Source: a virus
IMG/VR virus record: IMGVR_UViG_3300042691_041718
Coordinates: 96,001-160,000 of that record
Reading direction: 5' to 3' (one strand)
Length of the DNA stretch: 64,000 nucleotides
The position numbers were made by a program, and so were the translations under genes. Positions 1 to 64,000 of the stretch are shown piece by piece. Positions within the stretch are counted from its first letter, which is position 1. Each line of letters opens with the position of its first letter. Below the pieces are notes generated by a model. It did not search any database, was not told where the DNA came from, and was given only the letters and a program-made list of their open reading frames with translations.

Positions 1-183
1 CCAATTCTAAATGATATTAAATTCTATGATCAATCTCCTACTAAAATTGGTAAGTTAGGTTTATATGAGTATGTCGTAGCTGGAACTCAAAGAGCGATAG
101 AAGAAGTTGTTAAAGGATTAACTGGTAGTGAAGGTAATCAAGCTCAAGAGGTAAATTCTCAAGCTCAGTCACCAGAAGCTTAA
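1..183 (+). CDS. 3' end of a hypothetical protein, truncated by the window start
   Basis: Frame +1 is open from base 1 (PILNDIKFYDQSPTKIGKLGLYEY...SPEA) to TAA at 181-183. It is absent from the ORF track. Confidence 0.6.
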   Translation, partial: PILNDIKFYDQSPTKIGKLGLYEYVVAGTQRAIEEVVKGLTGSEGNQAQEVNSQAQSPEA

Positions 184-614
184 ATATTTATAAAATCAAC
201 ACCAGGAATATTTTCAATTTTCTTTTGTATGTTATCCAACATCCTTAATGTATTCATAGTTGCTATTATTTTTATTTTGAAATCTTTTTCAACTTCTAAT
301 AAATATTTTATTTTCTCAATATACGTTTTTTTATCGGTTATTTTATTTAACGAATCTACTACTACAAAGTCTAAGTCATTATTTAATAAACCACCTCTTT
401 CCAAAACTCTATATTTAATATCCATTAAAAGACATTTATTCATTAATGTGTATTCTATTTTATTCTCTTTTAAAGATTTAATAACAGAATTATCCTTATC
501 TAATGTCAGATATAATGATCTCTTGTTATTTTTTACTAAGTCAATTGCTAATCTTGACTTACCACTTAACATCTCACCTTGAATAATAATCATAGCTTTT
601 AATTTGAGATACAA
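180..614 (-). CDS. Small RecA/KaiC-like P-loop protein, degenerate
   Basis: Walker A-like IIIQGEMLSGKS and Walker B-like FVVVDS. Confidence 0.55.
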   Translation of the reverse strand: MYLKLKAMIIIQGEMLSGKSRLAIDLVKNNKRSLYLTLDKDNSVIKSLKENKIEYTLMNKCLLMDIKYRVLERGGLLNNDLDFVVVDSLNKITDKKTYIEKIKYLLEVEKDFKIKIIATMNTLRMLDNIQKKIENIPGVDFINI

Positions 615-678
615 ATATAAAAATAAAAACGGAAATATGAAATGTTTATATATAGAATATAAAATAAAATTTAAATAA

Positions 679-3390
679 ATGGCAAGTACACCACTTTATA
701 AAGGATTAAAATCAAACGGAACTTCTTTTTACGCTTTTCCAGGAGCAGCAGAAGATATATCAGCTGCTTATCAAAATAGTAATTATAAAATGTATTTTTC
801 TAAATATGTTTTATTAAACTTACCTAAAAGAAATTTAAGTGCTGGTACACAATCAAGTCAAATATATTTTGATTTTGATAGTGCTTTTAAAAAATCTCAA
901 AATTATTCGGCTCCATCATCATTTAGTGATCAAATTGTAGAGTCTTTGAGAAATTATGTTGCTAACCAAGAAGTAGTTATAAGAGAGAGTAGATTAAATA
1001 ATACAGATTATTATTATAATACAAACTCACTCGAAACAACAACTGAAAAGTTATTTTTTAAATGGTGTAAAAAATTAAATTTAATTGATTTTGAACCTGC
1101 TATTCCTGATGATGAATACTTTAGTAATCTACCAGTATTTGAGAGAAGAAATTTAAATGATGATGAATACTTTCCTGAATATTTATGGAAAGAAAGAGAG
1201 GTTGTTGATTGGGACACTATTTCATTTTATGAAACTGGTGAGTCTGGATTTCTTAATAAATTAGAAATAGAATTTAATGGTGAAACTAACTTCAAAGTTG
1301 GTGATACTATAAGAATTTATAATGTTTCTAATTCGAGTATTTATAATAATGATTTATATAATAACGATTTATTAGATTCCGCAACAGAAGACGGTAAATA
1401 TACAAAAGTACTTAGTGTTATACCATCTAATGCTACAAGAGGTCAAAGAATCGTAGTTGATATACTGTTTTCGAACACTCAATTAGGAACTCAATCTGAG
1501 TCTTCTGGTCAAGCGGCATTGGTTTATCATAGACTTGTTCAATATATTGGTGAGATTAATGGTGTTTCAAATGTTCAAGAAGCAAATAGGTCATATACTG
1601 AAGTTTATGCTCATATTCCAGATCATACTGGAATGACACCTGATATTCTTTTCAGAACTATGTATGATACAAATTATAAACCAAATTTAACTTTCCCAAT
1701 TGTACCTAGTCAATACCAAGCTGAAATTATGGGAGCTGAGAATTTTACATCACCAATAGTAAGCTCGCCTTTAAACTATCCAGGATCTTATTTTGGACAA
1801 TTTGATACATTAGATTTCACGTATGAAACATCTACTGGTGATAGTTTAAGAAGAAGTGGTGATTATTTTGGTGTTAGTGGTGATATAAACAACCCAGTTG
1901 TAGATACATCTGGTATGGATGGTATCACATTAGATTTTAACACAAGTCACTATGTAAAAATGAATTTAGCTAATAGAGTAATTACTAACTTTGAACAGTT
2001 TAATGCTCTTGAAGTTAATAACACACCACCGGATAGTTTTGAATTTAATGCTATTTTGTGGTATTATACTGTTGAGGATGATAAAGGAAATACATTCACT
2101 AACTTATATGGAATATCATTCTTAGATAATCCAGCTAATAACTTATTACAAAGTGAAATTGGTATAAAATTCCCTACGTATAAAAAGTTAGTTTCAACTA
2201 GTGATCAAGATGGAACATCATTTGCTTTTAGTTTAAATTTAAATTTTAATATAATTAATGATAATGTTCAGGAAACATATAACCCAGAGGCAATAAATTC
2301 AATGTTTAGTATGAATTTATTTAACAAAGCTATGCAAAGACTTTCTTCTGTTAATGATTCATTTCTAAATATTTTAGTTGAACAAAATCAATTAAGAGCA
2401 GACTTACAAGATTTAAAATCTTTAATATATTCACAGTCTGATATTAATATCATTAATTCCAGAATTAATAGTTTAAATGATTTGTTAAGATTATATGCAA
2501 CTAATCAAATCGTTTCATCTGATTCAATTGATGTGACTACACTACCTGGGTCACCACCAAGTATATCATTAAATAGTATAGATCCACTTTATAATAAAAT
2601 AGATTATATAAAAACTACTGATTTATATAGCGCTACTGGTATAATACCACTAAGTTTAGATGTTCCTACAAATAAAAGTTGGTTAGTTTATATTTCTAAT
2701 AACGATGAAGTACCATTTACACTACCAAATAATGATAAATTAACTGTTTATTTGAGTAGAGATTTGGATTTCAAACAATCTGTTGAGTTTTATATTAATC
2801 CAACAATAACATCATCTCAAAATAAAAAAATGGATATTTATATAAATTCTGATATAACTGGAACAACGACTGCTCTTACACAGGTATTACTTCTTGGTAA
2901 TATAGATCTACCAGTTAGTTATAACTTAGTTAATGGATCTCAAAACTCATCTTATCTATGGAAAGATTTTAATTTTGATATTAACTTTAATGAAACTATG
3001 ACTTTAAAATCAGGTCCAGTGATTGATGTACCAATTGATGGTAGTAGTAACTTAATATACAATTCAATAAAGGCTGGTGATACACTAACTTTAAATAACT
3101 TTTTTGTTGGAACATCTTCGGTTTATGATTTTTCAGGACAATATACAGTAACAACGGTTGGTTTGACTAGCTCATATATCACATTAGATGTTAGTAATAA
3201 TTTGAGTTTAAAAAGTTTTGGTACAACAGCTTCACTACCAATGATTTTGAATAGTTCAACTGCTTCTATGTTATCTAATAAGCCATACTTTAGTTTAAAT
3301 AAAGGTAAAAAGATTATTGTTACTAGGATTTCTGAAAATTCCACAGTATTATCTGAAAGATATAGAGTAGAAATTATAGATTTAAAATAA
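679..3390 (+). CDS. Large hypothetical protein, probably virion structural (903 aa)
   Basis: Long Asn/Ser/Thr-rich ORF with a central coiled-coil segment and an upstream TATATA motif at 645-655. Confidence 0.6.
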   Translation: MASTPLYKGLKSNGTSFYAFPGAAEDISAAYQNSNYKMYFSKYVLLNLPKRNLSAGTQSSQIYFDFDSAFKKSQNYSAPSSFSDQIVESLRNYVANQEVVIRESRLNNTDYYYNTNSLETTTEKLFFKWCKKLNLIDFEPAIPDDEYFSNLPVFERRNLNDDEYFPEYLWKEREVVDWDTISFYETGESGFLNKLEIEFNGETNFKVGDTIRIYNVSNSSIYNNDLYNNDLLDSATEDGKYTKVLSVIPSNATRGQRIVVDILFSNTQLGTQSESSGQAALVYHRLVQYIGEINGVSNVQEANRSYTEVYAHIPDHTGMTPDILFRTMYDTNYKPNLTFPIVPSQYQAEIMGAENFTSPIVSSPLNYPGSYFGQFDTLDFTYETSTGDSLRRSGDYFGVSGDINNPVVDTSGMDGITLDFNTSHYVKMNLANRVITNFEQFNALEVNNTPPDSFEFNAILWYYTVEDDKGNTFTNLYGISFLDNPANNLLQSEIGIKFPTYKKLVSTSDQDGTSFAFSLNLNFNIINDNVQETYNPEAINSMFSMNLFNKAMQRLSSVNDSFLNILVEQNQLRADLQDLKSLIYSQSDINIINSRINSLNDLLRLYATNQIVSSDSIDVTTLPGSPPSISLNSIDPLYNKIDYIKTTDLYSATGIIPLSLDVPTNKSWLVYISNNDEVPFTLPNNDKLTVYLSRDLDFKQSVEFYINPTITSSQNKKMDIYINSDITGTTTALTQVLLLGNIDLPVSYNLVNGSQNSSYLWKDFNFDINFNETMTLKSGPVIDVPIDGSSNLIYNSIKAGDTLTLNNFFVGTSSVYDFSGQYTVTTVGLTSSYITLDVSNNLSLKSFGTTASLPMILNSSTASMLSNKPYFSLNKGKKIIVTRISENSTVLSERYRVEIIDLK

Positions 3391-3437
3391 ATGTCGGTTT
3401 TATATTTTAATATATACATTAAAATATAAAACTAAAT

Positions 3438-4580
3438 ATGAGTGTAGTATGTGGCGGTTCTTTATTTGGACCAAGTAGTCAATATATTAAGACAAATGGT
3501 GGTGACTTTATTGCAACTGAAGGTTCTAATATTAGAGAAAGATTGATGCTTTCTGATTTAAGAATACCTTATAAACAAATTTTAAAAAGTAGAATTATTC
3601 TTAAAAAAGGTCAAACTAATTATCTATTAAATCATTTAGGATTAGGAGATAATGCTACTTTTCTTTCTATAAAGGCTGTTTATGATGTAAAATCAAAAGT
3701 TGAAGCTGATAATTATGTTCAGTATAGTTATTATAACTACCCAGTTCAGATTTTTAGTTTTGCTCAATTATTGGTTTTAACCGGTAATTCATCAAATAGA
3801 GTTCCTCAATTATATTTGAATAACCCAAATGTTAATTATCCGGTTTATTTAGATGTCATGGTTGCTGTTATTGATGATAATTATTCGGTATTTAATGATT
3901 ATATAAATCAATCAGGAACATCATTTACTGGTTTGGAATTCACTGATATTAAATCTTATGTTGTCGGTGAATCTATTGTTATTTATGATAAAAATACAAC
4001 ACCAAGAGCACTTATTTACTTAGAATTAGTTTATATAAATTCAATAACATTAGATAGTAACTTTATTATTATAGATGATGAAAGTCAGGGTATGATATTT
4101 TTACAATTTTTAACAGAGTTTGATGCTAATCAAGCACATTCACTTCTAAATTATATTTTAGAAAATCCTACTGTTAATATTAATGATATAGATCCACTTG
4201 TGGATTCAGTACAACCGGTTATTTATTTCAATTCAAAATCTGGATCAATGGGTAGTTATATAGAATTTAATAGTGCAACTTATGGTGTTCCATATGATAC
4301 ATCATATGGTTTTACATTTTCTACTTCTATAAGTCTATCCACTTATGGAACTTCAAGTGTTATACAAAAAGATAGATTGATTGAATTGTTAATTGATCAT
4401 GTTAGTGATAATAGAGATGGTATTATAAATCTTATGGATTCAAATTTAATAATTTCAGGAGTATCAGGAATTGTTCACTCAATTACAAACATAGGTACGT
4501 ATTCTGTTACATTTAACTTCATGGATTTGGCTAAAAATAAGTTAGATCATGTATTTGTTAACTTAGATATAGTAAATTAA
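3438..4580 (+). CDS. Hypothetical structural protein; C-terminal part is paralogous to 46159..46971
   Basis: Shared F-x-TEFD-x-NQA-x-SL, P-x-I-x-FNS and DNRD motifs. Confidence 0.6.
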   Translation: MSVVCGGSLFGPSSQYIKTNGGDFIATEGSNIRERLMLSDLRIPYKQILKSRIILKKGQTNYLLNHLGLGDNATFLSIKAVYDVKSKVEADNYVQYSYYNYPVQIFSFAQLLVLTGNSSNRVPQLYLNNPNVNYPVYLDVMVAVIDDNYSVFNDYINQSGTSFTGLEFTDIKSYVVGESIVIYDKNTTPRALIYLELVYINSITLDSNFIIIDDESQGMIFLQFLTEFDANQAHSLLNYILENPTVNINDIDPLVDSVQPVIYFNSKSGSMGSYIEFNSATYGVPYDTSYGFTFSTSISLSTYGTSSVIQKDRLIELLIDHVSDNRDGIINLMDSNLIISGVSGIVHSITNIGTYSVTFNFMDLAKNKLDHVFVNLDIVN

Positions 4581-4597
4581 AAATAATTAATAAAAAA

Positions 4598-5593
4598 ATG
4601 AGATATAGTTGGGATAAATTTTTAAGACCTTTTTCAATGAATGATGTAAATGTTCAGGTTATGAATGATGATGGAGTTGTTACTCACACCATTAACCCAA
4701 GTACAATATTAAATGTCATGGTTAATAACAACCTAGTTAAGGTTAGTTTGAAAAGTGGTAGAGTTGTTATTATACCATTTTCAACATTAAATGAGGCTAA
4801 AATGGCTCTTCCAAGAATTAAACAATTAATAAGTGATCTAAATAAGAGAACTGGTAGAAAATACCTAAATAAGTTATCCAAATCATTTTATTATCAAAGT
4901 AATATTCCGGATGGGACATATACGGATTTTATAGAACCTGGTTCATTTTGGTATGATACCGAATTTGGATTTCTATATATTTATATACTTGATAATATAT
5001 CTGGTTATAACTGGGTAACAGCGGTTGGTGAAATTGGTCCACAAGGAGATCCAGGTTTAAGTGCTTATGAGGTTTGGTTAAACGAGGGAAATATTGGATC
5101 ATTAGATACATTTTTCTCATCAATAAGTGGTACATCCGGGACTGATGGTACATCCGGAACAAGTGGTACATCCGGTGTTTCAGGAACAAGTGGTACATCC
5201 GGGACTGATGGTACATCCGGAACAAGCTATACACCAACATCCGGATCTTGGATATTATCTCCTGGTTCAAACACAGTTAGTTTTACAGTTCCAGTTGGAA
5301 ATTCATATGTTATGTGGGTTAATGGTAATATACCAAATGGTATTATTAATTGGAATGCGACGGTTACTATTTCAAATATAAATGTTCCAGTTATTGGAAA
5401 TCAATATGGTTGGTATTATTTAGCAGGAAATCAATTGGTTTTAGATTCAATACCAAGTCATATAATTGGAACATCTGGTTCTATAATCACGACCGATCCA
5501 AATCCAGTAAATAGTAATACTTTTACATTTGGAATAACTAATAATACGAGTGAAAACCAAATGGTTTATTATGGATATATAAAAGTATCTTAA
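4598..5593 (+). CDS. Collagen-like repeat tail or fiber-associated protein; N-terminal domain is paralogous to 46986..47915
   Basis: GEIGPQGDPGLSAYEVWLNEGN motif typical of phage collagen-like proteins, followed by a G-X-Y run (GTSGTDGTSG...). Confidence 0.65.
   Translation: MRYSWDKFLRPFSMNDVNVQVMNDDGVVTHTINPSTILNVMVNNNLVKVSLKSGRVVIIPFSTLNEAKMALPRIKQLISDLNKRTGRKYLNKLSKSFYYQSNIPDGTYTDFIEPGSFWYDTEFGFLYIYILDNISGYNWVTAVGEIGPQGDPGLSAYEVWLNEGNIGSLDTFFSSISGTSGTDGTSGTSGTSGVSGTSGTSGTDGTSGTSYTPTSGSWILSPGSNTVSFTVPVGNSYVMWVNGNIPNGIINWNATVTISNINVPVIGNQYGWYYLAGNQLVLDSIPSHIIGTSGSIITTDPNPVNSNTFTFGITNNTSENQMVYYGYIKVS
5125..5226 (+). repeat. Exact 39-bp direct repeat (5125-5163 and 5188-5226) within the GTS triplet repeat
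   Basis: aagtggtacatccgggactgatggtacatccggaacaag occurs twice. Confidence 0.9.
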
Positions 5594-5616
5594 ATAAAAA
5601 AAAATAATAATACAAA

Positions 5617-6156
5617 ATGTTAATAAGTTGGCCATTAAATAAAAACATAGGTGATATTTATACTAGTCCAAATGGATCTAAATGGAGATGGTCTGGTAAA
5701 GCATGGGTTTCTCTAAGAGAAAATCCAATTCTTGCATTGGGTCCGGCAGGAACATATGAATTCTCACACTGCCCAATGGATCCAGTTGATGATATGAGAT
5801 ATTATATTGGTAATATTCCGGATCTACCAGCTCAATCAAACGGTTCAATAAAATCAAGAAGGATTAAATCATTAATAGGAGGTTCAATTAAACATATTAG
5901 TATAATGACTCAAATTTTAGGAGAAGTTGGTAGTAATGATCCTCAAATTTTTATAATAAATAATTATACTTCTGGACAATCATCGATAGTAACTTCTAAT
6001 TATATAAATTATTCGAATAGTCAATTAGATAACTACGAATTACAAAATAAATTAGATGTTTCTATTAATGATGAATTAGAAATAATATGGGAAGTTCCTG
6101 TTTTTAGTTCAAGTCCTACTAGTGTTAGACATAATTTTATAATATCAATTGAATAA
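5617..6156 (+). CDS. Hypothetical tail-associated protein
   Basis: N-terminal WP..IGDIYTSPNGSKWRWSGKAWV resembles a motif common in phage tail proteins. Confidence 0.5.
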   Translation: MLISWPLNKNIGDIYTSPNGSKWRWSGKAWVSLRENPILALGPAGTYEFSHCPMDPVDDMRYYIGNIPDLPAQSNGSIKSRRIKSLIGGSIKHISIMTQILGEVGSNDPQIFIINNYTSGQSSIVTSNYINYSNSQLDNYELQNKLDVSINDELEIIWEVPVFSSSPTSVRHNFIISIE

Positions 6157-6157
6157 T

Positions 6158-6189
6158 AAAAAAAACCACTCATTTGAGTGGTTTTTTTT
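6158..6189. terminator. Bidirectional intrinsic terminator between convergent genes
   Basis: A-tract, accactc-attt-gagtggt, T-tract. Confidence 0.85.
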
Positions 6190-6634
6190 ATACTTTATAA
6201 ATACCTGACTTTTTTGAAGAATCTAAAAAACGACCTACTTTTATCATTATTGGATAAGCTGGTAAATCATGAGTTGATTTATAATCAACACTATCCATTT
6301 CCCCAATACTCCAAACTAATCTAATACAATCTTTTACATTATCACTTGTAAGCCTTTCAAATATTTCACAATATCTATTATAAACTTCATTAGCAACTTC
6401 TTCAATTATTTCCGGTTCGGTAACACATCCTGGATCAACTCCTTTATCCATAGGAATTACAATACCTTCTTTAGAGTTTATATCAGAAACTAATAAATCC
6501 AATTCATCAGATAGATCTTTTGGTATAACTCTACTTATATGTAAATAATTTAACCATTCAAGTCTGTGTCCTTTTGGGAAAACAGTTTTTAGATAAAATA
6601 CACCGTACTCTTTAGTTTGATTTAACATAGTCAA
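6188..6634 (-). CDS. Hypothetical protein
   Basis: ORF in the minus-strand gene run. Confidence 0.6.
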   Translation of the reverse strand: MTMLNQTKEYGVFYLKTVFPKGHRLEWLNYLHISRVIPKDLSDELDLLVSDINSKEGIVIPMDKGVDPGCVTEPEIIEEVANEVYNRYCEIFERLTSDNVKDCIRLVWSIGEMDSVDYKSTHDLPAYPIMIKVGRFLDSSKKSGIYKV

Positions 6635-7169
6635 TTAATTTAAGTAGGTTTTCTGTATTATGAGTATATTTATCTAATAAACTTTCTAAAAATTTCAATC
6701 TACCCATTTTATAATCTTCTTTAGGGTAAACCGAAAACTCTTCACTAATTCCGTTCTCCCACTCCAACAATTGATCAAAATCTCTTTCAACAATATTCAT
6801 ATCATAATGATTAAAAGACTCTGATAAATTAGTAGTAGAATTATGAGTTTTAGTATCTAAAATAATTTGCTTAACATCTAAAATATCTTTGTTAGTTTTA
6901 TCAACAGCGCAACTCATTAAGAAATCAGCAGAATCTTCTTCATTTGTTTTACTAATAGGATCATAAACGATATCATGAAAAAGAGCAGCTAACATAAGTT
7001 TTTCATATTCTTTTTCAGAAAACTTAGATTTATTTTCGTTGATTTGAGAAATCAAATCATTAAGATGATTTAAGTTGTGGTAGTGTCTATGTGATTCATT
7101 CCACATAGAAAGAATTGTGTTTATATCACACTTAATTCCCCACTTTTCTAATAATTGTTGTAAGTCCAT
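6612..7169 (-). CDS. HD-superfamily metal-dependent phosphohydrolase
   Basis: HRHYHNLNHL, ALFHDIVYDP and NEEDSA motifs. Confidence 0.8.
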   Translation of the reverse strand: MDLQQLLEKWGIKCDINTILSMWNESHRHYHNLNHLNDLISQINENKSKFSEKEYEKLMLAALFHDIVYDPISKTNEEDSADFLMSCAVDKTNKDILDVKQIILDTKTHNSTTNLSESFNHYDMNIVERDFDQLLEWENGISEEFSVYPKEDYKMGRLKFLESLLDKYTHNTENLLKLIDYVKSN

Positions 7170-7179
7170 TCAGTTACTA

Positions 7180-7530
7180 TTATTTTTGATAGAAATCAAC
7201 GCCATATTTTTCAGCGATTTCTTTAGCTTTATTTAAATTTTTCTCTTCAACGAAAAATACCCATCTTGGATTTTTAACACTATATCTAAGTCTATCTTCT
7301 AATACATTCCCAGTATCAATGTCAATAAATTTAGGTGGTGTTAAAAAACCTTGATTGTGCATTAAATCCATCATATCTCGTCTAATAGAACTTGTTACTT
7401 CACTAGTAACAGAACTAACATTTACAATAACAGATGGATAGACAATCTTTTCAATACCTTTACTATTATTAAACTTTATTGGATTTATAGTAAAGTTACT
7501 AAAAGTTTCGTTAAATCGTTTAATTTTCAT
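7180..7530 (-). CDS. Hypothetical protein with a capsid-targeting-like N-terminus (MKIKRFNE)
   Basis: TAATATATAG lies 4-13 nt upstream of the ATG; the N-terminus matches a recurrent motif. Confidence 0.6.
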   Translation of the reverse strand: MKIKRFNETFSNFTINPIKFNNSKGIEKIVYPSVIVNVSSVTSEVTSSIRRDMMDLMHNQGFLTPPKFIDIDTGNVLEDRLRYSVKNPRWVFFVEEKNLNKAKEIAEKYGVDFYQK

Positions 7531-7533
7531 ATA

Positions 7534-7674
7534 CTATATATTAAAAATCTTTCTTAACTTTCTCTTTCTTATACTAACCTTTTCAAAGTTTAATATTTTC
7601 ATTTGATACTCAAAAAACGCACTAGTCATATAGCTTCTACCAACTTGTCTTGATTTTCCCAATATTACATTCAT
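7534..7674 (-). CDS. 46-aa micro-ORF not in the ORF track
   Basis: MNVILGKSRQVGRSYMTSAFFEYQMKILNFEKVSIRKRKLRKIFNI*. Its start overlaps the upstream stop (ATGA) and it fills the gap exactly. Confidence 0.65.
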   Translation of the reverse strand: MNVILGKSRQVGRSYMTSAFFEYQMKILNFEKVSIRKRKLRKIFNI

Positions 7675-7979
7675 AAACCCAACTCAATTAATTTTATCTC
7701 TCTGATTAAAGCCGTTTTTGTATAATGATTATAATCTAAATTATATTCAGATTTTAAGTAATCTTTAACACATTCGGTATATTTACTATAAACAAAGTCT
7801 TGATAGTTATCATCACACCCCATTACTTCTTTGTAAAACATTCTTTCGAGAATTCTTTCTCTATCTCTGAGTATGGCACCTTCTTCATATCTTTGAGATT
7901 TAATAGCTTTCATCTTTTCATCTCTTAAATCTAAAATATCAATAAGTAGTTGTAACAATTTTACTTTTTCCATATCCAT
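7671..7979 (-). CDS. UVR (UvrB/UvrC) motif protein
   Basis: KMKAIKSQRYEEGAILRDRER matches the UVR coiled-coil consensus. Confidence 0.6.
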   Translation of the reverse strand: MDMEKVKLLQLLIDILDLRDEKMKAIKSQRYEEGAILRDRERILERMFYKEVMGCDDNYQDFVYSKYTECVKDYLKSEYNLDYNHYTKTALIREIKLIELGL

Positions 7980-8131
7980 TCAATAATCTTTTTTCTTCTC
8001 TGAGAAATTCTCACTAAATACATCTTTTTAAGCATTACCTCAGTCTCCTCAACCAGTTTTTTCATTTTTTCATTATGAAAATCTTTTCTTCTTTCTGATA
8101 AATAAGTATCCACATCCTTAACCTTAAACAT
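7961..8131 (-). CDS. 56-aa ORF not in the ORF track
   Basis: MFKVKDVDTYLSERRKDFHNEKMKKLVEETEVMLKKMYLVRISQRRKKIIEWIWKK*. It overlaps both neighbours and fills the gap. Confidence 0.65.
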   Translation of the reverse strand: MFKVKDVDTYLSERRKDFHNEKMKKLVEETEVMLKKMYLVRISQRRKKIIEWIWKK

Positions 8132-8843
8132 TTTTTAAAATATCAACAATTTTTTTCATACCAACTGTTGCTGGTTCTTTAATATGTGTATAATTAATCT
8201 TACTCAAACCATAAGAATCTGACCAAACAATCATTTCATCAGCAGGATCAACATAATATATCTTACAAGTATCCTTCACCAATGTTGGTAGTAAATTAGC
8301 AGGAGCTACTTGCATTGATGTTCCAACAATAATACAAATATCACACTTTTGAGCAGCTTCTTCTGCCTTTGATAATAAATTATAGTTCAAACTTTCACCA
8401 AACCAAACAACAGCTGGTCTTAATTGAGAACCTTTTGAACACTTATCACCAATATTAATATCACCTTCCCAATCAAACGTTTCATCTGATCCAGGGAAAG
8501 AAGATTTAGCTTTTGATAATTCACCGTGTAAATGAATTACATTAGTAGAACCTGCTCTTTCGTGTAGATTATCAACATTTTGAGTAACTAAAGTTACATT
8601 ATAATCTTTTTCTAACTCAGCAATTATTTTATGAGCATCATTTGGATAGACATCTTTCATTTGAGCGCGACGTTGGTTATAAAAATCCAAAACACGATTT
8701 TTATCTTTTCTCCAACCAGTTAAGGTTGCTACATCTTCAATTTTGAAGTTATACCAAAGACCATCAGAATCACGAAAGGTTTCAACTCCCGACTCTTTAG
8801 AAACTCCAGCACCAGTAAATATTAATATTTTTTTCATAGACAT
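8124..8843 (-). CDS. cobB: Sir2-family NAD-dependent protein deacylase
   Basis: TGAGVSKESGVETFRD, TQNVDNLHERAG, HLHG, RPAVVWFGE and GTS motifs. Confidence 0.92.
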   Translation of the reverse strand: MSMKKILIFTGAGVSKESGVETFRDSDGLWYNFKIEDVATLTGWRKDKNRVLDFYNQRRAQMKDVYPNDAHKIIAELEKDYNVTLVTQNVDNLHERAGSTNVIHLHGELSKAKSSFPGSDETFDWEGDINIGDKCSKGSQLRPAVVWFGESLNYNLLSKAEEAAQKCDICIIVGTSMQVAPANLLPTLVKDTCKIYYVDPADEMIVWSDSYGLSKINYTHIKEPATVGMKKIVDILKNV

Positions 8844-8924
8844 AAATAATATACAAAGATAATAAAAATAAGTTTATTAGAAAGTATTTAAATTTTAATA
8901 TATAATAAAAAATATATTAGTTGA

Positions 8925-11900
8925 ATGCCATTACCTTCACAAAACATCATTAGAAATAAACCATATTTAGTTTCAGCTGTGGATTATCAGTTAGGTACTT
9001 TTGTTGATCCATTGCAATATAATTTAGCTTATTTTGATAATTTTCAAATATTAGAGGAAAGAACGAATGGTTACGCAAGTCCTCGTTTGGTAAACTGGGT
9101 AGAACCATATACTGTCAATGATATAAATAAAACATTATTTTATACAGAGGTTAATTCAAATATACAAGTTGGTGATAGAGTATTTATAATAAATGGATAT
9201 TATGATAGTGATTTATTGATTAAGGATGATAAGTATAAATCTGGTAGAGATGGTTATATAGTTCTTTATGTTGATAAATGTAAGATAGTTCTTGATATAG
9301 ATTACACTGGTGTTTTACCATTCAATGATACTGAAAAAAAGGATGACTTTGTAAAAGTTTGGAAAATTTCAACAAGAGAACAATTCTTACATGTTAATAA
9401 ACAAATATCATCAAGAGGAGGTCAACTTAACTATAAGTTTGATAAGTATCAAAATAATATGATATATGCTGATTCTAATGACGTTTTTTATCAACCAGTT
9501 TATAACGAAGAGTATACCGCAGGTACAATATCTAATATAGCTGGATATGGTGTTAGTTTAGGTTTAACAGGTGCTCCAGGATTTTTTGTTAGAAATGGTA
9601 GTGGTTATTGGATTAATATATCAAAAGAGTTATACTTTTATGGTTCTTTTTCAGCAGCTCTTGGAACTTATTCAAATAATAGACTAATGGTTATGAGTGG
9701 TGATTTCACTCATAAAGGAACCGATTTCAAAGAAGGAAATATTTATGAATGGGTTACTGGACCTACAAATTCATATTGGGGAGTTGATAAACTTTTCTCA
9801 AAACCAATAATTAGTAAGTCTAACTTTAGAAGTGGTGATTTTTTTGGAACTTTTAATAATGGTATTTATGGAATACAGGAAAAGAGAATACAGTGGAAAG
9901 GTATAAAATCTAAGTGGAATGGTGGTACTTTATTAAATACAATTTGGGAAAATGGTGATTTAAATTCAAAAATAACAATTGCTGGTCAAAACTATACAAC
10001 AACACTAGATAGTTCTGGTGATCCAATTCAAAAAAGTAATACTAATAATAATGGTGGTAAAGGGTTTAACTTTATTATAGATTCTAGTATATTAAAAGCT
10101 AATATTGAAAATGGTACAATAATAAATGCTAAATTAGGTGGTACAAATACTAAGAAAGTTTTAAAAAATCACTTAAATTCTGCTACACAAAGTTTTGATA
10201 TATCTATTCAAAAAGGATACTTTGAAGATGGACAATTTAATTCATTATTAATTGACAATTCAACTTTAATTAACTCTAAGTTAGTTGATAGTAAAATAAC
10301 AAATAGTAGAATTGTAAATTCCCAAGTTATTGATAGTGTAGTCAAAGACTCTACTTATATTTCGGAAGATTCTATTAAGATAAAAGCTTACGATGAGTGG
10401 AATGTTTCAGAATATAGATACACTAATCTAGCAAATAACCCAACCGGATCAAGTACTTATAGTATAATAAAACTATCTAGTCCATTTAGCTTACAAAATT
10501 CAAGAACAACACACAAATTATTCAAATTTTATATTGATGAAAAAGACTACAAAAAACTTAAATTAGATGATTATTTCTATTTAAAGGGTATAAACATAAA
10601 TAATAATTCAAAAATTCCAATAAATTTCTTTGATAAAAAATTTAAAATTGGAACTTGGGTTGATTTTAACGATGAATATACAGAGTCTTTTATAAACGAT
10701 GATTATACATATGAAAGAGATAATACAGTGGCTAATTTCTATAAAAGAGGATTTGAGTATAATGCTTATTTATCAACACCTGAAGAAAATAGTTATGTTT
10801 TAAACAGTTTAACCGCATCTGTTGATTTACAAATGATGATAAGTGCTACTTTATCATCAACTGCTAGTATAGTTGCTCAATCAACTGGAATAATCAAAAC
10901 AAATACAAACTCAAATTACTATTCAGTTGATATTTTAGTATCTATACAAGATGTTATAAATAGAGATGTGGATTCAACAGAATTTAATTTTAACTATAAT
11001 TCTAATCCTGGTACACAATCAACATATATAGGTAACTTAATTGATATATCAAAAGCATTTATAATAAATTCAAACTTTGATAGTGGTATTTTAGAAACAT
11101 CTGATTGGAATAGTGGTTATTATATAAACTATAACAACGATGTTAATATATCATCATTAACAGGAAGTGGTACTTATAGAATATCTTTAAATACCGTTAA
11201 TAGTACTTTAATTGTTACTAATACACAATATGTATCTGAAAAAAATAAAGAATTTAGTTTTAAAATTGGTGATGTTGTTTATTTAAACTCAGTTGATTAT
11301 ATAAATGGTGGTGTAGTTAAAAGAATACCTGATTCATACGAAGTATTATCAATTGATGTTAACAAATTAACACTTAAAGAAATTGGTACTAATATATTAT
11401 CCGGATTAACAGCTGGTGGATATTTTGAAACAAATAATTCAAGAAACAGATATAATTATCTAAGCAAAGTTAAATTCTATAAGAGTAAAATAAAATCTGG
11501 GCTATTTAAAAGAGGATATATGAATAGTTCATTGATAAAAAATGATAATTATGATTCATCCGATAAAGATTTTTTCAATCTTGAGAAGATTAGAAGTTTG
11601 ATTATAAGTGATACAATTTTTAGTAATAATAATAATATATTATCATCAGCAACTTATTTAAATTCATTTTTTATCGGAGGTAATGATGTTTGGCAAGATG
11701 GTATAATACAAAACTCATTTTTAAATAACTTTGGTTTCAATAAAGGTGTTATTAAAGAATCTCAATGGTATGATGGTGTATTTACTAATGGAACTTTTTA
11801 CAACTCAAGATCATTTGATGGTAATGGTACTATTGATAAGAAATATTATTATGATAATAGAATAAAATCATATCACATAGATGGTGTTGTAACAGCAACT

Positions 11901-14378
11901 GTTTCAAACTTTAGATACTCTTGGGTCAAAGGAGAATTTAAAGATGGAATATTCTTTAAGAGTGATTGGGAGGATGGTGTATTTAAGAATGGTATATTTA
12001 ATTATTCTAAGTTCTACAAAGGTACGTTTAGTAACGGACAAATTGGTGAGCCAAAATCAGCGGCTGAATCAACAGTTATTTATAATGGAGATATTCTTTA
12101 TGCAACTGTTAATAATGCCACACTATATGCTAAAAGTCCAAATTATTTAGGAGCAACTGAAAGTGGTGATATTTATAATATAAACTGGTATGATGGTATA
12201 TTTAATAATGGTGTTTTTGGTTCTTATTACGAAAGATTATATATTTATGTTGGTGGATCAACATACTCTAATCATGTTGTCCCATTAAACGCAACTGCAA
12301 ATCCAAATGGTAGTAATGGTATGTCTATAAACCAAACTAATTTTAGTAATATTTGGAATGATCAAAGAACACAGGGATTTTTAGTATCAACTCAAAGTTT
12401 ATCAAGTACAGTATATGATGTTATTGTAAATCCTGAACTTCCTTTTGATATAGAATTAAAAGTTAAAATCAATCATACTTATATAGGTGATATATTGATA
12501 AATTTAAAATCCCCAAATGGTAAAATTATAAATGTTAAAGACTATAATATAGGAAGTGATAATGACTTTAAATCCAATGACTCGATTGTTTTTACTACAA
12601 ATGATTCAAATCCAATATTAACATCAGTCTTACCACAATACTACAATAATGATAACCCACCTTATTTGAAATTTAGAATGAGTAAATCACTTGGTATTGG
12701 TACTTTTGGAACATATAGCTTCCTATCCAATACAATTAACTCAACTGAATTATTAAATTTTGATAATACATTTAATGGAAATTGGGAATTGATAATCATT
12801 GATAATTCACTATATGATATTGGATACTTATTTGAGTGGGAATTAACATTTAAATACAATACTCTTGATTATACAATAGATAGAAATAACTATGCAACTT
12901 GGTATAATGGTACATTTAATGGAGGACAATTTACAAATTATGCTAAGTGGAAAAATGGTACATTTAATGGTGGTAGATTTATATCTACTTATGGATGTAG
13001 CCAAAGTGGTTTATTTTATAATAACTCAGAAGACAAGTTAACTTACTCTTGGGAGAATGGTACATTTAACGATGGTGAATTTGGTAACTCATCAACTGGA
13101 GATAACTCAACATGGTATTACGGTATATTTAATGGTGGTGACTTCAAAGGTAAAATTTGGAATAATGGATTATTCACTGGTGGTAACTTCAAAGGTAGCT
13201 CAACCTTCTCAGCAATTGGTAATCTAGATATAAATAATTATCAGAATTCAAATGCTTCTAAATTCGTAGATTCATATACGCAAAGTTTTTATGGATTGTG
13301 GGTAGATGGAATTGCTACAAATAATAAATGGAGATATTTATCAGAAAAAGCTTTTTATGTTAGAAATAAAATTCCAAAAGTTTATAACTCAATAAATTTT
13401 GATAAAGTTTTGTGGTTATCTGGTACATTTAGTAGTGATAACGGTACGTTTAAAAATAGTGTTTGGTTAACCGGGACATTTAATAAAGGTACATTTCAAT
13501 ATAGTTCTTTTAATCCATATGTAATTAGATCTAATAATGATGAATATCCGCTAAAGTTAAATACTACGAATAGTGATTATTCATTTACTCCTAACTTTAA
13601 TAGTACTAATGCTACTAATAATTCAATACCAGATAAATCAAATTGGGTAACTGGTGATTTTATAGATAGTGATTTTTATATGTCGAGATGGTTAAATGGT
13701 AATTTCATTAGTGGTACTGCATGGGGTATGATTTTTTATAATGGTGTTTCTAATTTTATGAATGCTTATAATGTTATTTGGGAAGGAGGTACTTGGAAAA
13801 ATGGTAACTGGTATGGATCAAATTTTGACTATGTTGGTTATGTAAACAATGAATTTACTTATAATATATTAAAACGTGGATTGAGAGATAATGGTAATTC
13901 TGTTGCCACACAACCATATGACTACGTAAATGGAACATATTCTTTGGTTCCACCACCAGACGGTCAATCTTATGGTCGAAATGAAGTACATATTTGGAAT
14001 TTATTTAAAAATTCATCAAAGGTAATTAATCAAATAAGTGATGGTGGATCTAGTGATATTAGTTTTGATATAACAGTTGAAAATACATCATCTTATAATT
14101 TTGGAACATATTATGATCCAAACGAAGGAACATCATATACATTCAGACCACCAAGACCAGAAACAAATATAACACCTTGGGTAATTACCGACGAAAGTTC
14201 TGGCGATGGTTCATTCAATCCAGAAACATGGAATGAAAATTGGAGTACAGATTTTAGTGTATTTGGAGTTAATAATAACAATAATACGGCTATTCCAAAT
14301 GCTAACTGGGAATTCACAAGTTTTTCGGAACCATCTTCAGACCCATTTTCAAATTGGACAAATATTAGTTATGATTAA
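8925..14378 (+). CDS. Giant putative virion protein with W-x-x-G-x-F-x-x-G beta-solenoid repeats and a proprotein-convertase P-domain
   Basis: Repeats such as WYDGVFTNGTF, WVKGEFKDGIF and WYNGTFNGGQF. P-domain KVKINHTYIGDILINLKSPNG...NGNWELIIID...EWELTF at about 12447-12850. Confidence 0.7.
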   Translation: MPLPSQNIIRNKPYLVSAVDYQLGTFVDPLQYNLAYFDNFQILEERTNGYASPRLVNWVEPYTVNDINKTLFYTEVNSNIQVGDRVFIINGYYDSDLLIKDDKYKSGRDGYIVLYVDKCKIVLDIDYTGVLPFNDTEKKDDFVKVWKISTREQFLHVNKQISSRGGQLNYKFDKYQNNMIYADSNDVFYQPVYNEEYTAGTISNIAGYGVSLGLTGAPGFFVRNGSGYWINISKELYFYGSFSAALGTYSNNRLMVMSGDFTHKGTDFKEGNIYEWVTGPTNSYWGVDKLFSKPIISKSNFRSGDFFGTFNNGIYGIQEKRIQWKGIKSKWNGGTLLNTIWENGDLNSKITIAGQNYTTTLDSSGDPIQKSNTNNNGGKGFNFIIDSSILKANIENGTIINAKLGGTNTKKVLKNHLNSATQSFDISIQKGYFEDGQFNSLLIDNSTLINSKLVDSKITNSRIVNSQVIDSVVKDSTYISEDSIKIKAYDEWNVSEYRYTNLANNPTGSSTYSIIKLSSPFSLQNSRTTHKLFKFYIDEKDYKKLKLDDYFYLKGININNNSKIPINFFDKKFKIGTWVDFNDEYTESFINDDYTYERDNTVANFYKRGFEYNAYLSTPEENSYVLNSLTASVDLQMMISATLSSTASIVAQSTGIIKTNTNSNYYSVDILVSIQDVINRDVDSTEFNFNYNSNPGTQSTYIGNLIDISKAFIINSNFDSGILETSDWNSGYYINYNNDVNISSLTGSGTYRISLNTVNSTLIVTNTQYVSEKNKEFSFKIGDVVYLNSVDYINGGVVKRIPDSYEVLSIDVNKLTLKEIGTNILSGLTAGGYFETNNSRNRYNYLSKVKFYKSKIKSGLFKRGYMNSSLIKNDNYDSSDKDFFNLEKIRSLIISDTIFSNNNNILSSATYLNSFFIGGNDVWQDGIIQNSFLNNFGFNKGVIKESQWYDGVFTNGTFYNSRSFDGNGTIDKKYYYDNRIKSYHIDGVVTATVSNFRYSWVKGEFKDGIFFKSDWEDGVFKNGIFNYSKFYKGTFSNGQIGEPKSAAESTVIYNGDILYATVNNATLYAKSPNYLGATESGDIYNINWYDGIFNNGVFGSYYERLYIYVGGSTYSNHVVPLNATANPNGSNGMSINQTNFSNIWNDQRTQGFLVSTQSLSSTVYDVIVNPELPFDIELKVKINHTYIGDILINLKSPNGKIINVKDYNIGSDNDFKSNDSIVFTTNDSNPILTSVLPQYYNNDNPPYLKFRMSKSLGIGTFGTYSFLSNTINSTELLNFDNTFNGNWELIIIDNSLYDIGYLFEWELTFKYNTLDYTIDRNNYATWYNGTFNGGQFTNYAKWKNGTFNGGRFISTYGCSQSGLFYNNSEDKLTYSWENGTFNDGEFGNSSTGDNSTWYYGIFNGGDFKGKIWNNGLFTGGNFKGSSTFSAIGNLDINNYQNSNASKFVDSYTQSFYGLWVDGIATNNKWRYLSEKAFYVRNKIPKVYNSINFDKVLWLSGTFSSDNGTFKNSVWLTGTFNKGTFQYSSFNPYVIRSNNDEYPLKLNTTNSDYSFTPNFNSTNATNNSIPDKSNWVTGDFIDSDFYMSRWLNGNFISGTAWGMIFYNGVSNFMNAYNVIWEGGTWKNGNWYGSNFDYVGYVNNEFTYNILKRGLRDNGNSVATQPYDYVNGTYSLVPPPDGQSYGRNEVHIWNLFKNSSKVINQISDGGSSDISFDITVENTSSYNFGTYYDPNEGTSYTFRPPRPETNITPWVITDESSGDGSFNPETWNENWSTDFSVFGVNNNNNTAIPNANWEFTSFSEPSSDPFSNWTNISYD

Positions 14379-14415
14379 TTTTTGATAATAGTAATATAAT
14401 TTTAATATATAGAAT

Positions 14416-17400
14416 ATGGGTTGGTCACAAAATATAAATAGAGATACATACATAGGTGGTTCTTTACCATCTGGTATAACAACAGTAATAGCAGATACTC
14501 AAAAAAACTTCGGTTGGACTTATTCTTTGATGAAATATAAAGATAGTCCAAATGAGGCATCTTTCATGGCATTGAGAGTAAATCCATTGATTTACACACA
14601 ATCAAATAGTGATATAACATTCTGGTATAATAGACCGGGTATTTCCACTTTACCTCCTATTTCTGAAAACTATACACAAGCACATATGCTACAAAAAGCT
14701 ATTGGCTTTTATAATACGACTCCAAAAAGTTTCAAAAAGGATAAAGTTTATCAATTTAATACTGTTATGATGAACTACTTACAAATTGGTGAAAATACAA
14801 CTTATGCAAGACAGTGGAGATCACCAGCTTTGTATTTAGTTACTCCAATTGGAGATAAAGCTGAGTTATTAGCTGATAAAACATTTTATAAAGATTATAG
14901 ACAAAATATAAATGGATCAGATTTAACCGATTATGATTTTAAAAAATCTGATACATTTATAATACCTTGGGCTTACTTTGAAAGTAAAGCTAGTTTAGAT
15001 ACACTAAATTCTGTTGATGGTTCTGGTAGAATTTTCACATTTCACTATTACTCGACTCCGAAAGAAGATGTTAGTTCTTTTTTATCAGAAAGACCATCAA
15101 CTTTTTATTCAAATATTTTATTCGGAAATAGTCACGCAAATACAACCTATAACAATCTTATAACTATATCTAATCATAGATATACGGAATTTAAGGGAAA
15201 TGGTAATCAAACATCTGGAAATCATCTTAATACAGGTGAAGGTATTGTATCATACTCCGTAAATGAAACGGATTGGTTAATACAAGGATTTTCATATGTT
15301 AGTTTATTTAAAACTGAGGTTATTACCACACCTTTCACTCCACCTACTACAAGATCAACTTTTTCAGCTAAACCATGGACTGAAGGAGGTAATTTATTTG
15401 GTAACGGTTGGTATGTTGCTCAAAATAGATATATTTGGTATGATAGACCAAAATCAACAACAACAAATTGGCAAAGTATAGTATTTCCAAGTGGAGCTGC
15501 TTTATATAAAGGATTAGCAAATGAACCTTATTTTAATATGCCTGTTGGTGGACCATGGTCAAATGGTCCAACAGTTGATATACCAAACTGGTATGATAGA
15601 TTTGGATTTCATCCAGATGATGAATCAGATGTAATTGGTCTTGTTACACCAAATAGGTCAACAGAGACAGTTAACTCTGGTAGTGGTTTGAATGGGTATT
15701 CAAAAAGTCCACATGAAGGATTTAGAAAAAATAATTATATTGCTAAGTTTATAAATTATGATAAATTCAATTTATCATTTAAGTATAAGAATACAAGAAA
15801 TGATAATATTGGTATAAAATTTTATTTATCTAGTAGACTTCCTTCACAAAGACCAATTGCTACTTATATAGCATCATCGTCACCAAATTTAACAATAGCA
15901 GATTGGGGAACAACAACTGATACAATTAGTGTACCATTAGATTCAAATAATTACTTAACTAGTGCTACTACATTAAAAGAGATTAAGGTAACAGTTAATA
16001 TAGATCATACTTGGGATGGTGATTTAATTTTAAATCTAAAAGGTCCAGCAGCTAATGATGTTCAAGGTATTGGTAAAGTTATAAATTTATTTAATAGAGA
16101 AAAAGGAAATAGTGATAATTTAAAATCAACCGTTTTCACATCAGATGATACTAAAAATAGTATATCTAAAGGATCAGCTCCTTTTACTGATACATTTAGA
16201 ATGAAAAAAGATGTTGGTGTTGGATATGGTGCTTATAGATCAAATACACAGGATATTAGAAAACTATTAAATTCATCAGATAGTATAGTAGGTAACTGGA
16301 CACTTTACATAAAAGATGACGCTGGGTTAGATGTTGGTAAATTAAATACATGGACAATAGAATTTTTATTTGATGATAATTCAAGTCAAAATTATTTAGG
16401 ATCTTTAACTTATAGTGTTACAGATAAAGATTATACATTCTATGGTTTACAAGGAAATCAATATCTAATATTCGTTGGGGATACAGTGCCTCAAACAACT
16501 GGAGCAACATACATTGTCGCATCATTAACAGATTTAAAAATCGAAGAAACCTATCATATCCAAAATAATACATTATTATCCGTTGGTACAAATAGTTTTC
16601 CTACTGGTTATCTAAACTATGGATTTGGACTATTCGACTCATATGATTATATAGAAACTCCAAAGTTTTATTATAATATAGGAGTTGGTAATACTTTAAA
16701 TGCTGTAAGATCAATAACTTATTCTACCATAAAGACAAAAGTTGGAACCGGTAAATTTAAATCTGGTATATGGGAGGATGGTAATTGGATAAATGGTTAT
16801 AGAGAAGATAGAAGTGTTAGAAACTTTTTTGATGTGAGTCAATTCTACTCATATAATAGAGATAAAAAATGGAGATTAACAATCTCTGGACCATCATATA
16901 ATGTTAATAATTTTAATGTTGGAGATAAAATATCTATTTCTAATATAGTTGCTATAGATATAAACAATGAAAGAAAACTTATTAGAAATTATTATACTGT
17001 GATAAGTAAAACTAATAATACATTATTAGTTGAGTTTGAATATGATTTTCCATTAAGAAGAGTTGAAAAAGATTCACCTTATCATTTTATTTACGTAACT
17101 AAAAATATTTGGTTAAGTGGTAATTTCTTCAATGGATATTTTAATGGTGGTGTTTGGACAAACGGTAGCTTCTATGGATTACCACATACTACTAAAATGG
17201 TTGATACTCAATGGATAGATGGTGAGTTATCTGGTGGTCACTTTAAATCAAATATTATTTCATTCACATATTCATCAGGTAATATTGGACTAACAAATTC
17301 ATCAACTGGATTAAGAGGTAGATTTATTAATATAACTTTAAGTGCAACACATTCTTTAAATGTTGGTGATGAGATATATGTTAGTGAATTTGAAGATGAT

Positions 17401-18951
17401 AGTGTAGATTCAATTATGTTTGGTAAAACAAAGGTGAATACTGTAATAGATGGTAGAACTATTGAAACAAATATCTTTTCCTCAAACTCAATTGTTTATT
17501 TCCTCACAAATAGAAATTTTGTTGGTAAAGTAAGATCTTATAAAAACACCGGACTTATACAAAATATGCAATTTGATTCATTAAATGTTTCAAAAGCGAC
17601 TACTATTAATAATACAGATGATAGAAGTATTTTTGCATATAACTCTTGGATTGATGTTGTATATGATCAAAGTTCAGCTACTAATATATTTAAACCTTTA
17701 ACTGATTATGATGCTCTAACAGATAATAACATATCAAATAATAATTTATATGGTTATATAACCTATGATGTTTTATCAAGTGTTTCTAAATTTAGAGATA
17801 GTTTTTCAACATCTATTAGAAATTATAAATTAGGAACAAAATATAAAGTTTTTAATGATTACATAGGGGATTCTGGTAAATTCTCTGAATACTTTAGACC
17901 AAACTCACAAAAGTTTAAAGATCTTGGTTGGAAATGGAGTACATCATCATCATCCGGATCATATATTACCTTCTCCAGAAATGAAGCTAAAGATCTAATT
18001 GGTGGATTCTTTACAACAATTCTTCCGATAAAGGGGAAAGAGTTGAAAGTTTCAGCCAGATATGATGGAGGTGTTCTAAATTTACAGAATCCACTTGAAG
18101 ATGTTGGTAATAGAGATACTGATAAATTAGAACAAAATAGATACACTATGATTGAGTTTGATCTAGTTAATAAAGATGTAGTTGAAAATAATTATGTTGG
18201 TAGATCATCTGAGTATAATCCAAGACCTATGGAATTACCAATTTTACACTTTGGTAACTTAAACGTTATATCTAAAAAGATTATTTATCCAACATTAAAT
18301 ACCTTCATAACAAATACAGTAGAAGCATCTTATTTACCTGTTTATAAAAATGTTAATCATATTTTAACACCAAATAAGAAGAAAGTAGAATACTTCTTTA
18401 ATAAAAGAGACTTAATGATGTCATTTAGAGGATCTGGTGATAGTGGTAAGAATATTTCGGAATTTGTTATAGATAATTTAAATTTCTTTGAGGTTGATAT
18501 GATACCATTCTTTAAATATTTTACAAATGAAAATATTAATAATTCTGTACAAGCACCACTTGTTAGTAAAAGAACTTATAGAAGAGAAAATCAATATGCT
18601 TATAGATTCATCGAATTAACTCCTAAATTTGATAGAATAGAAAGAAATCAATATTTAGAAGAAACTTATCAAAATGTTGGTTTACCTGGGTTATCAAGTG
18701 AATTATGGGTTGATTCAACTGATATTACACCGTTTGATGTGCCATTTGATCCACCTGTTAATATTGTTATACCAGAACCAACATATGGTGGTAATACTGA
18801 CTATTGGAGTGTAGTTTACAATTCATGGCCAACATATACATCAGAAGATTCACCATTTATAGGAGTGGAATGGGTGCCTGGTTATGGAGCAGATGAGTAT
18901 GGGCCTGAATCAAGACCACCATCGAGTTGGACAAACATAGCGTATGACTAA
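14416..18951 (+). CDS. Giant putative virion protein, paralogous in parts to the preceding gene, with a P-domain
   Basis: P-domain VTVNIDHTWDGDLILNLKGP...GNWTLYIKDDAGLDVGKLNTWTIEF at about 15975-16370, plus WEDGNWING and WLSGNFFNG repeats and a shared C-terminus. Confidence 0.7.
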   Translation: MGWSQNINRDTYIGGSLPSGITTVIADTQKNFGWTYSLMKYKDSPNEASFMALRVNPLIYTQSNSDITFWYNRPGISTLPPISENYTQAHMLQKAIGFYNTTPKSFKKDKVYQFNTVMMNYLQIGENTTYARQWRSPALYLVTPIGDKAELLADKTFYKDYRQNINGSDLTDYDFKKSDTFIIPWAYFESKASLDTLNSVDGSGRIFTFHYYSTPKEDVSSFLSERPSTFYSNILFGNSHANTTYNNLITISNHRYTEFKGNGNQTSGNHLNTGEGIVSYSVNETDWLIQGFSYVSLFKTEVITTPFTPPTTRSTFSAKPWTEGGNLFGNGWYVAQNRYIWYDRPKSTTTNWQSIVFPSGAALYKGLANEPYFNMPVGGPWSNGPTVDIPNWYDRFGFHPDDESDVIGLVTPNRSTETVNSGSGLNGYSKSPHEGFRKNNYIAKFINYDKFNLSFKYKNTRNDNIGIKFYLSSRLPSQRPIATYIASSSPNLTIADWGTTTDTISVPLDSNNYLTSATTLKEIKVTVNIDHTWDGDLILNLKGPAANDVQGIGKVINLFNREKGNSDNLKSTVFTSDDTKNSISKGSAPFTDTFRMKKDVGVGYGAYRSNTQDIRKLLNSSDSIVGNWTLYIKDDAGLDVGKLNTWTIEFLFDDNSSQNYLGSLTYSVTDKDYTFYGLQGNQYLIFVGDTVPQTTGATYIVASLTDLKIEETYHIQNNTLLSVGTNSFPTGYLNYGFGLFDSYDYIETPKFYYNIGVGNTLNAVRSITYSTIKTKVGTGKFKSGIWEDGNWINGYREDRSVRNFFDVSQFYSYNRDKKWRLTISGPSYNVNNFNVGDKISISNIVAIDINNERKLIRNYYTVISKTNNTLLVEFEYDFPLRRVEKDSPYHFIYVTKNIWLSGNFFNGYFNGGVWTNGSFYGLPHTTKMVDTQWIDGELSGGHFKSNIISFTYSSGNIGLTNSSTGLRGRFINITLSATHSLNVGDEIYVSEFEDDSVDSIMFGKTKVNTVIDGRTIETNIFSSNSIVYFLTNRNFVGKVRSYKNTGLIQNMQFDSLNVSKATTINNTDDRSIFAYNSWIDVVYDQSSATNIFKPLTDYDALTDNNISNNNLYGYITYDVLSSVSKFRDSFSTSIRNYKLGTKYKVFNDYIGDSGKFSEYFRPNSQKFKDLGWKWSTSSSSGSYITFSRNEAKDLIGGFFTTILPIKGKELKVSARYDGGVLNLQNPLEDVGNRDTDKLEQNRYTMIEFDLVNKDVVENNYVGRSSEYNPRPMELPILHFGNLNVISKKIIYPTLNTFITNTVEASYLPVYKNVNHILTPNKKKVEYFFNKRDLMMSFRGSGDSGKNISEFVIDNLNFFEVDMIPFFKYFTNENINNSVQAPLVSKRTYRRENQYAYRFIELTPKFDRIERNQYLEETYQNVGLPGLSSELWVDSTDITPFDVPFDPPVNIVIPEPTYGGNTDYWSVVYNSWPTYTSEDSPFIGVEWVPGYGADEYGPESRPPSSWTNIAYD

Positions 18952-18988
18952 AATAAAAAAGAGTTACTGTTGTAACTCTTTTTTTATT
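18952..18988. terminator. Bidirectional intrinsic terminator
   Basis: A-tract, gagttac-tgtt-gtaactc, T-tract, between convergent genes. Confidence 0.85.
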
Positions 18989-19677
18989 AAATATAAGTGA
19001 CCAACATTACCGTTTTTAGCATGATGACCCATCGAATCTATTCTTGTTTTATCACCTTTTAGTTTTAAACCAGTTAGTTTTTGTTTACCTAAAATTCTTT
19101 TTTCACCGTTACAAGTACTACAATGATTTAATCCAACTTGACCCTTTCCATTACAAAAAGAACATTCTTGGTCCATATATTTACCAGTACCTTCACAAAA
19201 GTCACAACCATCATCAGCATCAAAAACTTTTAAAATATTACCATCGTTATCACGAATAATAATTTTTGATGAGAAGTCTTTACCAGTACCATCACAAGAT
19301 TTACACTTTACCCATCTTTCAAATTCGACTGTTCCATCAAAATCATCATCAACTTGTATTATAATATCATTTACTTCATTTTTTTTAAATTTTTCTCTAG
19401 TTGATTTAACATCATCATATTCTAAATCAATATTTATATTAAATAACTCATAGTATTCATTATAGTTATTTCCATATTTAGATTTTAAATCATAGTCACT
19501 TCGATTCTCACCACATAAAACATCATAAGCCTCGGTCATTTCGGAGAAAATATCAGCATCTCCATTCTTATCAGGATGGTGTTTAAAACTCAACTTATAA
19601 TAAGATTTTTTTATTGTTTTTTCATCTGCATTTTTAGGAACACCTAAAATAGCATAATAATTTTTTGATAAATTCAT
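18964..19677 (-). CDS. dnaJ: DnaJ-like co-chaperone (J-domain plus zinc finger, shortened C-terminus)
   Basis: NYYAILGV...HHPDKN J-domain and four CxxCxG motifs (CKSCDGTG, CDFCEGTG, CSFCNGKG, CSTCNGEK). Confidence 0.85.
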   Translation of the reverse strand: MNLSKNYYAILGVPKNADEKTIKKSYYKLSFKHHPDKNGDADIFSEMTEAYDVLCGENRSDYDLKSKYGNNYNEYYELFNINIDLEYDDVKSTREKFKKNEVNDIIIQVDDDFDGTVEFERWVKCKSCDGTGKDFSSKIIIRDNDGNILKVFDADDGCDFCEGTGKYMDQECSFCNGKGQVGLNHCSTCNGEKRILGKQKLTGLKLKGDKTRIDSMGHHAKNGNVGHLYLIKKELQQ

Positions 19678-19865
19678 TAGTCTTGACTTCTATATTTTTT
19701 CTCAATATAAGCTGCTCTACTTTTAGCTGCTCTTTTTTTATCAGTGTTTTTAATAAATTCTTTTCGAGATCTTAACTCTTTAATCATTTTGTTTTTATCC
19801 CACTTCTTTTTAAGTTTTTTAAGTGCTCTTTCAATACCACTTTTATCTACTTCAACTATTAACAT
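19677..19865 (-). CDS. rpsU: 30S ribosomal protein bS21, Bacteroidota-type
   Basis: MLIVEV..IERALKKLKKK..ELRSRKEFIK..R..AAY aligns with Flavobacterium bS21. The stop overlaps the dnaJ start (TAATG). Confidence 0.9.
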   Translation of the reverse strand: MLIVEVDKSGIERALKKLKKKWDKNKMIKELRSRKEFIKNTDKKRAAKSRAAYIEKKYRSQD

Positions 19866-19866
19866 A

Positions 19867-20151
19867 TTATTCTTTATTTTTTAATAAATTATCTAATCTG
19901 TGATTTCTCATAAATGCTGTTCTTTCAGTTTCAGTCATATTATTAAAATCTTCAAAAGATAAATCTATACCCATTAGTTTCAAACCGAACTCTATATATT
20001 CCTGAATTGAAGTTGTCTTATCAACCCAAGAATAACCTGTAATAGTGTTGCTATTACCAATTACGATATTATTATACCCACCTACAACACTATTAGTTCC
20101 AATACCATAACTAGATGTACTTGTACTACAACTTCCCAAAATATTTGCCAT
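19867..20151 (-). CDS. Hypothetical protein
   Basis: ORF in the operon, ending in RNHRLDNLL. Confidence 0.6.
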   Translation of the reverse strand: MANILGSCSTSTSSYGIGTNSVVGGYNNIVIGNSNTITGYSWVDKTTSIQEYIEFGLKLMGIDLSFEDFNNMTETERTAFMRNHRLDNLLKNKE

Positions 20152-20166
20152 AACTATTATTATTTT

Positions 20167-22125
20167 TTAGTCTAAGAAGTTTACCTCCTCAATTGTTGAG
20201 AAAACATCTTTGTTTATTTTTAAAATTCTATCGAACATTTCTTGATTTAAGATAGCATGGTGTACAACAAATATATTTATGTTATACTCGTTTGCGAACG
20301 ATTTTAAGAGTGTTAAAATAGAATCTATACCTTCGATATCAATTGAAGAGAAAACCTCGTCTAAGAACAAAATATTGATATGTCGTTTAGTTCGGATTAA
20401 CTTTAAGTAAGCAATTAAAATAGCAATGTTTACTTTTTTATTCTCACCAGTAGATAATGAATCACTTTCAATTGGTGAACCAAATTGTCTGATTTCCGCT
20501 GTAAATGTTTCATCCAACTTAACATCAAAAGCAATACCCATCTTAGTTATATTCTCATGTATAAAGTGGTTAAGTGGTTTAATAATACCAGCAATAATTG
20601 ACTTTTTAACACCATCTTCACCAAATATTCTAGATAGTTCTTTATAGTATAATTCTTTATCTTTACAAACTGTAACATTATCTTTACTAAAAGACATTTT
20701 TTCTTCTAACTCTTCAATTGATTTTTTAAACTCGTCAACATTTGGTAAGTTATCAACTTGTTCAAGTTCTTTCTTTTTAGTTAGTTGATCAATTTGAGTT
20801 TTACAGTTCTTTAAAAAGAAACTCATTTCGCTGAATGTTTCATTTGTTTTAGTTGAAATTTCTTTCAGTTTAAGTTGCTTCTCTTTTATATTTTTGATAT
20901 TCTCGTCTATTTCAGTCTTAATTTTTTCAAAACCCTCTTTTTTCTCAACAAGTGATTGTCTTAAAGAAGAGTAGTAATCAGAATTAAAATCTGTTCTACA
21001 AGTGGGACATTTACCAGAGTCATAAAGATCGATCTCTTTCTGTGTATTACGAATATCATTTTGGATATTAATGTATTGTTTTTTTTCATTTTCAATTTCA
21101 TTTGATAAAATTTCCTCTTTTTCTTTAATCTTTTCTACTTTTTCTTTAAGAGCTTTATAATCTTCCTTTTTAGAATTCATTTCTTCCATAAGACGATCAA
21201 TATCAGCTTGTAGATTTAATTTTTCTTTTTCAATTGAAAGTTTAATAGTTTTATCAATTGATCTTTGAATTGATTCAATAGACTCTTCTAAAGTATTTAT
21301 TTCAGAGTTTAAAGAAGCCATTCTTGTTTTATTTGACTTGTTTATATCTTTTAAAATACTATTTAAGATATTGATTACTTCTAAGTTAAAAAGTTTATCT
21401 AAAAGTAGTTGTTTTTCTTCATTTGAAAGAGATATAAAGTTTTTGAAGTCATTTATAGACATAGATATAAAAGATTTGAATGTTTCAATATCCATACCTA
21501 CATACTTTTCAATCTTTTCATCTATATTTGATTTACCAGCTCTTTCATTGTGAACTCCGTTTTCCCAAAGTTCCAACTTATTTGGTGAAATACCTCTTTT
21601 GATTTCAACATCAACACCGTTAGAATTGAATGAAATTCTATTTAATAATTCACCATTAATTCTATTTGGGAGAGTTGATAAAGTAGACCATTTTTTTTGA
21701 CGGCCACCTCTTACTTTACCATAAAGTGTATATTCAAAGGAAGATAGAAATGATGAATTATGACTTAATATTCCATTAGAATAGTATTCATGACCATCTA
21801 CTTCAATATCCCATAAATCTTCTCTTTTATCATCTTTTAATATTGATAAAATAGTCTGTACACCATTTTTAGTATTTATAAAATCACCTATTTTTAGATT
21901 TTTTAAGAAAATCCAATTTTCTAAATATTTAACTCTGTGATTTGGAGAACCAATCAATTCAAAATCCTTTGTTTTTATTATTATTTTTTCGGAATTAGGT
22001 GATGTTATACCAATTTCTTTTATATTTTTCCAACCATTTGGAGTATTTACTTTAACACCTTTATTGATGATAGACAGTTTATTATTTAGAATATTCAGCC
22101 TTTTTAGATCTATTTTAAATTCCAT
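20167..22125 (-). CDS. sbcC: C-terminal half of Rad50/SbcC (gp46-like), fused to a 123-aa C-intein
   Basis: Residues 1-123 contain intein blocks (GSPNH, LWDIEV, YYSNGILSHN). These are followed by S124 and the SbcC body: coiled coil, CPTC zinc hook, LSTGE signature, FLDE Walker B and VVHH H-loop. Confidence 0.9.
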   Translation of the reverse strand: MEFKIDLKRLNILNNKLSIINKGVKVNTPNGWKNIKEIGITSPNSEKIIIKTKDFELIGSPNHRVKYLENWIFLKNLKIGDFINTKNGVQTILSILKDDKREDLWDIEVDGHEYYSNGILSHNSSFLSSFEYTLYGKVRGGRQKKWSTLSTLPNRINGELLNRISFNSNGVDVEIKRGISPNKLELWENGVHNERAGKSNIDEKIEKYVGMDIETFKSFISMSINDFKNFISLSNEEKQLLLDKLFNLEVINILNSILKDINKSNKTRMASLNSEINTLEESIESIQRSIDKTIKLSIEKEKLNLQADIDRLMEEMNSKKEDYKALKEKVEKIKEKEEILSNEIENEKKQYINIQNDIRNTQKEIDLYDSGKCPTCRTDFNSDYYSSLRQSLVEKKEGFEKIKTEIDENIKNIKEKQLKLKEISTKTNETFSEMSFFLKNCKTQIDQLTKKKELEQVDNLPNVDEFKKSIEELEEKMSFSKDNVTVCKDKELYYKELSRIFGEDGVKKSIIAGIIKPLNHFIHENITKMGIAFDVKLDETFTAEIRQFGSPIESDSLSTGENKKVNIAILIAYLKLIRTKRHINILFLDEVFSSIDIEGIDSILTLLKSFANEYNINIFVVHHAILNQEMFDRILKINKDVFSTIEEVNFLD

Positions 22126-23653
22126 ATATACTTTTTATTTTATTTTCTATTTCTTCTATATTGTTTGAAAAAAAATGTTTAATATTATTATCAATACAAA
22201 ATGATTTTTTTTCATTATATTTATCATTGTGTTTTTTGATTTTATACATACCTGTATATTCTATATAAATATCATGATCAATTAAATAAAAATCACATCT
22301 TTTTTTAGAATTTGGATATAATTTTTCGTACTTATATGAAATTTCATTATATTTTAAAAATTTAGCAATCATATACTCACCGGAACTTCTACAAAGATGA
22401 TTATTATAATATCTCATGTAACCATATTTGCATTTTATACTTGGATTAACAGACATTAGATATTCAAACATTTTTTCATAAGTAGTTTTATAAAAATATG
22501 ATACTATAACTTTTTTTATTTTTAAAACAATATCAGTTATACTAAAGTTTTCCATTAAATAATCTACTAATTTAAAATAATTATCAAAAGATAATAAAAA
22601 AACAATATCTTCTTTATCTTTAAAATTATTAGATTTTATAAACTCATCTACCCATTTATCACCATACATTTTTTCATAATATGATGGAGTTCCATAAGTT
22701 TTTTCATAATTTTCCAAAAGAAATGAATACATATCTTCTTTATTCGTATTGTATATTTCATATAATACTGAATAATTAAGTCTATAACTTATTTTAGCTA
22801 AAGTTAAATTATCATTTATAAGAGTTATTATCATATCTTTATAATTCTCAAATGATAATAGATATCTAATATCTTCTTTATCTTTAAATGATGTAGTTTC
22901 TATATACTTTTCCAACCAAATATCACCATACTTATTTTTAAAATGTTCTATGGATCTAGAATCTTTATCATCGATTCCATTGTAATCGGATTCCATCAAA
23001 GATTTTCGCCATTTATTTTGGCGTTCTGACCAAATTCTTTTACCTTCATCGGATCCATATTTAGAAATACACTTTTCTAATGAAAATGTTGATTGTCTAT
23101 TAGATAATTTAATTTTAGATTCTTCTAAATTAAAACCTTTGTTTATCCAGTAATTTATATTATTACTTCTTTTTGATGATATAATTTCTCTAAACTCCAC
23201 ATCATTTTCCAATTTTGATATAAAACAACTATTACTATTTTTCTGAAACTCATTTGACTTTATTATAGAATTTTCCAATGTATATCCTCTCTCCATCCAA
23301 TATTCCTTGTTCATTTTTCGTTGAGATTTTATTTTATATTCAGAATCTTCTAAACTAAATCCCCTTTTTAACCAAAAATTTATATTCATAGGAGATGTTT
23401 CAACATTTTTAATTGTTGGTACTCTTTTTATTTTAGCGGTTTCTTCATCCCAGCCTCTACTTAACCAATATATTAGAGTTTTTTTACCAAACTTTGGCAT
23501 TCCTATTAAAGACTTCATTTTTGATATAAATGAGGTCTTCCCACATTCAAAATTAAAATCTTTAAATAGATTTAAGATCTCATTTTTTTTATCTGGGTGA
23601 AAATCAATTAGATAATTATCTAATTGATTTTTGTTTTTTAATATATTGCTCAT
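22115..23653 (-). mobile_element. Free-standing putative homing endonuclease (PD-(D/E)xK or Vsr-like C-terminal domain) between the split-intein halves
   Basis: C-terminal RSSGEYMIAKFL...YEKLY...RCDFYL...IYIEYTG; four YW-x-x-(R/K)G repeats; overlaps both flanking ORFs in a different frame. Confidence 0.75.
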
Positions 23654-23915
23654 ATAAAGAATAATTATTTTCTTTTATATATTCAATATATTCCTTTCCC
23701 CCATCCATTATTTCCAAAAAAGTACAAAAATCATCTATATTCAAATTATCTATTGAAAATTTTATCTCAATCTCAGTTTTATCAACAACAGATTTTCCAT
23801 TTCCGTTGTTTCCAACTAGTAAGATAAGTTCTCCTTTTTCTGTATTTAATTTTACGACTTGTTCATTATTTCCGAATGATTTAAAACCTCTAATTCCAAT
23901 TTCGCTAATCAGCAT
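23616..23915 (-). CDS. sbcC: N-terminal 41 aa of Rad50/SbcC fused to a 58-aa N-intein
   Basis: MLISEIGIRGFKSFG (SMC/Rad50 N-terminus) and LLVGNNGNGK Walker A, then the intein block A-like SVVDKTEIEI starting at 23792. Confidence 0.88.
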   Translation of the reverse strand: MLISEIGIRGFKSFGNNEQVVKLNTEKGELILLVGNNGNGKSVVDKTEIEIKFSIDNLNIDDFCTFLEIMDGGKEYIEYIKENNYSLYEQYIKKQKSIR

Positions 23916-23947
23916 AATATAAAAATAATTTTTAAATTATACTAATT

Positions 23948-24322
23948 TTATTGAAATAAGTTTGAGTTAGTTGCTGTTATTATTTCCTCCGGTTTTACTT
24001 CATCTAAAACAATTTTACCTAAGTCTTCTTCGTAATATGAAACATATTTTTCAAAGTCAACTTCATCCAATCTTTTAGATATTTCTTCATATGGAATTAA
24101 TTTTTTTAAAATACTTTCTAATAAGTCTTTATATCCATCCCATAATTCTATATTCATGCCAATTACATCTTCAACTGTTTCATCAGTCGTTAAGACAATA
24201 TTTTTATCTGAATAAAAAATGGTACCTTCGTAAAATTTATTATCTATATTTAGACTAATTAATACCAAGACACCATTTTCATATTTACCCATATAATCTA
24301 CTATATCGGCTTTAATCTCCAT
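23948..24322 (-). CDS. Hypothetical acidic protein
   Basis: ORF in the operon. Confidence 0.6.
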   Translation of the reverse strand: MEIKADIVDYMGKYENGVLVLISLNIDNKFYEGTIFYSDKNIVLTTDETVEDVIGMNIELWDGYKDLLESILKKLIPYEEISKRLDEVDFEKYVSYYEEDLGKIVLDEVKPEEIITATNSNLFQ

Positions 24323-24548
24323 TTAAAATATCATTTATTTTTTCATCTCTTTTAATCTGATCATTATTTAATAAATAACCAGAATTAATTAAAGTCCACT
24401 TAATGGACTCAGCCATTTCATTTCTACCATCACCATAAGCATATAACATATCTTTATAGTAGGTGTGAATTGCCTGTCTTTCTTCTTTATCTTCTAATTT
24501 GTGTATTTTATTTAAATCTAAAAAATATTTTCCAATTTTATCATTCAT
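24312..24548 (-). CDS. Hypothetical protein
   Basis: ORF ending in RDEKINDIL. Confidence 0.6.
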   Translation of the reverse strand: MNDKIGKYFLDLNKIHKLEDKEERQAIHTYYKDMLYAYGDGRNEMAESIKWTLINSGYLLNNDQIKRDEKINDILNGD

Positions 24549-24556
24549 TATAATTA

Positions 24557-24829
24557 TTACAATTTTTCATCAATAATAAATTCAATCTTTTTAAATCTAT
24601 TATCTAAGTCTGTGAAGATAATTGATATTTTATCAACATCTTTAAACTCTCTCGCTTCACCAGTAAATTCGTTTACCATTACATCTTTTTTGTAAACTAC
24701 ATCAATACCTGGCTCTTCACCTAAAAATCTTCTCATATCTTCCTTGATTTGAGATAATTTCCAATCATCTACTTTAAAATTTATTTTAGAAATATAATCT
24801 CTAATTGCGATTTCTTTCATTGAGTTCAT
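24557..24829 (-). CDS. Hypothetical protein
   Basis: ORF in the operon. Confidence 0.6.
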   Translation of the reverse strand: MNSMKEIAIRDYISKINFKVDDWKLSQIKEDMRRFLGEEPGIDVVYKKDVMVNEFTGEAREFKDVDKISIIFTDLDNRFKKIEFIIDEKL

Positions 24830-24845
24830 ACAAATTATTTATTTT

Positions 24846-25181
24846 TTAAAATCTACCACCTCTATCTATGAAGTAAGTATTATTTTTTTCGATAATCTCT
24901 AAATTATTATGTACTATTTGACAATAAGTTTCAAAATTATCAATATCTTCTTTTTCTAAATCAAACCACTCCCCACTTACTTTACAAGCTTTAAACTTCT
25001 TATGAAGATGTGCTTCTATTTTAGTCCCCCACTTTGAATGAAATGACTTTTCTATTTTTAGGTCAGAAGCATTACCAGTTTTGAATTCTTTCATTCTTTC
25101 ATTTATACTTCTTTTTGTGTAACCTATTTTATAAAGTTTTTTACCTCCAAATTCTGATGAGATTAAATATACATTTATCAT
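24846..25181 (-). CDS. GIY-YIG superfamily protein (T5orf172-like)
   Basis: VYLI...YKIGYTKR..ERMKEFKTGN...IEAHLH...GEWF. Confidence 0.85.
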   Translation of the reverse strand: MINVYLISSEFGGKKLYKIGYTKRSINERMKEFKTGNASDLKIEKSFHSKWGTKIEAHLHKKFKACKVSGEWFDLEKEDIDNFETYCQIVHNNLEIIEKNNTYFIDRGGRF

Positions 25182-25214
25182 AATGTATATATAATCACCT
25201 CATGTCTCTATTTT

Positions 25215-25478
25215 TTATTTTTTAAATATATCTTCTTTATAAGAAGAGATTAGTTTACTTATCTCTTTTTGAGCCTTATTTTTATCTAACTCACCTATTG
25301 GAATATAAAAAGTCTTACGATATGGAATCGGATATGTCGGTGATTTCTTACCATACAATTTAGCAATTTTATTTCTTCTTTCGAATGTTTGTAACATACC
25401 AGTTATATCCTCCCATACATTTTTCTTCTTTTTCTTAACAAAGAGACTTTTTACAAACTCCACTATTTTATTTATCAT
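25215..25478 (-). CDS. Hypothetical protein
   Basis: ORF in the operon. Confidence 0.55.
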   Translation of the reverse strand: MINKIVEFVKSLFVKKKKKNVWEDITGMLQTFERRNKIAKLYGKKSPTYPIPYRKTFYIPIGELDKNKAQKEISKLISSYKEDIFKK

Positions 25479-25713
25479 AAATTTTTTTAATTTTTACTCT
25501 TCTTTTATCATGTCTTGGGTTGTATGGAAACCAATAGTTATTGAAAGATATAAAATGACCTGATAAGTCAACCTCTCCAGTTTTTTCATCAATCTTTATA
25601 GAAAATTTTTTATAATTACTTTTTCTTCTTACCAAGTGTTTTAACACTTCTTTTAACTTCTTCATCATCAGTATCGTCTCCGTATTTAAAATCCAAGTGA
25701 AATAGAGTACCAA
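25468..25713 (-). CDS. Hypothetical protein; the true start is probably downstream of the track start
   Basis: Overlaps 25616..26008 by about 100 nt; the C-terminal half looks coding and ends in RRVKIKKIY. Confidence 0.45.
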   Translation of the reverse strand: MVLYFTWILNTETILMMKKLKEVLKHLVRRKSNYKKFSIKIDEKTGEVDLSGHFISFNNYWFPYNPRHDKRRVKIKKIYDK

Positions 25714-26008
25714 CCGGTCCTTTATAATCAGGGTGTTCAGTAATATCCATTTCTTTATATTCCTTATCTTCGATTAAAGATTCTATTATTCTATCACGAT
25801 TTTCAGCTTTAACTTCATTTTTAATTCTTTCCATTTCTTCTTCTGAAGTTCCACCTGGTGATGTTGTATTTTCTTCAATTTTTGTATTTGAATGTAGTTC
25901 AGCATATTCAGCCATCCAATCGGCTTTTGATCCAGTGACACCAATATTATTTAAAATAGGTGCCCATTTTTTCATTAATTCTTCTTTATTTGGTTTTTCC
26001 ATAAACAA
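25616..26008 (-). CDS. Hypothetical protein
   Basis: ORF in the operon. Confidence 0.6.
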   Translation of the reverse strand: MFMEKPNKEELMKKWAPILNNIGVTGSKADWMAEYAELHSNTKIEENTTSPGGTSEEEMERIKNEVKAENRDRIIESLIEDKEYKEMDITEHPDYKGPVGTLFHLDFKYGDDTDDEEVKRSVKTLGKKKK

Positions 26009-26047
26009 AAAAACTTTTCTTTTTATAGAAAAGTTTTAGTTAAATGT

Positions 26048-26329
26048 TTATAAGTTATATTCATGTGTTAGTATATCAATAACTTTATCTTCATCTTTAA
26101 TATCTCTTTGAAATTCCTCCTCAAACCAAACAATCATATCAATCAAGTCTGATTTATCATTTACCTCTCCTTTTGGATATTTTTCCTTAATTTTAGTAAT
26201 AATGAAATCAATATCATCTTCTACGTTTCTATAAGCAGGAATACCAGTTTCTTCTCTTTCTTCTTTTGACATATCTTCCCAATCTTTATTATAGTCAAAA
26301 CCTTCTTTAAATTTTTTTAAATATTTCAT
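26048..26329 (-). CDS. Hypothetical acidic protein with a capsid-targeting-like N-terminus (MKYLKKFKE)
   Basis: Recurrent N-terminal motif. Confidence 0.6.
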   Translation of the reverse strand: MKYLKKFKEGFDYNKDWEDMSKEEREETGIPAYRNVEDDIDFIITKIKEKYPKGEVNDKSDLIDMIVWFEEEFQRDIKDEDKVIDILTHEYNL

Positions 26330-26333
26330 AATT

Positions 26334-27332
26334 TTATTTTAATTTTAAGTTGAAATAAACCCAAGAATTGTTTGGTTTAACATTATATTGTACTTTATCA
26401 GACCATTTTTTATTTATAATCCAGTTATTAAAGTTTTGTTTTATATTTTCATATTCTCCTAAGTCTAATTGACCATTATCCCAAGTACCAATGTTATAAT
26501 AACCAATAGATATTACTCTATCACTTACACACACTTTTGATTTCTTATCAAAGAAACCTGGATTGAAACTAGTTAAATCTTTTTTAATTTTACTAATTAA
26601 CATCAATTCATTAAAATTAAAGTTTACTAAGCTCTTTTTAAGATTATAAGCTGATTTAAGATCTAAACCAAGAATCCATTTTATAACACTTGTTGATAAT
26701 TTAAATTGTCCTATTGGTTGATTAACAATACCATATTCAAACAAACCATTATCTTTAATACCATAATAAAGTTCAATCTCATTTCTATCATATGGTACAT
26801 CATTTACATATCTTTTAAGTGATGAAAATCTATTAAATATAGATTTAACATCATCTGAATTTAATTCGAATAAAAAATAAAAAAGATAGTCATCTGGTAA
26901 TTTTTCATTATTTGGTAAGACATCTTTTTGACCAAGTGCTGTTAAACACTTTAAAAATGATGTGAAAATGTTTTTACCAGCCATAGTAATTTCTGATTCA
27001 GTTAGGGGTTCTAAATCAGTTGAAAATTCTACATTAGTTTCTTTCTCCTGTATACCATTATCAATAAAATCTTTTATTAATGATTCTATTTCATTTTTAG
27101 TATTATCATCTAATATGTTAATCGCATTTGATAATCTAATATCAGAAGGTATATCACTCAAATCATCTTCTCTACTAATATTAAATTCTCTATTTACTAT
27201 ATTTTTGATATATTCTAAATCATCACCTTCTAAAGTTGAATATAAATACTCAACCCATTCACCTAATGAGTTAAAATCTTCTCTATTTTTACTAAAAGAC
27301 TCATTAATGAATTCTAAATATTTCTTAATCAT
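26334..27332 (-). CDS. Hypothetical protein with a capsid-targeting-like N-terminus (MIKKYLEFINE)
   Basis: N-terminus resembles the T4 CTS MKTYQEFIAE; TAATATATAA lies upstream at 27336-27345. Confidence 0.6.
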   Translation of the reverse strand: MIKKYLEFINESFSKNREDFNSLGEWVEYLYSTLEGDDLEYIKNIVNREFNISREDDLSDIPSDIRLSNAINILDDNTKNEIESLIKDFIDNGIQEKETNVEFSTDLEPLTESEITMAGKNIFTSFLKCLTALGQKDVLPNNEKLPDDYLFYFLFELNSDDVKSIFNRFSSLKRYVNDVPYDRNEIELYYGIKDNGLFEYGIVNQPIGQFKLSTSVIKWILGLDLKSAYNLKKSLVNFNFNELMLISKIKKDLTSFNPGFFDKKSKVCVSDRVISIGYYNIGTWDNGQLDLGEYENIKQNFNNWIINKKWSDKVQYNVKPNNSWVYFNLKLK

Positions 27333-27383
27333 ATATTATATATTAAAATTAAAAATTCACTTTATAAAATATATATATAGAAT

Positions 27384-27941
27384 ATGAGTGATAAGTTATT
27401 TGAATTAGAAATAAGAAAAATTATACAAGAGTATAAATTATTGGAGATTGAAGAAGAATGGAAAAATGAGCTAATAAATTCAAATAAGGAAACATTTCTA
27501 AAAGAAATTTATCACAAAAGGGGATTTGATAATGAGGTATCAAATCCAAAAGAGACATCAGTTGATAAAGGTGTTGTTGTGGATAAAAGAAGGGATCACA
27601 TTTCCGATAATATTAAGAAGTTATTTCGTGAGATAGTTAAATTAACACACCCCGATAAAACTTTTAATAAGAAAAATCGTCTTGAATTAAATGATCTTTA
27701 TATAAAGGCTAAAATAGCATCAGAAGAATCAAATATTTATGATTTATTAGTTATCTGTGATAAGTTATCTATAAAATGGTCAATTGATTTATATGAGAAA
27801 AAAATATTAGAAGATAATTTAGAGGTTAAGAGAAATAAAATAAAATCTATAGAGAGTTCTTATATCTGGTTATGGATTAATGCTGAAACTATAGAAGAAA
27901 AATATAAAATAGTAAATCTATTTATTGAAAAAAATAGCTAA
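27384..27941 (+). CDS. J-domain-containing protein
   Basis: IKKLFREIVKLTHPDK, the HPD motif in helix-loop context. Confidence 0.7.
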   Translation: MSDKLFELEIRKIIQEYKLLEIEEEWKNELINSNKETFLKEIYHKRGFDNEVSNPKETSVDKGVVVDKRRDHISDNIKKLFREIVKLTHPDKTFNKKNRLELNDLYIKAKIASEESNIYDLLVICDKLSIKWSIDLYEKKILEDNLEVKRNKIKSIESSYIWLWINAETIEEKYKIVNLFIEKNS

Positions 27942-27946
27942 ATATT

Positions 27947-29227
27947 ATGGAGAGATTAAAAATTGGAATTACAATTGGATTGAGAGAAAATACAGAATCC
28001 ATTTGGAGTAATGGTATGAAACAAAATGTATTAGTTTTATATAGACTTTTAAAAAATTCTAAAAAAAACTATGATATATACTTATTGAATACTGTTAATA
28101 TTAATGATTGGACTGAAGAAAATTCAACAGATTTTGCCAAGGGTTCTTGTTTAAGAGTTGATAATGGTAATGGGGAAATTCTAATTCCCAAATATTTACA
28201 AGATATAAAGTTTCATAACTTTATTGATAAATATTTAGATATGGATATGTTGATTGTTATGGGTGCTCAAATATCAAATGCTGAAATAAAAAAATTTAAA
28301 CAGAATCCAAATAAAAAAGTTATTTCATATAAATGTGGTAACAACTATGTTATTACTATGGAAAATATTCTATTTAAAGAAGATGATCCCGGTAAATTAC
28401 ACCAATATGAAGATTCATATGATGAAGTTTGGTATATACCACAACAAGATGAAGTGAATCGAGGATACTATCATACATTGTATAGAACAAATTCATTAAT
28501 TGTTCCATTTGTTTGGCATAATCAATATCTATTAGAAGCTCTAACTGACATTGAAAGAGGATTTCAAAGAGGTCAATTCAAAAAAGATTATCGTTATCAA
28601 ATTGGTAAGGAAAAAAAGAGAATTGGTGTAATGGAACCAAATATAAATATTGTAAAATTTGCACTTATACCAACAATGATTACTGAAGAATCTTATAGAG
28701 GTGATATTGGTAGAAAACATATTGAAAAATTAATGTTGACAAACTCAGAGAAAATCAGCAAAAACAAAGAGTTTATGGGTATGATTTCAACTTTCGATTT
28801 ATATAAGGATGATAAAATCACAGCTGAGAGTAGATATCAAACAGCATTTATACTTTCACAATATATGGATATATTAGTTTGTCACCAAATACTAAATCCT
28901 CTGAATTATATTTACTTAGATGCAGCTTATATGGGTTATCCTGTTTTACATAATGCTCCTATGTGTAAGGATTTAGGTTATTATTATGAGGGATCCGATA
29001 CCGTTGAGGGTGCTAGACAATTAGATTATATCTTAACCGAACACGATAAAAATATTGATTCTTATAATGAAAGAAATGATAAGGTTTTAATGAGATATTA
29101 TGCTGATAATCCAAGACTTGTTAAAACATATGACATGCTTATCGAAAATTTATTCAATGGTGGTAATTATGGTTTAGAATATAACCCAAAAACAAATCTA
29201 TATAAAAATAAAAAAGCCACTAAATAG
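27947..29227 (+). CDS. DUF2827-like protein, probable GT-B glycosyltransferase fold
   Basis: KIGITI...SIWSNGMKQN, YKCGN, EPNIN..K, HQ..NPLNY.Y.D...GYP.LHN, LGYYY. Family recalled from memory. Confidence 0.7.
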   Translation: MERLKIGITIGLRENTESIWSNGMKQNVLVLYRLLKNSKKNYDIYLLNTVNINDWTEENSTDFAKGSCLRVDNGNGEILIPKYLQDIKFHNFIDKYLDMDMLIVMGAQISNAEIKKFKQNPNKKVISYKCGNNYVITMENILFKEDDPGKLHQYEDSYDEVWYIPQQDEVNRGYYHTLYRTNSLIVPFVWHNQYLLEALTDIERGFQRGQFKKDYRYQIGKEKKRIGVMEPNINIVKFALIPTMITEESYRGDIGRKHIEKLMLTNSEKISKNKEFMGMISTFDLYKDDKITAESRYQTAFILSQYMDILVCHQILNPLNYIYLDAAYMGYPVLHNAPMCKDLGYYYEGSDTVEGARQLDYILTEHDKNIDSYNERNDKVLMRYYADNPRLVKTYDMLIENLFNGGNYGLEYNPKTNLYKNKKATK

Positions 29228-29240
29228 TGGCTTTTTTATT
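29209..29240. terminator. Bidirectional intrinsic terminator
   Basis: A-tract, gccact-aaat-agtggc, T-tract, between convergent genes. Confidence 0.8.
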
Positions 29241-29250
29241 TTAAGTTTAA

Positions 29251-29481
29251 TTAAAGTTGTAATATAGATTGAAAAAGAGAATCTGCAAATTCTCGTTCAA
29301 AAAATACATCACAAGCCTCTCTTCCATCATGCATGATTAAAGCTATTTGATATTGTTCTTCGTCTTTCATTTTAACTAGAGTAAGTACATCACCTTCATT
29401 TGATTCTGCAACTCTTAATAAATCAACGTCTTCTTCTGAGTCATATCCTGAAAAGACTTCTATAAATTTTAAGTTTTCCAT
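29251..29481 (-). CDS. Hypothetical protein
   Basis: Small acidic ORF downstream of the array. Confidence 0.55.
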   Translation of the reverse strand: MENLKFIEVFSGYDSEEDVDLLRVAESNEGDVLTLVKMKDEEQYQIALIMHDGREACDVFFEREFADSLFQSILQL

Positions 29482-29498
29482 ATTTTAATTTGTGTTTA

Positions 29499-29538
29499 AA
29501 AGACTCGCCTTTTTGACGAGTCTTTATTTATATATTAA
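29499..29538 (-). promoter_or_regulatory. Junction element: TATATAAATA followed by a hairpin
   Basis: Minus strand reads TAATATATAAAT-AAAGACTCGTC-AAAAA-GGCGAGTCTTT; the G-U pair supports minus-strand RNA folding. Confidence 0.75.
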
Positions 29539-32500
29539 AGTCCAAATCTTCCTCTTGAACTATTGAAGTTTTGTAGAACTTCAGTTGCTGATAAAGATCG
29601 ATTATAAACTTTACCTGAGTAAATATTACCTTTCCATAATTCAGGAAAAACACTTGATCCACTACCAATTCTCGCTTCAAAATTAGACCAGTTATTCATA
29701 TTATAAGAAGTTATATTTGATGTAGTTGATCCATCTAATACACCATTTCTATATAAGTAAATTTTATATACACCTGATTCTTTTTTGAATACTGCCGTAT
29801 AATTAACGATTGTGTTAAGAATATCAGCACCTGTTAATTGAGAAGAAACCCAGGTTTGCGTAAATCCAACAACATTAATATTTGCAAAAACTTTTCCAGA
29901 ATTTGAACCGCTTCTAAACTTCCAAAGAGAAATAGAATTTGTTTGGTTAGAAGATCCAAGAGTTATTATTTCATGATAAACATCCGAATTGTCCGTTACT
30001 TTAACCCAGAAGTCATATGTTATGTCTGTATCGTTAAACCTAAAGTTCGAACCCAAATTAACATAATCATTAACACCGTCGAATAATATAGAACCTCCAT
30101 TAGTAGAATCATAAGTTGGTCCATTAACTAAAGTACCATTATTACCGGCAGCTAAATCGAACCAAGTTGTTCCTGTTCCTGGATATGAGTTTGCATTACC
30201 TGCATCTAAATTAAGTACTAAACCGTTAGTGTTATAAACTGGAGTTCCAACTTGTCTTCCTAAAGCAGTTTGGAATTTTTGTACAATAGTTCTCATAGTA
30301 AGCGCATCTGTATCATTAAAGTTTTCTTGGAAATATACAATTGATAAATTTCTACTACTTAGATCTGATACCGCACCATTTTCACTTCTACCTCCTATAA
30401 GACATATTAAATTCACTGGATAATAAGCAAGTGATCTTGAATAAGATGTAGTATCTTTTAAAGTTTTAACCGTATTTGAATCTGTTCTATACGATTGGTA
30501 AAAACCTCTGGTGTCTGTATCTGCGAAACTAACAAAATCATCAGAGTTAACTCCACCAAATGTTGTAGTACTATTATGTGCAATTTGGAATGCTCTTACA
30601 GGGAAGTAACTAAGTGCACCAACATCAGTTGAAGAAATACTACTATTAGTAGTTGAATAAACACCTAATCCAGAAGCAATTGCAAAATTTACTGGGTTTA
30701 AAAACGTATTGGCATAACCTGTTGTACCATTTGGTTGAGCACCGCTAGATGTGTGAGTCCATCCGCCGTTAAACACCAATCTATATGCAGCATCCAAATC
30801 TCTAGGATCTTTTAAGTTCCATTTATGAGAAGTAGCGCTTCCGCCTACGAATGGATAAAGAGCTTTCATTTTAGTCCAGATACCAGCAGCTTTCAAATCA
30901 GTTACTAAAGTATTAACCGCAGAAGCTTGTTGAAAGCTAGTGATATTAGCCGCATTCAAGAAAGCTTGAGCATTTGTATCCGAAACTAATGGAACACTTA
31001 CTTGTCTACCTAAAGTAGTTTGGAATGTTTGTACTGCTGTGTAGAATGCTGCTGATTCTGCATCTGTTAGACCATCTCCGATTGAATAAAAAGCAGTTTC
31101 TTTATTGTCAAATCCAGAAGCCACTAATTCATTATTCCTTGCACCTATGTAGTAGTTTATTGTTGGTCTTTCGGTCACACCATTAGATGAATCAATAAGT
31201 ACTTTTACACCATCTTTCCATGCATTAACAGTAGTAGTTGAAATTCTATTACCCATCATTAAACCCCTGGTGTTATTAATAGGGCTGGTGAAAGGTGATA
31301 ATGAGGTATTGAAAATAATATTACCTAATGTTGTTCCATTAGGATTTGACATTAATAAATATCTTTGTGGGGAATTATTATCATTACATCCACCCATGAT
31401 AGCACTCACACTCCATGTAGTTCTACTATATGTAGAATGATGGAAACTACCTAGTGTTAATATAGATGATGGTACCAATTTAGTATCAGCATATGCTGTT
31501 GTACCATTAGGTAAAGCACCAGTTGAGCTATGGGTCCATCCACCATTGAATACTAACCTATAAGCTGCGTCTAAATCTCTCGGATCTTTTAAATTGAATT
31601 TATGAGATGTAGCCGTACCACCAACAAATGGATAAATAGCTTTCATTTTAGTCCATATACCGACTGCTTTCAAATCAATAACTAATGTATTGATAGCCAC
31701 CGCTTGATTTCCATCGGTAATTCCTGCCACAGTCAAGAAACTAACAGCATCTGCGTCACTAACATAAGGAGTTCCGACATGACGACCTAATGTTGTTTGA
31801 AATTTTTGAATTGATGTATATAGATTAGTAGTATCAGTATCACTCATACCGTCAGCTATAACTGAAAATGCAGTCTCTCTATTTGAATAATAATTAGCCC
31901 CACTTGGACTTCCCATCGCACCAATTGCTATATTTACCGAACCGGCAATCGTAGAATCTGCAGAACTTGTCAACACATTTCCATTTTTACCAAGTTTAGC
32001 ATTTGTACTCACTTTATTAGTCCAATACCAGCCTCTTGAATCTGCCTGTATACCACCGTCTAATAAAACAGAACTGTCTGAGTTTCTAGCAAGTATATTA
32101 TTATAAATTCCTGCTTTATACCAAGCAGATAGCCATGTCCATTTGCTCAAATCACTAGAACCCATATCTATCTGATCTGTTCCAGTATTACCATTAGTTA
32201 TTGAGTAATATCCTAAGAAAGGTGTTAAATTACTAGATGGATTATAAAAAGTATTAGCATAACCAGTTGTTCCATTAGGTTTAGCACCAGTCGATGCATG
32301 TGTCCATCCGCCATTAAATACTAATCTAAATGCAGCATCCAAATCTCTTGGATCCTTTAAGTTAAATTTATGTGAAGTTGCCGATCCACCGACAAATGGA
32401 TAAATAGCTTTCATTTTTGTCCATATTCCATATGTCTTTAAATCATTTACTAATGTATTGATAGCTGCAGCCTGTGTTAAATCTGTAATTCCTGCAGCCG

Positions 32501-32582
32501 AAATGAATGCTTGTGCATCTGCATCTACTGCATTGACTACCGAAGTAACAAAAGATCTCCAGCCAACTCTTGCTTGTGTCAT
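29535..32582 (-). CDS. Modular lectin-like tail or adhesin protein, architecture A-A-A-C (C is LamG/ConA-like)
   Basis: MTQARVGWR tag; three copies of DADA.AF..AAGIT...YPFVGG.ATSHK.NL; C-terminal NGLVLNLDAG...YNRSLSATEVLQNF. Confidence 0.7.
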   Translation of the reverse strand: MTQARVGWRSFVTSVVNAVDADAQAFISAAGITDLTQAAAINTLVNDLKTYGIWTKMKAIYPFVGGSATSHKFNLKDPRDLDAAFRLVFNGGWTHASTGAKPNGTTGYANTFYNPSSNLTPFLGYYSITNGNTGTDQIDMGSSDLSKWTWLSAWYKAGIYNNILARNSDSSVLLDGGIQADSRGWYWTNKVSTNAKLGKNGNVLTSSADSTIAGSVNIAIGAMGSPSGANYYSNRETAFSVIADGMSDTDTTNLYTSIQKFQTTLGRHVGTPYVSDADAVSFLTVAGITDGNQAVAINTLVIDLKAVGIWTKMKAIYPFVGGTATSHKFNLKDPRDLDAAYRLVFNGGWTHSSTGALPNGTTAYADTKLVPSSILTLGSFHHSTYSRTTWSVSAIMGGCNDNNSPQRYLLMSNPNGTTLGNIIFNTSLSPFTSPINNTRGLMMGNRISTTTVNAWKDGVKVLIDSSNGVTERPTINYYIGARNNELVASGFDNKETAFYSIGDGLTDAESAAFYTAVQTFQTTLGRQVSVPLVSDTNAQAFLNAANITSFQQASAVNTLVTDLKAAGIWTKMKALYPFVGGSATSHKWNLKDPRDLDAAYRLVFNGGWTHTSSGAQPNGTTGYANTFLNPVNFAIASGLGVYSTTNSSISSTDVGALSYFPVRAFQIAHNSTTTFGGVNSDDFVSFADTDTRGFYQSYRTDSNTVKTLKDTTSYSRSLAYYPVNLICLIGGRSENGAVSDLSSRNLSIVYFQENFNDTDALTMRTIVQKFQTALGRQVGTPVYNTNGLVLNLDAGNANSYPGTGTTWFDLAAGNNGTLVNGPTYDSTNGGSILFDGVNDYVNLGSNFRFNDTDITYDFWVKVTDNSDVYHEIITLGSSNQTNSISLWKFRSGSNSGKVFANINVVGFTQTWVSSQLTGADILNTIVNYTAVFKKESGVYKIYLYRNGVLDGSTTSNITSYNMNNWSNFEARIGSGSSVFPELWKGNIYSGKVYNRSLSATEVLQNFNSSRGRFGL

Positions 32583-32601
32583 TTAATTTTAATTTTTTTA
32601 A

Positions 32602-32639
32602 AGAGACTCGTCAAAATGACGAGTCTCTATTTATATATT
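32602..32639 (-). promoter_or_regulatory. Junction element: TATATAAATA followed by a 12-bp perfect hairpin
   Basis: agagactcgtca-aaa-tgacgagtctct at 32602-32628, with tatttata at 32628-32635. Confidence 0.8.
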
Positions 32640-35045
32640 TTAGTATACTGAGTAGTACGAGTTTATATTAGTATTAATTGCAGAATTATTGCTTAATTGC
32701 GATGTACTTCCATATATGATTAGTTCAGAGAAACCTGAACCACTTGTCAATCCATTACCCGCATCTCTTTTAAATATCACAACACCAGTAACAGCACCTC
32801 CGATATCATGTGCAAAATTAGTAACTAAATTAGCTCCATTCTCAAATACTGTAACGCCAGATGAGTTTTCATGTATGCTTATTAAATTAAATCCATTTGG
32901 TAATGCAGCAGCTGTAATCTCTTGTCCAGCGGAGTCATAGTATCTACCAGTTCCATTAGCATTTCTAGAAACGAAGTGTTGGTTAGAAGTACCTACTGAA
33001 GACATCATGGCCATCGCTCCTCTAGATGCATTTAATTTTATAGTTGCAAAAATAGAGTTAGTTGTCAGGTTCCAAGACGCCGAACTATTAATCATAAATG
33101 AACTTCCATCGGTTAGTATAACAGGTTTTGAATTTTGTGTATTTAAAACACCCGATAAAACTATACTTGGTTGATTTGTAGCAGTTGTTTGTGTTGCATG
33201 TTGATTATTTCCACTTTGGTCGTACCATGTAGTTACGAATCCATTACCACTACCAACAAATGCCAATAACGAAGTGGTATCTAAATTGCCATTTGCGTCA
33301 AACGAAATATCTTGTTCCAGATTATCAGAAGATCTTCTAACTCTAATAGCAAATCCATAATACCCAGTTCTTAATTTTCTTAATGAATATGCGGCAGCTG
33401 CACTTGAATAAGTATCTAATAAATTAGCAGTTTGACCAGATTCCAATACTGGAGTTCCAATTTGTCTTCCTAATGTTGTATTGAATTTTTGTACCGCAGT
33501 ATAGAATGCGGTAGCTTCAGCATCTGTTAAACCATCTCCAATTGACGCGAATGCTGATTCAAATGTAGAATAACCATAAATACCACTATTATATATTGCA
33601 GCACCTAGACCAACATTGTAATTAGGTTTAACTGTTATTGTTTCTGTTTTAGTACCAATAACGCTATTATTTATAATAGCTTTCTGAGTATTAGCTTCTT
33701 TTTTAATTATAAATAGTCCTCTAGTATCAGCAACTGGAGTATCAATTGGGTTAACAAAACCACCTAATCCAGCATATATATTAGGTGCTGCACCGTATAT
33801 ATCAATAGCATAATATCTTGAGTTTAATATATCATATGAACCTATCATGTAATTATCCTTACCACTACCAGGAATTACTGTTGTTCTTGAATAATATGAA
33901 AGGTGACTATTTGTACCGTCTAAGGCAGTGTTTACGTTTAATTTAGTGTCAGCATATGCTGTCGTACCATTTGGTTTAGCTCCGGTTGAACTGTGCGTCC
34001 ATCCACCATTAAATACCAATCTAAATGCAGCATCTAAATCTCTTGGATCTTTCAAGTTGAATTTATGTGTTGTTGCAGTTCCACCTACGAATGGATAAAT
34101 TGCCTTCATCTTAGTCCAAATACCAGCCGCTTTTAAATCAACAACTAATGTATTAACCGCAGTAGCTTGGCCTAAATCTGTAATACCTGCAGCATTCAAG
34201 AAAGCTTGAGCATCTGAATCTGATACAATCGGAGATCCAACATGACGACCTAATGTTGTTTGAAATTTTTGAATAGTCGTATAAAGGTTTGTTATATCAA
34301 TATCTGATAGTCCATTTCCAATATAAGTAAAAGATTTTTCCCTAGTTGAATATGAACCAACAGTACTACCTGAAAGTCTTATAGATATATTCGGGACAGA
34401 ACCAGACATTGCAGTAGTGGTGGTTCCCAATATAGAAGTATTTCGGAATATTTTCATCATAGTTGTTGATGTTCTTGATAAAGATATGAGACCAGCTGAA
34501 CTAGAATTAGTGACTACTATATTATATGGTACTGCATCTCTATAAATATATCCATATATTTTTCCATCCGACCATCTAGTATCAATACCAATACATTGAG
34601 TACCACTATTGTAAGCTGATATATCATTAGAATTTTCCATTATATCAGTTCTTGAATAAAAACCAAAAGCCATATCATATTCAGTTGGATAATTGGAAGA
34701 TGGTATTAATTTAGTATCTGCATATCCTGTAGTACCATTTCCTTTTATACCATTACTTGTATGTGTCCAACCACCATTAAATACTAATCTAAATGCAGCA
34801 TCTAAATCCCTCGGATCTTTTAAGTTGAATTTATGTGAAGTTGCAGATCCACCAACAAATGGATAAATAGCTTTCATTTTTGACCATATTCCATAGGTCT
34901 TTAAATCATTTACTAACGTATTGATAGCTGCTGCTTGAGTTAAGTTAGTAATTCCTGCAGCTGATATAAATGCTTGAGCATCTGCATCTACTGCATTGAC
35001 TACCGAAGTAACAAAAGCTCGCCATCCAACTCTTATTTGTGTCAT
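32640..35045 (-). CDS. Modular lectin-like tail or adhesin protein, architecture A-A-B
   Basis: MTQIRVGWR tag; two A modules; B module LLDTY..AAAAYSLRKL...VRRSSDN...NGFVTTWYDQSG (ConA-like, resembling the arabinofuranosidase-B catalytic-like family). Confidence 0.7.
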   Translation of the reverse strand: MTQIRVGWRAFVTSVVNAVDADAQAFISAAGITNLTQAAAINTLVNDLKTYGIWSKMKAIYPFVGGSATSHKFNLKDPRDLDAAFRLVFNGGWTHTSNGIKGNGTTGYADTKLIPSSNYPTEYDMAFGFYSRTDIMENSNDISAYNSGTQCIGIDTRWSDGKIYGYIYRDAVPYNIVVTNSSSAGLISLSRTSTTMMKIFRNTSILGTTTTAMSGSVPNISIRLSGSTVGSYSTREKSFTYIGNGLSDIDITNLYTTIQKFQTTLGRHVGSPIVSDSDAQAFLNAAGITDLGQATAVNTLVVDLKAAGIWTKMKAIYPFVGGTATTHKFNLKDPRDLDAAFRLVFNGGWTHSSTGAKPNGTTAYADTKLNVNTALDGTNSHLSYYSRTTVIPGSGKDNYMIGSYDILNSRYYAIDIYGAAPNIYAGLGGFVNPIDTPVADTRGLFIIKKEANTQKAIINNSVIGTKTETITVKPNYNVGLGAAIYNSGIYGYSTFESAFASIGDGLTDAEATAFYTAVQKFNTTLGRQIGTPVLESGQTANLLDTYSSAAAAYSLRKLRTGYYGFAIRVRRSSDNLEQDISFDANGNLDTTSLLAFVGSGNGFVTTWYDQSGNNQHATQTTATNQPSIVLSGVLNTQNSKPVILTDGSSFMINSSASWNLTTNSIFATIKLNASRGAMAMMSSVGTSNQHFVSRNANGTGRYYDSAGQEITAAALPNGFNLISIHENSSGVTVFENGANLVTNFAHDIGGAVTGVVIFKRDAGNGLTSGSGFSELIIYGSTSQLSNNSAINTNINSYYSVY

Positions 35046-35064
35046 ATTTTTTTTATTTTTTAAA

Positions 35065-35100
35065 AAAGACTCGCCCTTTGACGAGTCTTTATTTATATAG
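35065..35100 (-). promoter_or_regulatory. Junction element: TATATAAATA followed by a hairpin
   Basis: aaagactcg-ccctttga-cgagtcttt at 35065-35090, with tatttata at 35090-35097. Confidence 0.8.
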
Positions 35101-35101
35101 T

Positions 35102-36583
35102 TTAGTATACTGAATAATAAGTATTCATGTTATCTTGAATATCTAATCTAGTACTTGACTTATCTGAATTCCAGAAAATAACCTCTTGAATATCCCCATC
35201 AAACTCATTCAAAAAATAAGGAGTTCCAGATGCAGCACCTATTGATATACCTCTTAATTCGATATTTCCCAGAGCGGTAGAATTAATACCTCCATTATTA
35301 ACAGATATTTTTGAATTCGATCCATCATAAAGCATAAACTTGATATTGTTATTAGTATTTGCATTTAATAATGAATAAAGATATCCACTAGTATATATTG
35401 AAAATTTACCATTTGTAATGGAATCTAAATAATTAGGGCTATATACTGAATACAAATCACCACCAACAGCCACTCTATTGCCAGTATCGTTATATCTAGT
35501 AACAGTAAAAAGTGATACAGGTTTTGTTATAGTAAACGATCCGTAAGGATATCTAAGTATTCTACCTCTATATGATGTATCCCCTCCTATGCTACTTCCG
35601 TATGAATTTAAACCAGTCGTGAACTTTTTCAAAGTTGCTTTACCATTATTCTTTAGCATAGCCCCTTCCCATACTATATACGGCTGATTTGCAGCAGTAG
35701 GTTGTGAAGCGTGTCTACTATTTCCACTCTGGTCATACCATGTTACTATAAAACCGTTACCTGCAGACCCAACTGTTGTTTTAGCATAAGGTTGTATAGT
35801 TTTTCCAGAAACATTATTTAAAGTACCTGTGACTTGCATACCCCAGATATAATATTTAGCACCAGTATCACCGGTAAAAGAGAAATTTCCATTATTACTA
35901 CCGTTCCTGAAAATGTTTATCGGAAATTTATTTGCAGTTCTACCAGCAAGAACATCTCCACTCATAGAACATCTCCACCAACCGTTTCCTTCATCAGTCA
36001 TCGCTGCGCCAGTTATGTTTATACCAGAAGAATTAAAAATATAAGTAGTTCCTGTATCTAAATTGAACTCAACATATCCCCAAGAACCATTAAGGTCTTC
36101 CTTTGCTATAATTTTATTATTAGTTGATGTATTTCCAGGAGCTTTCTTAATATAGAAACTCGCGTTCCAGTTATATCCAGTAGGTAAAGTAGTGTTTGGA
36201 TAATATCTATACATATAATGGTTACCTGATCCACTATTCTCTGAATAAAGATCAGCTGTCTGTGTTCCGTCAGGAGCAGTTCCCTGATCTGCAGTTATCG
36301 TAACACCAGACTTAGCATATACTGCATTAGTAAAATCTTGTGAATATGATAATTGATTGTATGCTCCGACGAAATTCATTAATGTAGTTTCATCTAGAAC
36401 ATTATTTAAAAAAGGTATATCCATTTCTGTATTATCTCCACTTCTTCTTACTCTAATGCATGCACCAGTGTAATTAGTATTTAATTTTCTAAAGGAGTAT
36501 GCTGCTAAAGAATTTGGAAATAGATCTAGTAGAAGAGCAGATTGATCTACGTATGTTCTCCATCCAACTTTTGTTTGTGTCAT
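35102..36583 (-). CDS. Modular lectin-like protein: B module with an inserted ~200-aa D domain
   Basis: MTQTKVGWR tag; insert with APDGTQTAD, GNGWWRCS and YIWGMQ between FVG and NGFIVTWYDQSG. Confidence 0.7.
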   Translation of the reverse strand: MTQTKVGWRTYVDQSALLLDLFPNSLAAYSFRKLNTNYTGACIRVRRSGDNTEMDIPFLNNVLDETTLMNFVGAYNQLSYSQDFTNAVYAKSGVTITADQGTAPDGTQTADLYSENSGSGNHYMYRYYPNTTLPTGYNWNASFYIKKAPGNTSTNNKIIAKEDLNGSWGYVEFNLDTGTTYIFNSSGINITGAAMTDEGNGWWRCSMSGDVLAGRTANKFPINIFRNGSNNGNFSFTGDTGAKYYIWGMQVTGTLNNVSGKTIQPYAKTTVGSAGNGFIVTWYDQSGNSRHASQPTAANQPYIVWEGAMLKNNGKATLKKFTTGLNSYGSSIGGDTSYRGRILRYPYGSFTITKPVSLFTVTRYNDTGNRVAVGGDLYSVYSPNYLDSITNGKFSIYTSGYLYSLLNANTNNNIKFMLYDGSNSKISVNNGGINSTALGNIELRGISIGAASGTPYFLNEFDGDIQEVIFWNSDKSSTRLDIQDNMNTYYSVY

Positions 36584-36602
36584 AGTTTTTTTTTATTTTT
36601 TA

Positions 36603-36624
36603 AAAGACCTCCGAAGAGGTCTTT
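36603..36624 (-). terminator. Hairpin with a C(UUCG)G tetraloop on the minus strand
   Basis: Minus strand reads AAAGACCTC-TTCG-GAGGTCTTTT. Confidence 0.85.
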
Positions 36625-36626
36625 AT

Positions 36627-36854
36627 TTATGGATTTACATCTCCAGGAAGCTCAACTTGAACCGGATTGTGATCGATTTCTGGTAAATCATGAACCCATT
36701 CAGTTACTCCTCCATGTGTACATTGATTAACTTCCTCATTTGAGATAAACCAATTTCCATCAGCATCTAATGTTGGGTTGAAGAATTGAATTCCATCATA
36801 AGTTTGACCAACTAATAGGTCTTTTTGTTCTTGTGTTAAAAGTCTTACTTTCAT
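36627..36854 (-). CDS. Small acidic array-associated protein, family X copy 1
   Basis: LT.EQKD.LVGQ..DG..FFNPTLDADGNWFIS.EEV shared with 36909..37133. Confidence 0.75.
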   Translation of the reverse strand: MKVRLLTQEQKDLLVGQTYDGIQFFNPTLDADGNWFISNEEVNQCTHGGVTEWVHDLPEIDHNPVQVELPGDVNP

Positions 36855-36882
36855 CGTTTATTACTTATTTTTTATTTTTTAG

Positions 36883-36906
36883 AAAAGACCTCATAAGAGG
36901 TCTTTT
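36883..36906 (-). terminator. Hairpin of the same family as 36603-36624
   Basis: aaaagacctc-ataa-gaggtctttt. Confidence 0.8.
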
Positions 36907-36908
36907 AT

Positions 36909-37133
36909 TTATTCGGTTACTTCTCCCGGAAGTTCAGCAATGATCGGATTGTGAGGAATCTCAACCAACTCAGAAATCCAAGCGAATTCAGTTCCTGTAT
37001 ATCCTTGAACTTCTTCGATAGAGATAAACCAGTTACCGTCTGCATCTAAAGTTGGGTTGAAGAAAGTTTCACCATCCCATTTTTGACCAACTAATTGATC
37101 TTTTTGTTCTAAAGTTAATTTATAGACTTTCAT
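36909..37133 (-). CDS. Small acidic array-associated protein, family X copy 2
   Basis: Paralog of 36627..36854. Confidence 0.75.
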   Translation of the reverse strand: MKVYKLTLEQKDQLVGQKWDGETFFNPTLDADGNWFISIEEVQGYTGTEFAWISELVEIPHNPIIAELPGEVTE

Positions 37134-37149
37134 AATATTTTATTTTTTT

Positions 37150-37371
37150 TTATTTTAATTCTGGTTGAGTAATTTCAAATTCAATTGGGGCACCTAATAT
37201 TGTCTCAATAGATTCGTCAAATGTGATGTACCAAAATCCATCTAATTCAGCATTTTGATAATCTACCCAGTGTTGAGTAACACATCCTTCTTTCGGATAT
37301 CCGAAATGGGTGTCGCATTGTGTTCTAGCAGCAATTGCTTCTGCTTCTGTCATAAATTTGTAACCTTTCAT
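37150..37371 (-). CDS. Small array-associated protein, family Y copy 1
   Basis: GYK..TE.EAI.AR...ELDGF.YI...LG.PIEFE.TQPE shared with 40587..40808. Confidence 0.75.
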   Translation of the reverse strand: MKGYKFMTEAEAIAARTQCDTHFGYPKEGCVTQHWVDYQNAELDGFWYITFDESIETILGAPIEFEITQPELK

Positions 37372-37422
37372 GTTAATTTATTTTTTTATTTTATTTATCA
37401 TAAAACTATAATTATGATAATT

Positions 37423-39054
37423 TTATACGTTGTATCTAACTCTTCCAGCATTGAAGTTTTGTAAAACTTCCGCTGCAGAAAGTTCTCGGTCATATATATG
37501 CATTGCTCCAAGAATACCTCTACCTGAACTTGTAGATGTAGCCGAATTAACACCCCATCCAGCATTTGATGCTCTAAGTCCAGAACATGTCATTGTATTT
37601 GTTGCCTGTAACACACCATTTACATACATTTTAACATACGAATTTGGCTTCCAAACTACATAAACATTATACCAAACATCAGATTGTACAGTTGTTGTTG
37701 ATTGAAATGTTCCTGAAATTGAACCAGACGTTGGAACAATGTTAATACCGAATTTAGAACCAATAGACATACTCAGAATAAAACTCCATCCACCACCATA
37801 AGAATCATGTCCTCTTGTTATAGCATAAAAACCATTATGTCTTGAAGAAACTTTAAACCATCCACCTACCGTAAATGTACCTGTATCAGATCCTTTATAA
37901 AGTGTTTGTAAATAATCCGGCGAAGTACCAGATTGATACAGCTTAGTACCACCCGCAGTGTTATCAGAATTTCGAAATCTAAGTTCAGGTATACCCAAAT
38001 CAGATTTATTATATTCTATAAAACGATTTTGCCAATCATATTGATTTAATCTAATTACTGTACCATTATTACTATTACCACTACTATCAACCAATACATC
38101 ATTTTGATAGTAATATAATCCTGGTAGGTCAGATGTTAATGATCTTTCATTTGGTGGAGTTTGATTTTGAGCATCAATATTAATTTTTAAACCATTTGTA
38201 ACTAATACATCGGTTGATGTATTAGTATTAATTGTTAATGGTGCAATAGAAGTTCCAATTTGTCTTGATAGAGATGAATTAAATCTTTGAACTGCGATAT
38301 ACATTAAATATGATTCCATCGTATTTAAAGCACTTGTTATATAAGCAGTTGAATATCTATTCGTTGAAGAAGAAGATCCAATTTTTACAGTTGAATTCGG
38401 ATTTATTTTAGTTGTCGCAACTGTCTGTCTAGCACCTTGAACCTCTAAACCATCTTTAAACCAACAAAAATATGTAGTATTATATCTTTTTAATTCATTT
38501 AAACCAGTAACAGTTGTTGGACTAATATAAAATGAAAACCAATCATGTGATGGAATACTTCTAAAAAACATTAAAGTTGGACTCGAAACAAAAGAATCTA
38601 TTGAACCGTTTGTAGAATCATACGCTGAAATATCAGATCTAAATCCTCTAACATTGGAAGATTGGATCGGATTATCATTTATATAAATACCAAAATTATG
38701 TTCGGTACTATTTGCACCAAAAGCGCTTCTTAAATTTAATTGAGTATCAGCAATTGTGTTTGATCCATTTGATTTAACACCATTTGAATCATGAATCCAA
38801 CCGCCACTAAATGTTAAACTGTATATTTGTGTGTTAACTAAATTTAATCTATGAGATTCAGCATTTCCACCAACGAAAGGATAGAAAGCCTTTATTTTAG
38901 TCCAAAGACCATATCTTTTCAGATCTTTAACTAAAGTGTTAACTGCGGATTTTTGAGTTGTATCAGTAAGACCTGCAGCTAATGAAAAGGCTGTAGCGTC
39001 AGTATCTAGTCCTAAATCAACATAAGGTCTCCAACCTACTTTAATTTGTGTCAT
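37423..39054 (-). CDS. Modular lectin-like protein, architecture A-C
   Basis: MTQIKVGWR tag; A module; TNGLKINIDA...YDRELSAAEVLQNFN LamG-like domain. Confidence 0.7.
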   Translation of the reverse strand: MTQIKVGWRPYVDLGLDTDATAFSLAAGLTDTTQKSAVNTLVKDLKRYGLWTKIKAFYPFVGGNAESHRLNLVNTQIYSLTFSGGWIHDSNGVKSNGSNTIADTQLNLRSAFGANSTEHNFGIYINDNPIQSSNVRGFRSDISAYDSTNGSIDSFVSSPTLMFFRSIPSHDWFSFYISPTTVTGLNELKRYNTTYFCWFKDGLEVQGARQTVATTKINPNSTVKIGSSSSTNRYSTAYITSALNTMESYLMYIAVQRFNSSLSRQIGTSIAPLTINTNTSTDVLVTNGLKINIDAQNQTPPNERSLTSDLPGLYYYQNDVLVDSSGNSNNGTVIRLNQYDWQNRFIEYNKSDLGIPELRFRNSDNTAGGTKLYQSGTSPDYLQTLYKGSDTGTFTVGGWFKVSSRHNGFYAITRGHDSYGGGWSFILSMSIGSKFGINIVPTSGSISGTFQSTTTVQSDVWYNVYVVWKPNSYVKMYVNGVLQATNTMTCSGLRASNAGWGVNSATSTSSGRGILGAMHIYDRELSAAEVLQNFNAGRVRYNV

Positions 39055-39070
39055 AGTTTTTTATTATTTT

Positions 39071-40570
39071 TTAGTATATTGAATAGAATGAATTAATACT
39101 TGATTCAATGATATTTCTATCAGAACTCACATCACCATTAAATAACACCATTTCTGATGCATAAAATTGACCGGAATTACTTAAACCTAATTGTAGACCT
39201 TTCCAATTCGTAGTTGTAAGATTTTTACTATATGTTGAACCATTCTTACCAACTTTAGCACTATTTGAAGATATATTCATAAAATGTAGTGTTTGGTTTG
39301 TATCTACAATATCTTCTCCGTTAATTAAATTATTGTCAGCTGTATATAGAGTATAAGCATATCTTCCTAAACCAATAAAATATCTTATCCAGTAATTCCT
39401 ATTGTTTTCTAATCCAGACAGTATTGGGAAGTCGTAGATACTTCCATATATTTTCATATTTATGAATATGCTAAATGGTCTATTTAATGTTATCGAATTT
39501 AATGGTAAACCTAACCATTTTCTAGTAGTTCCAGAAAAAAGAAAAGAAAGAGTAGGTTTTCCATTTAGAGCTATCAATGTGCTATCTTCAATAATTGATG
39601 GCTGATTTGCAGAAGTTGTTTGTGATATATTCATATTATTACCCGACTGGTCATACCATATTGATACAAACCCAGAACCAGGAAGAGTATTAGTAGTTTT
39701 AGAATATGGTTTTAATTCTTGATAACTATCATCATCATTTTTAAGAGTTATTTGTAACCCCCACAATAAATACTTACCATTCACATTACCATTCCAAGTT
39801 TGTCCATAACTAGGTGCGTTTACAATTGGAACACCACCATTGGTAGTTGCTGGAACTCTACCTATTGCTATAGGTGTTTTTGTTGATTGACTTTCAGTAC
39901 CAGTTTTTGGTGGTCTTTTTCCCCACATAGAACATCTCCACCAACCATTACCTTCATCAGACATAGAAGCACCTAAAACTCCTAATGAACCTCCAAAAAT
40001 ATTAAGGTCAGCAATATAATCAACATTACCAGTTTCTAAATTAAAAACTACAGTTGAACCACCACTTGAATTACCACTTCTTTGTTGACGGAGCATTATT
40101 TTATTTTCAGTAAGTGTATTATCTGGTGATTTCTTAACATAAAAACTCATATTCCAACTACCCCCTACGAGAAGACCACTCTGAACATCTTCCCTATAGA
40201 AATAATGGTCCGTTGTTGTTGCTGTTTCAGTAAATAAATCAGCAGTTTGTGTACCATCTGGTGCTATACCAGCATTAGGTGTTATAGTAACTCCGTTTTT
40301 TGACCAGTACGCATTATCTAGGTCTTCTGAATAATAAAATTTATTATTTGAACCAACGAATGTTGTTAATGCTACCGTATCCAAATTACCATCATTATCA
40401 AAACCAATGTCTTGTGATTGATTATCACTGGACCTTCTAACTCTGACTGCCGGTCCTGTATAAGATCCATTTAATTTTCTCAGTGAGTATGCAGCAGCCG
40501 AACCCCCACTATAGATGTCTAATAAGTAAGGACTTACGTACTTTCTCCAGCCTACTCTTGATTGTGTCAT
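39071..40570 (-). CDS. Modular lectin-like protein, B module with D insert
   Basis: MTQSRVGWR tag; AAAYSLRKL, APDGTQTAD, GNGWWRCS and WYDQSG. Confidence 0.7.
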   Translation of the reverse strand: MTQSRVGWRKYVSPYLLDIYSGGSAAAYSLRKLNGSYTGPAVRVRRSSDNQSQDIGFDNDGNLDTVALTTFVGSNNKFYYSEDLDNAYWSKNGVTITPNAGIAPDGTQTADLFTETATTTDHYFYREDVQSGLLVGGSWNMSFYVKKSPDNTLTENKIMLRQQRSGNSSGGSTVVFNLETGNVDYIADLNIFGGSLGVLGASMSDEGNGWWRCSMWGKRPPKTGTESQSTKTPIAIGRVPATTNGGVPIVNAPSYGQTWNGNVNGKYLLWGLQITLKNDDDSYQELKPYSKTTNTLPGSGFVSIWYDQSGNNMNISQTTSANQPSIIEDSTLIALNGKPTLSFLFSGTTRKWLGLPLNSITLNRPFSIFINMKIYGSIYDFPILSGLENNRNYWIRYFIGLGRYAYTLYTADNNLINGEDIVDTNQTLHFMNISSNSAKVGKNGSTYSKNLTTTNWKGLQLGLSNSGQFYASEMVLFNGDVSSDRNIIESSINSFYSIY

Positions 40571-40586
40571 AGTTTTTTATTATTTT

Positions 40587-40808
40587 TTAATTTATCTCCG
40601 GTTGAGTAACCTCGAATTCAATTGGTTCTCCTAAGACTTGTTCTAAACCTTCTACATGTTGAATGTAGTAGAACCCATCTAATTCTGAATGGTTGTAGTT
40701 TACCCAATATAAGGTATCACCAGTTGGGTTTGGTAAACCCATATAAGTAGCGGCTTGACTTCTTGCCATAATTGCTTCTTCTTCTGTTGTGTATTTATAT
40801 CCTGTCAT
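40587..40808 (-). CDS. Small array-associated protein, family Y copy 2
   Basis: Paralog of 37150..37371. Confidence 0.75.
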   Translation of the reverse strand: MTGYKYTTEEEAIMARSQAATYMGLPNPTGDTLYWVNYNHSELDGFYYIQHVEGLEQVLGEPIEFEVTQPEIN

Positions 40809-40824
40809 AATTTATTTTATTTTT

Positions 40825-42327
40825 TTAGTAGATTGAGTAGTATGAGTTTATGTTTGATGAGATACCTGTTCGGTTAGATGATTGGTCAACATTATAATAA
40901 GCCACTATTTCTTGTATGTTACCTTTTAATTTAAAGTTTGTACCTATTTCATCAGCACCTATTGATAACGGTTGTGTAAATGTTGGTAGTGATGTGTTAG
41001 TTGTACCATCAAAACTCATAGTTTCTTGTACGTTATTTCTATAACTCTTTATACGTAAAGCACTTGTAACGTTTAATAAATCGGTTTGTTGTTCGTAAAG
41101 ATATTGAGTGTTAATATTATATACACCAAAATCATAAGTTTTACTAGTTGTTACATCTCTCACTGACATAATTGACCTTGCATTACTACGGTACCCAGAA
41201 AAATATACAGACATGTTGAATTGTTTAAAATGTCCTATTACTTGAGATGTTATGTTATTTGTTTCAATACTTGACACATGTGCTACATATACTTTATCAG
41301 TACTAGTAAATGGATAATTACTTGTAACTAAAAAGTCGTTCGAACCATCAAATTTTATTGTTGGTTTACCATTTGTAGTTATTAATGAACCATTACTTAC
41401 TATTTGAGGTTGACTGGCAGATGCTTGTTGGGAAGCGTCATATGTTGATGATTGGTCATACCATATGGATACGAATCCATTACCAGCTGTAGTTGTTGTT
41501 GTAGTTTTTGTATATGGTTGTGTTGTTAATACTGACGTATCGTTTAACGCTTTTTGAAATTGATAACCCCATATGTAAATGTTTGATTGTACGTTACCAG
41601 GGTATAGTGAAGTATTGAGCGTATTTAAATTATTATTAAATCTAATTACACCTACTTGAGAACGGTTTCCAGTTACTGTTACTGTACCCCACACTGAACA
41701 TCTCCACCAACCATTTCCAGCATCAACAATTGATGAACCAAAATTAGCATCATTAGATGCGTTCGAACTATCTAATACAGTACCTGATGATATATTAAAT
41801 AGAACACAAGGAAGTGAAAAAACATTCCCCGTTGGGCTAGGAAATCCCAGAATAATTGTATCAGGTGCCGATGTTCCTGGTCCTTTTTTAACGTATACAC
41901 TCACATTCCAACTTGTTCCAACAGCAAACGATAAAGATGTAGCGTTGTATAATGTGTGATAATTATTAGCTGTGCTTTCTGCTAATAAATCGGCAGTCAT
42001 TGTACCATCAGGTGCCGTTGTTTGATTTGAGGTAATGGTTGTAATATATTTACTCCAATAAACATTATCAAATTCCTCAGAATATAATGCTTGGTTATTT
42101 GCACCGACAAAATTCAACATCGATGTTGTATCTAAATTACCATTTGCATCGAATCCGATGTCTTGGGATGTATTGTCAGACGAACGTCTAACACGAATTG
42201 CACTACCAGCGTATGCGTTTCTTAGTTTACGTAATGAGTAAGCTGCTGCCGCTCCATTATAAGTGTCTAAAAGGTATGATACTGGTTGTAAATTACCTGA
42301 CCTCCATCCAACTTTTGTTTGTGTCAT
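40825..42327 (-). CDS. Modular lectin-like protein, B module with D insert
   Basis: MTQTKVGWR tag; AAAAYSLRKL, APDGTMTAD, GNGWWRCS and WYDQS. Confidence 0.7.
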   Translation of the reverse strand: MTQTKVGWRSGNLQPVSYLLDTYNGAAAAYSLRKLRNAYAGSAIRVRRSSDNTSQDIGFDANGNLDTTSMLNFVGANNQALYSEEFDNVYWSKYITTITSNQTTAPDGTMTADLLAESTANNYHTLYNATSLSFAVGTSWNVSVYVKKGPGTSAPDTIILGFPSPTGNVFSLPCVLFNISSGTVLDSSNASNDANFGSSIVDAGNGWWRCSVWGTVTVTGNRSQVGVIRFNNNLNTLNTSLYPGNVQSNIYIWGYQFQKALNDTSVLTTQPYTKTTTTTTAGNGFVSIWYDQSSTYDASQQASASQPQIVSNGSLITTNGKPTIKFDGSNDFLVTSNYPFTSTDKVYVAHVSSIETNNITSQVIGHFKQFNMSVYFSGYRSNARSIMSVRDVTTSKTYDFGVYNINTQYLYEQQTDLLNVTSALRIKSYRNNVQETMSFDGTTNTSLPTFTQPLSIGADEIGTNFKLKGNIQEIVAYYNVDQSSNRTGISSNINSYYSIY

Positions 42328-42348
42328 TATTTTTTATTTATTTTTTAG

Positions 42349-42380
42349 AAAAGAGTGTTCCTATTATGAAACACTCTTTT
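42349..42380 (-). terminator. Hairpin at the upstream boundary of the array
   Basis: aaaagagtgtt...aacactctttt. Confidence 0.75.
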
Positions 42381-42391
42381 ATTTTTTATTT

Positions 42392-44983
42392 TTAAATTAA
42401 TCCATAAACACCATAAGCTCTAACTTTTGATCCATTATCTGGAGCAATTTCAAAAGTTACGGATTCTACTTTGTTATCGATATCAAAGTTAGGAGTATAA
42501 TCTCCACTATCTTGTAATAGACCGTTAACATAGATTAACTCAGATCCACTTCTAACTGGAACACTCAATGTAAATGTTGTAATAATACCATTAGCAGATT
42601 CAACAATACTTACGTGTTTAGCATATATAGTTTCTAAGTCGTAAGCAATAGAAGCTTCTGCAGACTCAGCTCTTGAAATTTCTGAATCTAAGTTATCAAC
42701 AACCTCAGCAAATGAGTCAATTGAAGTTAAGTCAGTGTTAGCAATAATGTAAGATACCTCAGTCGATAATACCGTAGCAATAGATCCCTCAGCAGCAGTA
42801 GCTCTCGAAATCTCAGCAGATAATGCACTATCTAGGGAATTATCAGCAGAAACTCTATTAGAAACTTCAGAAGATAAATCAGCACCTAATAAATTAGATA
42901 AAGATAACTCAGCTGATGTTGCTCTTGAAATTTCCGAAGAAAGACCAGTAGCAATTGAGTTATCAGCAGCTAATCTAATAGAAGCCTCAGCTGTATCAGC
43001 AGATGTTCTAGCAACTAATTCAGAAGAAAGATCAGCAGCTATTGATACATCACCAAGAACTCTTAAAGAAGCCTCTGTTGAAACCGCATCTGCTCTGTTA
43101 ACTAATTCGGAAGAAAGATCAGCAGCTATTGAATTGTCAGCAGAAATTCTATTTGATAATTCAGTGGATAATGCAGCATCGTTTGATAATACATAAGATG
43201 CAAATGCTTGATCATTGGTTGTATCAACAGAGTTAATTAATGAAACAATTTCAGCAAATGAGTCTTTATCAGCATCTGAAGCTAATAAAATAGCATCAAT
43301 TCGATCTTTTTCTATAGAAAGCTTAGTATCTAAAGAGGCATCACCAGCAACTCTTAAAGAGGTTTCAGTAGAAACCGCAGATGCTCTAGCAACTAATTCA
43401 GAAGAAAGACCAGCAGCTATTGAATTATCAGCAGAAGCTCTAGCAACTAATTCAGAAGAAAGACCAGCAGCTATTGAATTATCAGCAACTAATCTTGTAG
43501 AAGCCTCAGTAGAAATTTGAGCACTTGTATAAGCCTTAGTAACTAAAGATAAATCACCAAATCCAGCTAATGAAGCTGGTTGAGCAGCAACGTTAATTAA
43601 ACCAGAGAAAGTACGAGTGCCACTTGCAGGCGCACCAACCGATTCCATCAATCTAACTGTGTTAGTAGTAGCATCAACCTCAATTGTAGAACCATCAGTC
43701 ATTGGAAAAGAGTTTATAACAGAAGCATCAGCAGAAATTCTAGCAACTAATTCAGCAGATAAGTTAGCAGCAATTGAAGCATCAGCAGAAGCTCTAGCAA
43801 CTAATTCAGAAGAAAGACCAGCAGCAATTGAGTTATCAGCAGAAGCTCTAGCAACTAATTCAGAAGAAAGACCAGCAGCTATTGAATTATCAGCAGCTAA
43901 TCTAATAGAAGCCTCAGCTGTATCAGCAGAAGCTCTAGCAACTAATTCAGAAGAAAGACCAGCAGCTATTGAATTATCAGCAGCTAATCTAATAGAAGCC
44001 TCAGCAGATAAATCGGATGAGTTATTAACATTTAAATTACTAATTAAAGTAGCTAAAGATGAATCACCAGCAACTCTATTAGACAACTCAGTTGATAAAT
44101 TTAAAGTTAACGAAAGCTCAGAGGATTCAGCTCTTGCTTGCTCAGCATCAACATCAGAAATACGAGCTTCAACTTCAGAAGAAAGATCTAAAGCAATAGA
44201 AGTATCTCCGGAAATCCTAGCTACGATTTCAGATGAGATAGCAGCAGCTCTATCAACTAATTCAGTTGATAAGTTAGCAGCTATTGAATCATCTGCAGCT
44301 AATCTTGTAGAAGCCTCAGCAGCGATTGCATTACTAGCTGATCCAGATAATAATGTGATGGCATTATTCATATCACTATCAGCATTTTGGAATGCAGTAA
44401 CGATTTCAGTTAAAGAGTCAATAGCTGAAGGATCTGTATTAGAAATAACAAAATCAACTTTTGTATTCAATGAAGCTTCTGCTTCAATTGCTCTAGATGC
44501 TTCTGAACTTAAATCTGTTGCTAATGATAATTCAGCAGCTTCGGCTCTTGATTGTTCAGCATCAACATCAGCTAATCTAGCTGAAGATTCGATCGAAATG
44601 TTGTTTTGTAAAGATTGTTCAGCAACGATTCTAGTAGAAATCTCAGCAGACATAGCAGCAGTTACAGATAAATCCGCAATATCTCTATAATTTGCTTCAT
44701 CAGCTAATGCGTTTTCTAAAGATAAATCACCAACAACTCTTAAAGATGCTTCAGAAGAAACAGCAGCAGTTCTTAAAGATTCCTCATTTGATAATGCAGT
44801 TTGTAAAGATAAATCACTGGAAACTCTTAAAGAAGCTTCAACACTCTCTTTAGTATCGATAGATGCGATAGTTGAAACCAATCCATTAATATCATCAATA
44901 ACGATACCAACAGGAGCGGTAATCTGTGCGTTGTCCAATATTAAATCGGACTGTCTATTTAATACAATTTTTGTACTTGACAT
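42392..44983 (-). CDS. Long repetitive coiled-coil fiber or shaft protein (863 aa) with a C-terminal beta domain
   Basis: Repeats of AEASIRLAADN-SIAAGLS-SELVARASADN; C-terminal TFTL...SELIYVNGLLQDSGDY...VTFEIAP. Confidence 0.7.
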   Translation of the reverse strand: MSSTKIVLNRQSDLILDNAQITAPVGIVIDDINGLVSTIASIDTKESVEASLRVSSDLSLQTALSNEESLRTAAVSSEASLRVVGDLSLENALADEANYRDIADLSVTAAMSAEISTRIVAEQSLQNNISIESSARLADVDAEQSRAEAAELSLATDLSSEASRAIEAEASLNTKVDFVISNTDPSAIDSLTEIVTAFQNADSDMNNAITLLSGSASNAIAAEASTRLAADDSIAANLSTELVDRAAAISSEIVARISGDTSIALDLSSEVEARISDVDAEQARAESSELSLTLNLSTELSNRVAGDSSLATLISNLNVNNSSDLSAEASIRLAADNSIAAGLSSELVARASADTAEASIRLAADNSIAAGLSSELVARASADNSIAAGLSSELVARASADASIAANLSAELVARISADASVINSFPMTDGSTIEVDATTNTVRLMESVGAPASGTRTFSGLINVAAQPASLAGFGDLSLVTKAYTSAQISTEASTRLVADNSIAAGLSSELVARASADNSIAAGLSSELVARASAVSTETSLRVAGDASLDTKLSIEKDRIDAILLASDADKDSFAEIVSLINSVDTTNDQAFASYVLSNDAALSTELSNRISADNSIAADLSSELVNRADAVSTEASLRVLGDVSIAADLSSELVARTSADTAEASIRLAADNSIATGLSSEISRATSAELSLSNLLGADLSSEVSNRVSADNSLDSALSAEISRATAAEGSIATVLSTEVSYIIANTDLTSIDSFAEVVDNLDSEISRAESAEASIAYDLETIYAKHVSIVESANGIITTFTLSVPVRSGSELIYVNGLLQDSGDYTPNFDIDNKVESVTFEIAPDNGSKVRAYGVYGLI
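43383..43487. repeat. 54-bp tandem repeat unit, recurring at about 43785-44000
   Basis: gctctagcaactaattcagaagaaagaccagcagctattgaattatcagcagaa is repeated. Confidence 0.85.
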
Positions 44984-45166
44984 AAAAAAAATTATTTGTT
45001 ATTTGACAGTGTGTCGTCAATATTTTTTTCTGCTAAATACAAATATAAATTTTAATAGTTTTTTGTGGATTTTATATTATCCACGATTTTTAATATAAAT
45101 ATTTTATATGTTATATATTTAATAAAAATACTGTTTTTTTTTCAAACCCCTTTTTTTATTGAAAAA

Positions 45167-45397
45167 TTACATATTGTATAATAAATTTTTTATATTTTTT
45201 ATAGAATTTGAATAATTTAATGGATCACAAGAACCATTTTCAGTTAAATACTCATTCACAACATCCATTAGATCAGGAGTTTGAATAAATATAAAGTTTG
45301 ATTTGGATTTTACTTTTTCAACTATAAATTTGAATCCTTTTATTTTTAAATATGCTGTTAAATATAAATCCGATGTTGTGTATTTTTTTTCGTCCAT
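45167..45397 (-). CDS. Small protein resembling DUF5659
   Basis: YTTSDLYLTAYLKIKGF...FIF motif. Family recalled from memory. Confidence 0.5.
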   Translation of the reverse strand: MDEKKYTTSDLYLTAYLKIKGFKFIVEKVKSKSNFIFIQTPDLMDVVNEYLTENGSCDPLNYSNSIKNIKNLLYNM

Positions 45398-45477
45398 TTT
45401 AATATTTTTTTTATTTATATCTTATATATTTATTTTTTTATTCAATAAATTGTATATTTCTATATTTTTTAATTTTT

Positions 45478-46044
45478 TTAAAAGTTTTTTTCAACACTCA
45501 TATAACTACATCTAATTTTAGATTCGGGTAGTGGAGCTTCATCAAAAACAATTTGGTTACCAGTTATTATATAATCACCTTCATCTTGTAATAATCCATT
45601 TAAATATAGATGATCACTTCCTATTATGGGGTTATATAAAAGAGTAAATACTCTATTAAAACCATCTATATCACCAATTGGAACCTCTTTATTTATTACT
45701 GTTGATTCTATCTGTTTAATAATTCTATCAGCTGTCCAAATATCTTTATTTGTTAACCCAAAATCATTTATTTTATAACCAGATGATATAACAGATTCGG
45801 AATTAGTAGTTAATAACTCACCTTCTATAAAATTAGAATTGTTTAAACCACCTCTTTCCATTGGTAGTTGACCTTGCCAACCAACAACAAAGGAATGTGT
45901 TGATGAGTTAGTAGATGTGACAATATCAAGTAAAATGTTAGAATCACTACTTGGAATAAGATATTGAGTGGATCCTGGTGACCCATTAATACTCCTTAAA
46001 ACCGTATTACTTACAATTTGTTTACCATGAATTCTTCCCTCCAT
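45478..46044 (-). CDS. Structural protein sharing its C-terminal beta domain with 42392..44983
   Basis: FTL...SDHLYLNGLLQDEGDY...IVFDEAP. Confidence 0.65.
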   Translation of the reverse strand: MEGRIHGKQIVSNTVLRSINGSPGSTQYLIPSSDSNILLDIVTSTNSSTHSFVVGWQGQLPMERGGLNNSNFIEGELLTTNSESVISSGYKINDFGLTNKDIWTADRIIKQIESTVINKEVPIGDIDGFNRVFTLLYNPIIGSDHLYLNGLLQDEGDYIITGNQIVFDEAPLPESKIRCSYMSVEKNF

Positions 46045-46158
46045 TATAATTAATAATAATTAATTTATGTATATATATTATTAATTAATTTCTTTTTTAA
46101 TTAAACATAAAAAAAGATAAAAAAAATTAATATATACTAGATAAATTAATTCACAAAA

Positions 46159-46971
46159 ATGAAGAATATTGGTAGATATGATATAGAAACTTATAATGTT
46201 ACAGTGAATGGTATTACTGAAACAAGAAAAAAAATACTTTATTATAACAATAATAATGAAGATTTCTTTGTAGAAAGATATTATGGTATAATACGTGATG
46301 GATACGAGCAAACCGAAATAATATTTAAAAATCTAAGATGGTTTGATATAAAAACAAATATTGTTGGTAAATCATTTTATATCAGTGATAGAGGAACACC
46401 ACCAATTCCATATGTTTATTTTACAATTGCTGATATTGACTCTATACAAAGAGAAACCTCAACAAAATTAAAGGTAATAGATACTACAAATAATCCGATT
46501 GCTTTAGTATTTGAAACAGAATTTGATTGTAATCAGGCTTACTCCTTAATAATTCTCCTATTGGATGATCCAAATGCTGATACTAATAATGTAACAGTCG
46601 ATTCATCCGGTCCAATTATACATTTTAATAGTAATTTTTATAATGTTGATGTTTTGGATAATAATTTTCAAACCGGTACATTTTCATCAGATGCAACAAC
46701 ATCATTAATCTTAAATATAAATACTCATAGTTTTACAGGAACTTTACCAATTTCTAAAGGTGATATAAGAACTCATTTAGTAAAGGGAGTTACTGATAAT
46801 AGAGATATTAGTATAAATATGATGGATAATGATATAACTATTAATGCCGGGTCTATTACCGGAACTGAAGTAAGTAATATCTCAACAACTGGTTTGTTTT
46901 TTATCAAATTTGAAATATCTGATCTAGTTAAAAATAAAACGGTATTTACTGTTTTAGCAAACTTAACTTAA
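46159..46971 (+). CDS. Paralog of the C-terminal part of 3438..4580
   Basis: FETEFDCNQAYSL, PIIHFNS and TDNRD. Confidence 0.65.
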   Translation: MKNIGRYDIETYNVTVNGITETRKKILYYNNNNEDFFVERYYGIIRDGYEQTEIIFKNLRWFDIKTNIVGKSFYISDRGTPPIPYVYFTIADIDSIQRETSTKLKVIDTTNNPIALVFETEFDCNQAYSLIILLLDDPNADTNNVTVDSSGPIIHFNSNFYNVDVLDNNFQTGTFSSDATTSLILNINTHSFTGTLPISKGDIRTHLVKGVTDNRDISINMMDNDITINAGSITGTEVSNISTTGLFFIKFEISDLVKNKTVFTVLANLT

Positions 46972-46985
46972 ATAATATATAATAA

Positions 46986-47915
46986 ATGAGTAATTATAGT
47001 TTAAATAAATTTGTTAGGGAAGCAAAACCAACAGATAATTTAGTAACAATATATAATATCAATGGTTTACCAACCTATACAGTTAACCCACTTTCTATAA
47101 CTAGGGTTTTAGTTCAAAATAATTTAGTTGTTTTAACTACAAACAAAAACGTAGTTATAAATCTCGACTTTACTGATAATAATGAAGCTAGATTAGCACT
47201 TGTTGAATTACAAAGACAATTCGATATAATCAGAAAAAGAATCACAACACAAGCTCAAGCTCAGGCTCAAGCAGTTGAAATAGTACAATCTGGTACCGAC
47301 TTTACCCAAATTTATAATCAAATTATTTATGGTACACAAAGTGGTGGTACACAAAGTGGTGGTACACAAAGTAGTATTGAGAGTAGAATAGTTGACTTGG
47401 TTAAAATGATCAGTCAAAGTATGAATACCCTACAACAAAATATCGGTATTACAGATGCTGGTCCCGATTTTATAAGTATGTATGATATAAAGAAATTAGA
47501 ATATAATCCAATTCTATCAACATACTCAACAACTGATAGTTTAACACAAAGAATAAAAACACTTACAGAACATATAGCTCAGGATATTTACACATTAAAT
47601 CAAAAACAAGAAAAAATTTCAAATTCATTTAACCCAGTAAACACTTTTAGTGGCAATGAACCTGTTGATATATTAAACTTAACTTTTAATGAATTGAGTG
47701 AAGGACCTGTAACAATTTTAATAAATGGAATTTATTTAAAACCGAGTAATTCAATTCAGAATATCGCATTTTTTTCAAATGATGGTATGCAAACAGCTAC
47801 TGATTATATACAAGAGGGATCTATACTCTATATAAATCCAAATAAATTAGGATATGATATTGATGAGAATGATACAATTACAATAGAATATTTAACTAGA
47901 AATATTCTATTTTAA
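46986..47915 (+). CDS. Protein whose N-terminal domain is paralogous to 4598..5593
   Basis: YSLNKFVR...TYTVNP.SI..V.VQNNLV...F...NEA..AL; triple GTQS repeat at about 47331-47375. Confidence 0.65.
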   Translation: MSNYSLNKFVREAKPTDNLVTIYNINGLPTYTVNPLSITRVLVQNNLVVLTTNKNVVINLDFTDNNEARLALVELQRQFDIIRKRITTQAQAQAQAVEIVQSGTDFTQIYNQIIYGTQSGGTQSGGTQSSIESRIVDLVKMISQSMNTLQQNIGITDAGPDFISMYDIKKLEYNPILSTYSTTDSLTQRIKTLTEHIAQDIYTLNQKQEKISNSFNPVNTFSGNEPVDILNLTFNELSEGPVTILINGIYLKPSNSIQNIAFFSNDGMQTATDYIQEGSILYINPNKLGYDIDENDTITIEYLTRNILF

Positions 47916-48634
47916 TAATTCATTATTATAAATTCAGTACCCATAATTGTCATCTTTTTCTCAATTCTAAAGTTATTATATAAATTCTCCAAATCATCAA
48001 ATTGCCAATAACTTAAAACAAATCTACCTTTAATAGATTTTAATATATCAGATAACTCTTTATGAGATTCTTTATTAAAATTATGATTTATGTAGTAATT
48101 CTCTTTACCCATATAAGGTGGATCAATATAAAAAAATGTTGATTCTGAATCATATTCGGTAAAAATCTTTTTATAATCCCAGTTATGTATTTTAGTTATT
48201 TTATCTAAAAGTGGTTTATAAGCCCTAAGTTTTAATTTGAATATCTCAAACTCACTATCACCTAACCAAGAATTTTTACCTATTTTATTTGTTGATGAAC
48301 AAGTTAAAATTATTAACCACTGAATTGCCTTTTGTAATTCATCACCATCATTAAGTTTATTTAAAACATCAGAATAGTAGTTTTGATCTACTTTGATATT
48401 TTTTATTTCCGAAATAAAATCTTTGTTAAATTTTAGTTGATTAAATAAATTATAATTCAAATAATTAATATCATTATAGATATAATCAACACCCTTAAAC
48501 TTACTAAAGTTTAAAGAAAAGAAAACACCCATTGCCCCACCAAAAGGCTCAATATATGTTTTTATATCGGTTGGTATATTTGGTGTTATAAAATTTGATA
48601 ACCTACTTTTTTCACCTAAATACGGTATTAACAT
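47912..48634 (-). CDS. Dam/D12-class DNA adenine methyltransferase
   Basis: PYLGEKS, YIEPFGGA (motif I) and FFYIDPPY (motif IV). Confidence 0.88.
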   Translation of the reverse strand: MLIPYLGEKSRLSNFITPNIPTDIKTYIEPFGGAMGVFFSLNFSKFKGVDYIYNDINYLNYNLFNQLKFNKDFISEIKNIKVDQNYYSDVLNKLNDGDELQKAIQWLIILTCSSTNKIGKNSWLGDSEFEIFKLKLRAYKPLLDKITKIHNWDYKKIFTEYDSESTFFYIDPPYMGKENYYINHNFNKESHKELSDILKSIKGRFVLSYWQFDDLENLYNNFRIEKKMTIMGTEFIIMNY

Positions 48635-49104
48635 TAATCAGTTCTATATTTTATACTATATATTGTATATGACTTTATATATTCAATTTGACTATCGTTC
48701 AATACTTCATTAAACTTTGGCATAATCATTGATTTTGGCATCCATTTATTAAATAATACTTCAGTATGTTTATATTTTTTTGATAAATCACTTATATCTT
48801 TAACACTTTCATTAAAGTATTTAAAAGAAATACTATCATTTAATTTTGGACCAGCAAAATCTTTATCAAAAGAGTGACAACTAGCACAGTATCTAGAGAA
48901 TAAAACTTTACCAGAATCAATATATTCTGGTAAAATATTTATCTCAGATAAAGTATCATCTTTATCTCTATAATCAGAAATATTTCCAGTTGTTGGTTTA
49001 TTATAACTATTAATTTTTGGCTCAAGATAAGTTCTACAAAATGTGTGTATTAAAAACCAAATACCAAATATAACCAAAAACTCATATATTATTAGTTTTT
49101 TCAT
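48634..49104 (-). CDS. Membrane-anchored monoheme c-type cytochrome
   Basis: N-terminal hydrophobic helix; GKVLFSRYCASCH (CxxCH); AGP.L; distal MP(K)F. Confidence 0.8.
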   Translation of the reverse strand: MKKLIIYEFLVIFGIWFLIHTFCRTYLEPKINSYNKPTTGNISDYRDKDDTLSEINILPEYIDSGKVLFSRYCASCHSFDKDFAGPKLNDSISFKYFNESVKDISDLSKKYKHTEVLFNKWMPKSMIMPKFNEVLNDSQIEYIKSYTIYSIKYRTD

Positions 49105-49460
49105 CTATTCCAATAATAGTATTGATAATTGTAGTTATAATTATAGTTTTGTCTTGGGTAATAGTAATTTTCATAATACCAATTAGACCAATAACAATAC
49201 CAAGCATAAGAATTCCAATATTGTGCTAACCAACCATTTACAGTCCAAACATAAATATATCCAGAATACTGCTGTTGTTCCCATTGTAAAATTCTGTATC
49301 TTTTTTGATAACCACCTTGAAAATTATATTGATAATAATAGTCATATTCTTTAACTCTTTGACCTTGATATTGGTAATAATTACCAGATTGCCAACCTGA
49401 TTGTGAAAAAGAAAATAAAGTTGTTAATGTTATTAATAATGTTAGTAAAAATTTTCTCAT
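49101..49460 (-). CDS. Secreted Tyr/Trp/Gln/Asn-rich small protein
   Basis: Signal peptide MRKFLLTLLITLTTLFSFSQ followed by an aromatic-rich mature region. Confidence 0.6.
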   Translation of the reverse strand: MRKFLLTLLITLTTLFSFSQSGWQSGNYYQYQGQRVKEYDYYYQYNFQGGYQKRYRILQWEQQQYSGYIYVWTVNGWLAQYWNSYAWYCYWSNWYYENYYYPRQNYNYNYNYQYYYWNR

Positions 49461-49462
49461 AA

Positions 49463-50572
49463 TTATTTCTTAAATTCATTTTTGTCATTTGATACATAAA
49501 AATTATCAAATTGATAGTACTTATCATAAACTTCTTTAACCTTCATAAAGTTAACTTCATCTAAGATGTCATAAACACTCCAACCTTCTGGATTTATGAA
49601 TTGATTTACGTTTTTATATCTTAAAATTTCATCTTTCTTTTGTCTAACTGAGTAGAAATCTTTAACTAAGTCAAATCTGTCTTTTGTTAAATACTTTTTA
49701 GGATTGTCTAAAACCAATTTAGTAGCATCTACAACAGCATTAAAGTTTTTATTAGATGTTTGAGTTGCGATAGCATTGATTCCTTGTTGATTCATTCTTG
49801 ATTGATAGCAGTGTACATAATAAACTAAACCTCTTTTTTCTCTAATTTCTTGATAAAGTGGAGATTTTAATCCTAATGATAACATTGCGTTGATATAATG
49901 AACATAAGCAAAGTCTTCATTGATAATAGGTGATAACATAATTAAAGATGATTTATCTTTAAAATCATTATTTAACTCAAATGGTACTTTGTAGTCACCA
50001 TACTCAACATTTTTAATGATTTCTCTTTCAGCAAAATCTAAAGTCTTGTTCTTATAAGGATTGTTTTTAGAAACATTAATTACTTTAGTTGGTTTAGCAT
50101 ATTGTAGTTCCCAAAAGTTTATTATGTCTAAAAATTTTAAACTTTCTAAATCTTCTTTTAAACCGATAGGGCCATAGTCATTAAATAATTTTCTAGAAAG
50201 ATTTAACATATGAGATTCACTTAAATCTGTGAAGCTATCCATATATTCTTCCATTACAATCTTTCTCTCATTCTCAAAATCTTCTTTTGTTATTTTAAAA
50301 TCGAAAATTAAATCTACTATAATATGTTTCCATTTATTTACTTTTTCATCAAGCCCTTGGATATACATACATATATCATTAGAACTTGTCCATAAATTCC
50401 ATTCGACACCGTCTCGGTCAAAATCTTCTTGTAAGTGATCAATCATTTTTGTTTGCAAATGTTCTACCAAATGAGATATCCCGAAATTTCCTTTCTTTTC
50501 AAGGTTAGTTGAGCCTTCCCATAGTATGTAAAATGAACTTAGATCATTTTCACTCTTTAAATTAATTATCAT
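49463..50572 (-). CDS. M16-family (insulinase-like) zinc peptidase
   Basis: GISHLVEH (HxxEH), FENERKIVMEE and SPLYQEIREKRGLVY. Confidence 0.88.
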   Translation of the reverse strand: MIINLKSENDLSSFYILWEGSTNLEKKGNFGISHLVEHLQTKMIDHLQEDFDRDGVEWNLWTSSNDICMYIQGLDEKVNKWKHIIVDLIFDFKITKEDFENERKIVMEEYMDSFTDLSESHMLNLSRKLFNDYGPIGLKEDLESLKFLDIINFWELQYAKPTKVINVSKNNPYKNKTLDFAEREIIKNVEYGDYKVPFELNNDFKDKSSLIMLSPIINEDFAYVHYINAMLSLGLKSPLYQEIREKRGLVYYVHCYQSRMNQQGINAIATQTSNKNFNAVVDATKLVLDNPKKYLTKDRFDLVKDFYSVRQKKDEILRYKNVNQFINPEGWSVYDILDEVNFMKVKEVYDKYYQFDNFYVSNDKNEFKK

Positions 50573-50726
50573 TTTCTTCTAAATATTTTTTTATTAAATA
50601 CTCTACAAATCTAGATTTTTTATAAAACTTAGATTTTAGTAGTTCATCTATTTTTTGATTTAGTTTAGGATCAATACTTATTGAAATTTTAATCCTTTTT
50701 TCATCATCGGGTATTTTATTATTCAT
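50562..50726 (-). CDS. Ribbon-helix-helix (CopG/Arc-like) DNA-binding protein, 54 aa, not in the ORF track
   Basis: MNNKIPDDEKRIKISISIDPKLNQKIDELLKSKFYKKSRFVEYLIKKYLEENDN*: alternating beta strand KISISID, helix, then KSRFVEYLI. Confidence 0.7.
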   Translation of the reverse strand: MNNKIPDDEKRIKISISIDPKLNQKIDELLKSKFYKKSRFVEYLIKKYLEENDN

Positions 50727-50801
50727 AATTACTTATAAAAAAAATTTTAAAAAAGTTTATAAAAAGTATGTAGGAAAGTGGTAAGTTTTTATATATAAAT
50801 T

Positions 50802-51602
50802 ATGTTATTAAATAAATTTATAAAAGTTAAAGTTTCCAATAGAACTAAAAAATATTTCCTTGAAAAGGGATATATTGAAGATAATGGTTATTTTATGGTT
50901 TTACCAGAGGATATGAATGATTCTAATAGAACAAAAGTAAAATGTGAATGTGAATATTGTGGAGTAATAAATGATGTAACTTGGTCAAATTATATATTAC
51001 AAATGAATAAAGCGGAAGAGAAAATATATTCATGTCATAAATGTCATTTTAATAAGACAAAAATCATCTTTATGAAAAATTATGGGGTAGATAATATTCA
51101 AATTTTAGATCAAGTTAAAAATAAAATTAAAAAAACTTGTATGGAAAAATATGGTGTTGATTGTGTTTTAAAATCAAAAAAGATAAAAGATAAAATTAAA
51201 AATATTTTTATAGAGAAGTATGGTGTAGATCACCCTATGAAAAATGAAAAAATTTTTAATAAAGCTCAGAAAAACTCATATAGAACTATAAAATATAAAG
51301 AAACTGAATTATATTATAAAGGAACGTATGAATTAGATTTTATAGAATATTGTATAAAAAATGAAATTAATATAGAAAATGGTCCAACTATAAAATATAA
51401 ATTGTGTGAAAAAGAAAGAGTTTATTATTCGGATTTCTTAATAAGAGATATTAATCTAATTGTTGAAGTAAAGTCAACTTATACTTATTGTGATTATGAT
51501 GAAAATATAGCAAAAATGAAATACACAATAGAGAATGGTTATAACTTTATTTTCATTATAGATAAGGACTATACTGATTTTGAAAAAATAATAAATTCTT
51601 AA
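50802..51602 (+). mobile_element. Putative homing endonuclease (Zn-ribbon, KYGV repeats, PD-(D/E)xK domain)
   Basis: CECEYCG and CHKC; three (K/N)YGVD repeats; YYSDFL...IVEVKS. Oriented opposite to its neighbours. Confidence 0.7.
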
Positions 51603-51630
51603 TACTCTTTTTCATAAAGTATATATTAAA

Positions 51631-52605
51631 TTAAAATACTCTACTCTTTAGGTGTTTTATAAAGTCAAAACTAACTTCATGTGAATTTACAATCATATCA
51701 TCATTTATATCAATTTCGATAAAATCATCCATATTTCTCATTTTCTGAAAATAGTGCTCAGCAGCGTCTTTAGCAAACTTACTTACCACAACTTTGGTTG
51801 GTATTAAATAATAATCAAAAAGATCTCTTAGAATACAAGCTGTTCTTAAACCAACCGGATCATTATCAGCCACAATAGTTATTTTACTAGGCTTCTTTTT
51901 AAGAACTTGGTATAATTGAATTCCACTCCACATAGCACTTGAACAAGAAACGGCATTCCTACCCATATTATTAATGGCTACCATATCAAATATACCTTCG
52001 GTTATCCATATTTCACTTCCTTCTAAAATAGTATCTAATCCCCAAACAGGCACATCAGGACAAGCTAAAGAGTATTTTAAAGTTTTAGTATCGTTATTTT
52101 CTATTGAAATTTTTCTGATAGCACAATTCACTAATTCACCACCTTCAAAAAGTGGAATAACTATTCCACCAACATTTAAACCATCATCTAAAAACTTTCT
52201 AAGAACTGGATGTACGGTTGCTCCTAAAATCTCCAAGTGTTCTTTACTTTCAACAGATGATAAACCGAATAATTGATATTTAAGAATTGTTTGTTCGCCA
52301 ATTCCTCTATTAACTAAATACTCATATTCTAAGTCATTAAAAGAACCAATCAAGTTGGATACTAATGGTGTTAATTCAGTAATCTGTTGTTTTGTAACAT
52401 AAACATCACCTGAACTTAAATCTAGTTCTTTTGAATTAACCTCAATGAACCTTTGTGAGTTATACATACTCTTAATCTTTGATAGATTCTCTTCTAACTC
52501 AATTAGTTTATAAGGATTGATGTTACTTGGTAGGAAATTTTTAACCACTCCATTAACAGAGCGATTATTAAATAAAATAAAACTCAAATCTTCTTTAGAA
52601 TACAT
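51631..52605 (-). CDS. TOPRIM-domain DNA primase-like protein
   Basis: IWITEGIFDMVAI, IVADNDPVG and KDAAE. Confidence 0.8.
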   Translation of the reverse strand: MYSKEDLSFILFNNRSVNGVVKNFLPSNINPYKLIELEENLSKIKSMYNSQRFIEVNSKELDLSSGDVYVTKQQITELTPLVSNLIGSFNDLEYEYLVNRGIGEQTILKYQLFGLSSVESKEHLEILGATVHPVLRKFLDDGLNVGGIVIPLFEGGELVNCAIRKISIENNDTKTLKYSLACPDVPVWGLDTILEGSEIWITEGIFDMVAINNMGRNAVSCSSAMWSGIQLYQVLKKKPSKITIVADNDPVGLRTACILRDLFDYYLIPTKVVVSKFAKDAAEHYFQKMRNMDDFIEIDINDDMIVNSHEVSFDFIKHLKSRVF

Positions 52606-52678
52606 AAATAATTTTTATGTTAAATTTTATATATTTTTTTTGAAATGTTTAATAAAATCTATATATTTGTATTATAAA

Positions 52679-53329
52679 ATGAAAAATATGATAAAAGTAG
52701 GCTTATCAGGTAATAGATATTCAGGTAAAGATGTTTGTTGTAGAATATTTGAACAAATCGGTGTTCCGGTATTTAATGCAGATGTTGTACTTAAATTTAT
52801 TCTTAATTATAATTATGAGATTAATTATAAAATCAGAAGTGCGTTTGGTGATGTTTTTTCACTAAAAGGTGATTTACTTGATTTGAATAAGTTTTCAGAA
52901 AAGAGAAAGTTTGATGATTTACTTGATATTGTCGAGTATGAATTGTTAAATGCTTATGACGAGTTCAATAAACGTCATAAACAAAAAGTCTATACTATCT
53001 TCCACTCTTCTATTTTATATGAAAGAGAATGGCATAAAGTAATGGATTATAACATTACTGTTTTCTCTTCAAGAGACGAAAGAATAGATCGTTGTAAAAA
53101 ATCAACAAAGTTAGAAGAGCATAAAATCAAACAATTGATAAGTTCTGAGTTAGACGAGTTATGTAAAAACTCTTATGGAGACTTTGTATTAAGTAATTAC
53201 TTAGGAGCAGTTCCATCTTATGGTGATATTATAGACCAAATAAGTAGAGTTGATCAAAAAATTGTTGATAAGTACTTATTGAAAGAACAAACAACTTACG
53301 GAGAAGATTTTAATCCTAATTTATTATAA
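52679..53329 (+). CDS. coaE: Dephospho-CoA kinase; start reassigned to ATG 52679
   Basis: IKVGLSGNRYSGK, GVPVFNAD and R..R motifs. The track start at 52517 overlaps the primase. Confidence 0.75.
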   Translation: MKNMIKVGLSGNRYSGKDVCCRIFEQIGVPVFNADVVLKFILNYNYEINYKIRSAFGDVFSLKGDLLDLNKFSEKRKFDDLLDIVEYELLNAYDEFNKRHKQKVYTIFHSSILYEREWHKVMDYNITVFSSRDERIDRCKKSTKLEEHKIKQLISSELDELCKNSYGDFVLSNYLGAVPSYGDIIDQISRVDQKIVDKYLLKEQTTYGEDFNPNLL

Positions 53330-53658
53330 TGAGAAAAAAAATATATTTAGCAATCGCATACACGGGTTATGAGGATCTTAGTTTCGACTTGGCTAATAAA
53401 GAAGCAGCGAAACTAATTAATGAGGGTCACTTTGTATTTTCACCAATTAGTATGTCACATCCAATATCAAAACTTGGTGGTTTGGATGGATCATGGGACA
53501 CTTGGAAAGAATTAGATATGGAGTTTATCAGATGGTGTGATGAAGTCCATGTTATAAACTTTAATGATTTAGCAACTAAAAATTCAGTCGGTGTTAATGA
53601 CGAGATTAAATACGCTAAAGAAATAGGAAAAGAAGTTATTTATATTCAAAAATTTTAA
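53329..53658 (+). CDS. DUF1937 or nucleoside deoxyribosyltransferase-like protein
   Basis: KIYLAIAY, GHFVFSPISMSHP, W...D..FIRWCD and SVGV..EI..A...GK.V. Confidence 0.75.
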   Translation: MRKKIYLAIAYTGYEDLSFDLANKEAAKLINEGHFVFSPISMSHPISKLGGLDGSWDTWKELDMEFIRWCDEVHVINFNDLATKNSVGVNDEIKYAKEIGKEVIYIQKF

Positions 53659-53660
53659 TT

Positions 53661-54056
53661 ATGGCAAACGCTTATGTACATTCAAAATCTTCAGCTAGAA
53701 AGTTCGGTGGTGAAGTAGAAGATTATTTACCAATTCATATCAAAATGGATTGCTCAAAGGCTTATATTTCAGATAATCGACACAGATGCTTGACGCATAA
53801 TTCATTCTGGATTCATGAAGTTATGATTCCAATTTTTGGATATACTATTACAAACTCTGTTGGTAAAGTAGTTTCTGTAAAAGATATTTGTGAACAACAT
53901 ATTTTAGAAGATTTTGGTATGAGATTTATTCCAACTGCTCAAGACTATTTAGAAAATATGGAGTTTCAAGATTGGATGCAAAATGGTATTAAAGGTAGCC
54001 CATCATCATTTAAAAAATTAAGTGAAAAGGGCAATATTAAAGTAAATATGGATTAA
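53661..54056 (+). CDS. DUF6915-like protein
   Basis: HSKSSARKFGG..EDY..IH, RHR..TH and EQHILED. Family recalled from memory. Confidence 0.65.
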   Translation: MANAYVHSKSSARKFGGEVEDYLPIHIKMDCSKAYISDNRHRCLTHNSFWIHEVMIPIFGYTITNSVGKVVSVKDICEQHILEDFGMRFIPTAQDYLENMEFQDWMQNGIKGSPSSFKKLSEKGNIKVNMD

Positions 54057-54057
54057 T

Positions 54058-54798
54058 ATGTATGTAATAGCCAAATCTACGTCAAAACGTTTAATTAAAG
54101 GTTCTACTTATGAAGTTGATAAACTTTTCAATAGTGGTACTAACCAAAATCGTTGGATGGAGGGTAGAATAGTCTTAAAAGAAGTTAAAGGATGGTTTAG
54201 AGTAACTCAATTTACTGATGTTAATGGTAATGATGTTCCAAGAACAGATATCAATAACGTTATGACTACTTTTATCAGTGATAGTGCAAAGTTTGAAGAA
54301 TTAAAAGTTGGTGATATACTTGTTTGTAAAACAGATAACTATAAAACTATTGTAAACGGTGGTTATTATAAAATTGAAAGTTTAGATACTAAAACTAAAC
54401 AAGTACAAAGTTGGACTGGTAACAATTACACAAGTAGTGAGAATAAAATTAAGTTTGTTGGAGTTAAGAGAGTTATGAAATATAACTCTTGGAATTTCAG
54501 AAAAATGACTACTCAGGAGTTAAGAGATGCTAACTTAAATGAATTATTAAATAATGAGAAACTTAATGTTTTTGATAAACCGATTTCAAGAAAATTAGAC
54601 TACTCGGAAAATCCTGATTTAGATTTAATTAAATCATTAGCAATGTCAATTTTAGATCCTAATAGACATAAATTATCAATTATTGATTGGGCATGTGAAA
54701 AACATGATCGAAAATTAGGAATACAAAATAAAGATTTTGAAAGATTATTGGAGTTGCCTCTTAAAGATTTATTAGAATTAATAGAAACAAACAAATAA
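54058..54798 (+). CDS. Hypothetical protein
   Basis: ORF in the operon. Confidence 0.6.
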   Translation: MYVIAKSTSKRLIKGSTYEVDKLFNSGTNQNRWMEGRIVLKEVKGWFRVTQFTDVNGNDVPRTDINNVMTTFISDSAKFEELKVGDILVCKTDNYKTIVNGGYYKIESLDTKTKQVQSWTGNNYTSSENKIKFVGVKRVMKYNSWNFRKMTTQELRDANLNELLNNEKLNVFDKPISRKLDYSENPDLDLIKSLAMSILDPNRHKLSIIDWACEKHDRKLGIQNKDFERLLELPLKDLLELIETNK

Positions 54799-54861
54799 CA
54801 ACACACACCCTACGATAAAAGGGAGTATCTTGTATTTTATATATAAAAATAAAATACTAAT

Positions 54862-55440
54862 ATGAAGTGGAAAGATAATGATGTTATAAATGGATTTAAA
54901 TTATTAGAAAGATCTGAAAAGAAAGGTTATTGGAAAGCTGAACATAAATGTGGTAGAGTATATGAGTTCAGAACATCACAAATAAGATCACAAAGTCATT
55001 GCAAAGGATGTATAAATGAGTATCATATTGAAAATAGAGGTAAAAATCACAAATCATGGAAAGGATGTGGTGAGTTATCATCAGATCTTTTTACAACAAT
55101 AAAATTAAATGCTAGAGATAGAAAATTGACTTTTGATTTGACTATTGAATTTCTTTGGGATTTATTTTTAAAACAAGATGGAAAGTGTGCTTTATCAAAG
55201 ATACCAATTTATTTAAATGAAAAGTGTAGTGATAAAAAATACAAAACCGCGACTTTAGATAGAATTGATAGTAATAAAGGATATATAGTCGGTAATGTTC
55301 AATGGTTACATAGAGATATAAATAAAATGAAGAATAACTTTCCAGAGGATTATTTTTTCAAAATGTGTGAATTAGTAAGTTCAAACAACAAAAATGAGAA
55401 TTTTGATATAAAACCTGGATATTTTTTTAACAACAATTAA
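54862..55440 (+). mobile_element. HNH (His-Me finger) homing endonuclease
   Basis: CALS..., TLDRIDSNKGYIVGNVQWLHRDINKMKN; has its own TTATATATAA motif at 54837-54846. Confidence 0.8.
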
Positions 55441-55450
55441 ATAATATAAT

Positions 55451-55945
55451 ATGGAAATAAACGAAAAACTAGAAAACCTTAAAAAACTTAAAAAGGAGTT
55501 AAGGTCTAAAAGAACTGAATTGGATGATGCTTCATCAGATCTTTTTGACTCTTGGTGTAAAGATTTTTTTACTAAAAACTCAGATGTGATTGAGTCATTC
55601 GCTTGGAACCAATACACACCCTATTTTAACGACGGGGACGCGACAGTGTTCTCAGCAAACACAGATTACATAAAAGTAAATGATGTTTATTGTGATGAAT
55701 TGGAAAATATTCAAAAAATAAAAGTAACAAATTGGGGTACTTGGAACAGAGTAACTAAAAAGTATGATAATCGAGTAGAGTTTGAAAATCCAAACTATGA
55801 TGAAAGATTGGATAATTTAGTTACTGAGATTAAAGATTTTTTACAATTATTTGATGATGATTTTTATCTAAGTAAATATGGAGATCATACAGAAATAACA
55901 GTAACTAAAAATGGTGTTGATGTTGATGAATACGATCACGATTAA
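55451..55945 (+). CDS. Hypothetical phage protein with a WNQYTPYFNDGD motif
   Basis: Conserved-looking motif seen in other phage hypothetical proteins (from memory). Confidence 0.6.
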   Translation: MEINEKLENLKKLKKELRSKRTELDDASSDLFDSWCKDFFTKNSDVIESFAWNQYTPYFNDGDATVFSANTDYIKVNDVYCDELENIQKIKVTNWGTWNRVTKKYDNRVEFENPNYDERLDNLVTEIKDFLQLFDDDFYLSKYGDHTEITVTKNGVDVDEYDHD

Positions 55946-56829
55946 TAGAATTTTCTACCCAATGACCAACCATCATTTAAGTATAGATCTAATTGGTCCA
56001 AACTAACTTGTTTTGATTTTTTTAATATATCATTCTTAATCCACTTGGTGTTTAATTGGTTATTTGTTTTTTCTTTTGGGCGACCTAGGTAAAATCCATT
56101 TTGTAAATAGGTTGATAGGTCGTCTTTAGATACAGCTATAGTTTTCCCATCTTCTATATTAGTAACAAATGTTCTGTTATACATTGGATTTTTCCCACCA
56201 CCTTTTGGAATTTTCTTAAATTTTTCTCTTGTCTCTTCGCTTATTACTCGATCCTTTGTTATATGCTTGTATTCACCATTTAAGAATTTTGGGTCATTTA
56301 CTGAAACCCATTTTTTAATTCCATTTTTGTCAATTATTAAAGTCTTTCCTTTAATTTTTGAGAATATCTCACCTGATATAATTCTTGGATCGTCTTTTTT
56401 AACGCGATAATTATTACCATCTGAGTCAACTGCCATTATAAAGTCACTCAATGTTGATTTTAATTTACCAGATATAAAATCTGGATCATCTTTTGAAACT
56501 CTAAATCTTTTACCAATCTCATTTTCTACTAAAATAGAACCATTATTTGGTCTCCACCCACCACCTAGTATAATATTATATGTGTCTTTTCGTTCTATGA
56601 ATTCCCTATTAACAATTTTCTTTTCCATTAATATCATGTCATCTCTATTATCAAAAATGTATAATACCTCTTTTGTGAAATTTTCTCGTCCATATAACTT
56701 TAAGTCTAATTTTAAATTTTTACCGGATCCCATATAGGAATCGTTTATATCATAGGTCTTATGTATTCCCACATAAATTTTACCATTCAATATATTTTTT
56801 ATTTTATATACAATATAATACATTTTCAA
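55942..56829 (-). mobile_element. Seg-like GIY-YIG homing endonuclease
   Basis: YIVYKI.N..NGKIYVGIH.T..IND.YMGSG, then E...V, and YN...GG. Confidence 0.85.
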
Positions 56830-56938
56830 ATATACTTTTTATTGTATATATAAAATAGTCTTAGGTCTCCGAACCTACTTATGGATAAAAAAAGTAAATT
56901 GAGTTCTTAATATATACATTAAGAATTTTTTTTATTTT

Positions 56939-57403
56939 ATGAAACATATTAAATTATTTGAAGCATTTAAAGGTAGACCTTATATAGACAGAAGAGCTAT
57001 GGCTGCTAGAAAACCTGTTGAGATTGGCTATTTAAAACAACCAGTTGAGATTAGAGTTGAGATTGAAAAACCAACACACACATCAGATCGTCAATGGAGA
57101 CATGGTGTGGATGATAAGATAACAGATGATGATATAGTAGAAACTATTGAAAAGGCTATTGAGCAACTTACTATTGATTTAATGCAGGATGAATTTGATA
57201 TCTATCAAAATGAGGATGATTATCCAACAAGAGGTGTTAAAGCTGGTGATTTTAATAGATTTGTTATAAAAAACAAAGAGAATAACTTAAATATTGTTTG
57301 TATTCTTCAACCAGGAGAATGGGAATTTACATTAACTATAATAACTATAATGACTAAACCGAATTTCACAACATATCCAGGTCAGCATGTTATTGTGGTT
57401 TAA
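56939..57403 (+). CDS. Hypothetical protein with a capsid-targeting-like N-terminus (MKHIKLFE)
   Basis: Recurrent N-terminal motif; TAATATATAC at 56908-56917. Confidence 0.6.
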   Translation: MKHIKLFEAFKGRPYIDRRAMAARKPVEIGYLKQPVEIRVEIEKPTHTSDRQWRHGVDDKITDDDIVETIEKAIEQLTIDLMQDEFDIYQNEDDYPTRGVKAGDFNRFVIKNKENNLNIVCILQPGEWEFTLTIITIMTKPNFTTYPGQHVIVV

Positions 57404-57753
57404 TCTAGTAAATCTCTAAGTATTCTATCTCTTTTTTGTCTTTTTGATTCTTTACCGGATTCAATAATTTCAACTTCAATATATGAATTATTAGTTGGTG
57501 TGAAATTACTACGCTCCCACTTACCAAACTTACCAACTAATAAAGATTTTTTATATTTAACACCACATTTTTGACATTGACAAAATACATCTTTCCAGAC
57601 TTTACCATTAAATCTATCATAGAAGTATGATGTTTCATCTTCTACAAACCACTTCATATCCCAACCTCTCATTTGATGACGACAAAATAATATTTTAATA
57701 GACTTTTTAATTTCTATTAAGGATGATTTTATAATTTCTATTGTACTAATCAT
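57400..57753 (-). CDS. Hypothetical protein with a Cys/His zinc-binding motif
   Basis: FCRH...CQKCG; ends in RDRILRDLL. Confidence 0.55.
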   Translation of the reverse strand: MISTIEIIKSSLIEIKKSIKILFCRHQMRGWDMKWFVEDETSYFYDRFNGKVWKDVFCQCQKCGVKYKKSLLVGKFGKWERSNFTPTNNSYIEVEIIESGKESKRQKRDRILRDLLD

Positions 57754-58132
57754 TTATTTGAAGCCACATCCCATCAGTTAGTAATTGATACTTACCAATG
57801 AATACATATTTATTTTTCCATTCTTCTGGTGATATAATAGATAAAAATTCATATTCACCATTCGAATAAAGATAATAATTATTTCCAACAATTGGTTGAA
57901 AGTTATACTTAGATTTATAAATACGTTCATTTAAATTTATACTATTCATCAAATCTTCATATTGAGATTTAATTTCGTTAAATCTTTGAGTATAATGATG
58001 TTTTAATCTATTGGATTTATCAAGTTTAAACAACTCAATATTATCGGGTTCAAATGGTTGTGAACCAATTTCAGTTGGATATGCTTTAGAATACCTATCA
58101 GGTACATAACTATCGGGTAACTTTTTTTCCAT
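57746..58132 (-). CDS. DUF2452-like protein
   Basis: YPTEIGS..F.P, SKYNFQPIVG..YYLY and LSIISPEEW. Confidence 0.7.
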   Translation of the reverse strand: MEKKLPDSYVPDRYSKAYPTEIGSQPFEPDNIELFKLDKSNRLKHHYTQRFNEIKSQYEDLMNSINLNERIYKSKYNFQPIVGNNYYLYSNGEYEFLSIISPEEWKNKYVFIGKYQLLTDGMWLQIND

Positions 58133-58143
58133 AAATTTTATAT

Positions 58144-58175
58144 AAAAAAACCTCTGAAAGTTTCAGAGGTTTTTT
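58144..58175 (-). terminator. Intrinsic terminator downstream of the S1 gene
   Basis: aaaaaacctctgaaa-g-tttcagaggtttttt perfect inverted repeat. Confidence 0.85.
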
Positions 58176-58193
58176 AAAGAGTTTTAAATAATC

Positions 58194-59306
58194 TTAAGCT
58201 AATGTTAAGAATATTTTTCTACTTGAACGATCAACAGATAAAACTTTTACGTTTAAATCTTGACCAACATTGAATTTCTTATTCAATTTCTCCATTTCTG
58301 AAGTGTGAATTAATCCAACTGTCTCATCATCAAGATTAATTAAAGTACCAAATTGTTTAGTATCTTTAACAGAACCTTTTAATGTTTGACCATTTTTGAT
58401 AGTGTCCCAAAGAGTTTCTCTTAAAATCTGAGTTAAGATGATTTTATCTCTTGTAGGGTCTCCTTTAGCATCTTTAACGATCTCTTTGATATAAAAATCA
58501 ATTTCAAAACCAGGTTTAATATCGTTAAGTTTTTCTTGCCAGTCTGGGTGTACATTTGCTTTGTGAATCATACCAGTTAAACACTCGTTAAATTCAACAA
58601 ACACACCAAATGGAGCTGTTCCTGTAACGTTTCCTGTGTAAACAGTTTCGTTATTAAGTTCTTTAATAGCTGCTGGGATAAGTGATTGTAAGAATTTTCT
58701 TCTACTAACAATATAAGTACCTTCATGGTCTGAGTAAGACTCAATTGCTACTTCAAATGTTTCACCAACAATAGAATTTGGATCAAATAATTTGTTGATA
58801 CCAGCCAACGTATTTGGCATAAATCCAGGAAGAGTAACACCACCGTGGAATACATCAACATCATATCCCGCTGGATTAAGTGATTTAATATAGGCTGTTA
58901 CCGATTCTCCTTCCTCAAGAGATTTCAAGTTAGCGTGAGCTCTTGACTCGTATAAGTTCGCGATAGATCCTTTGATCATGAAGTTTTTATCACTAATATC
59001 ATAGATTAAGACATCAACTACATCACCAAATTCAGCATTTTTAAGGTATTTTTCTTCATTACCCTTGTTATCAATTCTGATGAAGTCTTTATAACCAGAA
59101 ACTTCAAATAAAAATTGTTCTGATGTTTTACCAACATAAACTGCTGATACCACAGAATTCTTTTTAGGTACATTAATTTCAATAGAATCGTAAAGTGCTG
59201 ATAATTTACTGTCTATTTTTCTGTTTTTGTTTTTTCTTGGTGAAAACGTATTGTCTTCGAAGAGATAATCTAACTCTTCATTACCGATTTTGTTTATCAT
59301 ATTCAT
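58194..59306 (-). CDS. rpsA: Ribosomal protein bS1-like protein with about four S1 domains
   Basis: G.V....FGVFVEF...TGMIH, KGSVKDTKQFG...VGLIHTSE...VGQ...VKVLSVD and PGFMP repeats. Confidence 0.85.
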   Translation of the reverse strand: MNMINKIGNEELDYLFEDNTFSPRKNKNRKIDSKLSALYDSIEINVPKKNSVVSAVYVGKTSEQFLFEVSGYKDFIRIDNKGNEEKYLKNAEFGDVVDVLIYDISDKNFMIKGSIANLYESRAHANLKSLEEGESVTAYIKSLNPAGYDVDVFHGGVTLPGFMPNTLAGINKLFDPNSIVGETFEVAIESYSDHEGTYIVSRRKFLQSLIPAAIKELNNETVYTGNVTGTAPFGVFVEFNECLTGMIHKANVHPDWQEKLNDIKPGFEIDFYIKEIVKDAKGDPTRDKIILTQILRETLWDTIKNGQTLKGSVKDTKQFGTLINLDDETVGLIHTSEMEKLNKKFNVGQDLNVKVLSVDRSSRKIFLTLA

Positions 59307-59365
59307 AAATTTAAAAGTTACTAACTAATGATTATATTGACTAACTTATATAAAAGTTTAAAAAA

Positions 59366-59752
59366 TTATTTTATTCTTTTAATATTATTTTTAATCATAT
59401 AATCTCTCAATCTCGCAGCATCTTCGTATCTCTCTTCATTTATAAGAGTTTCTAACTTTTCATTAAGTGCTGCTGCAATTTCTTCCGGATTCTTAGAATT
59501 ACCAATTCTTTTAATATCATCTGTTAATGAATTAAAATATTTGTTCATTTGATTTATATCCAAAAAAAGATTTTTTTGTTTAGGATCATTTGAATCTATA
59601 AGTTCTTTTAAAGAAGAGCTATTCATTACTTTTTTAATAAAATCCTCTGTTAAAGCAGAATTCTCTATTAAATATTTAGCTAAATGAAAAGGTCTATTTT
59701 TGAACATCTTTAATAAGATTACAAAATTTCTATATAAATCTTCATTTTCCAT
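59366..59752 (-). CDS. UVR-motif protein
   Basis: LNEKLETLINEERYEDAARLRD. Confidence 0.7.
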   Translation of the reverse strand: MENEDLYRNFVILLKMFKNRPFHLAKYLIENSALTEDFIKKVMNSSSLKELIDSNDPKQKNLFLDINQMNKYFNSLTDDIKRIGNSKNPEEIAAALNEKLETLINEERYEDAARLRDYMIKNNIKRIK

Positions 59753-59786
59753 ACTTAAATATTATATTTTGGGTACTTAGTAAGTT

Positions 59787-60476
59787 TTATATTTTAGTGA
59801 ATAATAAATTAAAATAGTAGTTAAAGTTATATAGTGTACTAGGTACTTCTTGATTAAAGAATAATTTTATTGATGTTCCGTCGAATTTAGTTTCAGTTTG
59901 AAGTTTCTTCATTTGAAATTCGGGTTTGAACGCTGATGAATTCCAATTATTTTTAAATCTAAGTAGATTTTGACTTCTCAAATCTTTATTCTCAACATAT
60001 AAGTCAACTCTATTGATCTTGTATCTATCAAGTACATTATTATTTATGTAATTTTTAAGAGATGAATTAACATCATTATTCAATGTCATATTATTTTTAA
60101 TGCCTTCAAAAGTTCTCCATCTCTTCATTTCTGCAAAAATATAATCTATTAAAATATTTCTTAAATCAATAGTTATGATCCAACGGGTTGCATTATCTCT
60201 AGTATATGTAGATTGAGTTTGATCTAGCTCCAATAAGTGATAATTTTTTTTTGAAGTTGATGAAGAGTAGATGTTTGAATCCAATATTTGTTCTGATGAT
60301 AAGTCAATCTGCTCACCATTTGAGTTTTGAAAATAGATAATATCTTGTACATCAATATAGATTGAGTCTTCTATTTCAAGCATTTTGGATCCAAAGAAAT
60401 TACTTTCTTCAACCATATTAAGACTACCATTTATATCTTTGTGTGTAAACTCAGGACTTATGTAACTTCTTCTCAT
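59787..60476 (-). CDS. Hypothetical protein
   Basis: ORF whose start overlaps the upstream stop. Confidence 0.6.
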   Translation of the reverse strand: MRRSYISPEFTHKDINGSLNMVEESNFFGSKMLEIEDSIYIDVQDIIYFQNSNGEQIDLSSEQILDSNIYSSSTSKKNYHLLELDQTQSTYTRDNATRWIITIDLRNILIDYIFAEMKRWRTFEGIKNNMTLNNDVNSSLKNYINNNVLDRYKINRVDLYVENKDLRSQNLLRFKNNWNSSAFKPEFQMKKLQTETKFDGTSIKLFFNQEVPSTLYNFNYYFNLLFTKI

Positions 60477-60952
60477 ATATAATCATTTCTATTTATATTA
60501 AAACTTCTAATTGGTCTACCAATATCAATAGTTTCGGTTGGGATAATACCAGTATTTATTTCAAAATTATCTCTCCAATCTATTAAAACTCTCTCATAAT
60601 TATTTCTATTTTTATTATAGAATTTTAGATTACTTAAATCATAAGTATATGATGGATTCGTAGATTCAAATGTTTCTAAATGATATTCATAATCCCAAGT
60701 AGATTTAAATATAAAAAAATCAGTTACTGAATATCCAAATTCATCTAACATTGGATAAATTGATTTAATATCCTTATCATCTTTTAATTTTAAAACACTC
60801 TGTATTCTATTTATTTTTCTAAATTTTCTTTCTTTTACAACACCAAATGCTGTTAGATCTGTATCAAAAGAATAATTACCATAAATAGGGTTATAGTAAG
60901 AGTTTTCTTTTTTTAAATAATTACTTTGACTGAAAAAAACAGGTGCTGACAT
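60473..60952 (-). CDS. Hypothetical protein
   Basis: Has its own AAATATATAG motif at 60957-60966. Confidence 0.6.
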   Translation of the reverse strand: MSAPVFFSQSNYLKKENSYYNPIYGNYSFDTDLTAFGVVKERKFRKINRIQSVLKLKDDKDIKSIYPMLDEFGYSVTDFFIFKSTWDYEYHLETFESTNPSYTYDLSNLKFYNKNRNNYERVLIDWRDNFEINTGIIPTETIDIGRPIRSFNINRNDYI

Positions 60953-60968
60953 AATCTATATATTTATT

Positions 60969-63900
60969 TTAAAAGAACTCATAATAAAAAGTACTATCAA
61001 CTGTTGTTGTTTCAGTATTTGAGTTTATTGTATATATTGACTTAGAAGAAGTTATACCATAAAAATCTTTGGTATAAATCTCAAAGTAAATCTTAGTATC
61101 ATTACTATTTTGAGCAAATGTTTTATCAGCTGTATAAGTAACAGTACTAGTAAATGATGATAATGCTGAGCTATAAGTACCAGATTTGTAACCAAAAGCA
61201 TACTCGTATGGTGGATGACCAGAAGTTGCTGATAAAACAAAAGTAATATTTGAATCGGAATAACTATTTGAAATATCAAATAACAAAGTAGGAACCGTTT
61301 GTTTTGCTGAAATCTTCAAATTCCCAAATGATGACTTATATTTAACTGATAAAACATCATAATTCTGATTAGTAGTATTATCAATATAACTATCATCTTT
61401 TTTTAGAACTTCAAATATAAATCCAGCTCCTGAAAAAAGACTTTGGTTATACAAAATATTCATAATATCATTATAATATGAATTAGCTTTAATATTATAG
61501 TTTTGTTCAACAATAGTTCCGTCTTTTTCAAATGTAAATGTAAACTCATCATCTATTTCAGTATAGAATATGAATTGTATCTCATTATAATTTGTACTAT
61601 TATCCTTCTTAAACAACTCAATATCATAAAATAGTGGCATATAATTACCACTAAATCTATAAACATAACTATTAACTTGATTTCTAATACCGTGCATAAA
61701 AGATAATACCGGTGTCTCACTCAAATTCTCTACTATTGTCGTTGCAACTGGTGTTTGATTATAGTAATTTAAATTATATAAATTATCTATAAATCCATTA
61801 TTTAAATTCTTTTTTGATTTTAACTTTTCGACATTTATAGGATATTTTAATAAAGAATTCATTTTAAAATAAGTTGATCTTGGTTTATCAGCAAATATAA
61901 TTAATGGTAACTGTTCAATATTATTATAGTCATATTCCTTAATATTTAAATTCTCATCAATAACAATATATTTAACATAGTCGGTAAAATCATATTTATT
62001 TGTTAAATTATTTATAGAATCTATAAAGTTTTTAGCAGATAATTTAGAATAGATAGATTTATAAAGATCATCTCTATCAGTATTTTCTAAATTTGATAGT
62101 GTATTATCATTTACAACAATATTTACTAAAACATTTTTCCATTTTTTATTAACATAAATTCTGATACCATTTTCTAATGTACTTTTATTTGGATTTGACT
62201 TAATTTTATATATTTCATCATTCATTATTATATAAGGATTTGATGAGGTTCCATAAACAAAATTAGTATCAGGTTCCATACTATAAACTCTTTTCCAATA
62301 TAGAGATATACCAGGCTCTTCATTATTTTTAATAAATTGATTTTCTGGATTTGAAAAAGTACCAACAAAAACAATATCATCATGAACAACATATGAGTTA
62401 TAATCATATACTGTTCCTGGATTCCAAACTGATATTTTTAACCATTTAGGATTTATAGATGTTGGAAGAGATTCAATTTTCTTCCAATTTGTTGTCCAGG
62501 TCATACCACTTTTAGAGACCGGACTTATAAAATCTTCATTTATCTCATATTCAAAATATTGATTTGAATAGACTCTTATTTCTTGATTAAAATCAGGTTT
62601 TTGAAAGTTATAGTCAATTAATGATTCATAATAATCACCCTTATAAATAACAATAGAACCTTTGTTGTATCCATTTAAAGTACCATATTGTGTTTTTTGT
62701 TCATCACCAACAAAATCATTAGCATGACTACCAGTTCCACCAAATAGTAAACTCTTATAAGGATTCCAAAAGTCAACACTTGAGAATGTATTTGAATTTA
62801 TTATATACCACTCACCACTATTATAAATAATTGTATTGTCAGTATATTTAGAAACTCCATTAACATCGGGACTTAATCCAGATAATAAAGATCTATAAGG
62901 ATTCCAAAATGGGGAATTTTCATTTGAATAATATGACCAATATTGATCTCTTTTTGAATCGGTTAAAATATTAGTTACTTTAACACCATTTGTATTTATT
63001 AAAGTTGAGTAAGGACTAGATTTAATATTTACACTACCAGAAGTTTGTAATGTAGAATATCTATATGTATAAGATGGTTCATTTATTTGATTATAACCCA
63101 AAGATTGATATAATATATCATCATAAATGACTATCGATCCGGTAGCATAAGCTTTTTCCATTTCCCAATTCTCTATAATATCCCACTCCATGTTATTACT
63201 ATCCGAAGTTAGTAAAATACTAAATTTATAGTCTTCATAATTATTTGTATTTCTAGTATTTATAACATCAATATTACCGTCATTATTCTTTTTGATATCC
63301 TGAACATCATATAAACTAAATTTAATACCCTTGAATAAAGTTGAGTTTGGATAATCTTCACTACCTCTATTAAATAAAGAATACTTAACAACATTTTTCT
63401 TTAACGTATTATTTAAGAATGATGTTTTTCTTTCAAAAAACCACTTAAAGTAATCAAAATTGTATAGATTTACAGAATTTGTACCAGTTACATACGTATC
63501 TTTTCCTAAATATTTATCAAAATCAAAAAAGAAATTTAAATCAATACCATTATTATTATTGTTCTCAACATGTAATGTATGATGTAGATAAGAAAAGGTA
63601 GATGAATTTATTGTATAAAAATAATCTAATGTTCTTTCACTTCTAATTAAGTCAGCATCATAAGTATTTGCAGTTCTATTAAATCTTTCAAATAATTTAG
63701 AATTATTTAATAGATATGGATAGTCATTAGCTGATAATGAGTTATTGTAAACCCATCTACAATATACAGAGTTTTTTCGCCAAAGAGGTGTTAAGTCATT
63801 GTCTTGTATTTTAAATGTCTCATGATTAGCCGTATATTCAGATGAGATTGGTATATTCTCAGTTTCATTTTTATACACAAAGTCTTCTGGAGAAGCCGGA

Positions 63901-64000
63901 CTCTCGTTTAGATTGATAAAATACATTTTTGTTTCATCAGTGTTTGTGATCTCATCTCTCTTCTCATACTCAAATTTAGAATATTCAGTATCAACAATCC
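60969..64000 (-). CDS. 3' part of a giant putative virion protein, truncated by the window end
   Basis: The frame stays open from 63926 to the window edge (IVDTEYSKFEYEKRDEITNTDETK-M). Contains CBM5/12-like W....Y..GS.V.Y...Y repeats. Confidence 0.7.
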   Translation of the reverse strand, partial: IVDTEYSKFEYEKRDEITNTDETKMYFINLNESPASPEDFVYKNETENIPISSEYTANHETFKIQDNDLTPLWRKNSVYCRWVYNNSLSANDYPYLLNNSKLFERFNRTANTYDADLIRSERTLDYFYTINSSTFSYLHHTLHVENNNNNGIDLNFFFDFDKYLGKDTYVTGTNSVNLYNFDYFKWFFERKTSFLNNTLKKNVVKYSLFNRGSEDYPNSTLFKGIKFSLYDVQDIKKNNDGNIDVINTRNTNNYEDYKFSILLTSDSNNMEWDIIENWEMEKAYATGSIVIYDDILYQSLGYNQINEPSYTYRYSTLQTSGSVNIKSSPYSTLINTNGVKVTNILTDSKRDQYWSYYSNENSPFWNPYRSLLSGLSPDVNGVSKYTDNTIIYNSGEWYIINSNTFSSVDFWNPYKSLLFGGTGSHANDFVGDEQKTQYGTLNGYNKGSIVIYKGDYYESLIDYNFQKPDFNQEIRVYSNQYFEYEINEDFISPVSKSGMTWTTNWKKIESLPTSINPKWLKISVWNPGTVYDYNSYVVHDDIVFVGTFSNPENQFIKNNEEPGISLYWKRVYSMEPDTNFVYGTSSNPYIIMNDEIYKIKSNPNKSTLENGIRIYVNKKWKNVLVNIVVNDNTLSNLENTDRDDLYKSIYSKLSAKNFIDSINNLTNKYDFTDYVKYIVIDENLNIKEYDYNNIEQLPLIIFADKPRSTYFKMNSLLKYPINVEKLKSKKNLNNGFIDNLYNLNYYNQTPVATTIVENLSETPVLSFMHGIRNQVNSYVYRFSGNYMPLFYDIELFKKDNSTNYNEIQFIFYTEIDDEFTFTFEKDGTIVEQNYNIKANSYYNDIMNILYNQSLFSGAGFIFEVLKKDDSYIDNTTNQNYDVLSVKYKSSFGNLKISAKQTVPTLLFDISNSYSDSNITFVLSATSGHPPYEYAFGYKSGTYSSALSSFTSTVTYTADKTFAQNSNDTKIYFEIYTKDFYGITSSKSIYTINSNTETTTVDSTFYYEFF

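Follow-up and report, generated by a model that had tools for sequence, protein, structure and literature searches.

Introduction

Branched tailspike complexes, as in CBA120 (TSP1-4) and G7C (gp63.1/gp66), are encoded by co-oriented host-recognition genes whose products share a common attachment element. In these complexes the element is a folded N-terminal domain of tens to hundreds of residues. Attachment through much shorter peptides has also been described. Groups of receptor-binding proteins (RBPs) carry a short, group-specific N-terminal peptide (7-11 residues and longer) that is common to differing specificity modules, which allows one virion to bear more than one RBP and lets the modules be exchanged (PMC6872550; PMC13352976). 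Docking peptides of 7-11 residues are found in K1E/K1-5/SP6 (PMC6872550), and docking peptides also occur in the Klebsiella RBPs of the KP32, KP34, Menlow and PhiK64-1 groups (PMC13352976). In RcGTA, the gene transfer agent of Rhodobacter, the head-spike fibre Rcc01080 (GhsB) is mounted on the pentameric base Rcc01079 (PDB 6TB9/6TBA), a single flexible subunit being held in this base solely by its residues 2-10 (PMC7296036).

Herein, we analyze six adhesin-like genes in a 64,000-nucleotide stretch of viral DNA (the window) that belongs to a 191,442-bp record. The virus is a huge, low-GC uncultured phage, probably with a Bacteroidota host. The six proteins share a short N-terminal tag, which we consider, on balance, probably to be a portable docking peptide for exchangeable adhesin heads.

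Results and Discussion

The array comprises six co-oriented minus-strand genes (29535-42327), all starting with M-T-Q-x-[RK]-V-G-W-R. All-against-all BLASTP resolved their products into domain types A, B and C, with D as an insertion inside B. The first gene by coordinate, p1015 (29535-32582, 1015 aa, MTQARVGWR), has the architecture tag-A-A-A-C, followed by p801 (32640-35045, 801 aa, MTQIRVGWR) with tag-A-A-B, its B domain being free of the D insertion. Three proteins are of the tag-B[D] type, namely p493 (35102-36583, 493 aa, MTQTKVGWR), p499 (39071-40570, 499 aa, MTQSRVGWR) and p500 (40825-42327, 500 aa, MTQTKVGWR), the last with D at residues 78-280. The remaining gene, p543 (37423-39054, 543 aa, MTQIKVGWR), encodes tag-A-C. 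Outside the tag, BLASTP detected no similarity between the A-first and the B-first proteins. The starts, checked against both the window ORFs and a DNA pattern search, and the domain sets are as given in the preliminary description.

The 27 nt encoding the p500 tag lie at 42301-42327 on the minus strand, and the other five minus-strand tag-coding sites lie at 40544-40570, 39028-39054, 36557-36583, 35019-35045 and 32556-32582. A degenerate DNA pattern for M-T-Q-x-x-V-G-W-R matched exactly these six sites in the window, compared with none in 100 shuffles, and the whole virus record contained no others. The reported identity of a 26-bp string at 36558-36583 and 42302-42327 was exact, and copies with three mismatches were located at 32557-32582 and 35020-35045. 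Tag position 5 is R or K in 6/6 proteins, and [FY]-V follows the tag at positions 11-12 in five of the six. Conservation at the DNA level includes an invariant ATG-ACA-CAA in the window's tags and an A-rich leader directly 5' of each ATG. Each tagged gene is preceded by its own hairpin and then by this leader.

Comparison with homologs indicated that the window tag is one lineage's variant of a motif found across the family, (G)-Q-x-[RK]-[VIL]-G-[WVIF]-[RK]. The motif was present within the first 26 residues in 80/118 full-length homologs of p500 (B[D] type), compared with a chance rate that we estimate at about 1%. These 80 proteins had Q at -4 (66/80), R/K at -2 (75/80) and R/K at +2 (79/80). 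The same tag classes occurred in 51 of 77 homologs of the A-C protein and likewise on LamG-first proteins, so that the tag is found on unrelated bodies (A, B, C and LamG). Among 197 proteins (124,572 residues), the strict motif marked the protein start in 103 instances. Only one instance was internal; it lies behind an internal Met, and the start of that protein had been mis-called. More distant homologs begin with RcGTA-like hydrophobic-Gly repeats, for example MWNGIGIGIGR and MFGIGVGIRVGGR.

Tag variants were genome-specific, with MAYTNLLGQVRVGVR and MANIINQYGQVKLGVR each occurring six times. Six genes of L010 carry MA[YW][TI]N..GQ.R.GVR, six genes of L024/G001 carry MANIINQYGQVKLG[VI]R on C, B, B, LamG, A and A bodies, and two genes of L013 carry MATQSRVGWKPYVNLA, unrelated to MATFITSK. 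Bodies 66-80% identical to p500 bear different tag variants, and the motif-bearing phages differ in their leaders and in the number of extra N-terminal residues (0-12). Gene conversion may in part explain why the tags of one genome are homogeneous.

The motif is kept in about 130 homologs, and the core V-G-W-R codons of the six window copies differ only synonymously, as do the tag-core codons of L024 and L010. Judged from these comparisons, the tag is under purifying selection at the amino acid level. We found no cultured phage with the tag.

AlphaFold2 models and fold comparison assigned A, B and C to the concanavalin-like sandwiches, which the modelled proteins carry in tandem. The model of p500 has the fold of the GH54 alpha-L-arabinofuranosidase catalytic beta-sandwich (1wd3_A, Z 23.8, rmsd 2.8, 260 residues aligned), making B a GH54-type sandwich by fold. 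The Pfam family PF09206 (GH54) scored 20.5 and 17.7 bits, below its gathering cut-off of 25, and matched the N-terminal part only. In p543, both domains are concanavalin/LamG-like (fold matches with Z of about 17-18), and residues 380-530 (C) match Laminin_G_3 (PF13385) with 54.7 bits against a cut-off of 27.6. Fold matches of the bodies included clostridial Hc-type lectin domains and AbnA domain 4 (Z 16-18). Among the matches to the models of the bodies there were no beta-helices, and no shaft or oligomerization domain was seen in the modelled bodies. On these models, the sandwiches are of the types known from lectins or glycosidases.

Domain D links three of the proteins to known particle components. 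A p500-family profile matched Rcc01080 in the PDB (6tb9_F3, E 3.5e-30, residues 78-267), a homology that covers only the three B[D] proteins (p493, p499 and p500). D also matched the E217 gp45 and Pa193 gp46 baseplate wedges, and PHROG matches of the tagged proteins carried the annotations "tail protein" and "virion structural protein". The tag itself is predicted to be disordered: residues 1-16 of p500 and 1-14 of p543 had pLDDT below 50, which is weak evidence for disorder. On these two body types the tag was left unpacked, and the bodies had pLDDT of 76-82.

The array is surrounded by genes of replication and DNA metabolism (SbcC, methyltransferase and primase), with no recognizable tail module around it. 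The tagged genes of L009 and L013 similarly sit among RNR, DnaB and other nonstructural genes. No T4 gp9/gp10-type domain (PF07880) was detected anywhere in the 191-kb record, which is 73% complete and in which a distant domain could escape detection. A search run without a positive control returned no B[D] homolog in three relatives that are at least 96% complete.

Two small genes are interleaved with the tagged genes. X, an acidic protein of 73 aa (40587-40808, minus strand; second copy 37150-37371), had no functional assignment in Pfam, PHROG or Atlas and comes after B-type tagged genes in relatives. Y (74 aa, 36909-37133, minus strand; second copy 36627-36854) comes, in relatives, after A-, C- or LamG-type tagged genes. 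Beyond the low-coordinate end of the array, a DUF2827 gene (27947-29227) is paired with a 185-aa ORF (27384-27941). The DUF2827 gene lies on the plus strand, opposite to the array, and it bounds the variable slot, again from the opposite strand, in those relatives that were inspected.

Directly upstream of the array, the minus strand encodes a fibrous protein of 863 aa with Ser/Ala-rich repeats (42392-44983). Its conserved parts are the N-terminus, a central knot and a C-terminal beta-domain of about 75 aa. A DUF5659 protein (76 aa, 45167-45397, minus strand) is its conserved upstream neighbor, followed by a 188-aa protein (45478-46044, minus strand). The latter ends in a domain of about 68 aa that likewise forms the C-terminus of the fibrous protein and recurs widely as a repeat module. 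Neither the 188-aa nor the fibrous protein had a PDB sequence match. The tip of the fibrous protein had been proposed as the site to which the tag attaches. Tagged and fibrous genes are indeed adjacent in four genomes, but about 33 of some 37 full-length fibrous-gene loci are free of class-I tags over the 6 kb downstream. Eight of these tag-less loci were inspected and had LRR genes, glycosyl- or sulfotransferases or other genes downstream. The fibrous protein is a weak candidate, whether as acceptor or as stalk.

Of the described systems, RcGTA offers the nearest likeness, with D of p493, p499 and p500 homologous to Rcc01080, which is a polysaccharide-binding subunit in RcGTA. Rcc01080 attaches to the particle by an N-terminal peptide of about nine residues while the rest is flexible. 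Its base is a jelly-roll pentamer that sits on the capsid pentons. The RcGTA peptide, I-A-L-G-L-G-L-G-L, offers five hydrophobic residues to five pockets, whereas the tag has a single phi-G-phi with basic flanks and a preceding Q. The window tags, MTQx[RK]VGWR, do not carry the IALGLGLGL-type repeat, which is confined to distant homologs. RcGTA is also a small particle with one fibre gene, in contrast to a six-gene array with varied bodies in a huge phage.

With K1-5, SP6 and the Klebsiella phages, our locus shares a short N-terminal peptide common to otherwise differing proteins. The motif sequence is unrelated (e.g., MALxxLV in those systems), docking there is on a T4gp10-like branching domain or a gp37-type adapter protein, and the docked proteins are trimeric beta-helix depolymerases rather than the monomer-like lectin sandwiches of our AlphaFold2 models. 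The folded attachment domains of CBA120 and G7C differ from a predicted-disordered peptide of 9-12 residues. The tag does not fit a T4-type capsid-targeting leader, an N-terminal stretch of about 10 residues that ends in a prohead-protease site, as it has no L/I-x-E site and its conserved part no Glu. This specific motif appears undescribed, but docking peptides of 7-11 residues (K1E/K1-5/SP6 and Klebsiella) and nine residues (RcGTA) are known, so the mechanism is not unprecedented.

In the docking reading that we favor, the six genes would encode monomer-like appendage proteins made of concanavalin-type lectin modules. The first 9-12 residues, this phage's version of the family motif, would act as an unstructured docking peptide that becomes ordered only on plugging into one shared virion acceptor site. 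Heads could then be added, lost or swapped between phages with the attachment chemistry unchanged, an incoming head acquiring the resident tag. Candidate acceptors are the C-terminal beta-domain of the fibrous protein (42392-44983) and, following the example of RcGTA, an oligomer with symmetry in the capsid, neck or baseplate. We infer that the tagged proteins are present on the virion, that the tag docks there, and what it docks to. The earlier proposal of a short peptide docking interchangeable heads at one virion site is partly supported. Conservation in about 130 homologs, the strictly N-terminal place, the unrelated bodies, the genome-specific variants, the synonymous core, the predicted disorder and the RcGTA homolog argue for it, whereas docking, the acceptor and virion association are predicted.

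Other roles for the tag were weighed against the same data. The N-terminal peptides might bind each other in a small beta-annulus or bundle, giving homo- or hetero-oligomeric lectin "bouquets" with no separate tag acceptor. One tag variant per genome is what pairing copies would lead one to expect, the core R-phi-G-phi-R is pseudo-palindromic, and the bodies have no visible shaft or oligomerization domain. We nevertheless consider self-assembly to be unlikely. Bouquets, too, would have to be fixed to the virion, and in the nearest solved analogue the peptide docks on a hetero-acceptor. In L009, five unrelated genes and about 3 kb separate the two tagged genes, and L012 has a single visible tagged gene, although its contig ends 489 bases downstream. 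A signal for assembly, processing or sorting, read by a protease or by a chaperone such as X or Y and distinct from the final attachment, seems distinctly unlikely. The X and Y genes are interleaved with the tagged genes and track body type, which would fit such a signal, but they do not correlate with the universal tag, and both are missing from the L010 array. The tag also lacks the T4-type L/I-x-E cleavage motif, and lectin heads would be unlikely internal cargo.

Alternatively, the products may be soluble or cell-associated lectins or glycosidases outside the virion, the conserved start serving expression, through translation initiation at the very short A-rich leaders, or some other role inside the cell. 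The nonstructural context in several genomes, the hairpin and A-rich leader at each gene and the invariant ATG-ACA-CAA would fit such a role. Conservation as amino acids, with synonymous codon changes, differing leaders and 0-12 extra residues, speaks against it, as does the homology of the bodies to proven virion fibres and baseplate domains, and we consider it quite improbable. A functionless remnant of duplication or gene conversion is disfavored and, in our judgment, very improbable. Such a remnant could account for 26 identical bp in paralogs that are only 36% identical overall and for tags homogeneous inside each genome. It does not sit well with a motif kept on non-homologous bodies and conserved in about 130 proteins from many contigs with bodies 35-80% identical, never internal and with only synonymous core differences.

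Conclusions

If the tag is a docking peptide, as we favor, it would offer, in 9-16 residues, a minimal means of mounting any chosen binding module on the particles of large phages, and would account for the many adhesins that huge environmental phages carry and exchange. It would likewise provide a sequence signature for host-recognition genes that are scattered outside tail modules in metagenomic phage genomes. Setting tag classes against candidate acceptors across complete genomes makes the docking question directly testable.

A broader generalization, possible yet doubtful, is that the Q-x-R-V-G-W-R family serves huge aquatic phages in general as a portable address peptide. One acceptor, which may be the conserved Ser-rich fibre tip, would then receive as many as six or seven different monomeric heads, lectins or adhesins. 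The virions would be mosaics, with a receptor repertoire determined by the exchange of cassettes, and heads crossing from one phage lineage to another would take on the resident tag. The Ser-rich fibre is encoded beside a DUF2827 gene and, in some relatives, beside glycosyl- and sulfotransferases. If true, the address-peptide generalization would extend the symmetry-mismatch star-peptide principle of RcGTA to large phages.

Six Genes Share a Short N-Terminal Tag

The source IMG/VR virus record is 191,442 bp long, 73% complete by CheckV, with a GC content of ~27%; the window corresponds to the minus strand of its bases 96159-160158. ORF translation confirmed six co-oriented minus-strand genes with a common MTQ-x-[RK]-VGWR start, named here by product length in amino acids: p1015 (29535-32582), p801 (32640-35045), p493 (35102-36583), p543 (37423-39054), p499 (39071-40570), and p500 (40825-42327). 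Searched for as degenerate DNA, the tag peptide matched exactly six sites in the window, compared with none in 100 shuffles, and the same six were the only matches in the whole record. All-against-all BLASTP reproduced the domain sets of the preliminary description, A-A-A-C, A-A-B, B[D], A-C, B[D], and B[D], where A, B, and C are concanavalin-like body domains and D is an insertion inside B. The tag was the sole detectable similarity between A-first and B-first proteins. Sequence comparison also bore out the 26-bp identity between 36558-36583 and 42302-42327.

Homologs of the tagged proteins carry a broader motif than the proposed MTQ..VGWR. In its exact form, the DNA pattern gave two IMG/VR matches that look like chance: the first falls inside a tape-measure-like ORF, and the second comes from an unrelated contig of high GC content. 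Cultured phages gave no megablast match, and the Nonlabens and Flavobacterium phage tblastn matches lacked the tag.

The Motif Is Strictly N-Terminal and Genome-Specific

Of the 120 top-ranking p500 homologs, 118 were full-length, and 80 of these carried [VILF]-G-[WVIFY]-[RKF] within the first 26 residues, against an estimated chance rate of ~1%. Aligned on the glycine, the motif reads G (-5), Q (-4, 66/80), x, [RK] (-2, 75/80), [VIL] (-1), G, [WVIF] (+1), and [RK] (+2, 79/80), with P/S-Y/G-V as a frequent continuation. Among homologs of the A-C protein, whose body is unrelated to that of p500, 51 of 77 had this motif in matching variant classes (examples are MTQIKVGWRPYVD, MAYINSNNQIRVGVRPWVD, MATQSVRIGWRTYV, MPQVRVGWRPYVD, and MANIINxFGQIKLGWR), and LamG-first proteins had it too. 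A scan of 197 proteins (124,572 residues) placed the strict motif at the protein start 103 times and internally once, in a protein with a mis-called start where it directly follows an internal methionine. Multi-domain members have many internal junctions and the motif is not there, so it is not a generic linker. We also rejected an origin of the tag from LGRQVGTP, the connector between domains in this family, as a leftover at the start of the chain, because the R/Q order is unlike that of the tag and the tag motif is never internal. The LGRQV segment is the C-terminal helix of A, since A-only proteins end in ...TTLGRQV.

Related contigs carried their own variants. L010, a 38-kb NCBI metagenome contig, has six co-oriented genes starting MA[YW][TI]N..GQ.R.GVR, one more divergent. 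L024 (83 kb, 23% complete) has exactly six tags, all MANIINQYGQVKLG[VI][RQ], on the single-domain bodies C, B, B, LamG, A, and A. Both tagged genes of L013 carry MATQSRVGWKPYVNLA, L009 has MNIYGQVGWR and MGLLINGQVGWR, and L012 has MTQIRIGWR. Bodies 66-80% identical to p500 bear other variants (MTYFNEFGQGRVGFR, MPTQTKVGWR, MAIYSNGQVGWF, and MAWTNILGQSRVGIR), and their similarity to p500 starts at LLDTY, the start of domain B. The tag therefore goes with the genome, and bodies pass from one genome to another.

The Bodies Have Lectin-Type Folds

The C module of p543 matched Laminin_G_3 in Pfam, and domain B gave only sub-threshold matches, which covered the N-terminal region of the GH54 arabinofuranosidase catalytic domain. 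In the AlphaFold2 model of p500 (mean pLDDT 76), B (residues 17-77 and 283-499) forms a GH54-type concanavalin-like sandwich, matching 1wd3_A with a Z score of 23.8 and an rmsd of 2.8 over 260 aligned residues. D is inserted at residues 78-280 and resembles a peripheral domain of the baseplate wedge proteins Pa193 gp46 (Z 19) and E217 gp45 (Z 17.7). A p500-family profile searched against PDB sequences matched D to the RcGTA head-spike fiber Rcc01080 (E 3.5e-30) and returned E217 gp45 and Pa193 gp46 at ~1e-11. For p543 (pLDDT 82, pTM 0.83), A (~residues 44-266) and C (281-543) were both modeled as lectin-type jelly rolls, with Z scores of 16-18 to AbnA domain 4, GH54, and the lectin-like halves of clostridial receptor-binding domains; the resemblance of these modeled domains to lectin and glycosidase structures is one of fold only. 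Together, the folds and homologies support adhesin-like glycan-binding heads, as first proposed, at the level of fold and homology but not of function. Coiled coils, beta-helices, and known anchor domains are all missing from the bodies, in line with the earlier view that no trimeric shaft or baseplate-anchor domain is evident.

In the cultured Flavobacterium phage FL-1 (KY421186.2), an A-type module with 41% identity to p543 residues 16-129 occurs in a 384-aa protein (6590-7744) encoded directly after the portal gene. In that protein the module is preceded by a larger N-terminal domain, not by a short tag.

The Array Fills a Hypervariable Slot Beside a Fibrous Protein

The array lies within a recurrent gene order: a 188-aa-like protein (163-188 aa), DUF5659, a Ser/Ala-rich fibrous protein (650-1540 aa), a variable slot, and then DUF2827 with a ~185-aa ORF on the opposite strand from the fibrous gene and slot. 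In the window, the stretch from the fibrous to the 188-aa protein occupies 42392-46044 on the minus strand, and the DUF2827 and 185-aa ORF end occupies 27384-29227, opposite in strand to the array. L012, L024, and most further IMG/VR loci inspected (L096-L135) share this order. The fibrous gene is present on 42 IMG/VR contigs. Class-I tags, those of the family-wide motif, lie downstream of it at two of these 42 loci (L123 and L132, the latter being L024), and only four genomes, the window, L012, L024, and L123, have the slot filled by class-I tagged genes. LRR-type proteins, whose N-termini are conserved in forms of their own (MATFITSK...GYWKYNH or ..KLRVKGV..), occupied the slot in 7 of the 9 other loci inspected. 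The L098 slot additionally contains a family-25 glycosyltransferase, two sulfotransferases, and an APS kinase (16394-18707), those of L120 and L135 only glycosyltransferases (several with a DXD motif at L135 19146-21527), and that of L096 other genes. In this recurrent locus, the fibrous protein is the conserved neighbor of a slot whose surface-interaction genes are hypervariable, in keeping with a stalk that carries heads. The phage glycosyltransferases and sulfotransferases and the ever-present DUF2827 gene also raise the possibility that the Ser-rich fiber is glycosylated or sulfated by the phage.

The 863-aa fibrous protein (42392-44983, minus strand) had been suggested as an acceptor for the tag. 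It adjoins the slot and fits a stalk, but the co-occurrence in four genomes gives it no specific link to the tag. There is a hint, from only four sequences and confounded by their relatedness, that the tag-associated fibers have in common a longer loop and, beyond YGVYG, a C-terminal extension. In one complete relative, an extra ~210-aa domain is fused to the fiber C-terminus via a Gly/Pro/Tyr-rich linker, which suggests the C-terminal tip as the seat of the heads. The window protein has ~18-residue repeats of the LSSELVARASADNSIAAG type, a conserved non-repeat knot inside them (PMTD..TIEVDATTNTVRL...GFGDLSL.TKAY), and a terminal ~75-aa beta-domain common to the 188-aa protein (45478-46044, minus strand). 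The latter combines an N-domain with a widespread ~68-aa tandem-repeat module (1724 matches) and is not an obvious docking platform. Neither protein had a meaningful PDB or Pfam match, even with the termini alone.

A profile search of the 191-kb record for PF07880 (T4 gp9/gp10) found nothing. The sole PF07068 (Gp23) match in the 191-kb record was a 58-aa open frame outside the window (G000:C1:11203-11352), and that search detected no full-length T4-type major capsid gene in this 73% complete record. Three near-complete relatives yielded no B[D] homolog in a search run without a positive control.

Small Proteins and Leaders Accompany the Tagged Genes

Two conserved families of small acidic proteins (~73 aa), X (40587-40808 and 37150-37371) and Y (36909-37133 and 36627-36854), are interleaved with the tagged genes. 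They recur in L024 (9438-15920) and L009 (11476-11697 and 15990-16202), and L010 has an array without them. X comes after B-type bodies in L024, L009, and L013; in L024 and L009, the bodies that Y comes after are of the A, C, or LamG type. Pfam, PHROG, and Atlas provided no annotation for either, and their order relative to the bodies suggests body-specific assembly chaperones or partner subunits.

Six genes, of which four are tagged, one is Y (36627-36854), and one is a 76-aa ORF (29251-29481), are preceded by a G+C-rich hairpin, a T-run, and a ~20-nt A-rich leader directly before the ATG (29482-29534, 32583-32639, 35046-35101, 36584-36626, 36855-36908, and 42328-42391). They have no Shine-Dalgarno sequence and, with leaders this short, resemble autonomous cassettes. 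Such A-rich leaders and the nearest cultured matches, Nonlabens and Flavobacterium phages, are compatible with a Bacteroidota phage. Elsewhere in the window, two giant ORFs (8925-14378, 1817 aa; 14416-18951, 1511 aa) had no PHROG match and each matched the proprotein-convertase P-domain PF01483 (E 5e-10 and 2e-8).

A Portable Docking Peptide Is the Favored Explanation

The docking mechanism first proposed has precedent. Each RcGTA head spike holds one flexible Rcc01080 subunit, of which only residues 2-10 (I-A-L-G-L-G-L-G-L) are ordered, forming a five-pointed star within the pentameric base; the fiber binds capsule polysaccharide (PMC7296036). No known case is closer, since the Rcc01080 body and domain D are homologous. 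Remote homologs of the tagged proteins have RcGTA-like hydrophobic-Gly starts (MWNGIGIGIGR, MIGIGNAISIGLRR, and MFGIGVGIRVGGR), and further short N-terminal classes sit directly ahead of B or A (MILxTHGIIASS, MKLG..VKIG..KVYLGSNLVW, and MRRLRLQMMAGGQ), one of them on three genes of the single contig L017. Docking peptides that are conserved and 7-11 residues long have been reported from K1E/K1-5/SP6 (PMC6872550), and group-specific ones from Klebsiella phages in a 2026 paper that reports experimental validation (PMC13352976). The literature searched contained neither this motif nor arrays of monomer-like lectin bodies that use it.

One rival reading is a duplication remnant without function. 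Within the core of the six window copies, V is encoded by two, G by three, and R by three different codons, with one amino acid each, and L024 and L010 show the same synonymous pattern; this variation indicates that the peptide, not the DNA, is constrained and that the copies are not recent conversions, and we regard a remnant as less likely. Less likely, too, is that the products are non-virion lectins whose conserved start is expression-related. Among the array's neighbors are genes for SbcC, primase, a methyltransferase, and homing endonucleases, with no recognizable tail module around it, and the tagged genes of L009 and L013 lie among replication genes; the PHROG families matched by the tagged proteins are labeled "tail protein" and "virion structural protein". 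The TAAAAAATAA-like A-rich leader was dropped as evidence of co-regulation, being present with at most one mismatch at 55 of 238 ORFs in this AT-rich genome.

A self-assembly element and a chaperone or processing signal are other roles that a conserved N-terminal peptide could have, and both are less likely than docking. AlphaFold2 pLDDT fell below 50 at residues 1-16 of p500 and 1-14 of p543, with confident bodies, so the tag is not modeled within either fold; such low confidence is weak evidence on tag structure. The tag is portable, strictly N-terminal, and genome-specific, and the docking interpretation first proposed is partly supported. A portable N-terminal docking peptide is the best explanation and a probable one; virion association, docking, and the acceptor are inferred. 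Short N-terminal docking peptides in phages are already known; judged against the literature searched, this motif and its use on arrayed lectin bodies appear undescribed.
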